64,000 nt of DNA from Heterodontus francisci (GCF_036365525.1 NW_027140825.1:1116001-1180000), one strand, 5' to 3'. Shown: positions 1-64,000, counted from the first letter of the stretch. Notes: a model not told the origin generated them from the letters alone. Made by a program: numbers and translations.

Positions 1-396
1 GATGGAGGAAGCAGATTCAGCAGTAACTTGGAAAGGAGATTGGGAAATATATTTGAACAGGAAATATCTGCCGCCCATTGAGGAAAGAGCAGGAGAGTGG
101 GATGAAATAAGTAGATCTTCCGAAGTGATGGCACAGGAACGATGGGCCGAATTGCCTCCTCTGTCTTGTATGATTGTCCAATTCTTTGCAGATTATTTCA
201 TCCGCTTTGGAAAGTACTGAAGTGTGGAACTGGATTTTGAGCTGTCTCTCTGGGAGCACTGAGAAACTATTGGATTATTTCTACACTCTGAAAGTTGATG
301 GAAAACTCTGCAAAGTTTCATCAATGAACAGCTGTCTTTATGAGCTCTGCTTCCTTGAGTTTTCCTCTGTTACACTCACAGTATAAGAGGGTGGTA

Positions 397-435
397 TGTT
401 TTTGACCCAGCCCTGCTCCTCTTTGAATCACTGTG
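397..435 (-). other. 23-RSS of V1
   Basis: CACAGTG (435-429), 23-nt spacer, TCAAAAACA (405-397). Confidence 0.92.
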
Positions 436-1097
436 ATCACTAGCAGCACAGTAATACACCGCCCTGTCAGTCTGATCCACCCTCAGTATTTTCAGGGTGC
501 AGGTTTTAAGATCGGGTCTGGTGGCTTTAAATCTCTCCTTGAAACCCTCTTCAGGCGTTGAATCAGAGGTACCAACCGAGGTCACTATGAGCTGCAACCC
601 TGCTCCGCTGTGCTGGCGATACCAGTACATGTAACTGTCGTCGGTGTCATTCTGGAAACAGTGCATTTCCGCCGTTTTCCCCTCTGCGACCGTCAGCCGG
701 TTCCCCCACTGGGTAACGACAGCGCTCCTGGACCAGGCTGTGGAGGAACATGAGAAACATATCGGGTCAAAAAGAACAGACACAATAAGGAGAGAGAGAG
801 AGATTTAATGGTAAACCTCCCGATGCACACCACAGTCGATCAGCTCGCTGATGCCCCAGCACAGGGGTCATGTGCTGATTCCCAGAATCGCTGGGCACAA
901 CTGCAGTGGCGCTAAATAGCGACACTTGTCCTCAACAGTAAAACCAAACCAGTAAATCTCTAACTGATTGGAGCCCTTTGATATCAACAGGAATTGTGTC
1001 TCAAAGCTGATTAACTGGGGCCTGAATTTCCCTCCAAGTAGGAGCAGTAACCTGGGAGCAGCAGAAACAGTAGATGGAGGTAAACAGTACACAGCAT
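436..1097 (-). CDS. TRBV: TCR beta V segment V1, apparently functional (leader 1097-1052, V exon 737-436)
   Basis: Leader MLCTVYLHLLFLLLP ends at a phase-1 GT donor. The V exon follows an AG acceptor and has C23 (EMHC), WYRQ and DRAVYYCAAS, then a 23-RSS. Confidence 0.9.
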
Positions 1098-1339
1098 GAT
1101 GCAGGAATGTGAACCCTTCTTTCAACCTTCCAGCTTGGTCCAGCTCTCACGCACACTGCAGTCCTATTGGTGCACAGCCTGCTTTTGTGATGCAGTGTGG
1201 AAGTGACTTCATTGCAATGTCAACCAATAGAACTTCCCTTGTGTATCCAACAAAGAAGGTGGTTCTTTCACCTGTGTGGGTGTAGGAATTAGAATGACAC
1301 AAGATTGACTTGCAAAGTCCCATCTATTGCAGGGTTTGG

Positions 1340-2340
1340 GGATGTTCATAAAGATTGGAATGATTGACATATATACCAACTTGATTGTATTTTTCGAGGA
1401 GGTGACTTGATGTGTAGATGAGGGGTAAGTAGTTGATGTCGTCTACATGGAATTCAGTAAGGCTTTTGATAAAGCCCCACAAGAGAGATTGGTTAAGAAG
1501 CTAAGAGCACATGGGATCCAGGGCAATTTGGTAAATTGGATTCAAAATTGGCTTATTGGCAGGAGGGAGAGGGTAAAGGTCGAGGGTTGTTTTTGCGAGT
1601 GGGAGCCTGGGTGGTTGATGGTCGGCGCAGACTCAGTGGGCCGAAGGGCCTGTTTCGGTGCTGTAACTCTAATCAAATCTAATCTAATAATCTGTGACCA
1701 ATGGTGTACCACAGGGATCTGTGCTGGGCCCTTGCTGTTTCTGGTGCAAATTAATGATTTTGATGTGAATATAGCAGGTATTAAATATAAGTTCGCTGAC
1801 AACATGAAAATTGTTGACGTTGCAAATAGTGAAGAGGGAAGCCTTAGATTTCAGGACGATATGGATGTACAGTTCTGGGCACCACACGAAAGGAAAGATG
1901 TGATTGCACTGGAGGGGGTCTTGAGGAGATTCACCAGGATGTTGCCTGGGATGGAACATTTCAGCTATGATGAGAGACTCAAAAGGCTCGGGTTGTTTTA
2001 TACCCAGCAGAGGAGGCTGAGGGGGGACCTGATTGAGGTATACAAGATTATGAGGTGCACTGATAGGTCAGATAGGAAGATTTTTTCCCTTTATAGGAGG
2101 GGCAATAACCAGGGCATAGATTTAAGGTAAGAGGCAGGAGGTTTAGAGTGGATGTGAGGAAAAAATGTGTCAACCAGAGGGTGGTTGGAATCTGGAACGC
2201 TCTGCTAAAAGAGGTGGTAGAGGCAGGAAGCATCACAACATTTAAGAAATATTTAGATGAGCACTTGAAACGCCATAGCATACAAGACTACGGGCCAAAT
2301 GCTGGAAAATGGGACGAGAATATTTAGGTGCTTGATGGCC
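1340..2340 (+). mobile_element. Degenerate CR1-type LINE RT/3' fragment with a nested short retroposon tail (~1605-1690)
   Basis: ORF 1447-2130 has FSKAFDK, GPLLF, KFADN and RRLRGDLIEVYKI motifs typical of CR1 ORF2. Confidence 0.85.
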
Positions 2341-3454
2341 GGCACTATTCGGTGGATGGGTCAATTCACTGCTGCATTGCTTGCTCAGTCTTTTCAGAAG
2401 CAAGTGGGACTCAGGCTGCGGTGGAGCTCCATCCCCACCTCCTGGCTGTAACGTGTAACTACAGGCACCTGCGATTTGCACATTGCAATTGATAAAATAG
2501 GCATTTTGAAGACATGCTTTGCAATTGCTCCATCTTCCTCATTTTTATCCATTGCTTCAGCTGGTGACGCTGGTGACATCGTATTAGATAGAATTTACAG
2601 CACAGATTCAGGCTATTCGGCCCGATGAGCCCATGTTTCAGACTAGTCTGGGGCAGATGGCAGTGTAGTTGTAATGTCACTGAGCTAGAAATCCAGAGGC
2701 CGGGGGGGGGGGGGGGGTGGTGGAGGGGGTGGGGGGAGGCGGATTCTCCAGGGGACATGCGTTCAAATCCCACCAGGTCAGATGGCAGAATTTAAATTCT
2801 GAATCTAAGGAATTCTGGAAAATCATAGCCAGTGCATCCACTCTCTCTGCAGCATTCTCTTTTAGAACTCAAGTATGAAATCCATCTGTTCCAGGGGACT
2901 TGTCAGATTTTAAGACCTGAAGTTTCTCCAAGACTTTTTCTCAATTGATATGAATATCCTTAATTTCCTCACTCTTCTTAGCCCCCACATTACTGTCTAT
3001 TTCTGGTATGGAACTTGTGTCTTCTACTGTGAAGACAGGCACAAAATATTGGTTCAATGCCCCTGCCATTTCCCCATTCCCCATGATAATTATTCCTGTC
3101 TTTACCTCTAAGGGACCAACGTCAACTTTAGCTACTCTCTTGCTTTTTATGTAAAAGCTCCTACCATCTGTTTTTATATTGCTGGTTAGTTTATTCTCAT
3201 ATTTTATTCCAACATCCGATGAAAGAACATAAACAATGTCTTCATCCTGCCCTATCAGTATGACGTGCTATTTCCTGCTGCCGAATGTTTTTATCCAGCA
3301 TCCATTTACATATATCTGGTTGTGGGGAGTTAGAACATGGCAGTTCTGCGATTCGAACGGTCACTGAACAGATGCAGATCCGCATCCGATCACCCAGGGC
3401 TGCTCTTCACCGAATGCTGGGTTAAATGCATCTGTTTGAAGGGAGACATGTGAG

Positions 3455-3493
3455 GGTTTTTGTCAAGGCGGCCAATGACTCTGATCCGCTGTG
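3455..3493 (-). other. 23-RSS of V2
   Basis: CACAGCG, 23-nt spacer, ACAAAAACC. Confidence 0.9.
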
Positions 3494-4227
3494 TCCCATC
3501 AGCAGCTGCACAGAAATACACCGCCTCGTCCGTGGCGTTCACACTCTCGATCGTCAGAGTGGATTACTTATTTTCCAGAGTCCTCGTGATTGCAAATCCG
3601 TTCCTAAAACCATCTTCATATTGAGGTTCACCTGCTGCTAATGTAAACCCGATTAACAGGAATCCTCTGCTGGGGGACTGACGATACCAGTACATGTTAT
3701 CGCGAACTGCTCCTTTCTGCAGACAGTTCATTTCCACGGGTCCTTGCTGTTTAACAGCCAGTGACTGAGGCCATTGATGTATCACATCACCCCGGCAAAC
3801 ACCTAGAAAGAGAAATTAGAGGGAATGAACTAGTATCGATCGAGTTACAATTGCGACGATGGGTGTCGGTGTTGCACCGAATTAACGACGGAAATTCGGT
3901 CTGTGTCCTAATTTCCTACAAGAACCTGGATCTTTACAACTGTAAAATAGAATTGTGGAATCCACAAGCTTGCAAGTGGGTGCAAACAATAAAGAGTTAA
4001 CATCATATTAATAACACTTGTCTTTCCAAACTAGGGGACAGATTAATGGGTTCACTGTCTGATATGAAATAATCGATTACTGATTTCACAAGTCACCGCC
4101 GCTCAGTTTTATTGAGATTATTAATCATCCCTTTCAGTTGATCAAATGTAGAAGAGTGATTGGGACAGAATTTTAACCTACTCAGCGCCAGAAGGGAAAT
4201 AGCAAAGAGGATGAAACTGAAAGGCAT
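3494..4227 (-). pseudogene. TRBV: TRBV segment V2, pseudogene (leader 4227-4182, V exon 3802-3494)
   Basis: In-frame TAA at 3566-3564 in FR3 where paralog V4 has AAA. Otherwise intact through DEAVYFCAAADG. Confidence 0.9.
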
Positions 4228-5274
4228 GTTTGCCGTGGATCTGAGAGACTTTCTGCTGGTTACTCTGGGTTTTAAGGGAGGGAGAGAGATGAGGTGTAGG
4301 CAGAGCGGATCGTCATCAGAGGAAGTTATCTCAAGGCAATGATCCCCGCCCCTACCTTTAAGTTGTCTCCCATTCTTTTGTTTGCTTCCTTCCGCCCCTT
4401 TCCACTTGTTTCTTCTCTCCATTTCCCTCCTTCCACCCCACTTTCTACTCTGCTGCCAATATCTTCACTCTCTTCCCTTTGTGAGCTTGCTTTCATGCTG
4501 AATCGAGGGAAATTTTGAAGGTCGCGAGGTGTTGGAGAGGGTAGGTGAAAAAAACAAGGGGCGGTGCAACGATAGCTGCTTTGAGTGACTCCAGAGCTTA
4601 TGGCGCACAACAGGGGATTATTAACATCCTTTTGCAAATTAAAATCAGTAGTGGAGGAAGAGAAGGTGGATAGTTCGATGGCAGCGGCGGCGGCTCATAT
4701 AACATCACTGTAAAGTGGCAATCTAACTGCATTTAGCCTTTAAAGTGAAAAGATTGCAGAAGCAGAGGAATACAATCATTGATCAGCGGCGCCAAAGCCT
4801 GTGGTGGCGCGAAATATAGTGGAGCCGCTGCGCCGACCAGTGGCAGCATGGTGCAACTGCAACAAGCTGTGTTTGTTACTTTCCCAGTGAAACCCATTGC
4901 TCTTTCGGAGAGCCAGTGCAGACACGATGGGCCGAATGGCCTACTTCTGTGCTGTAACAATTCAGCGATTATGAATGTCGATGACAACTGGCAATATTTC
5001 GATTTCAATTGTTAACCAGATGATCAATATTGTGTAATATTTGTGATGGATTCAAATGTTACAGGATGATATTCTAAGATACTAAGATGTATCTATCCAT
5101 TGGTCTGTTTATAACTCTGTCTTTCAGGCTACCGAGCCATCTATTTATCTCTATAAGAGCTGGTTGGCAGCTGAAAGATACAGATGTAGACTCGCAAAGG
5201 CAACCAGACAAAGTCAGACCCCGAGACGGCGAGGAGATGAACAGAAGAGGATAGCTGTAGCAATGAACCTGAGT

Positions 5275-5313
5275 GGTTATTGTCATAGTGTGGAAGGGGT
5301 TTGAAGCATTGTG
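5275..5313 (-). other. 23-RSS of V3
   Basis: CACAATG, 23-nt spacer, ACAATAACC. Confidence 0.88.
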
Positions 5314-6118
5314 CTCCTTCAGTGGCGGCGCAGTAATACATCGCCCTATCTCCGGGGCCTGCAGTCTGAATTTTCAGAGTGCTCCTTTGAATGTCAGCTC
5401 TCACCACCTCGAATCCAATCTCGAACCCTTCCTGGAAAGCCGGCTTGCTCCCAGACACGTCCGTCACCAGAAGCTCGGTGCCTTGCCCGTGGTGCTGGCG
5501 GTACCAGAGCATGGTGATGTGCTCCGTGTCCTTCTGCTGACAGGTCAGTGTTGTGCTCTCCCCATGTCCCACAGTCAGTTCACTGGGTGTCTGGGACACT
5601 GAGGCACATCGACAACAATCTAGGGCAGTGGGAAGGGGGGAGAAAGGAAAGGGTCCAAGATTCAGTTAACGCAGCCACATCAGGAAAAGTCTGCAGTGCA
5701 TCCCAGTGCATTTTCTGATCGAATATGAGCTCAGACAATCATCCAACATGTGAAGGAGGCCGTTCATCCCAGCAGGCCTGTGCTAGCTCTTTGAAAAAGC
5801 TATGCAATGAGTTCATTCCCCAACTTTTCTCATCTCAATTTAGTTTTAAATGTAATTTATTCCAGTTTTCTAAGAATACGAGTGAGGTCCTGTCTGGCAG
5901 ATCATGCACCGGTGATAGAAGCAAATATCAGTGCAAAGTAACTCAATGTCTGTTTTTATATGAAGGGGACAATGACAACATCAATGAACGATATTACATA
6001 CGGATCATGAAGTGTATTTCTTAAAGAAACTCAGGTTAAATGAAACAAGAATAGCATTCTGAAGTTACTTACGCGGCATCAGCAATGAAAAGGCCCAGAG
6101 CAGGAGTTTGAATTCCAT
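5314..6118 (-). CDS. TRBV: TRBV segment V3, apparently functional (leader 6118-6073, V exon 5619-5314)
   Basis: Leader MEFKLLLWAFSLLMP with GTAAGT donor; TAG acceptor; LTC, WYRQ and DRAMYYCAAT motifs. Confidence 0.88.
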
Positions 6119-6619
6119 CTTGGTGAGGTAACCAAGATGTGGTCTGGCAGCAGGAGAGGTGGGAAGAATGTGGCGCCTCTTGTTGAAGACATGGGGGGAA
6201 AAGTGCAACATATCGACTGGAAATGGCGTCACGGATATTGCAAGCCTGAAAGTAAGGGAGAGGAAGTGAGTTATCATGGCAGGGGATTGCTTCAACTGTT
6301 GAGCTTCCAGTCCACGGTCATCTGAGATTGAAGTGTTGTTAACTCGCTCAGATCCTCGTTCCATAAAACAATTGTGGGGCATGAGTGGAATTACTTCTAT
6401 CTCATTCAATGGGCTGAGTAGGGTCCACGGTGTGATCAGGTATTAGTTGGTGCAGGGGAGCCCAGAGCAGGAGTTGCTGAATAAAATAACAAATTCAAAC
6501 GTGTGATCAGAGCCATCGATTTAAAATAAACCACAGTTATGCTGGGAGTCGATTGCAGATCTGTCAGCGAATTCTAAAATATTCTATTCGCAATAGCATA
6601 TGTGAACAGGAATGCGAGG

Positions 6620-7390
6620 AGGGCAGAGTCAGAACAGCAGAGGAGGAGCACGTTCGGCCCTTCGAGTCCGTGTGAGCTCTCTGTACAGCAATCCAATTAG
6701 TCCCATGCCCCAAGCAAGTTTATTTCTCTCCAAGTTCCCATCCAATTACATTTTGAAATCATTCATTCTCTCTGCTTCCAGCATCCAGGTAGGCAGTGAG
6801 TTCCACATCATTACACCGCGCTGCGTAATCAAGATATTCCTCACATCACCCCTGTATCTCTTCCCCAAAACCTTCCATCTGTGTCCCCTAGTCCTTCTAT
6901 CCATCAACTCATGGGAACAGATTTTCTTTGTCTATTTTCCGAAACCTCTCTTCATTTTGTACACTTCTGTCAAATCTCCCCTCAATTTCCTTTGCTCCAA
7001 GGAGAACAACCCCAGCTTCACCAAACTAACCATGTAGCTAAAATCTCTCATGCCTGGAACCATCCCAGTAAATCTCCTCTGCACCCTCTCAAGGACCCTA
7101 CATCCTTCCTAAAGTGTGGTGACCCGAATCGGGCTCAATACTCAAGTTGGGGCCTAACCAAAACCTCATATATGTTGAGCATAACCACGCTGCTTTTGTA
7201 CTTCATACCTCCATTCATGAATCCCAAGATCCCATAAGCTTCGTGAACCTCTCTCTCAATATGTCCTGCCACCTTCAAAGATCGATGCACATTAAGCCCC
7301 AGGTCCCTCTGTCCTTGAACACTCTTTAGGCCTGTGTCATTAAGTCTGTATTTCCTCTCTGTCTCCCTTCTGCCAAAATGCATCACCTGA
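6620..7390 (-). mobile_element. CR1-type LINE 3' fragment (duplicated at ~13060-13800)
   Basis: Minus-strand ORF with QRDLG...LVRPQLEY, a CR1 C-terminal motif. Confidence 0.8.
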
Positions 7391-8024
7391 TAGCAATGTA
7401 GTTCACTGTTAACTGCCTCTGAAATGGGCGAGCAAGTCATTCAGTTAAGGGCAGTTCGGCATAGGCAATGAATGCTGACCTTGTCAGTGATGTGCACATC
7501 CCTGAATGTGTTTTTATATAAAATGCCTCCTTCTTCATTTTTCTTTCACTGTTTTCTCACTTTGCTTCCCCTCTTTACTTCCTTCAGATCATCTGTTTTG
7601 GTATATCACAAGTGTTGGTCAAACCAGTCACTATGAACGAGCAGACTTGGGGAAATCAAATTGTCTATTTTGTGTGGAATGGTTATGATTTGATTCTGTT
7701 TCAGTGTTAGTGGAATTGACTATTCGGTAGATTGGTCAAGTCACTGCTGCATTGCTCACTCAGTCTTTTCAGAAGCAAGTGGGACTCAGGCTGCGGTGGA
7801 GCTCCATCCCCCCCTCGTGGCTGTCATGTGTAACTACAGGCACCTGTGGTTTGCACAGTGCAGTTGATAAAATAGGCATCATGAAGACATGCTTTGAAAT
7901 TGCTCCGTCTTCCCATTTTTTATCCATTGCTTCGGCTGGTGACGCTAGTGACATCGAATTAGATTTAATATGCAGCACAGATTCAGGCTATTCGGCCCGA
8001 TGGGACCATGTTCCAGACTAGCCT

Positions 8025-8300
8025 GGGGCAGATGGTGGTGTACTTGTCATGTCACTGAGCTGGTAATCCAGAGGATGGGGCTAATCTCCAGGGGACATGC
8101 GTTCGAATCCCACCAGGTCAGATGGTGGAATATAAATTCAATTAATGAATAAATTTAATTATTTCATCAGAAAATCTGCAATTGAAAGCTAGTCTCAGTT
8201 AAGGGGCCCTGTCACCCAGCTGGCTCACTCATGTCTTTTAGTGAAGGAAATCCGCCGTCCTTACCTGCTCTGGCCTACATGTGACTTCAGACCCACAGAA
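8025..8300 (+). mobile_element. tRNA-derived SINE (related copies ~2650-2800, ~14440-14710, ~37090-37390)
   Basis: A/B-box-like head (GTTCGAATCC) followed by a body that recurs several times in the window. Confidence 0.6.
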
Positions 8301-9440
8301 CACAAGAAATAGGAGCAGTTGTAGACCATATATCCCATTGAGCCTGCTCCGTCATTCAATACAATCATGGCTGATCTTGGGCTTCAATTCCACTTTCCTG
8401 CCTGCTCCCCATATCCCTTGATTTCCTGAGGGATCAAAACTCCCATCCTTAAATGTATTCAATGAAGGACCATCCACAACACTCTGGGATAGAGAATTCC
8501 AAAGATTCACAACCCTTTGAGTGAAGTCATTTCTCCTCATCTCAGTCCGGAATGATTGATCCCTTTTCCTGAGATTTCTCGCTGCCTTATTTCTTGAAAA
8601 GCCGTGTAACATTTGTCAGCTTTCATTCCGATGGACCATTCCTGAATCTAAGGAATTCTGGAAAATCATAACCAGCGCCCCCACTCTCTCTGCAGCTATC
8701 TCTTTTAGAACTCTGGTATATAATCCATCTGTTCCAGGGGACTTGTCAGATTTTAATCCCTCAAGTTTCTCCAAAAGTTTTTCTCAATTGATATGAATAT
8801 CCTTAATTTCCTCACTCTTTTTAGGCCCCAGATAACTGCCTATTTCTGGGATGGAACTTGTGTCTTCAACTGTGAAGACAGGCACAAAATATTAGTTCAA
8901 TGCCCCTGCTATTTCCCCATTCCTCATGATGATTTTTCCTGTCTTTACCTCTAAGGAACCAACGTCAGCTTCAGCGACTCTCTTGCTTTTTATGTAAAAG
9001 CTCCGACCATCTGTTTTTATATTGCTGGTTAGCTTATTCTCACATTTTATTCCCACATCCGATGAAAGAACATGAACAATGTCTTCAACCAGCCCTATCA
9101 GTATGACGTGCTATTTCCTGCTCCCGATTGTTTTTATCCAGCATCCATTTACATATATCTGGTTATACACATCATTTTTCTGTGTGCTAGTGAATTCCAC
9201 ATTCTCACCACTCTGTGTAAATTCATTTCTTGGAGTTATTAGTGAGTATGATGTATTCATTACCTTCCTCACAAATACAGACATCTTCTCTGCCCTGTCA
9301 TATTCCTTCATAATCTTGAGCACCTCTATCAGGTCACCCCTCAGCCTTCTCTTGACTGGGGAAAAGAATCCCAGACTTTTCAATCTTTCCTCATAGTTAT
9401 AACCTTTTGTGCTCCGGTATCATTCTTGTAAATCGTTTTT
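8300..9440 (-). mobile_element. CR1-type LINE fragments (related copy ~14710-15430)
   Basis: FTQRVVNLWNSL and RRLRGDLIEVLKI motifs in minus-strand ORFs. Confidence 0.75.
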
Positions 9441-9878
9441 GTACTTCTGCTCGTACCTCTCTGTGTAATATGGAGACTAGCACTCTACACAGCACTGCAG
9501 ATTTGGTCCAATCAAGGTCGATGGAAACCAGAACTGGACACAGGGCTCCAAATGCGCACTAGGTAAGGTATTTGGATGTAAGAACTGTCCCCAGCACTTC
9601 AGATGTCGTCTACACAGGCATATAGAACTGAGAATTGTGCACAGTGCTCCAGGTGTGGTCTAACAGCGGGACATGTTGAAGAGCCGTTCTATGAACCATT
9701 ATTCAGGTGTGGGCACAGACAGTGTGTGTTGCCTGTCTGGAGGTTGTGGGGAGTTAGAACATGGGCGTTCTGCCACTCGAACGGGCACTGAACAGATGCA
9801 GATCCGCATCCGATCAGCCAGGGCTGCTCTTCACGGAATGCTGGGTTAAATGCACCCGTTTGAAGGGAGACGTGTGAG

Positions 9879-9917
9879 GGTTTTTGTCAAGGCGGCCAAT
9901 GACTCTGAACCGCTGTG
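9879..9917 (-). other. 23-RSS of V4
   Basis: CACAGCG, 23-nt spacer, ACAAAAACC. Confidence 0.9.
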
Positions 9918-10651
9918 TCCCATCACCAGCTGCACAGAAATACACCGCCTCGTCCGTGGCGTTCACACTCTCGATCGTCAGAGTGGATTTCTTATTGTTC
10001 AGAGTCCTGGTAATAACAAACCCGCTCTTAAAACCCTCTTCATACTGAGGTTCACTGCCGAGGTAAACAGAGCCCATTGAGAGGAATCCTCTGCTGGGGG
10101 ACTGACGATACCAGTACATGTAGTTGTGAATCTTTCCTTTCTGCAGACAGTTCATTTCCACGGGTCCTGGTTGTTTAACAGCCAGTGACTGAGGCCATTG
10201 ATGTATCACATCACCCCGGCAAACACCTAGAAAAAGAAATTAGCGGGAATGAACTAGTATCGATGGAGTTACAATTGAGACGATGGACGTCGGTGTTGCA
10301 CCGAATTAACGACGGAAATTCGGTCTGTGTCCTAATTTCCGACAAGCACCTGGATCTTTACAACTGTAAAATAGAATTGTGCAATCCACAAGTTTGCAAG
10401 TGTGTGCAAACATTAAAGAGTTAACATCATATTAATAACACTTGTCTTCCCAAACTAGGGGACAGATTAATGAGTTCACTGTCTGATATGAAATAATCGA
10501 TTACTGATTTCACAAGTCACCGCCGCTCAGTTTTATTGAGATCATTAATCATCCCTTTCAGTTAAACAAATGTAGAAGAGTGATTGGGACAGAATTTTAA
10601 CCTACTCCGCGCCAGAAGGGAAATAGCAAAGACGATGAAACTGAAAGGCAT
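9918..10651 (-). CDS. TRBV: TRBV segment V4, apparently functional (leader 10651-10606, V exon 10226-9918)
   Basis: Open frame DVIHQWPQ...EMNC...WYRQ...DEAVYFCAAGDG with intact GT/AG; paralog of V2 at +6424 bp. Confidence 0.9.
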
Positions 10652-11698
10652 GTTTGCGGTGGATCTGAGAGACTTTCTGCTGGTTACTCTGGGTTTTAAG
10701 TGAGGGAGAGAGATGAGGTGTAGGCAGAGCGGATCGTCATCAGAGGAAGTTATCTCAAGGCAATGATCCCCGCCCCTACCTTTAAGTTGTATCCCATTCT
10801 TTTGTTTGCTTCCTTCCGCCCCTTTCCACTTGTTTCTTCTCTGCATTTCCCTCCTTCCACCCCACTTTCTACTCTGCTGCCAATATCTTCACTCTCTTCC
10901 CTTTGTGAGCTTGCTTTCATGCTGAATCGAGGGAAATTTTGAAGGTAGCGAGGTGTTGGAGAGGGTAGGTGAAAAAAACAAGGGGCGGTGCAACGATAGC
11001 TGCTTTGAGTGACTCCAGAGCTTATGGCGCACAACAGGGGATTATTAACATCCTTTTGCAAATTAAAATCAGTAGTGGAGGAAGAGAAGGTGGATAGTTC
11101 GATGGCAGCGGCGGCGGCTCATATAACATCACTGTAAAGTGGCAACCAAATTGCATTTAGCCTTTAAAGTGAAAAGATTGCAGAAGCAGAGGAATTCACT
11201 CATTGATCAGCGGCGCCAAAGCCTGTGGTGGCGCGAAATATAGTGGAGCCACTGCGCCGACCAGTGGCAGCATGGTGCAACTGGAACAAGCTGTGTTTGT
11301 TACTTTTCCAGTGAAACCCATTGCTCTTTCGGAGAGCCAGTGCAGACACGATGGGCCGAATGTCCTCCTCCTGCGCTGTAACAATTCAGCGATTATGAAT
11401 GTCGATGACAACTGGCAATATTTTGATTTCAATTGTTAACCAGATGATCAATATTGTGTAATATTTGTGATGGATTCAAATGTTACAGGATGATATTCTA
11501 AGATACTAAGATGTATCTATCCATTGGTCTGTTTATAACTCTGTCTTTCAGGCTACCGAGCCATCTATTTATCTCTATAAGAGCTGGTTGGCAGCTGAAA
11601 GATACAGATGTAGACTCGCAAAGGCAACCAGACAAAGTCAGACCCCGAGACGGCGAGGAGATGAACAGAAGAGGATAGCTGTAGCAATGAACCTGAGT

Positions 11699-11737
11699 GG
11701 TTATTGTCATAGTGTGGAAGGGGTTTGAAGCATTGTG
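11699..11737 (-). other. 23-RSS of V5
   Basis: CACAATG, 23-nt spacer, ACAATAACC. Confidence 0.88.
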
Positions 11738-12542
11738 CTCCTTCAGTGGCGGCGCAGTAATACATCGCCCTATCTCCGGGGCCTGCAGTCTGAATTTTCA
11801 GAGTGCTCCTTTGAATGTCAGCTCTCACCACCTCGAATCCAATCTCGAACCCTTCCTGGAAAGCCGGCTTGCTCCCAGACACGTCCGTCACCAGAAGCTC
11901 GGGGCCTTGCCCGTGGTGCTGGCGGTACCAGAGCATGGTGATGTGCTCCGTGTCCTTCTGCTGACAGGTCAGTGTTGCGCTCTCCCCATGTCCCACAGTC
12001 AGTTCACTGGGTGTCTGGGACACTGAGGCACATCGACAACAACCGAGGGCAGTGGGAAGGGGGGAGAAAGGAAAGGGTCCAAGATTCAGTTAACGCAGCC
12101 ACATCAGGAAAAGTCTGCAGTGCATCCCAGTGCATTTTCTGATCGAATATGAGCTCAGACAATCATCCAACATGTGAAGGAGGCCGTTCATCCCAGCAGG
12201 CCTGTGCTAGCTCTTTGAAAAAGCTATGCAATGAGTTCATTCCCCAACTTTTCTCATCTCAATTTAGTTTTAAATGTAATTTATTCCAGTTTTCTAAGAA
12301 TAAGAGTGAGGTCCTGTCTGGCAGATCATGCATCAGTTATAGAAGCAAATATCAGTGCAAAATAACTCAATGTCTGTTTCTATATGAAGGGGAAAATGAC
12401 AACATCAATGAACGATATTACATACGGATCATTAAGTGTATTTCTTAAAGAATCTCAGGTTAAATGAAACTATAATAGCATTCTGAAGTTACTTACGCGG
12501 CATCAGCAATGAAAAGGCCCAGAGCAGGAGTTTGAATTCCAT
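11738..12542 (-). pseudogene. TRBV: TRBV segment V5, open frame but splice acceptor mutated (leader 12542-12497, V exon 12043-11738)
   Basis: Near-identical to V3, but the acceptor AG reads CG at 12045-12044. An in-frame CAG 21 nt downstream could rescue splicing. Confidence 0.75.
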
Positions 12543-15433
12543 CTTGGTGAGGTAACCAAGATGTGGTCTGGCAGCAGGAGAGGTGGGAAGAATGTGGCGC
12601 CTCTTGTTGAAGACATGGGGGGAAAAGTGCAACATAGACGACTGGAAATGGCGCCACGGATATTGCAAGCCTAAAAGTAAGGGAGAGGAAGTGAGTTATC
12701 ATGGCAGGGGATTGCTTCAACTGTTGAGCTTCCAGTCCACGGTCATCTGAGATTGAAGTGTTGTTAACTCGCTCAGATCCTCGTTCCACAAAACAATTGT
12801 GGGGCATGAGTGGAATTACTTCTATTTCATTCAATGGGTTGAGTAGGGTCCACGGTCTGATCAGGTATTAGTTGGTATAGGGGAGCCCAGAGCAGGAGTT
12901 GCTGAATAAAATAACGCCTACAAACGTGTGATCAGAGCCATCGATTTAAAATAAACCACAGTTATTCTGGGAGTCGATTGCAGATCTGTTAGCGAATTCT
13001 AAAATATTCTATTAGCAATAGCATATGTGAACAGAAATGCGAGTAGGGCAGAGTCAGAACAGCAAGTTCGGCCCTTCGAGTCCGTGTGAGCTCTCTGTCC
13101 AGCAATCCAGTTAGTCCCATTCCCCAAGCAAGTTTATTTCTCTCCAAGTTCACATCCAATTACATTTTGAAATCATTCATTCTCTCTGCTTCCAGCATCC
13201 AGGTAGGCAGTGAGTTCCACATCATTACACCGCGCTGTGTCAACAAAATATGCCTCACATCGCCCCTGCATCTCTTCCCCAAAACCTTACATCTGTGTCC
13301 CCCAGTCCTTGTCTCCAACAGCTCATGGGAACAGATTTTCTTTGTCTATTTTCCGCAACCTCCCTTCATTTTGTACACTTCTGTCAAATCTCCCCTCAAT
13401 TTCCTATGCTCCAAGGAGAACAACCACAGCTTCACCAAATTAACCATGCAGCTAAAATCTCTCAACCCTGGAACCATCCCGGTAGATCGCCTCTGCACCC
13501 TCTCAGGAACTTACATCCTTCCCAAAGTGTGGTGAGCAGAACCGGGCTCAATGCTCAAGTTGGGGCCTAACCAAAACCTCATATATGTTGAGCATAACTG
13601 CCCTGCTTTTGTACTTTATACCTCTATTCATGAATCCCAAGATCCCATAAGCTTCGTGAACTTCTATCTCAATATGTCCTGCCACCTTCAAAGATCTATG
13701 CACATTAACACCCAGGTCCCTCTGTCCTTGAACACTCTTTAGGCCTGTGTCATTAAGTCTGTATTTCCTCTCTGTCTCCCTTCTGCGAAAATGTATCACC
13801 TGATAGCAATGTAGTTCACTGTTAACTGCCTCTGAAATGGGCTAGCAAGTCATTCAGTTAAGGGCAATTCGGCATAGGCAATGAATACCGACCTTGTCAG
13901 TGATGTGTGCATCCCTGAATATGTGTTTTTATATAAAATTCCTCCTTCTCCATTTTTCTTTCTCTGTTTTCTGACTTTGCTTCTCTTTACTTCCTTCTGA
14001 TCATCTGTTTTAGTACATCACAAGTGTTGCTCAAACCATTCACTATGAACGAGCAGACTTGGGGAAATCCAATTGTCTATTTTGTGTGGAATGGTTATGA
14101 TTTTAATCTGTTTCAGAGTTAGTGGAATTGACTATTGGGAAGATTGGTCAAGTCACTGCTGCATTGCTCACTCAGTCTTCACAGAAGCAAGTGGGACACA
14201 GGCTGCGGTGGAGACCCATCTCCACCTCGTGGCTGTAATGTGTAACTACAGGCACCTGAGATTTGCAAAGTGCAATCGATAAAATAGGCATTCTGAAGAC
14301 ATGCTTTGAAATTTCTCCGTCTTCCCACTTTTTATCCATTGCTTTGGCTGATGTCGCTAGTGACATCGAATTAGATTTAAAATGCAGCACAAATTCAGGC
14401 TATTCGTCCCGATGGGACCATGTTCCAGACTAGCCTGGGGCAGATGGCAGTGTAGATGTCATGTCACTGAGCTGGTAATCCAGAGGCTATAGTGAATCTC
14501 CAGGGGACATGCGTTAGAATCCCACCAGGTCAGCTGGTGGAATTTAAATTCAATTAATGAATAAATATAATTATTTCATCACAAAATCTGCAATTGAAAG
14601 CGAGTCTCAGTTAAGGTGCCCTGACACCCAGCTGGCTCACTCATGACTTTTAGGGAAGGGAATCCGCCGTCCTTACCTGGTCTGGCCTACATGTGACTTG
14701 AGACCCACAGAACACAAGAAATAGGATCAGGTGTAGCCCACATATCCCATCGAGCCTGACCATCATACAATACAATCATTGCTGATCTTGGGTTTCAATT
14801 TCACTTTCCTGCCTGCTCCCCATATCCCTTGATTACCTGAGAGATCAAAAATCCCAGACTTAAATGTATTCAATGAAGGAGCATCCACAACACTCTGGGA
14901 TAGAGAATTCCAAAGATTCACAACACTTTGAGTGAAGTCATTTCTCCTCATCTCAGTCCGGAATGATTGACACCTTATCCTGAGATTTCTCACTAGCTCC
15001 TTTTTTGAAAAGCCATGTAACATTTGTCAGCTTTCAATCTGATGGGACTATTCCTGAATCTAAGGAATTCTGGAAAATTATAGCCAGCGCATCCACTCTC
15101 TCTGCAGCTATCTCTTTTAGAACTCTCGTATGTAATCCATATGGTCCAGGGGACATGTCAGATTTTAATCCCTCAAGTTTCTCCAAGACGTTTTCTCATT
15201 TTATAAGAATATCCTTAATTTCCTCACTCTTTTTAGGCCCCAGATAACTGCCTATTTCTGGTATGGAACTTGTGTCTTCTACTGTGAAGACAGGCACAAA
15301 ATATTCGTTCAATACCCCTGCCATTTCCTCATTCCCCATGATGATTTTTCCTGTCTTTACCTCTAAAGAAACAACGTCAACTTTAGCTACTCCCTTGCTT
15401 TTTATGTAAAAACTCCTACCATCTGTTTTTATG

Positions 15434-16322
15434 CTCAACAACAACCTCAACAGGAAAAAATCACCAACCAATTCAACGACAACGTCAGCAGAATGAAAAC
15501 ACCAACAACCTCAACAGCAGTAAAACACCAACTTGTTCAACAACAACCTCGACAGAAGAGATACACCAACAAATGCTGCAACTTCTATAGGATAAAATCA
15601 TCAACAAATTCAACAACAACCTCAACAGGATAAAAGCTCCAAAAAATTCAACAACTACCTTGACAGGAGTGAAACACCAACAATTTCAACAACAACCTCA
15701 ACAGGAGAGAAGCAACAACAAATTTACCATCAACTTCAGCAGGATAAAATCAACAACAAATTCAACAACAACCTCAACAGGAGAGAAACACCAACAAATG
15801 CAACAACAATTTCAGTAGGATAAAACACCAGCAAATTCAGCAGCAACCTCAATAGGAGAAAAACACCAACAAATTCGACAACAACCTCAACAGGAGAGAA
15901 ACACCAACAGATCGACAACAACCTCAACAGGAGAAAATCACCAACAAATTCGACAACAACCTCAACAGGAGAGAAACACCAACAAATTCAACAACAACCT
16001 CAACACAGAAAATTATCAACAAATTCAACAACAATTTCAGTAGGATAAAACACCAGCAAATTCAGCAACAACCTCAACAGGAGAGAAACACCAACAGAAC
16101 GACAACAACCTCAACAGGAGAAAATCACCAACAAATTCGACAACAACCTCAACAGGAGAGAAACACCAACAAATTCAGCAACAACCTCAACAAGAGAGAA
16201 ACACCAACAAATTCAACAACAACGTCAACAGGAGAAAGCCACCAACAAATTCAACAAGTACCGCAACAGGAGAAAAACACAAACAAATTTAACAACATCT
16301 TCAGTAGGATAAAAACACTAAC
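15434..16322. repeat. A/C-rich minisatellite, ~39-bp unit (CAACAACCTCAACAGGAGAGAAACACCAACAAATT...)
   Basis: Visible imperfect tandem repeat. Confidence 0.9.
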
Positions 16323-16389
16323 ATTATCAGAGGGATAGATCAGAGCCAGCTAATGGGATTTTTACACTAGCTGCACAGCTGTTTGATAG

Positions 16390-17025
16390 AGTACAAAGGG
16401 AGAAATTATTTCCCCTGCTGGAGCTTCAGAGAACAGAGAACTCAGATATAGGATCATGACTAACAGTTTCAGAGGGATAGATCAGGAGAATCTGTTTAAA
16501 CCAGTGAGTTATAATATGTAACACTCTGCCTGAAAGTGAGAGGGAAGCAGATTCAAGAGGAAGTTTCAAAAAGGCAGTTGGACAAAACCTTGAAGTTGAA
16601 ACGAAATGCAGGGCGATTGGGGAGGAGCAGGGAGTGGGAGAAATTGAATAGGGGAGATGCAAAACTCTTTTGGGCCTCCTTATCTCGAGAGACAATGGAT
16701 ATGCGCCTGGAGGTGGTCAGAGGGTCACCAATATAAGGCAGTTACTAATAAATCCAATAGGCAATTCAGAATCAATGACTTTACCCAGGGAGTGGGGAGA
16801 ATGTGGAACCCGCATCCACAGAGTGGGTTTAGGCCACTAGTGGAGATGCATTTAAGTGGGAGACTATATGAGGACATGTGGGATAAAGGTACAGAAGGAG
16901 GTGCTGATAGGGTAAGATGCAGAGGGATGGAAGGAGGATGATATGTGTTGCATTGGGTAGCTCTTTCGAACAGCCGGGCCAGGCTCAATGGGCTGAATGG
17001 CCTTTGCCTCTGCTGCATGACTCTA
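16390..17025 (+). mobile_element. Degenerate CR1 3'-end fragments
   Basis: FTQGVGRMWN-like motif and CR1/SINE-type tail (ATGGGCTGAATGGCCT). Confidence 0.6.
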
Positions 17026-17685
17026 TAAACAAATAAGACGCATCAAGTTGCTTGTTTGTATTAGGCAGATCAAAATTAATTTCCCCTGTGCTAAACGACA
17101 ATTCAAGGGTTATGTTTTACATTGGGGTGAAATCTTAGATACTTTGAAAAGCGACAGTGTCATGAAGAAGTGGGTTAACTGTTTTAAACAGATGCTCAAA
17201 CGCCGTCAGGAGGCAGGTGTTCCAGTGAGAGACCTATCTGGGGAGGTGTCTCACTTTTGCATTGTATGAATCATTGGGGACATGTACAACAGGGTGCTAT
17301 GTGTATCTCTTGTCCTAAACCACCGACAGCTCATTCAACAGGACCATGAACCCATTTACCCCACCTCGGAATCTGTTCTTTACAGGTAGAGGCTGCCTTA
17401 ACGAGAAGGATCTGAGCACATTGCTGCAGCATTTTTAATAATTCATAATGTATTGATGTACCCTGAATCGAAGTGGAGCAAGAAGATGAAACTATCAGTA
17501 AAATACAAATCATGATATATCAATAATTAAACTGGTATGGTGTAAAGAATGGTGTTCGATAGATGATAAACGTCAGATATATGGTGGATGGATATTTAGA
17601 GAGGTGAGAGACAGATAGATAGATAACTCGGTGACAAATATGTATATGATCGAGGTACATAGATAGACAAATAGTGCAATGTAAC

Positions 17686-17848
17686 NNNNNNNNNNNNNNN
17701 NNNNNNNNNNNNNNNNNNNNNNNNNNNNNNNNNNNNNNNNNNNNNNNNNNNNNNNNNNNNNNNNNNNNNNNNNNNNNNNNNNNNNNNNNNNNNNNNNNNN
17801 NNNNNNNNNNNNNNNNNNNNNNNNNNNNNNNNNNNNNNNNNNNNNNNN
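17686..17848. other. Assembly gap
   Basis: Run of N flanked by ATAG-type microsatellite. Confidence 1.
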
Positions 17849-18019
17849 AGATAGATCGATGGACAGACAGACAGACACAGATGAAGAGATAGATAGATAG
17901 ATGGATGGATGCAGAGACGCACAAAGCGACACAGAAACCCGCAGATAGTGAGAGAGACAGAAAGACACTGAGATAGACAGACAGGTTGATCTCCCACAAG
18001 TGCTTTCCTCCCCCTTTAG

Positions 18020-18058
18020 AGTTTTTGCTGAACTCCGGCGCCTTTCTGAGTCACTGTG
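18020..18058 (-). other. 23-RSS of V6
   Basis: CACAGTG, 23-nt spacer, GCAAAAACT. Confidence 0.9.
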
Positions 18059-18669
18059 CTGACTCCAGGCACAGTAATACACGGCTGATTGATTCACCAA
18101 CAGGCTGGAGGACTCCAGGAAAAATGGGTGTTGTCGGGTCTCCTGGCGGTCAAACCGCCCACCTCTCTGGAGGGGGTGACCGTTCCGGCGGGGTAGGAAT
18201 AGAAAAGGTTCTCGGGCTCACGGTCCGGATGCCATCGGTACCAGTAGAAAACAGAACTAGCATCTGCCTTTGTGTAAACGCACTGGATCCTGACTGGAGA
18301 GCCCGGGGAATGGGATATGGAAGCAGGAGTCTGTTGGATCAACACGGCCTCCACATCTGTAACACAGAGAGGGAGAGAGAGAAAGAGAGAGATAAAACCA
18401 GGGACAATGTATATATGCTTACCAACAAGAAGAGATAGAAGTGGGAAGAGAAAGAGAGATAGAGCGGTGGGTACCAGTTTGAGGCAGAGAGGCAGAGAGC
18501 GAGAGAGAGGATGAGAGACAGAGAAAGAAATATAGAGGGAGAAGGAGAGAGACAAAGACAGACAGAGACTGAGAATCAGAGACACATGTACATCATTGTA
18601 ACCTCACAGTTCAGACACCTCCTTACCCGTTAACACCAACAACACAACCCAGAGCTGAGACACAGCCAT
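18059..18669 (-). pseudogene. TRBV: TRBV segment V6 with a 1-nt frameshift in FR3 (leader 18669-18627, V exon 18356-18059)
   Basis: Leader MAVSQLWVVLLVLT; VRIQC and WYRW motifs. The frame shifts at the A5 run 18120-18124; the other frame gives LESSSLLVNQSAVYYCAWS. Confidence 0.82.
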
Positions 18670-19919
18670 CTCTGGAGGGTGAAGGATCCGTGTGGTTTTA
18701 TATGAAATGACTGAGCACTTTTATTGTAGAGTATCTCAAAGTTCTGGGAACTGACTGGAATTTACAGCTTCCGTCTCCATCATCTTCAACATTTTCATAG
18801 GCGGAGCCAAGCTTTCTTTCTTTGCTCCTGGGCTCCCCGAGGACTCGTCATTTCTGGGGAGGGACCAATGTTTGACCCTCAGCTCATCGGTTTCTGGGCC
18901 TGCAGTTCTGTTTCATGTCTTTGAAAGTTGCAGAAAGGAAGGGAGTAAATGTGATGTAAACTATCTTCTGTGGTGGAGAGGTGATTAACTGGGCGGGTGT
19001 GTTGGGATCATCAATACCTTCAGTACTCCCCTGATCATAACCACATTCATCCTGACACCATCCTCACACTCATCATTATCATCTGAGGACACATTATCAC
19101 CCTCCTCCCGACCGCCAGCATCTGTGTCAGCCTCGCCCTCAGCAGCCTCATAACCATGAAAAGATGCTCACTCCACCATCATTATCAAGCTTATTCACTT
19201 CCAATTGTATCTGAATGTATTCAGTGATGGGATGTGTGCATTGCTGGAAGGGTCATTTCAGAAAAGCTGAGATGTTACAAGAGTAAATGTTCACTATCTT
19301 TCTTAAATATCCTTCAGGAATCGGTAACAATGGAAATGTTAAAGGTTAGACCAAGAGTGGGGGTGACAAGTTAACTATTCCATAGATGCACTTTACATGA
19401 AGTGGGAAGATCATGGATGGAATGGGAAACATTCCAATGTTTGTGGATTGAATGAGCAGTGGTGTGGTCCATCATCGCACCACTGACCTTCTGGATTGGG
19501 CTCTGGGACTTTTTCTAACCTTGTCTGTTCCAATGAACCGCTTCTCCCAGATCTCCACATCGCTGAAATCCCTCACGCCGGGTCACCTCCTTATAAATCT
19601 CCTTTGCACCCTCTCCATCCTCCCTACAATGTTATGTACAGAAGTGGACACGCTACACCAGTTGAGGCCAAACCAGACTTTTTATAAAGGGTTTAGCATC
19701 AATTTGTTGCGTTTGTGTTGCATTCAAAATTGTGTGCAGTAATTCTGCTTAATCAGAGAAAATAATGTGAAATATGCATTTGAGTACACATTTTCGGTCG
19801 GTGGATTTGTTTTGACTTACCTGCAGTTTTATTTGGCACTAAAGTGTCAGCCTTTTTATTGGCTCCAGTCTGTGTAGTGGCACCTTCCAACTCAGAGAGG
19901 AGAGTTGTACCCACTCAGA

Positions 19920-20345
19920 AAGCACGTTGAGTCTTGGGTACCTCACCTCCTGACTTCTTAAAGACTGTCCACCATCTACAAGGCAACCCCTCAAACTAAT
20001 GCAGACTCTCTACAAGGTACAAGTCAGGAGTATGATGGAATACTCTCCACTCGAGTGTGGCTCCAACAACACTCAAGAAGGTCGACACCACCCAGGACAA
20101 AACAGCCCGCTTGATTGGCACCCTATCCACAAACATTCACTCCCTCCACCACCGACACACAGTGGCAGCAGTGTGGACTATATACAAGATGCACTGCATC
20201 AACTCCCAAAGGCTCCTTCGACAACACCTTCCAAACCCGCTACCTCTATCACCAAGAAGGACAAGGGCAACTTGGGATGGATAGCAAATGTTGGACTGGT
20301 CAGCGATGCTCACATCCCATTAAAGAATTTTTATAAATATTAAAT
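19920..20345 (+). mobile_element. LINE 3' fragment (CR1 superfamily)
   Basis: LYKVQVRSMMEYSP and SLHHRHTVAAV..IYKMH motifs. Confidence 0.7.
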
Positions 20346-20704
20346 GAATAGAAACTGCTTCTATAGGTAGAAGGCAACCAGGAGACATTGATTAAATGTA
20401 ACTGGCAGATGAATTAGTGGGGGGAGGGGGGAGAAGTGATGATTTATTTAAGCAGCGAGTTGTTATGATGTGGTTAGCACAGTCTGAAAGGGTGTTGGAA
20501 GCACTTTGAACAAGAACGTTCAAAAGGGAATGGAATGTACACGTGAATGGAAACAATGTGCACGGCGATGGGAGAGTAGCAGGGGGGAAGAGCATTAACT
20601 GGACAGTTCTTTCAAATAAGCCAGTAGGGGGGAGATGAGCTGAATGGGCTCCTTATGTGCTGTTATCCAAGATGATTCCATGACCTGGTGGCAGAAAATG
20701 AACA

Positions 20705-20978
20705 GAGATTCAATCTACTGCTGCCCTCTCCCAGTGGAAAATGAGACACTGAGAGTCAGTCTACTTCTGCCCCCTGCCGGTGGAAGATGAGCACTGAGAT
20801 TCAATCTACTGCTGCCCCCTGCTGGTGGAAGATGAGCCACTGAGATTCAATCTACTGCTGCCCCCTGCTGGTGGAAAATGAGCATTGAGATTCAATCCAC
20901 TACTGCCCCCTGCTGGTGGAAAATGAGCACTGAGATTCAATCGACTGCTGCCCCATGCCGTTGGAAGTTGAGCACTGA
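20705..20978 (-). promoter_or_regulatory. Six 45-bp tandem repeats with CTCF-type cores, adjoining the RSS of V7
   Basis: Minus-strand CCAGCAGGGGGCAG at 20825-20812, 20871-20858 and 20916-20903 matches the CTCF consensus CCASYAGRKGGCRS. The repeat is certain; CTCF function is inferred. Confidence 0.75.
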
Positions 20979-20998
20979 ACTCCCGTTCATCCACTACA

Positions 20999-21037
20999 GG
21001 TTTTTGCAGCTGCTGATCCGCTTTCTCAAACACTGTG
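20999..21037 (-). other. 23-RSS of V7
   Basis: CACAGTG, 23-nt spacer, GCAAAAACC. Confidence 0.92.
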
Positions 21038-21805
21038 CGATACTACAAGTGCAGAAATAGACAGCGGTGAGAGATGGAGCGGCGTCTCTCAGTGCAAAAG
21101 TAAACAGTGTATTGCTGTCTTTGACTGCATTAAATGACTCGGACGTGTAATTGGTAACAGATCCTTCTGTTACCGAATAGAGCAGAGCTTCCAGTGCCCT
21201 GTCTGGTTGTTGTCTGTACCAGTACATATGGGGATAGCCAGTATTGGTCAGCGTGCATCTGAGTGTTGTCGACTCCCCTGCTGCAATCGATAGGATAGAG
21301 GGCGACTGTTCCACATAGGAGGAGAGTATTCCTGAGGAATGGAACATCGATTAGATTAATATTTGAGTCAATAATGGATTGGAGCAGGAGCTGCATTGCA
21401 AGAAAGAAAGGGCTTACATTAATATAGAGCCGTTCAGGACCTCAGGACATCAGAAACGGCTTTGCAACCAATGTAGGTACCCCCTTAGTACTGCCTCTGC
21501 GACAGTGCAGCACTCCCTCAGTACTGCTTCGTCGACAGTGCAGCACTTCCTCAATAGTGCATCTGCGACAGTGCAGCACTCCCTCTGTACTGCCTCTGCG
21601 ATGGTCCAGCACTCCCTCGGTCCTGACACCTGGGTTGTCAGCCTTGACTTTAAGCTCAAGTGTTCTAGAGTGAGACTCTGACACAGGAGTGTTTTAGACA
21701 GAATCACCGCTGACATTACAATACATCATTCTACACAGTTTCTGACTTTGACTTACGTGGGAAGAGTGCAGCCATCACGATTAGACAGAGAACCTCATGC
21801 AACAT
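21038..21805 (-). CDS. TRBV: TRBV segment V7, apparently functional (leader 21805-21757, V exon 21331-21038)
   Basis: Leader MLHEVLCLIVMAALFP with GTAAGT donor; LRC, WYRQ and TAVYFCTCS motifs. Confidence 0.88.
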
Positions 21806-23110
21806 GATTTCTTCATTCGATACGAACTCGATGTGTGAACGTGTGGAGTTTTCAACAACACACTTGCAGGCGGTTTCTATTTTATATCCAATTAAATACC
21901 CAGCATCCGGTTGTCATTGTGATTGGCAGTCACTTACTGCGACACTCTGCTCCACCCCATTACTTTGCATAGCAATGTCGTAGAATGAGACAACACAGGA
22001 GGGTAGGGGGATATTGAATAGAGGTGTTCACATTTCAGAAAGGGCTTTGATCGAGTATAATTCAGGGAAACAACCCTCTATACCCAGAGAGTATGCCCAT
22101 CCCTTATTGCCCCTGAGAATGTGATGGTGAACCATCTTCGGGAATACCTGCTAGGCCATATCAGAGGGCAGTTAATAGTCAACCACATTGCTGTGGGTCT
22201 GCAGTCACATATAGGCCAGACCAGGTAGGAATGGCGGATTTCCTTCCCTGAAGGTAATCAATGAATACGTTGGGTTTTTACGACACTCCATGTTCAGGAT
22301 TACTCATACTTTCCATTCTAGATTATTATTTATTTAATTAATTGAATTTAAATTGCATTTCTGCCCCGGTGGGAATTGAATTCAAGTCTGGGGATCAATA
22401 GTCCATGCCTCTGGTTTACTAGCCCAGTAACATAACTGCTCTGCTGCCGAACCTCCGTGGTGAATGGGAGCTAAATTGTTAAATTGTTCACTGGTCTGAA
22501 CTGCTAGTTTCTTTGAAGAACACATTAAATGTGACTCGAGTCTGAGGTGAAAGTGGGTAAAGAGTTTTCAGCAGCTTCTGAACTCGCTTTCAGGAGGCAG
22601 GTGTCCCAGAGATGAAGGTATCTGGAGAGGGGTTTCGCCTTTGAACAGTGTGAAACAGCGCTCAGATGGTTCAGGGTTCTGAGCTGAGTTAGTTTCTGTG
22701 CATTGGGGATTTGTTCACCTCTGTGTAGTGAAGGTTAGAGGGAGATTAACAAGACTGGTACCAGGGATGAGGGACTTCAGTTACTGTGGAGAGACTGGAG
22801 AAGCTGGGGGTTTCTCTCCTTGGAGCAGAGAAGGTTAATGGTAGATGTGATACAGATATTGAAGATCATAGAGGATTTTGATAGATAATTGATAACACAT
22901 CACATCATCTATTGACCAATATATAGAAAATCTATGTAAAGATGGTCAGTCATTACATTACTGCAGTATGTTTAATTAGTTCATACAAACTGTAAACACC
23001 TAAAGATATAGTTGGATAGTTACAGAGACAGAGACATAGGTAACCAGGTAGAGAGATAGATCGATAGATAGAGAGACAGACAGCCAGGTGGACAGATAGT
23101 TATGAACTCT

Positions 23111-23380
23111 GAGATTCAATCTACTGCTGCCCCCTGCCGGTGCAAGATGAGCACTGAGATATAATCTTCTGCTGCCACTTGCTGGTGGAGATGAGCACTG
23201 AGAGTCTGTCTACTACTGCCCCCTGTCGGGGGAGGATGAGCACTGACATTCAACCTACTGCTGCCGCCTGCTGGTGGAAGATGAGCACTGACATTCAATC
23301 TACTGCTGCCCCCTGCTGGTGGAAAATGAGCGTGAGACTCAATCTACTGCTGCCACCTGCCGGTGGATGTTGAGCACTGA
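23111..23380 (-). promoter_or_regulatory. Six 45-bp tandem repeats with CTCF-type cores, adjoining the RSS of V8
   Basis: Units carry CCAGCAGGGGGCAG, CCGGCAGGTGGCAG, CCAGCAAGTGGCAG and similar on the minus strand. Confidence 0.72.
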
Positions 23381-23400
23381 ACTCCCGTTCAACCGCTGCA

Positions 23401-23439
23401 GGTTTATGTCGCTGCGGGTCCGCTTTCTCAAACACTGTG
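23401..23439 (-). other. 23-RSS of V8
   Basis: CACAGTG, 23-nt spacer, ACATAAACC. Confidence 0.88.
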
Positions 23440-24134
23440 CGATACGACAAGCGCAGAAATAGACAGCGGTGTGAGATGGCGCAGCGTTTCTCAGTGCCAA
23501 AGTAAACAGTGTATCGCTGGATCTGACTGCCTTAAATGACTCGGATGTGTAATTGGTAACAGTCCCTTCTGGAGCAGAATAGAACAGAGCTTCCAGTGCC
23601 CTGTCTGGTTGTTGTCTGTACCAGTACATATACGGATAGCCAGTATTCTTCAGCGTGCATCTGAGTGTTGTCGACTCTCCTGCTGCAATCGATAGGATCG
23701 AGGGTGACTGTTCCACATAGGAGGAGAGTATTCCTGTGGAATGGAACATCGATTAAATTATTATTTCAGTCAATAGTGGATTAGAGCAGGGACTGCATTG
23801 CAGGAAAGAAAGGACTTACATTAACATAGCGCCGTTCAGGACCTCAGAAAGGGCTTTGCAACCAATGTAGTTACTCACTCTGTACAGCCTCTGCGACAGT
23901 GCAGCACGTCCCCAGCACTGCCTCTGCGACAGTGCAGCACTCCCTCAATCGTGACACCCGGGGTGTTCAGCCTTGATTTGGAGCTGAAGTGTTCTGGAGT
24001 GAGACTCTGACACAGGACTGTTCTGGACAGAATCACCGCTAACATTACAATACATTATTCTACACAGTTTTTGACTTTGACTTACGTGGGAAGAGTGCAG
24101 CCATCAAGATTAGACTGAGAACTTCATGCAACAT
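23440..24134 (-). CDS. TRBV: TRBV segment V8, apparently functional (leader 24134-24086, V exon 23733-23440)
   Basis: Paralog of V7; open frame ending TAVYFCACR; intact splice sites. Confidence 0.88.
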
Positions 24135-25681
24135 GATTTCTTCATTCGATACTAACTCGATGTGTGAACGTGTGGAGTTTTCAACAACACACTTGCAGGC
24201 AGTTTCTATATTGTATCCAATCAAATACTCAGTATCCGGTTGTGATTGTGATTGGCAGTCACTTACTGCGACACTCTGCTCCACCCCATTACTTTGCATA
24301 GTAATGTTGTTGAATGATACAACACAGGAGGATAGGGGGAGATTGAATAGTGGTGTTCACATTTCAGAAAGGGCTTTGATAGAGTAGAATTCAGGGAAAC
24401 AGCCTTCTACACCCACAGAATGTGCCCATTCCTTATTGCTCCTGAGAATGTGGTTGTGAACCATCTTCGGGAATACCTGCTGGGCCATATCAGAGGGCAG
24501 TTAATAGTCAAACTCATTGCTGTGGGTCTGCAGTCACTTATAGGCCAGACCGGGTAAGAACGGCAGATTTCCTTCCTTGAAGGATATCAATGAATACGTT
24601 GGGTTTTTATGACACTCCATGTTCAGAATTGCTCATACTATCCATGATAGATTTTTATATATTTATTTATTTAATTGAATTTATATTCCATTTCTGCCCC
24701 TGGTGAGGAGTGAACTCATGTCTGGGTAACATTAGTCCAGGCCTCTGGATTACTAGTCCAGTAAAATAACTGCTCTGCTACCGTACCTCCTTGCTGAATG
24801 GAGGTTAAAGGGTTAAATTGCTCACTGGTTTGAACTGCTAGTTCCTTTGAAGAACACATCAAATGTGACTCGAGTCTGAGATGAAAGTGGGTAAAGAGTT
24901 TTCAGCAGCTTCTGAACTCGCTGTCAGGAGGCAGGTGTCCCAGAGATGAAGTTATCTGGAGAGGGGTCTCGCCTTTGAACAGTGTGAAACAGCGCTCAGA
25001 TGGTTAAGGGTTCCGAGCTGAGTTAGTTCCTGTACATTGGGAGGTTTCTCGCCTCCGTGTAGTGACGACTAGAGAGAGGGAGAGGGTTGGAGGGAGAGGG
25101 ATGGAGAGAGGGAGCGACAGGACGTTACTGATCAGTCATGATCTCATTGAAGGGCGGAGTGTTTTCGAGGTGATGAATGAACTCCTTGTGTTCCCAGGTC
25201 GCTGTTCAAGTGTGTTCCAGACTCTGATGTTTATCATGGTCCAACAGCGCACTCTGCTGTCCATTTGGCGAAAGAAAACACCGTGACATCCATCGACAAC
25301 TGATGTATCTATCTCTCTCTCTCTCTATCTATCTATCTCTCTATCTATCTATCGGTGTTTATCAGATCTTCATTTCACATATTAAAATCTGTAATAATCT
25401 CTCTAAGACCGTTGAATGTTTACCCTTCAGTTTCTCCTTTCTGGAGCAAAGATCCCCCAATGTTCAAACTATCTTGATAACTTTAACCTCTGTGTTCTGA
25501 TATCATTCCTGTAAAGTCTATTCCACAATTCCCCTGTGCTTCTATATCTAACCTGTCACTTTCTATTTAAATCCGCACTGTCTTCTTGTGAGAAACATGT
25601 TCCCAATGATAAAAAAAACCAACCAACAGGAAGCAGCACAGCCTGGTTTTATCTGAAACAGGTGTTTCCTGCTGCCTTTGG

Positions 25682-25720
25682 GGTTTTTGTTGAACTGCTC
25701 CATCTCTCTGAGTCACTGTG
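25682..25720 (-). other. 23-RSS of V9
   Basis: Consensus CACAGTG, 23-nt spacer, ACAAAAACC. Confidence 0.95.
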
Positions 25721-26176
25721 AAGACTCCAGTCACAGAAATACACGGCCGAGTGATTCTCCCGCAGGCTGGAGGACTCCAGTTTGAACTCGTACTTATTCA
25801 GTCTCTCGGCAGTAAAACCGTCCACCGTCCCCTCTGGATCCACATAGTTAGCAGTACTGGAGAAAAACATCAACAGCGGCTCCTTCCCTGGCTCTTGTCT
25901 GTACCAGTACATGTAGATGTTACTGCTGCTCCCCTCCATTGTGCACCTCAGTTCCACTCCTTTCCTGGGAAACCTGGAGACAGCAGCGGGAGTCTGGAGG
26001 ATAGTCTGTGAGTTCACATCTGGGAGAGAGATGGAGAGAGGAGGAGATCAGTAAACAGGGAACTTCTGGGGATGAAAGGGAGACAGGGAGAAGAGGGGAC
26101 AGTTATTACCGATAGTTTTTGCATTTCACACTCACTTACAATGAAACAAGATTATCAGACACAGTAACTGATACAT
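25721..26176 (-). CDS. TRBV: TRBV segment V9 (TRBV30-like family), open frame (leader 26176-26140, V exon 26019-25721)
   Basis: Leader MYQLLCLIILFH with GTAAGT donor; QTILQTP...LRC...WYRQ...SAVYFCDWS. Confidence 0.87.
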
Positions 26177-26363
26177 CTTTCACTTCAACTTGTTCTCTTA
26201 ATAGACACAGGAGTGAGATCAGGAGCTTAGACTCTTGTGAGGGTCCAAATCCACTCTTTACAAATCATTGGGAGGAACATGAAGAGCATTAGGAAGTGAT
26301 ACAATGTTGGAGACGCCCATTCACCCAGTTCAACAAATCAGAATTGAATTGGCTGCCAATCTG

Positions 26364-26364
<1 letters not shown>

Positions 26365-26436
<72 letters not shown>

Positions 26437-26950
26437 CTATCAGAGTTTACCTTCCGCTCTCTTGCACTCTCTCTCTGTCTCTCTCTCTCTCTCACCTCAT
26501 GTGTCTCGGGATATGTCTCCCACTCTCTTCCTTTCTCAGACTCTCTCTCCCTCTCTATCTCAGTCTATCTTCACTCACTTTCTCTCTCTGACTCTCCCTC
26601 TCTCCTCATGTATCTAAGGTTATGTCTCCCATTCTATCTTTCTCTCTGACTCTCCCTCTCTCATACTCTTGTTATCTCTTCAGTTATTTCCTTGTCTCTG
26701 TCTCTCCCCAGATCTATCCCCCTATCCGTCGCAGGCTCTTTATCTCAGTCTCTCTTTCTCTCTGTCACTCTCTCAGTGTCTCTCTCTCTCTCTCTCTCTC
26801 ATTATGTGTCTCTTGCTGTCTCACTGTCTTTGCCTCTATCTCCGTCTCCCTCTCTGTCTCAGTCACTTTAACTCTGTCTGTAGTTTTTCCTATCTCTCAC
26901 TGGACCTCGCTCTCTCTTTCACACACATACACTCTCTTTCTCTCTCTAAC
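26365..26950. repeat. CT-rich microsatellite/low-complexity tract
   Basis: (CT)n and degenerate derivatives. Confidence 0.9.
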
Positions 26951-27342
26951 GAAGTGGGTGTCCTTGTCCTGTTGATGTATATCAAACCGGATCCACATGA
27001 CCTCCTGCTCTCTTAGTTTTCTCACTAAATACTTCTCAAAGCCATTGTCAGGTCCATGGTCCTGGATCCCCCTCTGCTGTCCCTGTGGAGAAGGTAAACG
27101 CAGGATCAGTGCATAAAGACCCAGATTATTGTCATTGATTCCTGATAGTTATTTTCTGAGATCTCGTGACATCCTTGCTAATCGTTCATTGCACCCTCGG
27201 CAGTACCTGTAAATCTAGTGTGTCACTATAATCATAACTCAACTCTTTTTTTTGTAACAAACACTTTCACTCTGCATAAGGAAACAACAGGTAGAGGCAC
27301 CAAACGGTTTTACCATCCACAGGTGTTTCCTGCTGCCTTTAG

Positions 27343-27381
27343 GGTTTTTGTTGAACTGCTCCATCTCTCTGAGTCACTGTG
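27343..27381 (-). other. 23-RSS of V10
   Basis: CACAGTG, 23-nt spacer, ACAAAAACC. Confidence 0.95.
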
Positions 27382-27866
27382 ATCTCTCCAGGCACAGAAA
27401 TACACGGCCGAGTGATTCTCCCGCAGGCTGGAGGACTGCAGGTTGAACTCGGAGTCAGTCGGTCTCTCGGCGGTGAAACCCTCCACCGTCTCCTCTGAGT
27501 TCACCCTTTGTGCAGTTAGGGAGTAAAACATCAGCTGTGGCTCCTTCCCCGGGTATTGTCTGTACCAGTACATGTAAGGGTTACTGGTGCCATCCACGGT
27601 GCATTTCAGCTTCACCTGCTCCTCAGAAAATTTGGAGACAGAGGCGGGAGTCTGGTGGATAGTCTGTGAGTTCACATCTGGGAAAGAGACAGGGAGAGGA
27701 GGAGATCAATAAACAGGGAAATTCAGTCCAGTGGGTAGAGAGAAAGAGAGAGTAGGAGAGAACGAAATAAATAAAACCATATCCTAAAGAAATGTTAAGT
27801 AGAATTATTGTTTCAATAAAATTCCTTACGGTGAAACAGGGTGATCAGAGTCAGTAACAGATACAT
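27382..27866 (-). CDS. TRBV: TRBV segment V10 (TRBV30-like), apparently functional (leader 27866-27830, V exon 27677-27382)
   Basis: QTIHQTP...CTVDGTSNPYMYWYRQ...SAVYFCAWR; intact GTAAGG donor and CAG acceptor. Confidence 0.9.
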
Positions 27867-28049
27867 CTTTTACTTTAAGCTGCCTTCTGAATCTGCAAAG
27901 GGGAGAGAGCAGGAGTGATGATTGTTGTCAATAACCAACCCACTCTTTACAAATCATTGGGAGGAACAGGGAGAGCATTAGGAAGTGATGCAGAGATGGT
28001 GACGTTCATTTCCCACATCAACAAATGAGAATCGAGTTGGTTGCCAATG

Positions 28050-29270
28050 ACCCACTTTCTCTCTCTCTCTCTGTCTCTCCCTGTCCTTTACTTGTGATGC
28101 TCCTTTCTTCCTCTCTGTCTCTCTTCTATGCCTCCCTATATGTCTCAGTCTGTTTATTTCAGACTCTCTCTCACAGATACACACACATTAGGTCTCTCTC
28201 TCTGTCTTTGTTTGTCTCTCTCGCTGTGTGTGTGTGTCTCTCTCTCTCTCTTTGTCTCTCTCTCTGTCTCTCTGCCTCTCTCGCTGTGTGTGTGTGTCTC
28301 TCTCTCTCTCTTCTCTCTCTCTAAGGATGTGGATTTCCTTCTCCTGGTCATGTATATCAACCTGGAGGACTGTATGTTCTCTCACTGTTTCAGTTTTCCT
28401 GTGAACTCCTTCTCAAAAGCCATTGTACATCACATGGTCCTAGAGCGTCCTCAGCTGTCCCTGTGGTGAAAATATACACAGTGTCAGTCTATAACAGCCC
28501 CAGTCCTTTTATTGTTATTCTTTCCTGATAGTTACAATCCTGAGATCACGGGATATTCTTATTCAATGAGCTAGAAGATGAATGGGCACGGATACAAAGC
28601 TGTGCATGTGTGTGCGTGTGTTTTTCACTCGCTCTGTCTTTAGTTAACTGTCTCCCTCTGTTTTACTGCTTTCTGTCTTTCTCTCCCTGTCTCATTCTGT
28701 GTGTGTGTGTGTCTGTCTCCCAATCTGTCTCACTCTCTTCCTCTGTGTTTTTTTTGCTTTTCTCTCGCACCTCCTTCTTCCCCCTCTCTGTCCTCCTCTC
28801 TCTCCTCTGTCTGTCTCTCTGTCTCAGTCGCTTTCCCTCAGTCGCTTTCTCTCTGTCTCTCTCTCAGTCTCTCTCTCTCTGTCTCTGTCTCTCTCTCTCT
28901 GTCTCTCTCTCACTCTCTGTCTCTCTCTGTCTCTCAGTCTCTCTCTCTCAGTCTCCCTCACTGTTTCTCTGTCTCAGTCTCTCTGTCTCAGTCTCTTCCT
29001 CTGTGTTTTTTGTTCTCCCTCTCTCTCTTTCTTGTTCCCCCTCTCTGTCCTCCTCGCTCTCCTCTCTCTTCTCCTGTCTGTCTCAATCTCTCTTTCTCAG
29101 TCTCTCTCTCTCAGTCTCTCTCAGTCTCTCTCTGTCTCAGTCCCAGTCTCTCTGTCTCAGTCTCTCTGTCTCTGTCAGTTTTCCTCTCAATCTTGTTCTA
29201 TCCCTCTCTCACACACTCGGTCTTCCTCGATTTGTCTCTCTCGTTGAGTGTGTGTATATCCCTCTCTAAG
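28050..29270. repeat. CT/GT-rich low-complexity tracts
   Basis: Extensive degenerate (CT)n and (GT)n. Confidence 0.85.
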
Positions 29271-29665
29271 GTGATGAATGTGCTTCTCCTGTCAATGTGT
29301 ATGAAGCTCGAGGGCTGTATGACCTCTGCCTCTTTCTGTTTTCCTATTAAATGTTTGCCAGGCCATTGTGTATTCATGGTCCGAGAGCACCCTCTGTTAA
29401 CCCTACAGAGGAGGAAAACTCAGTGTCAATGCAGAAAAACTCAAGTCTTTTTCTAGTTGATCTTTCCTGATAGTTACAACCTCAGATCTGGTGTCATCCT
29501 TGTTAATTGTTCTCAGCACATTCTCTACTACCTGTATATCTAATCTCTCACTACCACTCTAACCCATCTCTTCTTGTTATCATAAACACTTTCGCTCTGC
29601 AAAACGAAAGAAATTCGAGGCTTCGGGCAGTTTTACCCTCCACAGGTGTTTCCTGCTGCCTTTGG

Positions 29666-29704
29666 TGTTTTTGATGAACTGCTCCATCTCTCTGAGTCAC
29701 TGTG
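29666..29704 (-). other. 23-RSS of V11
   Basis: CACAGTG, 23-nt spacer, TCAAAAACA. Confidence 0.9.
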
Positions 29705-30178
29705 ATCTCTCCAGGCACAGAAATACATGGCCGTGTGATATTCCCGCAGACTGGAGGGCTCCAGATTGAACTGGGAGCTAGTCGGTCTCTCGGCGGCAAA
29801 AACATCCACCGCCTTCTCCGGATTTATGTGATCAGTACCTGTGGAGTAAAACATAAACTGTGGCTCCTTCCCCGGGTATTGTCTGTACCAGAACATGTCA
29901 GGGTTACTGCTGCCCTGCACGGTGCATTTCAGCTTCACCTGCTCCTCAGAAAATTTGGAGACAGCGGCGGGAGTCTGGTGGATAGTCTGTGAGTTCACAT
30001 CTGGGAAAGAGACAGGGAGAGGAGGAGATCAGTAAACAGGGAACTTCAGTCCAGAGGGAGAGAGAAAGAGAGAAATAAATAAATAAAAACATCACCTAAA
30101 GAAATGTTAAGTAGAATTATTGTTTCAATAAAATGCCTTCCGGTGAAACAGGGTGATCAGAGTCAGTAACGGATACAT
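29705..30178 (-). pseudogene. TRBV: TRBV segment V11, open V exon but leader splice donor mutated (leader 30178-30142, V exon 30000-29705)
   Basis: Donor reads GGAAGG at 30141-30136 where paralogs V10 and V13 have GTAAGG. Confidence 0.8.
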
Positions 30179-30849
30179 CATTTACTTTAAGCTGCCCTCT
30201 GAATCAGCAAAGGGGAGAGAGCAGGAGTGATGAGTGTTGTCAATAACCAACCCACTCTTTACAAATCATTGGGGGGAACAGGGAGAGCATTAGGAAGTGA
30301 TGCAGAGATAGTGACGCCCAGGTAAACAAGTCAGAGTGGAGTAGGTTGACAATGTCTCTCTCTCTCTCTCTATCTGCATACATCCAGCTTTATGTCTACA
30401 ACTCTTTCACTCTCTTTCTCTCTCTGTATCTGTGTGTGTTTGTGTGCGTGTGCATCTTTCTGTCTCTGTCTCCCTCTGTCCCGTTCATTTCCACTGAGCT
30501 TTTCCTCACGACGTCTCCCTGATTCACCCTCTCTGTCTCTATGTTTCATCACCGGATTGATTGAGAACCAGAGGTCACTTATTGATGGTAATTGGCAGAA
30601 GATCCAAAGGTGAACTGAGGAAACGTTTTGACACAGTGAATGGTTAGGATCTGGAATGCACTACCTGAGAGTGCGGGGGAGGCAGTTTCAATCGTCGCTT
30701 TCAAAAGGAAATTTGAATAATTATGTGTAAGGAAAATATGCAGTGTTATTTAGAAAGGGCAGGGGGAGTGGGACCAGCTGCAGAGACCAAGTACAGCAAC
30801 AGGCTAACAGCATTGTGGAACATCCTGCATTCAGGCTGCAAGTGTGACC

Positions 30850-31335
30850 CTGAGATTCTAGTTAGCGGATACTTTTAATTCTCATTCCCACTCCCACCTC
30901 TCTGTCCTCGACCTCCTTCTCTGCTCCAGTGAAGCTCAACAGAAACTCGAAGAAAAGCACATCATCTTTCAATTGGATACTTTGCAGCTTTCTGGGCTCA
31001 ACAATGAGTTAAACAATTTCTGATCGTAACAACTGCTCCGGTTTATATGGGCAGAGGTTTGTTGGTAATAATTGTGTTTCTGCCATTTCCATCTCCTCTA
31101 GACCCATCTCTTGTTCTTTACTTGACCCATTAACATCTCCTTTGTCATGCACCAGCCTCAGTTTTGTTATTATGTCTCTCCTGCATTCCTCCCATTCTCC
31201 CTCTCCCTGGCTTTCTGCTGCTTAATAGCTGATAGACCTCTAAATCCTTCCAGTTCTGTTGAAAGGTCTACGACCTGATATGTTAATGTTTTGTCTCTCT
31301 CCACAGAGGCTGTCTGACCTGATTAGTATTTCCAT
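30850..31335 (+). mobile_element. Probable Penelope-like element 3' fragment
   Basis: RKLEEKHIIFQLDTLQ.SGLN-like C-terminus, followed by a degenerate form of the tail also seen at 47245, 54324 and 61819. Confidence 0.5.
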
Positions 31336-31945
31336 CCTTATTTATTTATACCCCAGAAACGCAATGAGCTCCAATATAGTGACCTAAACCATCCAGAACC
31401 TAAACCATCCAGCATCTGCGGTACCTTGTGTTCAGTTCACCAGACTGTAACCGGGATGTAGTTCTATAATTATCAGGAGAGGTTCATAGACAAGTTTCAA
31501 AGTCCCGATTGAAACAACATCAATAATCTGAAACTTATCACGGTCCTACACCGCCCTCTGCTGTCCCTTTGGAGAAAGACAACACAGTCAGTGAATAAAA
31601 CACAACAGTGTCTGTCTGCCTGCCAGCTACCTATCGACCTATCTCCCTACCTATCTGATCTTCACTTCACACATTAAACCCTTTCATAAGCTTTCTAAGA
31701 ACTATGAATGTTCACCCTTCAGTCTTCTCCTTTCTGGAGCAAAGATGTTCAAACTATCTTTGTTCCGATATCATTCCTGTAAAGTCGATTTCACAATTCC
31801 CCTGTGCTTCTATATCTAACCTCTCACTTTCTGTTTAAATCCGCCCTGTCTTCTTGTGAAAAACACTTTTCCAATGCCAAAAACACCCAACAGGACGCAG
31901 CACAGCCTGGTTTTATCTGAAACAGGTGTTTCCTGCTGCCTTTGG

Positions 31946-31978
31946 GGTTTTTGTTGAACTGCTCCATCTCTCACTGTG
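31946..31978 (-). other. Defective RSS of V12 (17-nt spacer)
   Basis: Consensus heptamer and nonamer, but a 6-nt deletion in the spacer relative to V9. Confidence 0.9.
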
Positions 31979-32434
31979 AAGACTCCAGGCACAGAAATAC
32001 ACGGCCGAGTGATTCTCCCGCAGGCTGGAGGACTCGAGTTTGAACTCGTACTTATTCAGTTTCTCGGCGGTAAAACCTTCCACCGTCCCCTCTGGACCAA
32101 CATAGTTAGCAGTACTGGAGTAAAACATCAACAGCGGCTCCTTCACCGGGTGTTGTCTGTATCAGTACATGGAGATGCTACTGCTGCTCCCCTCCACAGT
32201 GCACCTCAGTCCCACTCCTTTCCCGGGAAATCTGGAGACAGCGGCAGGGGTCTGGTGGATAGTCTGTCAGTTCACATCTGGGACAGAGATGGACAGAGGA
32301 GGAGATCAGTAAACATGGAACTTCTGGGAATGAAAGGAAGACAGGGAGAGGAGAGGAAGGTTATTAACGATAATCTTTGCATTTCATACTCACTTACAGT
32401 GAAACAGGATTATCAGACCCAGTAACAGATACAT
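31979..32434 (-). pseudogene. TRBV: TRBV segment V12, pseudogene (leader 32434-32398, V exon 32277-31979)
   Basis: TGA near the start of the V exon and TGA replacing the conserved Trp; shortened RSS spacer; truncated promoter. Confidence 0.9.
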
Positions 32435-32551
32435 CTTTCACTGTAACTTGTTCTCTTAATAGACACAGGAGTGACAGTAGGAGCTTAGAGTCTTGTGAGG
32501 GTCCAAATCCACTCTTTACAAATCTTTCCTGCTGCCTTTGGTGTTTTTGTT

Positions 32552-34190
32552 ATTAGAATTAGAATTAGAATTAGAACATTACAGCGCAGTACAGGCCCTT
32601 CGGCCCTCGATGTTGCACCGACCTGTGAAACCATCTGACCTACACTATTCCATTTTCATCCATATGTCTATCCAATGACCACTTAAATGCCCTTAAAGTT
32701 GGCGAGTCTACTACTGTTGCAGGCAGGGCGTTCCACGCCCCTACTACTCTCTGAGTCAAGAAACTACCTCTGACATCTGTCCTATATCTATCACCCCTCA
32801 ACTTAAAGCTATGTCCCCTCGTGTTTGCCATCACCATCCGAGGAAAAAGACTCTCACTATCCACCCTATCCAACCCTCTGATTATCTTATATGTCTCTAT
32901 TAAGTCACCTCTCCTCCTCCTTCTCTCCAACGAAAACAACCTCAAGTCACTCAACATTTCCTCGTAAGACCTTCCCTCCAGACCAGGCAACATGTTAGTA
33001 AATCTCCTCTGCACCCTTTCCATAGCTTCCACATCCTTCCTATAATGCGGTGACCAGAACTGCATGCAATACTCCAGGTGCAGTCTCACCAGAGTTTTGT
33101 ACAGCTGCAGCATGACCTCGTGGCTCCGAAACTCGATCCCCCTACTAATAAAAGCTAACACACCATATGCGTTCTTAACAGCCCTATTTACCTGGGTAGC
33201 AACCTTCAGGGATTTATGCACCTGGACACCAAGATCTCTCTGTTCATCTACACTACCAAGAATCTTCCCATTAGCCCAGTACTCTGCATTCCTGTTACTC
33301 CTTCCAAAGTGAATCACCTCGCACTTTTCCGCATTAAACTCCATTTGCCATCTCTCAGCCCAGCTCTGCAGCCTATCGATGTCCCTCTGTACCCTACAAC
33401 ATCCTTCGGCACTATCCACAACTCCACCGACCTTAGTGACATCCTCAAATTTACTAACCCACCCTTCTACACCCTCTTCCAAGTCATTTATAAAAATGAC
33501 AAACAGCAGTGGCCCCAAAACAAATCCTTGCGGTACACCACTAGTAACTAAACTCCAGGATGAACATTTGCCATTCACCACCACCCTCTGTCTTCTTTCA
33601 GCTAGCCAATTTCTGATCCAAAGCTCTAAATCCCCTTCAACCCCATACTTCCGTATTTTCTTCAAAAGCCTACCGTGGGGAACCTTATCAAACGCCTTAC
33701 TGAAATCCATATACACCACATCCACGGCTTTACCCTCATCCACCTGTTTGGTCACCTTCTCGAAAAACACAATAAGGTTTGTGAGGCACGACTTACCCGT
33801 CACAAAACCGTGCTGACTATCGCTAATGAACTTATTCTTTTCAAGATGATTATAAATCCTGTCTCTTGTAACCTTTTCCAACATTTTACCCACAACCGAA
33901 GTAAGGCTCACAGGTCTATAATTACCAGGGCTGTCTCTACTCCCCTTCTTGAACAAGGGGACAACATTTGCTCTCCTCCAGTCTTCCGGCACTATTCCTG
34001 TCGACAATGATGACATAAAGATCAACAACAACGGCTCTGCAATCTCCTCCCTGGCTTCCCAGAGAATCCTAGGATAAATCCCATCTGGCCCAGGGGACTT
34101 ATCTATTTTCACACTTTCCAAAATTGCTAACACCTCCTCCTTGTGAACCTCAATCCCATCTAGCCGAGTAGCCTGAATCTCAGTATTCTT
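32552..34190 (-). mobile_element. 5'-truncated young CR1 LINE with an uninterrupted RT reading frame and (TTCTAA)n tail
   Basis: ORF 32640-34286 has KSPGPDG, NYRPVSLTS, DFSKAFD and GVPQG..LGPLLF with no stops; catalytic motif reads KFEDVT rather than KFADDT; microsatellite tail at 32552-32576. Confidence 0.95.
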
Positions 34191-34264
34191 TCGCTCTGCT
34201 AAACGAAAGAAGTTCTCGGCTCCGAGCAGTTTTAAAGTCCACAGGTGTTTCCTGCTGCCTTTGG

Positions 34265-34303
34265 GGTTTTTGTTGAACTGCTCCATCTCTCTGAGTCACT
34301 GTG
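34265..34303 (-). other. 23-RSS of V13
   Basis: CACAGTG, 23-nt spacer, ACAAAAACC. Confidence 0.95.
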
Positions 34304-34778
34304 AAGACTCCAGGCACAGAAATACACGGCCGAGTGATCCTCCCGCAGGCTGGAGGACTCCAGGTTGAAGTCGAAGTTACTCGGTCTCTCGGCGGTGAAA
34401 CCCTCCACCATCCCCTCTGAGTTCTCCCTTTGTGCAGTTAGGGAGTAAAACATCATCTGCGGCTCCTTCCCCGGGTATTGTCTGTACCAGTACATGTAGA
34501 GGATACTGGTGCTGCTGCGCTGCACAGTGCACTTCAGTTCCACTCTCTCACCAGGCAATTTAGAGACAGCGGTGGGAGTCTGGTGGATAGTCTGTGAGTT
34601 CACATCTGGGAAAGAGACAGAGAGATCAGTAAACAGGGACATTCAGTGCCTTGGGGAGAGAGAAGAGAGAGAGAGAGAATCAAAAATAAATACAACGAAA
34701 GAAATGTTAAGTAGAATTATTGTTTCAATATAATCCCTTACGGTGAAACAGGGTGATCAGAGTCAGTAACAGATACAT
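34304..34778 (-). CDS. TRBV: TRBV segment V13 (TRBV30-like), apparently functional (leader 34778-34742, V exon 34605-34304)
   Basis: Open frame to SAVYFCAWS with intact splice sites. Confidence 0.9.
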
Positions 34779-36068
34779 CTTTTACTTTAAGCTGCCTTCT
34801 GAATCAGCAAAGAGAAGAGAGCAGGAGTGAGGAGTGTTGTCAATAACCAACCCACTCTTTGCAAATCATTGGGAGGAACAGGAAGAGCATTAGGAAGTGA
34901 TGCAGAGATGGTGACGCCCAGGTCAACAAGTTAGAGTGGAGTAGGTTGACAACGTCTCTCTCTCTATCTATCTCAATCCGCCTTCCTCTCTCTTTCTTAC
35001 ACTTTGTTTCTATCTCTCTCTCTCTCTCTCTGCATGTATCGAGCTTTATGTCTCCAACTCTTTCAATCTCTTTCTCACTCTGTATCTGTGTCTGTGTGTG
35101 TGTGTGTGAGTGTGTGTGTGTGTGTGTGTCGTTCTCTCTCTGTCTCCCTCTGTCCCGTTCATTTACGCTGAGTTTTTCCTCTCTATGTCTCCCTGATTCA
35201 CCCTCTCTGTCTCTGTGTTTCATCACCGGATGTATTGAGTCCCTGTGCATTGGGGGTTGTTCCCCTCTGTGCAGTGAAGGTGAGAGGGATATTAACCAGA
35301 CTGGTGCCAGGGATGAGGGACTTCAGTTACTGTGGAGAGACTGGAGAATGTGGGGGTTTCTCTACTTGCAGCACAGAAGGTTAATGGTAGATGTGATACA
35401 GACATTGAAGATCATAGAGGATTTTGATAGATAATTGATGACAAACCACATCATCGACTGGTCAATATATAGAAAATCTCTGAAAAGATGGTCATTCATT
35501 ACATTATTACAGTATGTTTAATCAGTTCATACAAACTGTAATCAGCTAAAGATAGAGTTAGATAGATAGCGAGAAAGAGCGATAGATAACCAGGTAGAGA
35601 GATAGATAGATAGACAGTCAGGTACACAGATAGATATATAGAGAGGTAGAGAAATACAGAGATAGAGGGAAAGTCAGATAGGTAGAGATTTAGCGAGCTA
35701 GATAGAGAGGCAGTCACTGCCCATGTTAAAGACAGGGATGTTAATTGGCATTCTCTCGTTTTACACCGGCTTTGTAGCTAGTGGGAGAGAGAGGGAGGGA
35801 GAGAGAGGGAGAGTAGGTTTGGAGAAAGAGGGATGGAGAGAGGGGGAGAGAGGGGGATGGAGAGAGGGATGGAGAAAGAGGGATGGAAAGAGGGAGCGAC
35901 AGGAAGTTATTGATCAGTCATGATCTCATTGAAGGTCGGAGTGTTTCCGAGGTGATGAATGGTCTCCTTGTGTTCCCAGGTCACTGTTAAAGTGTGTTGC
36001 AGACTCTGATGTTTATCATGGTCCTACAGTGCACTCTGCTGTCCCTTTGGAGAAAGGAAACACAGTGA

Positions 36069-36225
36069 NNNNNNNNNNNNNNNNNNNNNNNNNNNNNNNN
36101 NNNNNNNNNNNNNNNNNNNNNNNNNNNNNNNNNNNNNNNNNNNNNNNNNNNNNNNNNNNNNNNNNNNNNNNNNNNNNNNNNNNNNNNNNNNNNNNNNNNN
36201 NNNNNNNNNNNNNNNNNNNNNNNNN
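36069..36225. other. Assembly gap
   Basis: Run of N. Confidence 1.
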
Positions 36226-36250
36226 CAGTCTTCTCCTTTCTGGAGCAAAG

Positions 36251-36632
36251 GTTGAACTGGGAGTCAGTCGGTCTCTCGGCGGTGAAACCGCCTACCGTCC
36301 CCTCTGGATCCACATAGTTAACAGTACTGGAGTAAAACATCAACAGCGGCTCCTTCCCCGGCTCTTGTCTGTACCAGTACATGGAGAGGTGACTGCTGCT
36401 CCCCTCCATGGTGCACCTCATTTCCACTCATTTCTCGGGAAACCTGGAGACTGCGGCGGGAGTCTGGTGGATAGTCTGTGAGTTCACATCTGGGAGAGAG
36501 ATGGAGAGAGGAGGAGATCAGTAAACAGGGAACTTCTGGGAATGGAAGGGAGACAGGGAGAAGACAGGAAGGTTCTGAAGGATAATCTTTGTATCCTTGA
36601 ACCAGGATTATCAGAGCCAGGAACAGATACAT
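36251..36632 (-). pseudogene. TRBV: TRBV segment V14, truncated pseudogene with no C104 and no RSS
   Basis: TGA in FR1; leader donor deleted; the V exon stops after DSQFN and is fused at 36250 to sequence lying ~230 bp past the RSS nonamer in V9. Confidence 0.88.
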
Positions 36633-37559
36633 CTCCCACTTGACACTGCCCTCTCAAACAGCAAAGGAAGTGGAACAGAGGAAATCAGTTCTGTGACTAA
36701 CCAATCCGCTCTTTCCAAGTCATTGAGTAAAACATGAAGGGCATGAGGAAGTAATGCAGTGTTGGACACGCCCCTTCCAGCACCCAACCAATCAGAATGG
36801 ACGTGGTTGCTTATGATGGTTGAGTGACTGGAGTAAGTGTTGTTAACATCCCCAACAAGGGTGTCTGTTGTTCAGTTTCTAATTTGCTGATTAGAAATCT
36901 CCAATTGTACGTAATGAACCTCATCGGCATTCCCACATTAGCCACATGTAGATTTCCAATTATAGACATCTGCATTCCAAATGATCTGCTCCTGTAGGGG
37001 ATGTATTAGTGTGTGGCTGACTTGACTAGATTCTTAATCCACAGCCTCGGCTAGAGTTATAGCGACGTGGGGCGGGGGAGGGGGGGGGGGGGTGAATCCC
37101 ACCAACACAAATAAAGACATTTCAATGTCATTAATAAATCTATATTTTCAAAAGAATCTCGTCTAATGGTGACCATTGTTGCAACAATCCATCTCGTTCA
37201 CTGATGTTAGGGAAGGAAATCTACCGCCTTCACCTGGTCTGGTCTACATGTGACTCCGGATCCACACAATGTGGTTGACCGTTAAATGCCCTCTGGAATG
37301 GCCAAGCAAGTCAGTCAGTTCAAGGGCAATCAGGGATGGGCAATAAGTGCTGGCCGAGCCAGCGAGGCCCACATTCCATGAACGAATTAAGAAAAACAGC
37401 CAGATGTTGATTCACAAATGGTCAGGTGGGACTCCTGGCAAACGTTTTCTGCAACATTGGCCCGAGGGAAGTAGGTGCAACAATATCTGGGTCACACTGG
37501 GCTGCTGATCTATTCTACAGCTTGGTCTGTGCTCATTACTGTGCCCATCACCATCAGGG

Positions 37560-39180
37560 AGGATCAAATCTACTGCTGCCCACTGCCGGGGGAAGATGAG
37601 CACTGAGATTTAATCTACTGCTGCCCCCTGCCGGGGGAAGATGAGCGCAGAGATTCAATCTACTGCTGCCCACTGCCGGGGGAAGATGAGCATTGAGATT
37701 TAATCTACTGCTGCCCCCTGCCGGGGGAAGATGAGCTCAGAGATTCAATCTACTGCTGCCCCCTGCCGGGGGAAGATGAGCGCAGAGATTCAATCTACTG
37801 CTGCCCCCTGCCGGGGGAAGATGAGCACTGAGATTCAATCTACTGCTGCCCCCTGCCGGGGGAAGATGAGCATTGAGATTTAATCTACTGCTGCCCCCTG
37901 CCGGGGGAAGATGAGCACTGAGATTCAATCTACTGCTGCCCCCTGCCGGGGGAAGATGAGCACTGAGATTCAATCTACTGCTGCCCCCTGCCGGGGGAAG
38001 ATGAGCACTGAGATTCAATCTACTGCTGCCCCCTGCCAGGGGAAGATGAGCACTGAGATTCAATCTACTGCTGCCCCCTGCCGGGGGAAGATGAGCATTG
38101 AGATTCAATCTACTGCTGCCCCCTGCCGGGGGGAGATGAGCACTGAGATTTAATCTACTGCTGCCCCCTGCCGGGGGAGATGAGCACTGAGATTTAATCT
38201 ACTGCTGCCCCCTGCCGGGGGAAGATGAGCATTGAGATTTAATCTACTGCTGCCCCCTGCCGGGGGAAGATGAGCACTGAGATTCAATCTACTGCTGCCC
38301 CCTGCTGGGGGAAGATGAGCACTGAGATTCAATCTACTGCTGCCCCCTGCCGGGGGAAGATGAGCGCTGAGATTCAATCTACTGCTGCCCCCTGCCGGGG
38401 GAAGATGAGCGCAGAGATTCAATCTACTGCTGCCCCCTGCCGGGGGAAGATGAGCACTGAGATTCAATCTACTGCTGCCCCCTGCCGGGGGAAGATGAGC
38501 ATTGAGATTTAATCTACTGCTGCCCCCTGCCGGGGGAAGATGAGCACTGAGATTCAATCTACTGCTGCCCCCTGCCGGGGGAAGATGAGCACTGAGATTC
38601 AATCTACTGCTGCCCCCTGCCGGGGGAAGATGAGCACTGAGATTCAATCTACTGCTGCCCCCTGCCGGGGGAAGATGAGCATTGAGATTCAATCTACTGC
38701 TGCCTCCTGCCGGGGGGAGATGACCACTGAGATTTAATCTACTGCTGCCCCCTGCCGGGGGGAGATGAGCAATGAGATTTAATCTACTGCTGCCCCCTGC
38801 CGGGGGAAGATGAGCATTGAGATTTAATCTACTGCTGCCCCCTGCCGGGGGAAGATGAGCACTGAGATTCAATCTACTGCTGCCCCCTGCCGGGGGGAGA
38901 TGAGCACTGAGATTCAATCTACTGCTGCCCCCTGCCGGGGGGAGATGAGCACTGAGATTTAATCTACTGCTGCCCCCTGCCGGGGGGAGATGAGCACTGA
39001 GATTTAATCTACTGCTGCCCCCTGCCGGGGGAAGATGAGCACTGAGATTCAATCTACTGCTGCCCCCTGCCGGGGGAAGATGAGCACTGAGATTCAATCT
39101 ACTGCTGCCCCCTGCCGGGGGAAGATGAGCATTGAGATTTAATCAACTGCTGCCCCCTGCCGGGGGAAGATGAGCACTGA
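37560..39180 (-). repeat. ~36 x 45-bp minisatellite, each unit with a CTCF-type core, adjoining the RSS of V15
   Basis: Unit GAGATTCAATCTACTGCTGCCCCCTGCCGGGGGAAGATGAGCACT; minus-strand core CCGGCAGGGGGCAG. Confidence 0.92.
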
Positions 39181-39200
39181 ACTCCCATTCATCCACTGCA

Positions 39201-39239
39201 GGTTTTTGCAGCTGCGGATCCGCTTTCTCAAACACTGTG
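39201..39239 (-). other. 23-RSS of V15
   Basis: CACAGTG, 23-nt spacer, GCAAAAACC. Confidence 0.92.
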
Positions 39240-40039
39240 CGATACTACAAGTGCAGAAATAGACAGCGGTGTGAGATGGAGCGGCGTCTCTCAGTGCCAA
39301 AGTAAACAGTGTATTGCTGGCTCTGACTGCCTTAAATGACTCGGACGTGTAATTGGTAACAGACCCTTCTGTAGCAGAATAGAACAGAGCTTCCAGTGCC
39401 CTGTCTGCTTGTTGTCTGTACCAGTATAGAAAGGAATAGTCAGTATTGGTCAGCGTGCATCTGAGTGTTGTCGACTCTCCTGCGGAAAGCGATAGGATAG
39501 AGGGCGACTGTTCCACATAGGAGGAGAGTATTCCTGTGGAATGGAACATCGATTAGATTATTATTTCAGTCAATAATGGATTGGAGCAGGAGCTGCATTG
39601 CAAGAAATAAAGGGCTTACATTAATATATCGCCGTTCAGGACCTCAGGACATCAGAAAGGGCTTTGCAACCAATGTAGGTACTCCCTCAGTACTGTCTCT
39701 GCGACAGTGCAGCACTCCCTCAGTGCCGCTTCGTCGACAGTGCAGCACTTCCTCAATAGTGCCTCTGTGACAGTGCAGCACTCCCTCTGTGCTGACTCTG
39801 CGACAGTGCAGCACTCTCTCAGTACAGCCTCTGCGATAGTGCAGCACTCCCTCGGTCCTGACACCTGGGTTGTCAGCCTTGACTTTGAGCTCAATGTTCT
39901 GTAGTGAGACTCTGACACAGGAGTGTTTTGGACAGAATCACCGCTGACATGACAATACATTATTGTGCACAGTTTCTGACTTTGACTTACGTGGGAAGAG
40001 TGCAGCCATCAAGGTTAGACAGAGAACTTCATGCAACAT
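39240..40039 (-). CDS. TRBV: TRBV segment V15, apparently functional (leader 40039-39991, V exon 39533-39240)
   Basis: Paralog of V7/V8; open frame ending TAVYFCTCS; intact splice sites. Confidence 0.88.
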
Positions 40040-41244
40040 GATTTCTTCATTCGATACTAACTCGATGTGTGAACGTGTGGAGTTTTCAACAACACACTTG
40101 CAGTCGGTTTCTATATTGTATCCAATTAAATACCCAGCATCCGGTTGTCATTGTGATTGGCAGTCACTTACTGCGACACTCTGCTCCTCCCCATTACTTT
40201 GCAAAGCAATGTTGTAGAATGATACAACACAGGAGGATAGGGGGAGATTGAATAGAGGTGTTCACATTTCAGAAAGGGATTTGATAGAGTAGAATTCAGG
40301 GAAACAACCCTCCATACCCAGAGAGTGTGTACATCCCTTATTGCCCCTGAGAAGGTGGTGGTGAACCATCTTCGGAATTACCTGCTGGGCCATATCAGAG
40401 GGCAGTTAACAGTCAACTACAATGCTGTGGGTCTGCAGTCACATATAGGCCAGACCGGGTAAGAATGGCAGATTTCCTTCCCTGAAGGTTATCAATGAAT
40501 ACGTTGGCTTTTTACGACACTCCATGTTCAGAATTGCTCTTACTTTCCATTACAGATTTTATTTATTTACTTAATTAAATTTAAATTCCATTTCTGCCCC
40601 TGCTGAGAACTGAACTCATATCTGGGGATCATTAGTCCAGGCCTCTGGATTACTAGTCCAGTAACATAACTGCTCTGCTCCCGTACCTCGTTGCTGAATC
40701 GGAGTTAAAGTGTGAAATAGTTCACTGGTCTGAACTGCTAGTTTCTTTGAAGAACACATCAAATGTGACTCGAGTCTGAGATGAAAGTGGGTAAAGAGTT
40801 TTCAGCAGCTTCTGAACTCGCTGTCAGGAGGCAGGTGTCCCAGAGATGAAGGTATCTGGAGAGCGGTCTCGCCTTTCTACAGTGTGAAACAGTGCTCAGA
40901 TGGCTAAGGGTTCTGATCTGGGTTAGTTCCTGTACATTGGGGAGTTGTTCACCTCTGTGTAGTGAAGGTTAGAGGGAGATGAACCAGACTGGAACCAGGG
41001 ATGAGGGACTTCAGTTACTGTGGAGAGACTGTAGAAGCTGGGGGTTTATCCCCTTAGAGCAGAGAAGGTTAATGGAAGATGTGATTCTAGATATTGAAGA
41101 TCATAGAGGATTTTGATAGATAATTGATGACAAACCAGATCATCAACTGGTTAATATATAGAAAATCTATGAAAAGATGGGCATTCATTACATTACTGCA
41201 ATATGTTTAATTAATTCATACAAACTGTAATCACCTAAAGATAT

Positions 41245-41680
41245 AGTTAGATAGATAGAGAGACAGAGAGAAAGATAACCAGGTAGAGAGATAGATAGAT
41301 CGAGAGACAGTCAGGTAGACAGATAGATATAGAGAGAGGTAGAGAAATAGAGGGATCGAGGGAAAGTCAGATAGGTTGTGAAATAGCGAGCTGGATAGAG
41401 AGACAGTCAGGTAGACAGGTAGATATAGAGAGAGAGGTAGATAGAGGGAAAGTCAGATAGGTAGAGAAATAGCGAGCTGCATAGAGAGACAGTCAGATAG
41501 ACAGATAGATATGGAGAGAGGTCGAGAAATAGAGAGATAGAGGGAAAGTCATATAGGTAGAGAAATAACGAGCTAGATAAAGAGACAGTCAGGTAGACAG
41601 ATAGATATATGGAAAGGTAGAGAAATAGAGAGATAGAGGGAAAGTCAGAGAGGTAGAGAAATAGCGAGCGAGAGCGACAG
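41245..41680. repeat. Purine-rich (AGAT/AGAG-derived) higher-order tandem repeat
   Basis: Recurring GAGACAGTCAGGTAGACAGATAGATAT...GAGGGAAAGTCAGATAGG units. Confidence 0.8.
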
Positions 41681-42007
41681 TCACTGCCCCTGTAAAAGGC
41701 AGGGTTGTTAATTGTCATTCTCTCATTTTACACCAGCTTGGTAACTGGAGTGAGAGAGAGGGATGGAGGGAGAGAGAGAGAGAGAGTGGGGGGAATGCAG
41801 AGAGGGACCGACAAGAAGTTATTGATCAGTCATGATCTCATTGAAGGGCGGAGTGTTTCCGAGGTGATGAATGTTCTCCTTGTGTTCCCAGGTTACTGTT
41901 CAAGTGTGTTCCAGACTCTGATGTTTATCATGGTCCTACAGCGCACTCTGCTGTCCCTTTGGAGAAAGAAAACACTGTGACATCAAACCACACCGTATGT
42001 ATGTATG

Positions 42008-42300
42008 NNNNNNNNNNNNNNNNNNNNNNNNNNNNNNNNNNNNNNNNNNNNNNNNNNNNNNNNNNNNNNNNNNNNNNNNNNNNNNNNNNNNNNNNNNNNN
42101 NNNNNNNNNNNNNNNNNNNNNNNNNNNNNNNNNNNNNNNNNNNNNNNNNNNNNNNNNNNNNNNNNNNNNNNNNNNNNNNNNNNNNNNNNNNNNNNNNNNN
42201 NNNNNNNNNNNNNNNNNNNNNNNNNNNNNNNNNNNNNNNNNNNNNNNNNNNNNNNNNNNNNNNNNNNNNNNNNNNNNNNNNNNNNNNNNNNNNNNNNNNN
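42008..42300. other. Assembly gap
   Basis: Run of N. Confidence 1.
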
Positions 42301-42613
42301 CTGATCTTCACTTCACATATTAAAGTCTTTAATTATCTCTCTAAGACGGATGAAGGTTTACCCTTCATTCTTCTCCTTTCTGGAACAAAGATCCCCCGAT
42401 GTTCAAACTATCTTGATAACTTTAACCTCTGTTTCCTGATATCATTCCTGTAAAGTCTATTTCACAATTCCCCTGTGCTTCTATTTCTAACCAGTCTCTA
42501 TCTATTTAAATCCGTCCTGTCTTGTGAAAAACATGTTCCCAATGATGAAAACACCCAACAGGACGCAGCACCGCCTGGTTTTATCTGAAACAGGTGTTTC
42601 CTGCTGCCTTTGG

Positions 42614-42652
42614 GGTTTTTCTTGAACTTCTCCATCTCTCTGAGTCAGTGTG
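42614..42652 (-). other. Degenerate 23-RSS of V16
   Basis: CACACTG, 23-nt spacer, AGAAAAACC. Confidence 0.85.
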
Positions 42653-43109
42653 AAGACTCCAGGCTCAGAGATACACGGCCGAGTGATTCTCCTGCAGGCT
42701 GGAGGTCTCCAGGTTGAACTGGGAGTCAGTCGGTCTCTCCACAGTGAAACCGCCCACCGTCCCCTCTGGATCCACATAGCTAGCAATACTGGAGTAAAAC
42801 ATCAGCAGCGGCTCCTTCCCCGGCTCTTGTCTGTACCAGTACATGGAGATGATACTGCTGCTCCCCTCCAGAGTGCACCTCAGTTCCACTCCTTTCCCGG
42901 GTAATCTGGAGACAGCGGCAGGAATCTGGTGGATAGTCTGTGAGTTCACATCTGGGAGAGAGATGGAGAGAGGAGGATATCAGTAAACAGGGAACTTCTG
43001 GGAATGAAAGGGAGACAGAGAGAGGAGAGGAAGGTTATTAACAATAATTGTTTGCATTTCACACTCACATACAATGAAACAGGATTCTCAGACACAGTAA
43101 CTGATACAT
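42653..43109 (-). pseudogene. TRBV: TRBV segment V16, pseudogene (leader 43109-43073, V exon 42951-42653)
   Basis: The second conserved Cys codon is TGA (SAVYL*); RSS is degenerate. Confidence 0.9.
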
Positions 43110-43862
43110 CTTTCACTTCAACTTGTTCTATTAATAGACATAGGAGTGAGATCAGGAGCTTAGAGTCTTGTGAGGGTCCAAATCCACTCTTTACAAATCA
43201 TTGGGAGGAACATGAAGAGCATTAGGAAGTGATACAATGTTGGAGACGCCCATACACCCAGGTGAACAAATCACAATCAAATTGTTTGCCAATCTACTTC
43301 TCTCTCTTTCTCTCAGTTTCCCTTCCGCTCTCTCCCTCTCTCTCAGTTTACCTTTCGCTGTCTCCCTCTCTCTGACTCCCTCTCTCTCTCAGTTTACCTT
43401 CCGCACTCTCCCTCTCTCTCAGTTTACCTTCCACTCTCTCCGTCTCTCTCTGACTCTCTCTCTCTCTCTCCCAATTTCTTAGTTTTGCTATCTCTTTAGT
43501 TCTTTCTCTGTCACTGTGTTTGTCTCTATCTCTATCGCCCTATGTGTCTCAGGCTTTGTTTTTTTTAATCTCAGTCTCTCTTTCTCTCCTCCTCTCTCCC
43601 GCTGTCCACTCTGTCGATCTCTCTCTCTCATTATGTCTCTCTTGCTGTCTCGCTGTCTTTGACGCTATCTTTGTCTCCCTATCTCGTGACATCCTTATTC
43701 ATCGTTCTTTGCACCATTGCCAGTACCTGTAAATTCAATTTGTCACTACAATCATAACTCAGTTCTTTTTATTGTAATAAACGCTTTCACTCTGCAAAAG
43801 GGAACAATAGATCGAGGCACAGAGCAATTTTATCTGAAACAGGTGATTCCTGCAGCCTTTTG

Positions 43863-43901
43863 GGTTTTTGTTGAACAGCTCCATCCCTCTGAGTCACTGT
43901 G
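43863..43901 (-). other. 23-RSS of V17
   Basis: CACAGTG, 23-nt spacer, ACAAAAACC. Confidence 0.93.
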
Positions 43902-44222
43902 ATGTCTTCAGGCACAGAAATACAAGGCCGAGTGATTCTCCCGCAGGCTGGAGGACTCCAGGTTGTACTCGGAGTCAGTCGGTCTCTCGGCAGTAAAATG
44001 GTCCACCGTCCCCTCTGGATCCACATAGTTAGCAGTATTGGAGTAAAACATCAACAGCGGCTTCTTCCCCAGATCTTGTCTGTACCAGTACATGCAGAGG
44101 GTACTGCTCCACTGTCCCCTCTGAGTTCACCCTTTGTGCAGTTAGGGAGTAAAACATCAGCTGCGGCTCCTTCCCCAGATATTGTCTGTCCCAGTACATC
44201 TGAGTGATACTGGTACCATGCA
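43902..44222 (-). pseudogene. TRBV: V17: leaderless chimeric TRBV relic made of two fused V fragments
   Basis: 44222-44109 encodes a V10/V13-type CDR1-CDR2 piece. It is fused to a V9-type piece (44108-43902) ending SALYFCA*. Confidence 0.85.
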
Positions 44223-44294
44223 CAGGCTCGACAGAGGGGCTGAATGGGCCTCCTACTGTTCCTGCATAACAGGGTCGACGGAGGGGCTTTATGG

Positions 44295-45265
44295 ACTCCC
44301 TCAGTACTGACCCTCTGACAGTGCAGCACTCACTCAGGACTGCTCCTCTGACAGGGCAGCACTCCCTCGGTACTGACCCTTGACAGTGCAGCACTCACTC
44401 AGTACTGCTCCTCTCACAGTGCAGCACTCCCTCAGTACTGACCCTCTGACAGTACAGCACTCACTCAGTACTGACCCTCTGACAGTGCAGCACTAACTCA
44501 GTACTGCTCCTCTGACAGGGCAGCACTCCCTCAGTACTGACCCTCTGACAGTGCAGCACTCACTCAGTACTGCCCCAATAACTGTGCAGCACTCCCTCAG
44601 TACTGACCCTCTGACAGTGCAGCACTCCCTCAGTACTGACCCTCTGACAGTACAGCACTCACTCAGTACTGACCCTTGACAGTGCAGCACTCACTCAGTA
44701 CTGCTCCTCTCACAGTGCAGCACTCCCTCAGTACTGATCCACTGACAGTGCAGCACTCCCTCAGTACTGACCCTCTAACAGTGCAGCACTCCCTCAGTTT
44801 GTCCCTCTGACAGTGCAGCACTCCCTCAGTTCTGACCCTCGCAGAGTGCTGCACTCCCTCAGTTAGCCCCTCTGACAGTGCAGCACTCACTCAGTACTGA
44901 CCCTCCGACAGTGCAGCACTCCCTCAGTTTTCCCCTCTGACAGTGCAGCACTCACTCAGTACTGACCCTCTGTCAGTGCAGCACTCCCTCAGTACTGGCC
45001 CTGTCACAGTGCAGCACTCACTCAGTACTGACCCTCCGACAGTGCCGCACACCCTCAGTCCTGACCCTCTAACAGTGCAGCACTCCCTCAGTACTGACCC
45101 TCTGTGAGTGAAGCGCTCTCTCAGTACTGACCTTCCAACAGTGCAGCACTCCCTCAGTATTGACCCTCTGACAGTGCAGCACTCCCTCAGTATTGACCCT
45201 CTGACAGTACAGCACTCTCTCAGTACTGACCCTACGACAGTGCAGCACTCCCTCAGTACTGCCCT
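44295..45265. repeat. ~33-bp minisatellite (CAGTACTGACCCTCTGACAGTGCAGCACTCCCT), probably SINE-derived; short related arrays in the V7/V8/V15 introns
   Basis: Visible tandem repeat; related units at ~21480-21620, ~23880-23945 and ~39685-39850. Confidence 0.88.
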
Positions 45266-45267
45266 CA

Positions 45268-47180
45268 TAACTGAAGCTACTGTTTTCAGTTTCCGCTCCA
45301 AACTCCATTCCTTAACTACTGACTCTACCTCTCTCCCCGGCAGCGATCTGAGTTTAAGCCAGTCTGTTCGAAATCCTGGTGTCACATTTGACGCCGAGAT
45401 GCGCTTCTGACCTCATGTAGGCACCATCACTAACGCTGCACATTTCCACCTCTGAAAGATCACCCGAACGCGCCCCAATTTCAGCTGAAATGTGGCTGAA
45501 ACCCTCATTCAAGACATTGTCAGCTCTGGACTTGACAATGTCAAGGCAGTCCTGATGCTCACCCAATTTCTGTAAACCTGAGGTCATCTAAAACTCTTCT
45601 GCCTGTGTCTTAAGTTGCTCCAAGTCCTGATCCCCTGTCACTCCTGCTCTCACTGCCCTACATTGTCTCCCAGTCAAGCAACATCCACATTTTAAGTTTC
45701 TCGTCCTTGTCCTCAAATCCCCCATGGCCCTTCCCCTCCCTATCGCGTTGACCTTCTACAGCCCTCCCTATCTCTGTAACCTGCACCAGTCTCTACAACC
45801 CTCCCTATTGCGTTAACCTCCTCAGCTCCTACAGCCCTCCCTATCTCTGTAACATCCACCAGCTCCTACAGCCCTCCCTATCTCTGTAACCTGCACCAGT
45901 CTCTACAACCCTCCCTATCGCGTTAACCTCCTCCAGCTCCTACAGCCCTCCCAATCTCTGTAACCTCCACCAGCTCCAACAATCCTCCCTATCTCTGTAG
46001 CCTCCACCAGTCTCTACAACCCTTCCAATCGCGTTAACCTCCTCCAGCTCCTACAGCCCTCCCTATCGCTGTAACCTCCACCAGCTCCAACAATCCTCCT
46101 TATCTCTGTAATCACCACCAGTCTCTACAACTCTCCCTATCTCTGTAACCTCCACCAGTCTCTACAACCCTCCCTATCTCTGTAACCTCCACCAGTCTCT
46201 ACAACCCTCCCTATCTCTGTAACCTCCACCAGCTCGTACAGCTCTCCCTATCTCTGTAACCTCCACCAGTCTCTACAACCCTCCCTATCGCGTTAACCTC
46301 CTCCAGCTCCAACAACCCACCCTATCTCTGTAACATCCACCAGCTCGTACAGCTCTCCCTATCTCTGTAACCTCCACCAGTCTCTACAACACTCCCTATC
46401 GCGTTAACCTCCTCCAGCTCCTACAACCCTCCCTATCTCTGTAATCTCCACCAGTCTATACAACCCTCCCTATCTCTGTAACCTCCACCATCTCCAACAA
46501 CCCTCCCTATCTCTGTAATCTCCACCAGTCTCTACAACCCTCCCTATCTCTGTAATATCCAACAGCTCCTACAGCACTCCCTATCTCTGTAACCTCCACC
46601 AGCTCCAACAGCACTCCCTATCTCTTTCACCTCCACCAGCTCCTACATCCCTCCCTATCTCAGTAACCTCCACCAGCTCCAACAGCACTCCCTATCTCTT
46701 TCACCTCCACCAGCTCCTACATCCCTCCCTATCTCTGTAACCTCCACCAGCTCCTACAACCCTCCCTATCTCTGTAACATCCACCAGCTCCGACAGCCAT
46801 CCCTCTCTCTGTAACCTTCACCAGCACCTACAGCCCTCCCTATCGCTGTAACGTCCTCCAGCCTCTACAACCTTCCGGAATCTCTGCACTCCTCTAATTC
46901 TGGCCCTTTAAGCATCCCCGACCTTAATTGTTCAACCATTGGTGGTCACACCTTCAGTTGCCTGCGGCCTAAGCTCTGGAATTGCTTCACTACACCTCTC
47001 CACCTCTCCACCTCACTTTTCAATTTAAAATTCTCCTTAAAACTTACCTCTTTGACTGAGATTTTGATTGTCTGACCGAATCTTTCCTTATGTCACTCAG
47101 TTTCATACTGTGTTTATAATGCTCCTGTGAAGAGCCTTGGCAGGTTTTATTACGTTAAAGGTGCGAGAGTATTATAAATT
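45268..47180 (+). mobile_element. L2-type LINE 3' fragment containing an internally amplified ~33-bp minisatellite (~45735-46870)
   Basis: VRNPGVTFD..M.F motif; L2-like 3' end; tandem CTACAACCCTCCCTATCTCTGTAACCTCCACCAG. Confidence 0.75.
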
Positions 47181-47859
47181 GCTGTTTTGTCCCTTTCCCT
47201 GCCTCTGTACTTTATTAACATCTGTACCATCTCTCACCATTGCCGTTCTGAAGAAGGCTGACCAAGCTGAAACGTTAACTCTGTTTCTCTCTCCACAAAT
47301 GCTGCCAGACCTACTCAATATTCTGTTTGTGTTTCAGAGTTCCAGCATCTGCAGTATTTTCCCATTGGTGCAATGTGTCAGTCGTGGGCGAGGGTTCTCT
47401 CAATAACTCCCTCAAGTGGGCAGAATTCATTCATCTTTCTGCAATGTAATCTGGGCAATGCTTGACTGTAAATGCAAATTCATTGCAGTCCCAATGTCAG
47501 GGGCACAGCAGCAGGGACATTGATATCTGCTCAGGGGCCTCACAATGTCGTGTGTACTGCCTACAAAAGCCTTCTCCCAGCTCTCTGGCTTTGCTCATTG
47601 TTGTTTGCATATGTTGCTGAATGTGTACCTGTGGCCTGTGGGAGATCTTGTCTGTGCCTCTGATATGAACAGTCCACTGTTCTCCGACTGTGAGCATCTT
47701 CTGAAAAACATTTTTACTTTGCAGGTATTTTATCAGCTGCCATAGAGCAGGAAGGACATGGAGGAGCAGAGCTGTAAAGAAATAACTGAGGGGTGAAAAA
47801 AATTATGTGATGATTTGAGACTTTAACGACCCTGATATTGAATTGGGCAGTCAGTAAGG

Positions 47860-49470
47860 TTATAAGAAATGGGAGCAAGGAGTAGGCCTTTCGGCCCCTC
47901 GAGCCTGCTCAGCCATTCTATAAGTTCATGACTGATCTGATTGCAGCTTTAACTCCACTTTCCTTTCTGCCCTCTATAACCATGACACCCTTGTAGAATC
48001 AAAATCTGTCAAACTCAGGCTTGAATATATTCAATGACCCAGCCTCCGTTGCTCTCCAGAGAACGGAGTTCCACAGACTCACAAATCCTCTGAGAGAAAA
48101 ATATCCTCCGCATCTCCGTCTTAAATGGGAGACCCCCTTATTCTGAAATTGTTACGCCTCGTTCTAGATTCCCAAACGAGAAGGAACATCCACTCAGCAT
48201 CTACCCAGTCAAGCCCCCTCAGAATCTTACGTGGCTCATTTTTCTAAACTCCAATGAGTATCTGCCCAACCTCTTCAAACATTCCTCATAATAATCAAAG
48301 AATCACAGAATTGTGACCACGCAGAAGGAGGCCATTCGGCCCATCGTGTCTGCACCGGCTCTCTGAAAGTGCAACTCCCTCAGTTCCACTCCCCCGGCCT
48401 CTTCCTGTAACCCTGCAAATTCTTCCATTTCATGTAACTGTCTAATTTTATTTTAAATGTTTCAGTTGAATCTGCCTCCACCATGTTCCCAGGCAGCGCA
48501 TTCCAGACCTTAACCACTCGCTGCATGAAAACTTGTTTCCCCATGTCACTTTTGCTTCTCTTACCAAATACTTTAAATCTGTGCCCTCTCGTTCTCGATA
48601 ATTTCACGAGTGGGAACAGTGTCTACTCTGTCCAGGCCCCTCATGATTTTGAATAGCTCTCTCAAATCACCTCCCAGCCTTCTCTTCTCCAAGGAAAACA
48701 GTCCTAACTTCTCCAATCTATCTTCATAACTGAAATTCCTCATCCCTGGAACCATTCTTGTGAATCTCGTCTGTACTCTCTCAAATGCCCTCACATCTTT
48801 TCTCAAGTGCAACACCTAGAATTGGAGGCAATACTCCAGCTGAGGACAAACTAGTGTCTTATACGGGTTCAACATAACTTCCTTGCTCTTGTAATCTATG
48901 CCCCTATTAATATAGCCCAGGATACTGTATGCTTTATCAACCACTCTCTCAACCAGTCCTGCCATCTTCAATGACTGATGCACAGATACACACAGGTCTC
49001 TCTGCTCCTTCACCCCCTTTAGAATTGTAACCTCGATTCGATATTGTCTCTCCATGTTCTAGCTACCAAAATTAATCACTTCAAATTTCTCCACATTGAA
49101 CCTCATCTGTCACTTGTCCGCCCATTCCACCAACTTGTCTATGTCCTTTTGAAGTTCTACACTATCCTCCTCACAGTTCACAATGCTTCCAAGTTTCGTC
49201 TCATCTGCAAATTTTGAAATTGTGTCCTGTACTCCGAGGTCTAGGACATTAATATATATCAGGAAAAGCAAGGGTCCCAACACTGATCCCTGGGGAAGTC
49301 CACTACAAACCTTCCTCCAGCCCGAAAAACATCCATTAACCACTATTCTCTGTTTCCTGTCACTCAGCCAATTTCGTAATCCATGTTGCTACCGTCCTAT
49401 GCATTCCAAGAGCTACATGTTTGCTCACAAGTCTGATGTGTGGAACTGTATCAAATGCCTTTTGAAAGGT
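47860..49470 (-). mobile_element. CR1 LINE fragments (RT to 3' end)
   Basis: GLPQGSVLGPLLFLIYIN, KFADET, LVCPQLEY and RRLGGDL motifs, with stops and frameshifts. Confidence 0.9.
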
Positions 49471-50009
49471 CAGGATTTCTCATTTTCCTCTGTCAGGCCT
49501 TGAATGAGCTGGATTATCCAGGGTGGAAGCACAGACCAGAATAGAATGGAGGAGCACAAGGTTTGGGGAATGCTGGGCAGTCCCACCACGTACAGTCACA
49601 TCCCTTCTGATCTCAGCCCTCAGCAATCATTTAACAGTGAGTGTTCCCTCCCAGAACAAAAAAACACTGGATTTCCATGATCAGATGGGAAAGCCATTCC
49701 AGCAAAATCAATCAGCTTCTTGAGACGGTCAGGTTTAGCGTTCATAGATATATTGAGCAGACAGAGAATGCAATAAAACTGTAAACACACAGTTTACAAT
49801 CAGATTTACAATCACACTGGGTGGTCAGGGAGTCAAACACGTTAAAAGCCCTTTCCAAGCTGCAGCTCTCCTTGTTTGAATGTCCATCAATGGAAGATAC
49901 ACAGCCATGTTCACTTATTGCAGACGTTTTACATTGTTACACTGGAGAGTTGTGACCAATGAGTCATTTCACAACAGTTCAACAGACTGATCAGGATGTT
50001 AATATTGGG

Positions 50010-50560
50010 AAATTGGAGAGGAGCAGGGAGTCAGTGAATGGCAATAGTTCCAGGGATTATGGGTGAACAGGGTTCGGAGTGAGTGAAGACACAGGCAGCA
50101 AATGTTTCTATGAGGATAAGATCAGGAAGTGTGAAAGATGTGAGCTTGGCCAGGAGAGTATTGGAATAGTCCAGTCTGGAGGTAACAGAGGCACGGATGA
50201 GGGTTTCAGCAGAAGATGAGCTGAAGCAGGGGCGGAGTCGAGAGATGGTATGGAGGTGCAAAATGGACAGTCTTGGTGATGGTGTGGATATGTGGTCGAA
50301 AACTCATCTCGGGGTCAAACACAACAACAAAGGCTGAAAACTGTCTTGATCAGTTTCAGACAGGTACCAGAGATGGTGTCGGTGGTCCAAGAATGACATT
50401 TGTGTCGGGGACCACAGACAATGGCTTCAGTCTTCCCAATATTTATTAGTAGAAAATATCTGCTCATCCAGTATTGGATGTGAGACAAGCAGTGTGGCAG
50501 AGCAGAGACAATGGAAGCATTCACAGAGGTGTTATTGAGATGGAGTGTTGTCGACATTAG
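50010..50560 (-). mobile_element. L2-type LINE fragment
   Basis: WM...FL.IN.GKTE and AETLIRASVTSRLDYSN motifs. Confidence 0.8.
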
Positions 50561-51181
50561 GTTCCTGAGCTCAGTATAACTCCCTTCCTTTGTTATTAAA
50601 CATTTGACATATGCCACACATAAATGCTTTGTACTCAATGAAATCTTTCCTTTTCAATATATTTTGATTCTGCAAAGTTCAGCATCAACCGATCCCCCAT
50701 TCTGCATGAACCCTCAATTTGGGAGATGTTATCTCCCCTGAGGTTCTCCTTGGACAAGGACGAACTGTTTTCCTTGCCCCAATTCTCAGTGCTGACAGCT
50801 CCATGAAGCTTAGGGACCTCTACTCAATGGTAGATCTTTAAAGAAACTCCCTCATTAAACCTGAGATCACTTCATCCTGAAACTGGCCAGAGCTGTCAGG
50901 TTAGTCTGGGTTCAGCTGACCAGTGGTCACTGTATACAAATGGGATGGTACTTCTCTATTTAACAAAGCAATAGTTTAAAGCTCCCACACCCCTGCAGTA
51001 TAAAGACACACCAATTACAGTTTAACATTAGCATACTTCTAGCCGGAGATTAACCCTTTGCTGACAATTTCCTTGAGTTAAACAAGGTGAAGATAAGATG
51101 GTACAGTGATTGAGTGAGGATGTAAAACACACAGAGACTGGATCACACGTGTCGGATGCTTGTTGACATGTCCAAACTCCT

Positions 51182-54100
51182 TCACACTTCCACAGGCTCA
51201 CTAGCCGAGCACTGAACGTCTTCTGGATCCAATTCGAACTTCGTGTGTGGACACTGATCCTGGAACATGTGCTTCATCTGCATCACAGAGAGGAGAAACG
51301 ATGAGTATTACTGCAAGGGGAGGAGTGAATAGAAATAGACAGAGAGCATACAGACAGAGATCGGGAGAGAGGGTGGGGACAAGACAGTGAGAGACAGGGT
51401 GAGGCAAAGATACTCAGATAGAGGGAGAGATGGAGAGGGAGGGTGGGAGAGCTACAGGGATTGAGACAGAGGTAGAGAAACAGAGGGCGTGAGAGCGAGA
51501 GGTCGTCAGAGATGCAGTGAGGGACAGACACAGACAGAAAGAAAGACAAAGAAAGAGAAATACAGAGTGGGTGAGCGAGGCAGAGAAAGAGACAGAGATA
51601 GAAAGGACATAAAGAGAGAATGGGGAGAGTGAGAGGGAAGATCAGAGAGAGGTTACCGTACAACGAGGAGGCCATTCATCCCCTCGAGTCTGTTACACAG
51701 GAACAGGAGGAGGCCATTCAGCCCCTCATTCGAGTTCTTACACGGGAACAGGAGAAGACCATTCAGCCCCCTCACCCCCTCTCGAGCCTTTCACACAGGC
51801 TCAGGAGGAAGCCCATTCAACCCCTCACAAGCCTGATCTGGGGGACCAGAAGATAAGCGGAGGGGGAACTAGAGCTGTTTAAATAATGATCTGGAGTTCC
51901 CATTCAGTGAATACAGACAGTGAAAGGGAGGATCTGTTGTCTCCCGTGTTTCTCCTCAGTACAGTGCAGTCTCTCACCCTCTCCACAACGATTCTCTTTG
52001 CAGTTTCATCATCCAGATCAGTCATTGAAGTGATCTTCACATTAATCCTCTTGTATTTGGTATCTAAACACAACAGTCACAACATCAACAGGTTGAACAC
52101 ACCCAGAGTTTAGCACAGGGCACGGGACGTGTTTCGAATGATCTCTCCTCTCTAATTTAAACTCTCTTTCCTCCAGTTTGTCATCCACTAGTTTGTTCAT
52201 CTGTCTCTGTTATTCTCTCTATCTCAACTCGTCTTGTCTCTAATCTGACCTCCCTTTGTTATCATCCTCTATCCTGCACTCTCTTCTCTGTTGCCTCTTG
52301 TTCCATCTCCCTAGATCATTTGCATTCCGTGTTTACTCCGGTCTCACTGCCCTTTTCTCTGTCTCTATCGATCACTCTCACTCTCTCTCTCTCTCTGATG
52401 CTCTCTGTCCCTCTGACAAAGACAAAGACAGAGAGACAGACAAAGAGCATCTGTGAGAGAGACAGAGAGAGAGAAAGTGAGAGTCAGAGAGACAGACAGG
52501 GAGACAGAACATCAGAGAGAGTGGGAGACAGAGTGAGGCGAAAGAGGGAGCTGGAGAAACTGAGACCCACATCGGAGAGAGGCGGTTACAGAAATTAAAT
52601 ATATTTATATATGCGTGTGAAAGGCAGATAAAGGAGAAACAGAGAGACAGAGATAAAACTGAGAGTTACAGAGAGAGGGATGTGAGATAGAAGCTCAAAG
52701 ATATTTCTGAAGGAATTTCTGAACGTTTACGTTTCTTAGTTTCCCAATGATTCCACTCAGACTGAACACAAGTGACTGCAACTCTTGTCTGACAGCACAG
52801 ACAAGGCAGAGAGAGAGAGTGAGAACGATGGGTTTTCCTACACAGAACGATCACACAGCTGTTTGGAGGCCCTCGGTCCTGATATATTTGTGCCAGACTG
52901 AGACAGGAGGAGGGATTTAATATTCCTGAAATGTGGAGAATCTGAAATGTTTCCACAGTCATTCGAAACAGGCTGGGAGTCGGGAGGTTCCTCGGGAGTA
53001 GACGGAATCCCCGAGTCTGAGAGGATCAAATAAAGACAAGAGGAATTTCACTGGGATTCAGAACGCTGGATGAGTGGACAGAAGTGTTTTAACACAGAAC
53101 CTCCTCTCGTATGTAATCTAACTCCCTCGACACACTGAATCAATGTATACCAGCCTTTACTGAGGGGAGACACAAGGTATCATCGGCTGCAGAATCAGTT
53201 ACTACTCCGACAAGAAACAAAAACTAACAGAGAAAACTTAGGAGATTATCAAAGTGATCAGCGAAACGACAGGGGGAAAGTGGAGTCAGAGAACAACAGA
53301 GAGCAGGAATGAGAGAAAAGGAGGGTAGGCGACAGGAGTGAGACAGAAAAGAGTGAGGGAGATCTGGAATGAGTGAGAACAAGAGAGAGAAAAGAAAACA
53401 GCACTGTAATGTTCCCCTTAATCAATACTGATACCCCTCCTCCTTTCCTTCCTCCCCTCTCTTTCCTGAACACCTTGTAGTCAGGAATATTCACTACACA
53501 GTCCTGCCCCACTTAGAGCCAGGACCTTGTTATTGCCACAACATCATATTTCCACGTGGCTATCTGCGCCTGAAGCTCAACAACCTTATTTACCACTGTC
53601 CGTGCATCCATATACACACACATTAAACTGAATTTACAGCTTATCTCCTTTCCTCTTCCACTGCCCCCGTCTAATACGATACTCTTATCGACTCCAGTGT
53701 TATCTGTCCCTCCTAATTCTCTGTGCATCTGTGCTTTGCTCTCTAATATTGCTCAGACCACTGTTTTTCCTGATGTATATTAATGACATAGACTGGGGCG
53801 TACAGGGCACACTTTCAAATTCTGCAGATGACACAAAACCTGGTTGTATTGTGAACTGTGAGGAGGACAGTGATAGACGTCAGGAGGTCATAGACAGGCT
53901 GGTGGGATGGGCAGACACTGGCAAATGAAATTTATCACAGAGAATTGTGAAGTGATTCATTTTGGTCGGACGAACGAGAGGCAATATAAAATAAAGGATA
54001 CAATTCTAAAGGAGATGCAGGGGCAGAGGGACCTGGGGGGAACATGTGCACAAATCATTGAAGGTGGCAAGACAGGTCGAGAGAGCGGTCAATACTTAGG

Positions 54101-57100
54101 AAGGATGTTAAGGTATTTGAGAGGGTGCAGAGAAGATTTACCAGAATGGTTCCCGGGATGAGGGACGTCAGTGACATGAATAGATCGGAGAAGCTGGGGC
54201 TGTTCTCCGTGGAGAAGAGAAGATTAAGAGGAGATTTGATCAAGATGTTCATAATCAAGAGGGAACTGGACAGAGTAGTCAGGGAAAAACTGTTCCTCTT
54301 GGTGGGAGGATCCAGAACTAGACAGTTCCGAAGAAGGGTCACTGACCCGAAACGTTAACTCTGCTTCTCTTTCCACAGATGCTGCCAGACCTGCTTAGTG
54401 AATCCAGCATTTCTTGTTTTTGTTTCAGAACTAGAGAGCAACGGGTTTAGGTGAGTGGTAAAAGTCACAACAGAGACAGGGAAACCTTTTCACACAGTGA
54501 GTAGTTAGGATCTGAAATGCACTGCATGAGAGTTTAGTTTAGAAATACAGCACTGAAACAGGCCCTTCGGCCCACCGAGTCTGTGCCGACCATCAACCAC
54601 CCATTTATACTAATCCTACACTAATCCCATATTCCTACCAATCATCCCCACCTGTCCCTATATTTCCCTACCACCTACCTATACTCGTGGCAATTTATAA
54701 TGGCCAATTTACCTACCAACCTGCAAGTCTTTTGGCTTGTGGGAGGAAACCGGAGCACCCGGAGAAAACCCACGCAGACACAGGGAGAACTTGCAAACTC
54801 CACACAGGCAGTACCCAGAATTGATCCCGGGTCGCTGGAGCTGTGAGGCTGCAGTGCTAACCACTGTGCCACTGTGCCGCCCCTGTGTGCTGGAGGCAGG
54901 TTTAATTGAGGCTTTCAAAAGGGAATTGGATAATTGTCATGGCAGAAACAATCTGCAGCGCGACAGGAAAATGGCAGGAGTGGGAGTAGGTGAGTTGCAC
55001 TGCCAGAGAGCTGGCAGGGTGTAGATGGGCTGAACAGAAACTTTCTGTGCCGTAACCAGTCTTTGATTCCATGATTCTGCGATGATAACCCCACAAAGCA
55101 GATACCTCAGCTTCGAGAGCCCGGTGGGTAGTGGATGAAACCTCAGTAGATTCTCTAGTCGATTGTTCCTCGGATTCCTGAGTTTGAGCATCATGCTGCC
55201 CTCAGTCTCTATCACAGTCACCTCAGTCACTGCATTACACTCACCTCAGTCACTTTATCACATTCCCCTCAGTCACTTTATCCCACTCCCGTCAGTCGCT
55301 GTATCACACTCTCCTCAGTCGCTGCATCGCACTCCCTTCAGCTCACTGTATCACAATCCCCTCAGTCACTGCATTATATTCCCTTCAGTCACTGCATTCC
55401 ACTCCCCTCAGACAGTGTATCACACTCTACTCAGTCACTGTATCACACTCCCCCAGTCACTGTATCACACACCCTTCAGTTCACCGTATCCCACTCCCCT
55501 GAGACAGTGTCTCACACTCCCCTCAGACAGTGTATCACACTCCCCTCAGTCACTGTATCCCACTCCCCTCAGACAGTGTCTCACACTCCCCTCAGACACT
55601 GTATCGCAGTCCCCTCAGTCACTGTATCACACTCCCTTCAGTCACTGTATCCCACTCCCCTCAGTCAGTGTATCACACTCCCCTCAGACACTGTATCGCA
55701 CTCCCCTCACTCACTATATCACACTACCCTCAGTCGCTGCATCCCACTCCCCTCACTGACTGTATCCTACTCCCCTCAGTCACTGCATCCCACACCCCTC
55801 AGTCACTGTATCACACTCCCTTCAGTCACTGTATCCCACTCCCCTCAGTCAGTGTATCACACTCCCCTCCGTAACTGTATCACACTCCCCTCAGTCACTG
55901 TATCACACTCCCTGAGTGACTGTATCACACACCCCTCAGTCACTGTATCATGCTCCCCTCAGTCACTGCATCACACTCCCCTCACACACTGCATCACACT
56001 CCCCTCTGTCACTGTATCACACTTCCTCTGTCATTGTATCACACTACCCTCAGTCACTGTATCACATCCCCCTCAGACTCTGTATCACACTACGCTCAGT
56101 CACTGTATCACATCCCCCTCAGACTCTGTATCACACTACCCTCAGTCGCTGCATCACATCCCCTCAGTGACTGTATCATACTAACCCCAGACACTGTATC
56201 ACACTCCCCTCAGTGACTGTATCATACTACCCTCAGTCACTGTATCACACTCCCTTCAGTCACTGTGTCCCACTCACCTCAGTCAGTGTATCACTCCCCC
56301 CTCCGTAACTGTATCACACTCCCCTCAGTCACAGTATCACACTCCCTGAGTCACTGTATCACACTACCCTCTGTCACTGTATCACATCCCCCTCAGACAC
56401 TGTATCACACTACCCTCGGTCGCTGCATCACACTCCCCTCAGTGACTGCATCATACTACCCTCAGACACTGTATCACACTCCCCTCAGTCACTGTATCAC
56501 ACTCCCTGAGTGACTGTATCACACACCCCTCAGTGACTGCATCATACTACCCTCAGACAATGTATCACACTCCCCTCAGTCACTGTATCACACTCCCTGA
56601 GTGACTGTATCACACCCCGCAGTCACTGTATCATACTACCCTCAGACGCTGTATCTCACTCCCCTCAGTCACCTCATCCCACTCCTCTCAGTCTCTACAT
56701 CTCACTCCCCTCGGTCACGGCATCCAACTCCCCTCAGTCTCTACATCGCACTCCCTTCAGTCTCTACATCCCATTCCCCTCATTCACGGCATCCAACTCC
56801 CCTCATTCACTACATCCCAATCCTCTCAGTCTCTCCATCCCACTCCCCTCAGTCACGGCATCCAACTCCCCTCAGTCACTACATCCCACTCCCCTCAGCC
56901 ACTACATCCCACTCCCCTCAGTCTCTACATCGCACTCCCCTCAGTTTCTACATCCCACTCCCCTCAGTCTCAACATCGCACTCCCCTCAGTCATTACATC
57001 CCACTCCCCTCAGTCACTGCATCCCACTCCCCTCAGTCACTACATCCCACTCCCCTCAGCCAGTACATCCCACTCCCCTCAGTCTCAACATCGCACTCCC

Positions 57101-60100
57101 CTCAGTCATTACATCCCACTCCCCTCAGTCACTGCATCCCACTCCTCTCAGTCTCTACATCCCACTCCCCTCACTCACTACATGCCACTCCCCTCACTCA
57201 CTACTTCCCAATCCCTTCACCCACTACATGCCACTCCCCTAATCACTTCTTCCCACTGCCCTCAATCATTACTTCCCAGTCCCCTTAGTCAATGCATCCC
57301 ACTCCCCTCAGTCACTTATCCCACTCCCCTTAATTACATCATCCCACTCCCCTCAGTCACTGCATCTAACTCCCCTCAGTCACTGCATCCCACTCCCCTC
57401 AGTCACTACATCCCACTCCCCTCAGTCACCCCATCCCACTGCCCTCAGTCACCACATTCAACTCCCCACAGTCTCTACATCCCACTCCCCTAAGTCTCTA
57501 AATCTCTCACCCCTCAGTCACTGCATCCCACTTCCCTCAGTCACTGCATCCCACTCCACTCAGTCCATGCATCGCACTGCCCATGTCACGACATCCCACA
57601 CCACTCAATTACATCATCCCACTCCCCTCAATCACTGCATCCCACTCCCCTCAATTACATCATGCCACTCCCCTCAGTCCCTCCATCCCATTCCTCTCAG
57701 TCACTGCATCCCACTCTCCTCAGTCACCACATCCCACTCCCCTCAGTCACCCCATCCCACTCCCCTCAGTCACTGCAACCCACACCCCTCAGCCACTGCA
57801 TCCTACTCCTCTCAGTCACTGCATCCCTCTCCCCTCAATCAGTGCATCCCACTCCTCTCAGTCACTGCAACCCGCTCCCCTCAGCCACTGCATCCCACTC
57901 CTCTCAGGCACTGCATCCCACTCCCCTCAATCGGTGCATCCCACACCCCTCAATCAGTGCATTCCACTCCACTCAGTCTCTACATCCCACTTCCCTCAAT
58001 TACTGCATCCCACTCCGCTCAATTACATCATCCCACTCCCCTCAGTCACTGCATCCCACTCCCCTCAGTCACTGCATCCCACTCCCCTCAATCACCACAT
58101 CCCACTCCCCTCAGTCACCACATCCCACTCCCCTCAGTCACCCCATCCCACTCCTCTCAGCCACTGCATCCCACTCCTCTCAGTCACTGCATCCCACTCC
58201 CCTCAATCAGTGCATCCCACTCCCCTCAGTCACTGCATCCCACTCCCCTCAGTCACTGCATCCCACACCCCTCAATCAGTGCATTCCACTCCCCAGTCAC
58301 TGCATCCCAATCCCCTCAGCCTCTGCATCCCACTCCCTTCCGTCACTACATCCCACTCCCCTCAATTACTGCATCCCACTGCCCTCAGTCCACTGCATCC
58401 CATTCCCCTCCGTCACTGCATCCCACTCCCCTCAGTCAGTGCATCCCACTCCTCTCAGTCACTACATCCCACTCCCCTCAGTCACTACATCCCACTCCCC
58501 TCAGTCTATGTATTCCACTCCCCTCAATTACATCATCCCACTCTCCTTAGTCACTCCATCCCAGTCCCCTCAGTCACCACATCCCTCTCCCCTCAGTCAC
58601 CCCATCCCACTCACCTCAGTCACTCCATCCCACTTCCCTCAGTCACCCCATCCCACTCCCCTCAGTCACTCCATCCAACTTCCCTCATTCACTCCCTTCC
58701 ACTTCCCGCAGTCACTCCATCCCACTTCCCTCAGTAAGAGACTGGATGATCTCGAGGACTGATCTTCTATGGTGCAACATTGGGTGTGGAATCTGTTTCG
58801 AATGCACCCCACAAGGGGGATACCTGATGTTCCAGACACCGCTGGGGTAGACGATGATCCCCTAGTGGATTCTCGAGTTGTTTGTTCCTCGGGTTCCTCA
58901 GTTGCGACAGTCTCTGGATCTGTAATAAAGGAAGAGGGCAGAGTGGAGAAAACCCGAAGAGCTCGTTTATTTAGTTCTGTAGTCCAGACAGTGTCAGATT
59001 TTCATCTTTATCAAACCCTCGAAGATCCTATCCAACTCCTCGTGAACATTGCTTCCTGGAGAGGGAGTGTGAGGTGCCCAGCACTGCAGTGGGGACCTGA
59101 CGTGAGCCATGAACACTGCAGGGATCAGAGTGCCTGATAGACAGAGACAGCAGAGTCTGGTTCAGTTCCCTAGAGTTTCAGTGAAGTACACTTTGTGTTT
59201 CAGATCCGTTATTCACTGTGTCCCTGACAATAAGGAGGGGAGTGAGTAAACCGTCTCATTTCTGTGGGTGACACGGGACATCCCAGAATCACCCTCTGGA
59301 TGATATAGAAGCATCAATGTACCTGTACAATACGCAGCATAATAAAACAAGGACTTCAACTCATAAACGAAGTAACTGCTGCAGTTTTTGATCTTTATCT
59401 CATGGACCTTGTCGCAGTGTTTTCTACCCCAGGATAAACAAACTGTCCGTGTTACTTCCCCCTGTCCCACGCTGGGATGGGAACCTGAAATGAGAGTTTA
59501 TAAATATTGAAGACTGTAACCCATGTGAACAGTGCTGTACAGTGAATGTAAATCTGATATTCTCAAGGCTGAAATTACCATTTAACCAGCCTGTAACATG
59601 TGTGGAGCAGTGAAAATCTGGGACAGCAGTCTCCGGAATCTTCCATCCACCAGAACTGAAACAAAAATCACAGAGTCAGTCCCTGAACTGATGGCAAATA
59701 TTAACTGTTAGAGAGACTGGTACCAGCAGATAGTACCAGAAACTGGGGGAAATCCCTTACTCTGCCCATATTGACTAGATTACCCTGAAATTGTTCCTTT
59801 ACCTTTTGGATAGGTATATGGATAAAGGAGAATGATGGGGTATAGATTAAATTGTCCTTGACAGAGGACAAAGGATCGGCACAACATTGTGGGCCGAAGG
59901 GCCTGTTCTGTGCTGTATGTTCTATGTTCTATGTACATTACCTTTTAAATCTGTACCATCCTTGAGCAAGATTATCATCACACTTCTCCTGACCGGAGCA
60001 CCCAGTGACATCACAATCGCTGCTCCTCCAGGGCTGGTCCAGGACTGTGTGATTTACACACGGGTCAGTGAGTGCAGAGTCTGTGACTGAGTGACAGAAA

Positions 60101-63100
60101 GATGTTTAATGTTAATATGTGACCTTACATCAGAACTGGGAAAAGTTCTAGTGACAAGTGAAACCGGGGAGGATGTGATGATAAATGGAAGGGATCACAC
60201 TCCCCTCAGTTACCGTATCACACTCTCCTCAGTCACTGTATCCCACTCCCCACAGTCACTGTATCCCAATCCCCACAGTCACTGAATCACACTCCCCTGA
60301 GTCACTGCATGCCACTCCCCTCAGTCACTACACCCACTTCCCTCAATTACAGCATCCCACTCCCCTCACTCACTGCACCCACTCCCCTCAGTCAGTGCAC
60401 CCACTCCCATCAGTCGCTACATCCCACTCCCCACAGTCACTACATCCCACTCCCCTCAGTCACTACATCTCACTGCCCTCAGTCACTGCATCCCTCTCCC
60501 CTTAGTCGCTGCATCCCACTCCCCTCAATTACTGCATCCCACTCCCCTCAATCACTGCATCCCACTTCTCTATGTCACTGTACCCACTCCACCGAATCAC
60601 TCTATACCATTCCCTTCAGTCACTGCACCTCACTCCCCGCTTCTCTACATCCTACTCCCCTCAGTTACCACATCACACTCAGTAGTCACTACATCCCACT
60701 TCCTTCAATTACAGCATCCCACTCCCCTTAGTCACTACATCCCACTCCCGTCAGTCACTGTATCCCACTCCCCTCAGTCTCTGTATCCCACTCCCCTCAG
60801 TCGCTACTTCTCACTCCCCTGTCACTACACCCCACTCTCCTCAGTCACTACACCCCACTCTCCTCAGTCACTACATCCCACTCCCCTCAGTCACTACATC
60901 CCACTCCCCTCAGTCACTACATCCCACTCCCCACATTCACTGTATCCTACTCCACCTAGTCACCGCATCTCATTCGCTCAGTCACTGTATCCCACTCCCC
61001 TCAGTCTCTGCATCCCACTCCCCTCAGTCGCTACTTCCCACTCCGCTCAATCACTGCATCCCACACCCCTCAGTCACTACCTCCCACTCCCCTGTCACTC
61101 CACCCCACTCCCCTCAGTCACTACATCCCACTCCCCACATTCACTGTATCCTACTCCACCTAGTCACCGCATCTCATTCGCTCAGTCACTACATCCCACT
61201 CCCCTCAGTCTCTGCAGACCACTCCTCTCAGTCACTGCAGCCCACTCCTTACCGAGCTAGCCGTGTCCTAAAAGACAAAGCTGCTAGTCTGGGACTGCGG
61301 TAGGTGATGACAGAACCAACAAGAGGAGAAAATATACTTGACTTCATCCTCACCAATCTGCCTGCCACATATCCATCTGTCCATGACAGTCTTGGTGGGA
61401 GTGACCACCGCACAGTCCTTGTGGAGCCAAAGTCCCACCTTCACATTGAGGATACCGTCCATCGTGTTGTGTGGCACTATCACCATGCTAAATGGGATAG
61501 ATTCAAACAAGTCTAGCAATACAACAATGGGCATCCATGAGGTGCTGTGGGAACAACAGCAGCAGCAGAATTGTACTCAACTACAATCTGTAACCTCATG
61601 GTCCGGTATATCCCCCACTCGATCATGACCATCAAGCCAGGAGACCGAACCTGGTTCCATGAAGAGTGCAGGAGGGCATGCAAAGTGCAGCACAAGGCAT
61701 ACCTCAAAATGAGGTGTCAGCCTGGTGAAGCTACAACACAGGACTATCTGCATGCCAAACAGCATAATTAGCATGCGATGGACAGAGCTAAGCGATCCCA
61801 TAACCAACGGATCAAATGAGTTCCGAAGAAGGGTCGCTGACCCGAAACGTTAACTTTGCTTCTCTTTCCACAGATGCTGCCAGACCCGCTGAGTGATTCC
61901 AGTATTTCTTGTCCTGCCACATCCAGTCGTGAATGGCAGAAGACAATTAAACAACTAACTGGAGGAGGTGGCCCCACAAATATCCACATCCTCAATGATC
62001 AGGGAGCCCAGCACATCAGTGCAAAAGATAAGGCTGAAGCATTTGCAAAAATCTTCAGCCAGAAGTGCTGAGTTGATGATCCATCTCGGCCTTCTCCTGC
62101 AATCCCCAGCATCACAGATGTCAGTCTTCAGCCAATTCGATTCACTCCGCTTGATATCAAGAAATGACTGAAGGCACTGGATACTGCAAAGGCTATGGGC
62201 CCTGACAATATCCCGGAAGTAGTACTGAAGACCTGTGCTCCAGAACTTGTTGCATCCTTAGCCAAGCTGTTCCAGTACAGCTACAACACTGGCATCTACC
62301 CTGCAATGTGGAAAACTGCCCAGGCATGTCCTGTGCATAAAAAGCAGGACAAGTCAAAGCAGGGCAAGTTCAAGCCACCCAATTACCGTCCCATCAGTCT
62401 ACTCTCTATCATCAGTAAAATGATGGAAGGTGTCGTTGACAGTGCTATCAAGCGGCACTTGCTCAGCAATTACCTGTTCAGTGATGGTCAGTTTGGGTTC
62501 CGCCAGGGTCACTCAGCTCCTGACCTCATTACAGTGTGGTTCAAACATGGACAAAAGAGCTGAACTCAAGAGGTGAGGTGAGAGTGACTGCCCTTCAGAT
62601 AGAGTCTGTCAGGATCCTGCTGCTGTGTCTGACACTCACCAGAAAACATGAATCTCCTCAATTGCAGACCTGACAGAATACTACCCAGACATGCCAGCCC
62701 TCTCTCCAGACAGCGAGCGTCTAGTTCAGTTCCCGAGAGTTTTAGTGAAGAGTTCACTCTGTTTTACAGATCCTATATTCACTGTGTCCCTTACAAAAAG
62801 GAGGGCAGTGAGTAAACTGTCTCATTTCTATGGGAGACACGGGACATCCCAGAATCACCCATCTGCACCATATACAAACAGCAATCTACCTGTACAATAA
62901 GCAGCGTTACAGTCGGGTGGAGGCTTCAACTCATAAACAAAATAACTGCTGCAGTTTTTGATCTTTATTTCCTGGGTCCAGTGACAGCGATTTCCAGCCT
63001 TGTTAAAACAAACTGTCCTCGTTACTTCCCCCTGTCCCACACTGGGATGGGAACCTGAAATGAGAGTTTATGAATATTGAAGAAAGTAACCCACGTGAAC

Positions 63101-63516
63101 AGTGCTGGACAGTGAATGTAAATCTGATATTTTAAAGACGGAAATTACCCTGTAACCAGCCTGTGGCACGTGTGGAGCAGTGAAAATCTGGGACAACAGT
63201 GTCCGGAATCTTCCATCCACCAGAACTGAAACAATAATCACAGAGTCAGTCCCTGAACTGATGGTAAATATTAACTGTTAGAGAGACTGGGAACAACAGA
63301 TAGTGCCAGAAACTGGGGGAAATCCATTACTCCTCCCTCATTAACTGATTTACCCAGAATTTGTTCCTTTACATTACCTTTTAAATCTGTACCATCCTTG
63401 AGCAAGATTATCATCACACTTCTCCTGACCGGAGCCCACAGTGACATCACAATCGATGCTCCTCCAGGGCTGGTCCAGGACTGTGTGATTTACACACGGG
63501 TCAGTGAGTGTGGAGT
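51182..63516 (-). CDS. Partial multi-exon gene with tandem UMOD/GP2/OIT3-type D8C (D10C) domains; 5' end outside window; may be a pseudogene
   Basis: Phase-compatible GT/AG exons: 63516-63378, 63225-63149, 63054-62890 (domain A); 60080-59942, 59655-59579, 59484-59323 (domain B); 58919-58824 (S/T/E linker); probable terminal exons 52788-52731, 52063-51978, 51277-51182. Motifs DPC.N.T.LD.PWRS, CD.N...GWYRF, GWL.GSHP, VTRTVC, KNC..YFVYEL and AYCT. The exons between 58824 and 52788 are uncertain. Confidence 0.75.
53400..53745 (-). mobile_element. CR1 ORF2 endonuclease N-terminal fragment
   Basis: CVYMDARTVVNK..EL...YDVVAIT..WL and IPDYKVFRKER...KGGGV motifs. Confidence 0.8.
53750..55075 (+). mobile_element. 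CR1 RT/3' fragment interrupted by a Penelope-type tail (54323-54425) and a V-SINE
   Basis: PLFFLMYINDID, ADDTK and RRLRGDLI motifs; the 54323-54425 insert is flanked by a CAGAACTAGA direct repeat. Confidence 0.8.
54533..54883 (-). mobile_element. HE1-like V-SINE
   Basis: tRNA-like head GGCACAGTGGTTAGCACTGC, V-domain TGTGTGGAGTTTGCA..TTCTCCC..GTCTGCGTGGGTTT..TCCGGGTGCTCCGGTTTCCTCCCAC, and a CR1-like tail. Confidence 0.85.
55200..58735. repeat. ~23-bp minisatellite (CAGTCACTG[T/C]ATC[A/C]CACTCCCCT), ~3.5 kb
   Basis: Visible tandem repeat with strong strand skew. Confidence 0.95.
60194..61250. repeat. Second array of the same ~23-bp minisatellite, intronic
   Basis: Same unit as 55200-58735. 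Confidence 0.95.
61270..62600 (+). mobile_element. LINE ORF2 fragment (endonuclease end to RT start), intronic, with a Penelope-type tail insert at ~61819-61910
   Basis: EPTRGENILDFILTN, GPDNIP..VLK.CA.EL, NYRPISLLS and QFGFR motifs with stops. Confidence 0.88.
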
Positions 63517-64000
63517 CTGTGACTGAGTGACAGAAAGATGTTTAATGTTAATATAAAGTACAGTTAATGTTACACAGCGCCTTGTACCCTCCCGAAATAC
63601 CAATCATCTCAGTTTCACCCTCCGCCCTGGTCGAAACCCCCCAGATTAAAGCTGGAAAATGTCCTCCTTCTCTAAACTGGGTTTCCATCTGTCTCCCAGC
63701 TCAGCCTCCCCCTCTAACTCGCTGTTCACAGACAGTCCTCCCTATTCTAGATTAACCACCAGCTCTCAGGTCACAGAAAGCAGTAAATATCTCAGCTTCA
63801 CTTCATCCCAGTAGGAAAGATGTAAAGTGGAGGAGGAGCGAGAACTGCCAGGTGGAGCACAAGCGACCCAGTGTGACTGGTGGGTCCTGCAGAGGGAACG
63901 TGTAGTCTCAAAACCAACAACAACCTGCGTTTATGTACTGCCTTTGATGTAATAAAATGTCCCAAAGCACTTCATCGGTGTGTTACCATCCCGAACTGAC

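What the first reader, a model, noticed from the sequence alone, without database searches (positions are those of the whole stretch)
37560..39239. ~36-copy CTCF-motif VNTR beside the RSS of the most distal intact V: a possible tunable recombination anchor
Seen: the 45-bp unit found 6x at V7 and V8 is expanded to ~1.6 kb of highly homogeneous copies. The core CCCCCGGCAGGGGGCAGCA closely resembles the chicken beta-globin HS4 FII CTCF site (CCCCCGCTAGGGGGCAGCA, from memory). The nearest core is ~38 bp from the nonamer. The homogenised variant has a CpG (CCGG) at the 5' end of the core, a position where methylation is known to block CTCF. Inferred: a copy-number-variable, methylation-switchable super-anchor that could boost use of the farthest functional V and/or act as the locus boundary, comparable to the clustered 3' CBEs of mouse Igh.
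Basis: partly seen in the sequence, partly recalled or inferred. Interest (0 to 1): 0.9.

Follow-up and report, generated by a model that had tools for sequence, protein, structure and literature searches.

The report
CTCF-motif minisatellite behind shark TCR V
Right behind the recombination signal of an expressed shark T-cell-receptor beta V gene lies a 36-copy, 45-bp tandem repeat whose every unit carries a strong binding motif for the genome-looping protein CTCF, pointing the same way as the gene; this looks like a multiplied version of the V-gene CTCF sites that steer V(D)J recombination in mice, but binding and function are untested.

Summary
A 45-bp minisatellite (37567-39180, 35.9 copies, 95% matches) starts 35 nt after the nonamer of the 23-RSS of an intact, spliced, expressed TCR-beta-like V gene (V15, minus strand). 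By a CTCF weight matrix, 32 of 36 units score at least 16 bits. That equals the experimentally bound chicken HS4 FII site, with 17 of 19 bases identical. Paralogous V7 and V8 carry 4 and 6 strong units with near-consensus cores (22 bits, p about 1.5e-8 per position). All motifs read forward in the V direction. That is the orientation expected for a V-side loop anchor.

Each V15 core has a CpG at core position C2, the methylation-sensitive position. Contigs of a second species span units, RSS and V, so the layout is shared.

Not shown: CTCF binding, methylation state, copy-number variation or looping. V15 is the last intact V only within this window. Fourteen of the 17 Vs here lack an RSS-adjacent motif.

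The closest known cases are the mouse proximal VH CBEs and the Trbv1 downstream CBE. I rate it a new variant of a known kind.

First-reader notes of this scan, and one follow-up report, describe similar arrays on other DNA of this genome.

The parts
37567..39180 (-). 45-bp minisatellite of 36 units. Each unit reads, in V orientation, CCCCCGGCAGGGGGCAGCAG + TAGATTGAATCTCAGTGCTCATCTT. 32 units score at least 16 bits against the CTCF matrix.
   Evidence: TRF; unit table; matrix scores
39167..39200 (-). 34-nt lead between the nonamer and the first core. It is a degenerate partial repeat unit (...GGGAGTTCAGTGCTCATCTT), so the repeat effectively begins at the RSS.
39201..39239 (-). 23-RSS of V15: heptamer CACAGTG 39233-39239, 23-nt spacer, nonamer GCAAAAACC 39201-39209
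   Evidence: RSS scan
39240..39532 (-). V exon of V15 (V-set domain, ...TAVYFCTCSI)
   Evidence: Pfam V-set 6.3e-15. Every TCR chain among the listed solved-structure hits is a beta chain or a construct containing one. RNA contig depth is high here and drops about 40-fold at the heptamer.
39533..39989 (-). Leader intron of V15 (GT..AG on the minus strand). It holds a 33-bp genome-wide repeat at 39681-39860.
   Evidence: Joint 39532->39990 in contigs of runs X5 and X7; splice sites; TRF
39990..40039 (-). Leader exon of V15 (ATG at 40039; MLHEVLCLTLMAALFP)
   Evidence: depth in X5
20694..20978 (-). Paralogous array behind V7 (RSS 20999-21037): 4 strong units, core CCACCAGCAGGGGGCAGCA, 22.3 bits
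23102..23380 (-). Paralogous array behind V8 (RSS 23401-23439): 6 units of 13.6-22.3 bits

Best explanation
A CTCF-binding element lies directly 3' of the 23-RSS in one TRBV subfamily (V7, V8, V15). It was amplified as a 45-bp minisatellite. At V15 the array grew to 36 near-identical units by recent unequal exchange, including a block duplication of about 14 units.

Every motif reads forward in the V coding direction, toward the side where the V's RSS faces.

Most likely mechanism (inferred): in thymocytes CTCF occupies some of the units. It stalls cohesin that is extruding a loop from the D-J recombination centre. This holds the adjacent V15 RSS near the centre and raises V15 rearrangement, as the RSS-adjacent CBEs of mouse proximal VH genes and the Trbv1 downstream CBE do. 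Many sites in tandem would raise the chance that at least one is occupied.

Copy number itself is probably a by-product of minisatellite dynamics rather than a tuned setting.

Shown: anatomy, motif quality, orientation, V15 intact and expressed. Inferred: CTCF binding, loop anchoring, effect on V usage.
For: - Array anatomy.
- Motif strength: the V15 unit scores 16.8 bits, the same as the chicken FII site. V7/V8 units reach 22.4 of a maximum 27.2 bits.
- Chance: exact p is 1.1e-6 and 1.5e-8 per position, about 1e-4 and 1e-6 per 45-bp unit.
- FII sequence verified.
- The same JASPAR matrix marks oriented sites at TAD boundaries in a cartilaginous fish, the little skate (PMC10115646).
- All array motifs, and every hit of 12 bits or more in the window, are on the V strand.
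- V15 is intact, with a canonical 23-RSS.
- Contigs of a probable RNA run cover leader and V exon with the spliced joint. They stop at the heptamer, as rearranged transcripts would.
- Contigs from a second species span units, RSS and V at about 90% identity (record 26, 39079-39396).
- Mouse precedent: a CBE just 3' of the RSS in recombining proximal VH genes, and the Trbv1 CBE scramble that cut rearrangement 6-fold.
- Within the array, the 20-nt core carries only 4 singleton variants in 680 positions, against 38 in 850 for the rest of the unit.
Against: - No binding, chromatin, methylation or contact data exist for this organism in the tools.
- 14 of 17 Vs in the window have no RSS-adjacent motif. 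The element is subfamily-specific, not a rule of the locus.
- Outside the arrays, CTCF-like hits are not clearly enriched: 4 against about 1.7 expected on the minus strand at 12 bits.
- The numbers of variable sites in core and non-core are similar (4 of 20 against 7 of 25). Single units carry motif-killing changes (scores of 8.3, 10.7, 6.9), so there is no clear per-unit constraint.
- The expanded V15 variant is weaker than the V7/V8 units.
- This genome makes minisatellites very readily: 70 TRF rows in 64 kb. Other unchecked notes report tandem RSS arrays.
- Dense GC-rich arrays with a CpG in each unit are often methylated and unbound.
Its column sums are self-consistent and it scores FII well.
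Confidence: 0.5

Rival explanations
1. Neutral minisatellite. A real or former CTCF site, or a sequence that merely looks like one, happened to lie where a minisatellite arose. In vivo the array is methylated or heterochromatic and unbound. It has no effect on recombination, and its length only reflects slippage and unequal exchange.
For: - The window holds many other minisatellites of 23, 33, 37 and 38 bp, with up to 154 copies.
- The unit forms a C5/G5 hairpin as single-stranded DNA, which favours slippage.
- There is a higher-order block duplication.
- No per-unit constraint is evident, and several units are broken.
- CpG o/e of 0.29 gives no sign of a hypomethylated island.
- Most Vs do without such a site.
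Against: - The chance of a 22-bit motif in a random 45-bp unit is about 1e-6.
- Position and orientation match functional mouse V-associated CBEs.
- The unit-RSS-V layout persists in three paralogues and in a second species.
- 34 of 36 CpGs survive in the V15 array, although recent expansion could explain that.
Confidence: 0.3
2. Insulator or boundary rather than usage booster. The array mainly blocks the spread of transcription or of loop extrusion between V15 and its neighbours. On one side is V14, whose V exon lies about 1 kb from the distal end of the array. On the far side are the pseudogenes and the D8C-type gene. In this role it would terminate RAG scanning.
For: - Co-oriented multi-site clusters act as strong boundaries in mouse: the 3' CBEs, and an engineered 20-CBE array that altered Igh loop domains.
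- Beyond V15 the window holds only pseudogene Vs, satellites and a non-TCR gene (note s1-872614).
Against: - V7 and V8 carry the same element in the middle of the cluster.
- Other unchecked notes describe TRBVs interleaved with D8C genes on other pieces, so this need not be the end of the locus.
- A boundary facing the recombination centre does not exclude the booster role.
Confidence: 0.12
3. The copy number is an assembly artefact. The array exists, but its length of 36 units is mis-assembled, either collapsed or inflated.
For: The window has three N gaps. The reads tool could not lay reads on the array. The short contigs of run X1 show paralogue variants at the junction, not the window's own letters at 39187 and 39195.
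Against: The array has an ordered, non-periodic pattern of 18 unit types and unique flanks, as expected from long-read assembly. Another note reports a 37-unit array on another piece (unchecked).
Confidence: 0.05

Closest known systems
RSS-adjacent CTCF-binding elements of mouse proximal VH genes (VH81X-CBE type)
   Same: A CTCF motif lies a few tens of bp 3' of the V 23-RSS. By the convergent rule it is oriented toward the recombination-centre side. It is found on recombining Vs, while neighbouring pseudogenes lack it (PMC7930373). Here three intact family members have it, and V16 and V17 lack it.
   Different: The mouse sites are single copies. Here there are 4 to 36 tandem copies at a 45-bp period. 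The locus is TCR-beta-like in a cartilaginous fish. Binding and function are untested.
Mouse Trbv1 downstream CBE
   Same: Same locus type (TCR beta). The CBE lies downstream of a distal V. In mouse it anchors loop extrusion, and scrambling it cuts Trbv1 rearrangement about 6-fold (PMC10772921).
   Different: A single site, not an array. Here it is not established that V15 is the most distal V.
Clustered CBE super-anchors (the ten Igh 3' CBEs; the engineered 20-CBE array in the Igh VH region)
   Same: Many co-oriented CTCF motifs in one place, expected to give a strong loop anchor.
   Different: Those are separate sites that did not arise as a minisatellite. Here the sites are 45 bp apart, about one CTCF footprint. 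A 35-bp DNA holds ZF3-ZF11 (PMC10484683), so full simultaneous occupancy is uncertain.
CTCF-binding macrosatellites such as DXZ4
   Same: A tandem repeat whose every unit carries a CTCF site, with occupancy that depends on the chromatin state of the allele (PMC3491370, abstract).
   Different: DXZ4 is a large macrosatellite at a chromosome-scale hinge. This is a 45-bp minisatellite of 1.6 kb attached to a V gene's RSS.
Chicken beta-globin 5'HS4 FII insulator site
   Same: 17 of 19 core bases are identical and the matrix score is the same, 16.8 bits.
   Different: A single site in a different genomic context. The similarity is in the motif only, not homology.

Membership tests
CTCF-binding element (CBE) | Match to the CTCF core motif (CCASYAGRKGGCRSY-type; JASPAR MA0139.1) | tested here: met
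   32 of 36 units score 16.8-20.0 bits. V7/V8 units reach 22.4 bits. The FII control scores 16.8 bits. p = 1e-6 to 1.5e-8 per position.
CTCF-binding element (CBE) | CTCF occupancy in vivo or binding in vitro | not testable with these tools
   No ChIP or EMSA data are available. Skate TAD boundaries use the same motif, which is indirect support only.
CTCF-binding element (CBE) | Optional upstream (ZF9-11) motif at about -9 to -17 from the core | tested here: inconclusive
   The unit has CTCAGTGCT at -18 to -10. It shares CAGT.C with CTGCAGT-type upstream motifs, with a 1-bp longer spacer. No statistic was computed.
V-associated CBE 3' of the RSS (mouse proximal VH / Trbv1 type) | Lies just 3' of a V RSS | tested here: met
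   The first core starts 35 nt after the nonamer at V15 and V8. At V7 a degenerate first unit sits at that position and the first strong core starts 80 nt after the nonamer.
V-associated CBE 3' of the RSS (mouse proximal VH / Trbv1 type) | Orientation convergent with CBEs on the recombination-centre side | tested here: inconclusive
   All motifs read forward in the V direction, as a V-side anchor requires. The D-J-C side is outside the window. An unchecked note places a D-J-C 371 kb before the window start.
V-associated CBE 3' of the RSS (mouse proximal VH / Trbv1 type) | Present on used Vs and absent from pseudogenes; loss lowers V usage | tested here: inconclusive
   The three intact family members have it and pseudogenes V16 and V17 lack it. 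However, several apparently intact Vs of other families also lack it.
Minisatellite / VNTR | Head-to-tail units of 10-100 bp with interspersed variant units | tested here: met
   Period 45, 36 units, 18 unit types, and a 14-unit block duplication.
Minisatellite / VNTR | Copy number varies between individuals | not testable with these tools
Only paralogous arrays could be compared (4, 6 and 36 strong units).
TCR beta V gene segment | V-set domain, leader intron, 23-RSS, expression, beta-type similarity | tested here: met
   Pfam V-set 6e-15. Every TCR chain among the listed PDB hits is a beta chain or a construct containing one. 23-RSS. Spliced leader-V joint in probable RNA contigs. No constant region lies in the window. 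The large protein search found no named relatives.

The most novel reading that the evidence does not exclude
Sharks carry a natural dosage series of RSS-adjacent CTCF anchors: 4, 6 and 36 units here, and by other unchecked notes 8 to 37 units elsewhere in the genome. The number of units, and methylation of the C2 CpG, would set how often each V-beta is brought to the recombination centre. That would make CBE-guided V choice an ancestral feature of jawed-vertebrate antigen-receptor loci. It would also make the minisatellite a heritable, fast-evolving dial on the primary TCR repertoire.
Probability: 0.2. Interest if true: 0.8.

Novelty: new variant of a known kind. Interest (0 to 1): 0.55.

Why it matters
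V-segment-associated CTCF sites are a central element of current models of V(D)J recombination by loop extrusion. They have been dissected only in mouse.

Finding the same arrangement in a cartilaginous fish would push this mechanism back to the base of jawed vertebrates, or reveal convergence. The arrangement is a motif a few tens of bp behind the RSS, facing the D-J side.

The tandem form gives paralogous, and probably allelic, Vs that differ mainly in the number of sites. The question of how anchor strength sets V usage therefore becomes testable, using repertoire sequencing and long reads, in an animal that cannot easily be engineered.

If the array is unbound, the finding is simply one more minisatellite in a repeat-rich genome.

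Tried and rejected
Only the flank 39060-40400 could be laid.
- All runs laid were Logan contigs, so depth cannot be read as copy number or expression level.
- The search for homologous proteins with the V15 exon returned nothing. This is not informative, because of the word and length limits.
- The search of earlier findings by sequence was blank.
- Constraint on the core inside the arrays was inconclusive. High-frequency variants are confined to the non-core part (0 of 20 against 5 of 25 sites). The numbers of variable sites are similar, and broken units exist.
- Enrichment of CTCF-like motifs outside the arrays is not significant.
- The hexadecamer-like GGCAGCAG behind the nonamer of the other V family is not a CTCF core.
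- The distal flanks of the three arrays are not homologous, apart from a shared interspersed repeat at V15 and V7. No common far boundary of the duplication unit could be defined.
- Literature searches found no paper on CTCF sites in shark TCR loci.
- The species names of the runs are coded, so the second species could not be named.

Full report
WHAT IS THERE

Tandem Repeats Finder reports one array at 37567-39180: period 45, 35.9 copies, 95% matches, no indels, score 2913. Read on the minus strand, it parses into 36 units with the consensus CCCCCGGCAGGGGGCAGCAGTAGATTGAATCTCAGTGCTCATCTT. Twelve units are identical and 31 share the identical 20-nt core. Two shorter and older arrays of the same unit lie at 20694-20978 and 23102-23380.

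THE GENES

The window holds about 17 V segments, all on the minus strand (tblastn). Ten have a recognisable 23-bp-spacer RSS.

These three form one subfamily: V7 and V8 are each 86% identical to V15 at the amino-acid level. They are the only Vs followed by the 45-bp repeat.

V15 is intact:
- ATG at 40039 and a leader exon running to 39990.
- A GT..AG intron at 39533-39989.
- A V exon running to 39240.
- Heptamer CACAGTG, a 23-nt spacer and nonamer GCAAAAACC at 39201-39239.

The V15 exon is a V-set domain (Pfam 6e-15). Every TCR chain among the listed solved-structure hits is a beta chain or a construct containing one.

V16 (42653) has a stop in place of the conserved Cys and a CACACTG heptamer. 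V17 (43911) is frameshifted. V15 is therefore the last intact V in this window, and only in this window.

MOTIF TEST

The FII oligo of the chicken HS4 insulator printed in PMC3014928 contains cccccgctagggggcagca.

I scored the window with the JASPAR MA0139.1 count matrix. Its column sums run smoothly from 913 to 908, and it scores FII well, but it remains a recalled matrix. Results:
- V15 unit: 16.8 bits.
- FII: 16.8 bits.
- V7/V8 units (CCACCAGCAGGGGGCAGCA): 22.3-22.4 bits of a possible 27.2.

The exact score distribution gives p = 1.1e-6 per position for 16.7 bits and 1.5e-8 for 22.2 bits. That is about 1e-4 and 1e-6 for any 45-bp unit on either strand. The scores correspond to the 37th and 83rd percentiles of sites drawn from the matrix itself.

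Per array:
- V15: 32 of 36 units score at least 16 bits, and 35 of 36 at least 10.
- V7: 4 strong units.
- V8: 6 units of at least 13.6 bits.

The same matrix, at a threshold of 8, marks oriented sites at TAD boundaries in the little skate (PMC10115646). The mammalian motif therefore applies to cartilaginous fishes.

ORIENTATION AND POSITION

All array motifs read forward (CC.CC.GCAGGGGGCAG) in the V coding direction. The first core begins 35 nt after the nonamer. The 34 nt in between are themselves a degenerate partial unit.

By the convergent rule (established knowledge, Rao et al. 2014; the skate data agree), a forward motif on the V side points into a loop whose other anchor lies downstream of the V. 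That is toward the D-J-C side.

An unchecked note of this scan places a D-J-C cluster 371 kb before the window start. This is where minus-strand Vs would expect it. I could not see that DNA.

METHYLATION POSITION

Aligned to the 15-bp core, the unit reads C1 C2 G3 G4 C5 A6 G7 and onward, so the CCGG CpG is at C2. Motif-strand methylation at C2 is the dominant inhibitory mark in vitro, reducing binding 2- to 7-fold (PMC10325916).

The CpG is not special to V15, because several V7 and V8 units have CCGG and others CCAG. In V15, one unit has decayed to CCAG, which raises its score to 20.0 bits, and one to CTGG. The array is not a CpG island: o/e is 0.29 against 0.36 for the window. Nothing here says whether it is methylated.

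ARRAY DYNAMICS

The order of unit types is ABBCCDBEFGHBBBEBIJBKELCMBNBBEBIOEPQR. Units 12-17 (BBBEBI) recur at 27-31 (BBEBI), and identity is highest at a shift of 14 units (0.968). This points to a recent block duplication of about 630 bp.

The 20-nt core carries 4 singleton changes in 680 positions. The other 25 nt carry 38 changes in 850 positions, several of them at high frequency. However, the number of variable sites is similar (4 of 20 against 7 of 25), and single units carry motif-breaking changes. Constraint on individual units is therefore not shown.

As single-stranded DNA the unit forms a C5/G5 hairpin, which may favour slippage. The sequences distal to the three arrays are not homologous, apart from an interspersed repeat shared by V15 and V7.

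READS

I laid the flank 39060-40400 instead. All four runs are Logan contigs, so only presence and joints can be used.

- Run X5 (organism A; RNA by the tool's guess) covers the V exon and the leader with a joint 39532->39990. This is the GT..AG intron.
- Summed contig depth in X5 falls from about 5500 to about 150 at the heptamer. That fits rearranged, spliced transcripts of V15 or of a near-identical allele.
- X5 shows none of the other V-exon differences listed in table 3. All X1 and X5 contigs read C at 39252, which changes Thr to Ala next to the Cys.
- Runs X6 and X7 come from a second species. They hold contigs spanning repeat units, RSS and V (record 26: 39079-39396, 30 differences in 318), and also the spliced joint.
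- At 39119 and 39164 most contigs carry T, which gives the CCACC core. CCACC is therefore the commoner and probably older variant, and CCCCC is the derived, homogenised V15 form.

CONTEXT IN THE WINDOW

Outside the arrays, CTCF-like hits are few:
- At 12 bits or more there are 0 on the plus strand and 4 on the minus strand, against about 1.6 expected per strand. This is not significant.
- Fourteen of the 17 Vs have no RSS-adjacent motif.
- Four Vs of the second family have a single co-oriented CTCF-like motif (11-18 bits) 190-700 bp behind the RSS. It lies inside a conserved island of about 65 bp.

COMPARISON WITH WHAT IS KNOWN

In mouse Igh, proximal recombining VH genes have a CBE just 3' of the RSS and neighbouring pseudogenes lack it. 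Mutating the VH81X CBE lowers its use, and repairing a pseudogene's CBE makes that pseudogene the most used (PMC7930373).

In mouse Tcrb, the most distal V, Trbv1, has a downstream CBE. Scrambling it cuts Trbv1 rearrangement about 6-fold and removes its loops (PMC10772921).

The shark element matches these in position and orientation. It differs in being a minisatellite of 4 to 36 sites spaced by about one CTCF footprint. A 35-bp DNA holds ZF3-ZF11 (PMC10484683).

I found no paper on CTCF sites in shark TCR loci.

This scan's first readers noted similar arrays on other pieces of the same genome, with 8, 11, 13 and 37 units behind V RSSs. They also noted arrays at V/D-J boundaries. One follow-up report reached the same cautious reading for a low-copy 45-bp array. 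These notes are unchecked and are not independent evidence.

VERDICT

- The motif, its place, its direction and the C2 CpG are real, and mouse precedent makes a role in V choice plausible.
- CTCF binding, methylation switching, copy-number variation, loop anchoring and the 'most distal V / locus boundary' claims are not shown.
- The boundary claim is weakened by notes of TRBVs interleaved with D8C genes on other pieces, and of another V/D-J-C boundary array 172 kb beyond the window end.

I rate it a new variant of a known kind, with interest 0.55.

Noticed in passing
window 25245-25263, 31549-31567, 36027-36045, 41939-41957 (minus strand): Four Vs of the second family (ends at 25721, 31979, 36236, 42653) have a single co-oriented CTCF-like motif, GGGACAGCAGAG[G/T]GC..., scoring 11-18 bits. 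It lies 190-700 bp behind the RSS, inside an island of about 65 bp. That island stays alignable in all four copies even where the flanks of one copy no longer align.
   Followed up: partly
window, directly 3' of the nonamers at 25682, 27343, 29666, 34265, 43863, and at the V12 and V16 tails (about 31940 and 42610): Second-family Vs share a conserved 24-nt stretch right after the nonamer, CCAAAGGCAGCAGGAAACACCTGT. It contains an E-box (CACCTG). It is not a CTCF core, and it may be a different RSS-adjacent protein site.
   Followed up: no
window 39681-39860 (in the V15 leader intron), 21482-21625, 44295-45266; also 40320-40364: The 33-bp repeat ACTCCCTCAGTACTG...CAGTGCAGC, and an element at 40320-40364, have summed contig depths hundreds to thousands of times those of neighbouring sequence in all four runs and both species. 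These are genome-wide repeats. The 45-bp unit, by contrast, looks low-copy.
   Followed up: partly
window 39252: All contigs of runs X1 and X5 read C where the window has T. This changes the codon after the conserved Cys from Thr to Ala (FCTC to FCAC). The sequenced individual or allele therefore differs from the assembly. At 39187 and 39195 the X1 contigs show only paralogue-type letters.
   Followed up: no
window 42653-42979 and 43911-44217 (minus strand): Two V pseudogenes lie beyond V15. V16 has a stop at the conserved Cys codon and heptamer CACACTG. V17 is frameshifted and has an in-frame stop near its end, although its RSS is canonical.
   Followed up: yes
window 55199-58735 and 60194-61248: Very long 23-bp tandem arrays (154 and 46 copies; CCCTCAGTCACTGCATCCCACTC) lie in the region another note assigns to a D8C/uromodulin-like gene. 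It is not clear whether they are coding (mucin-like) or intronic.
   Followed up: no
window 37150-37560 and 20250-20450: An interspersed repeat (…GGCCAGCA.TTATTGCCCATCCC…TTGCCCTTGAAC…) sits just distal to the V15 and V7 arrays. The same sequence appears as loose ends of many contigs in both species.
   Followed up: no
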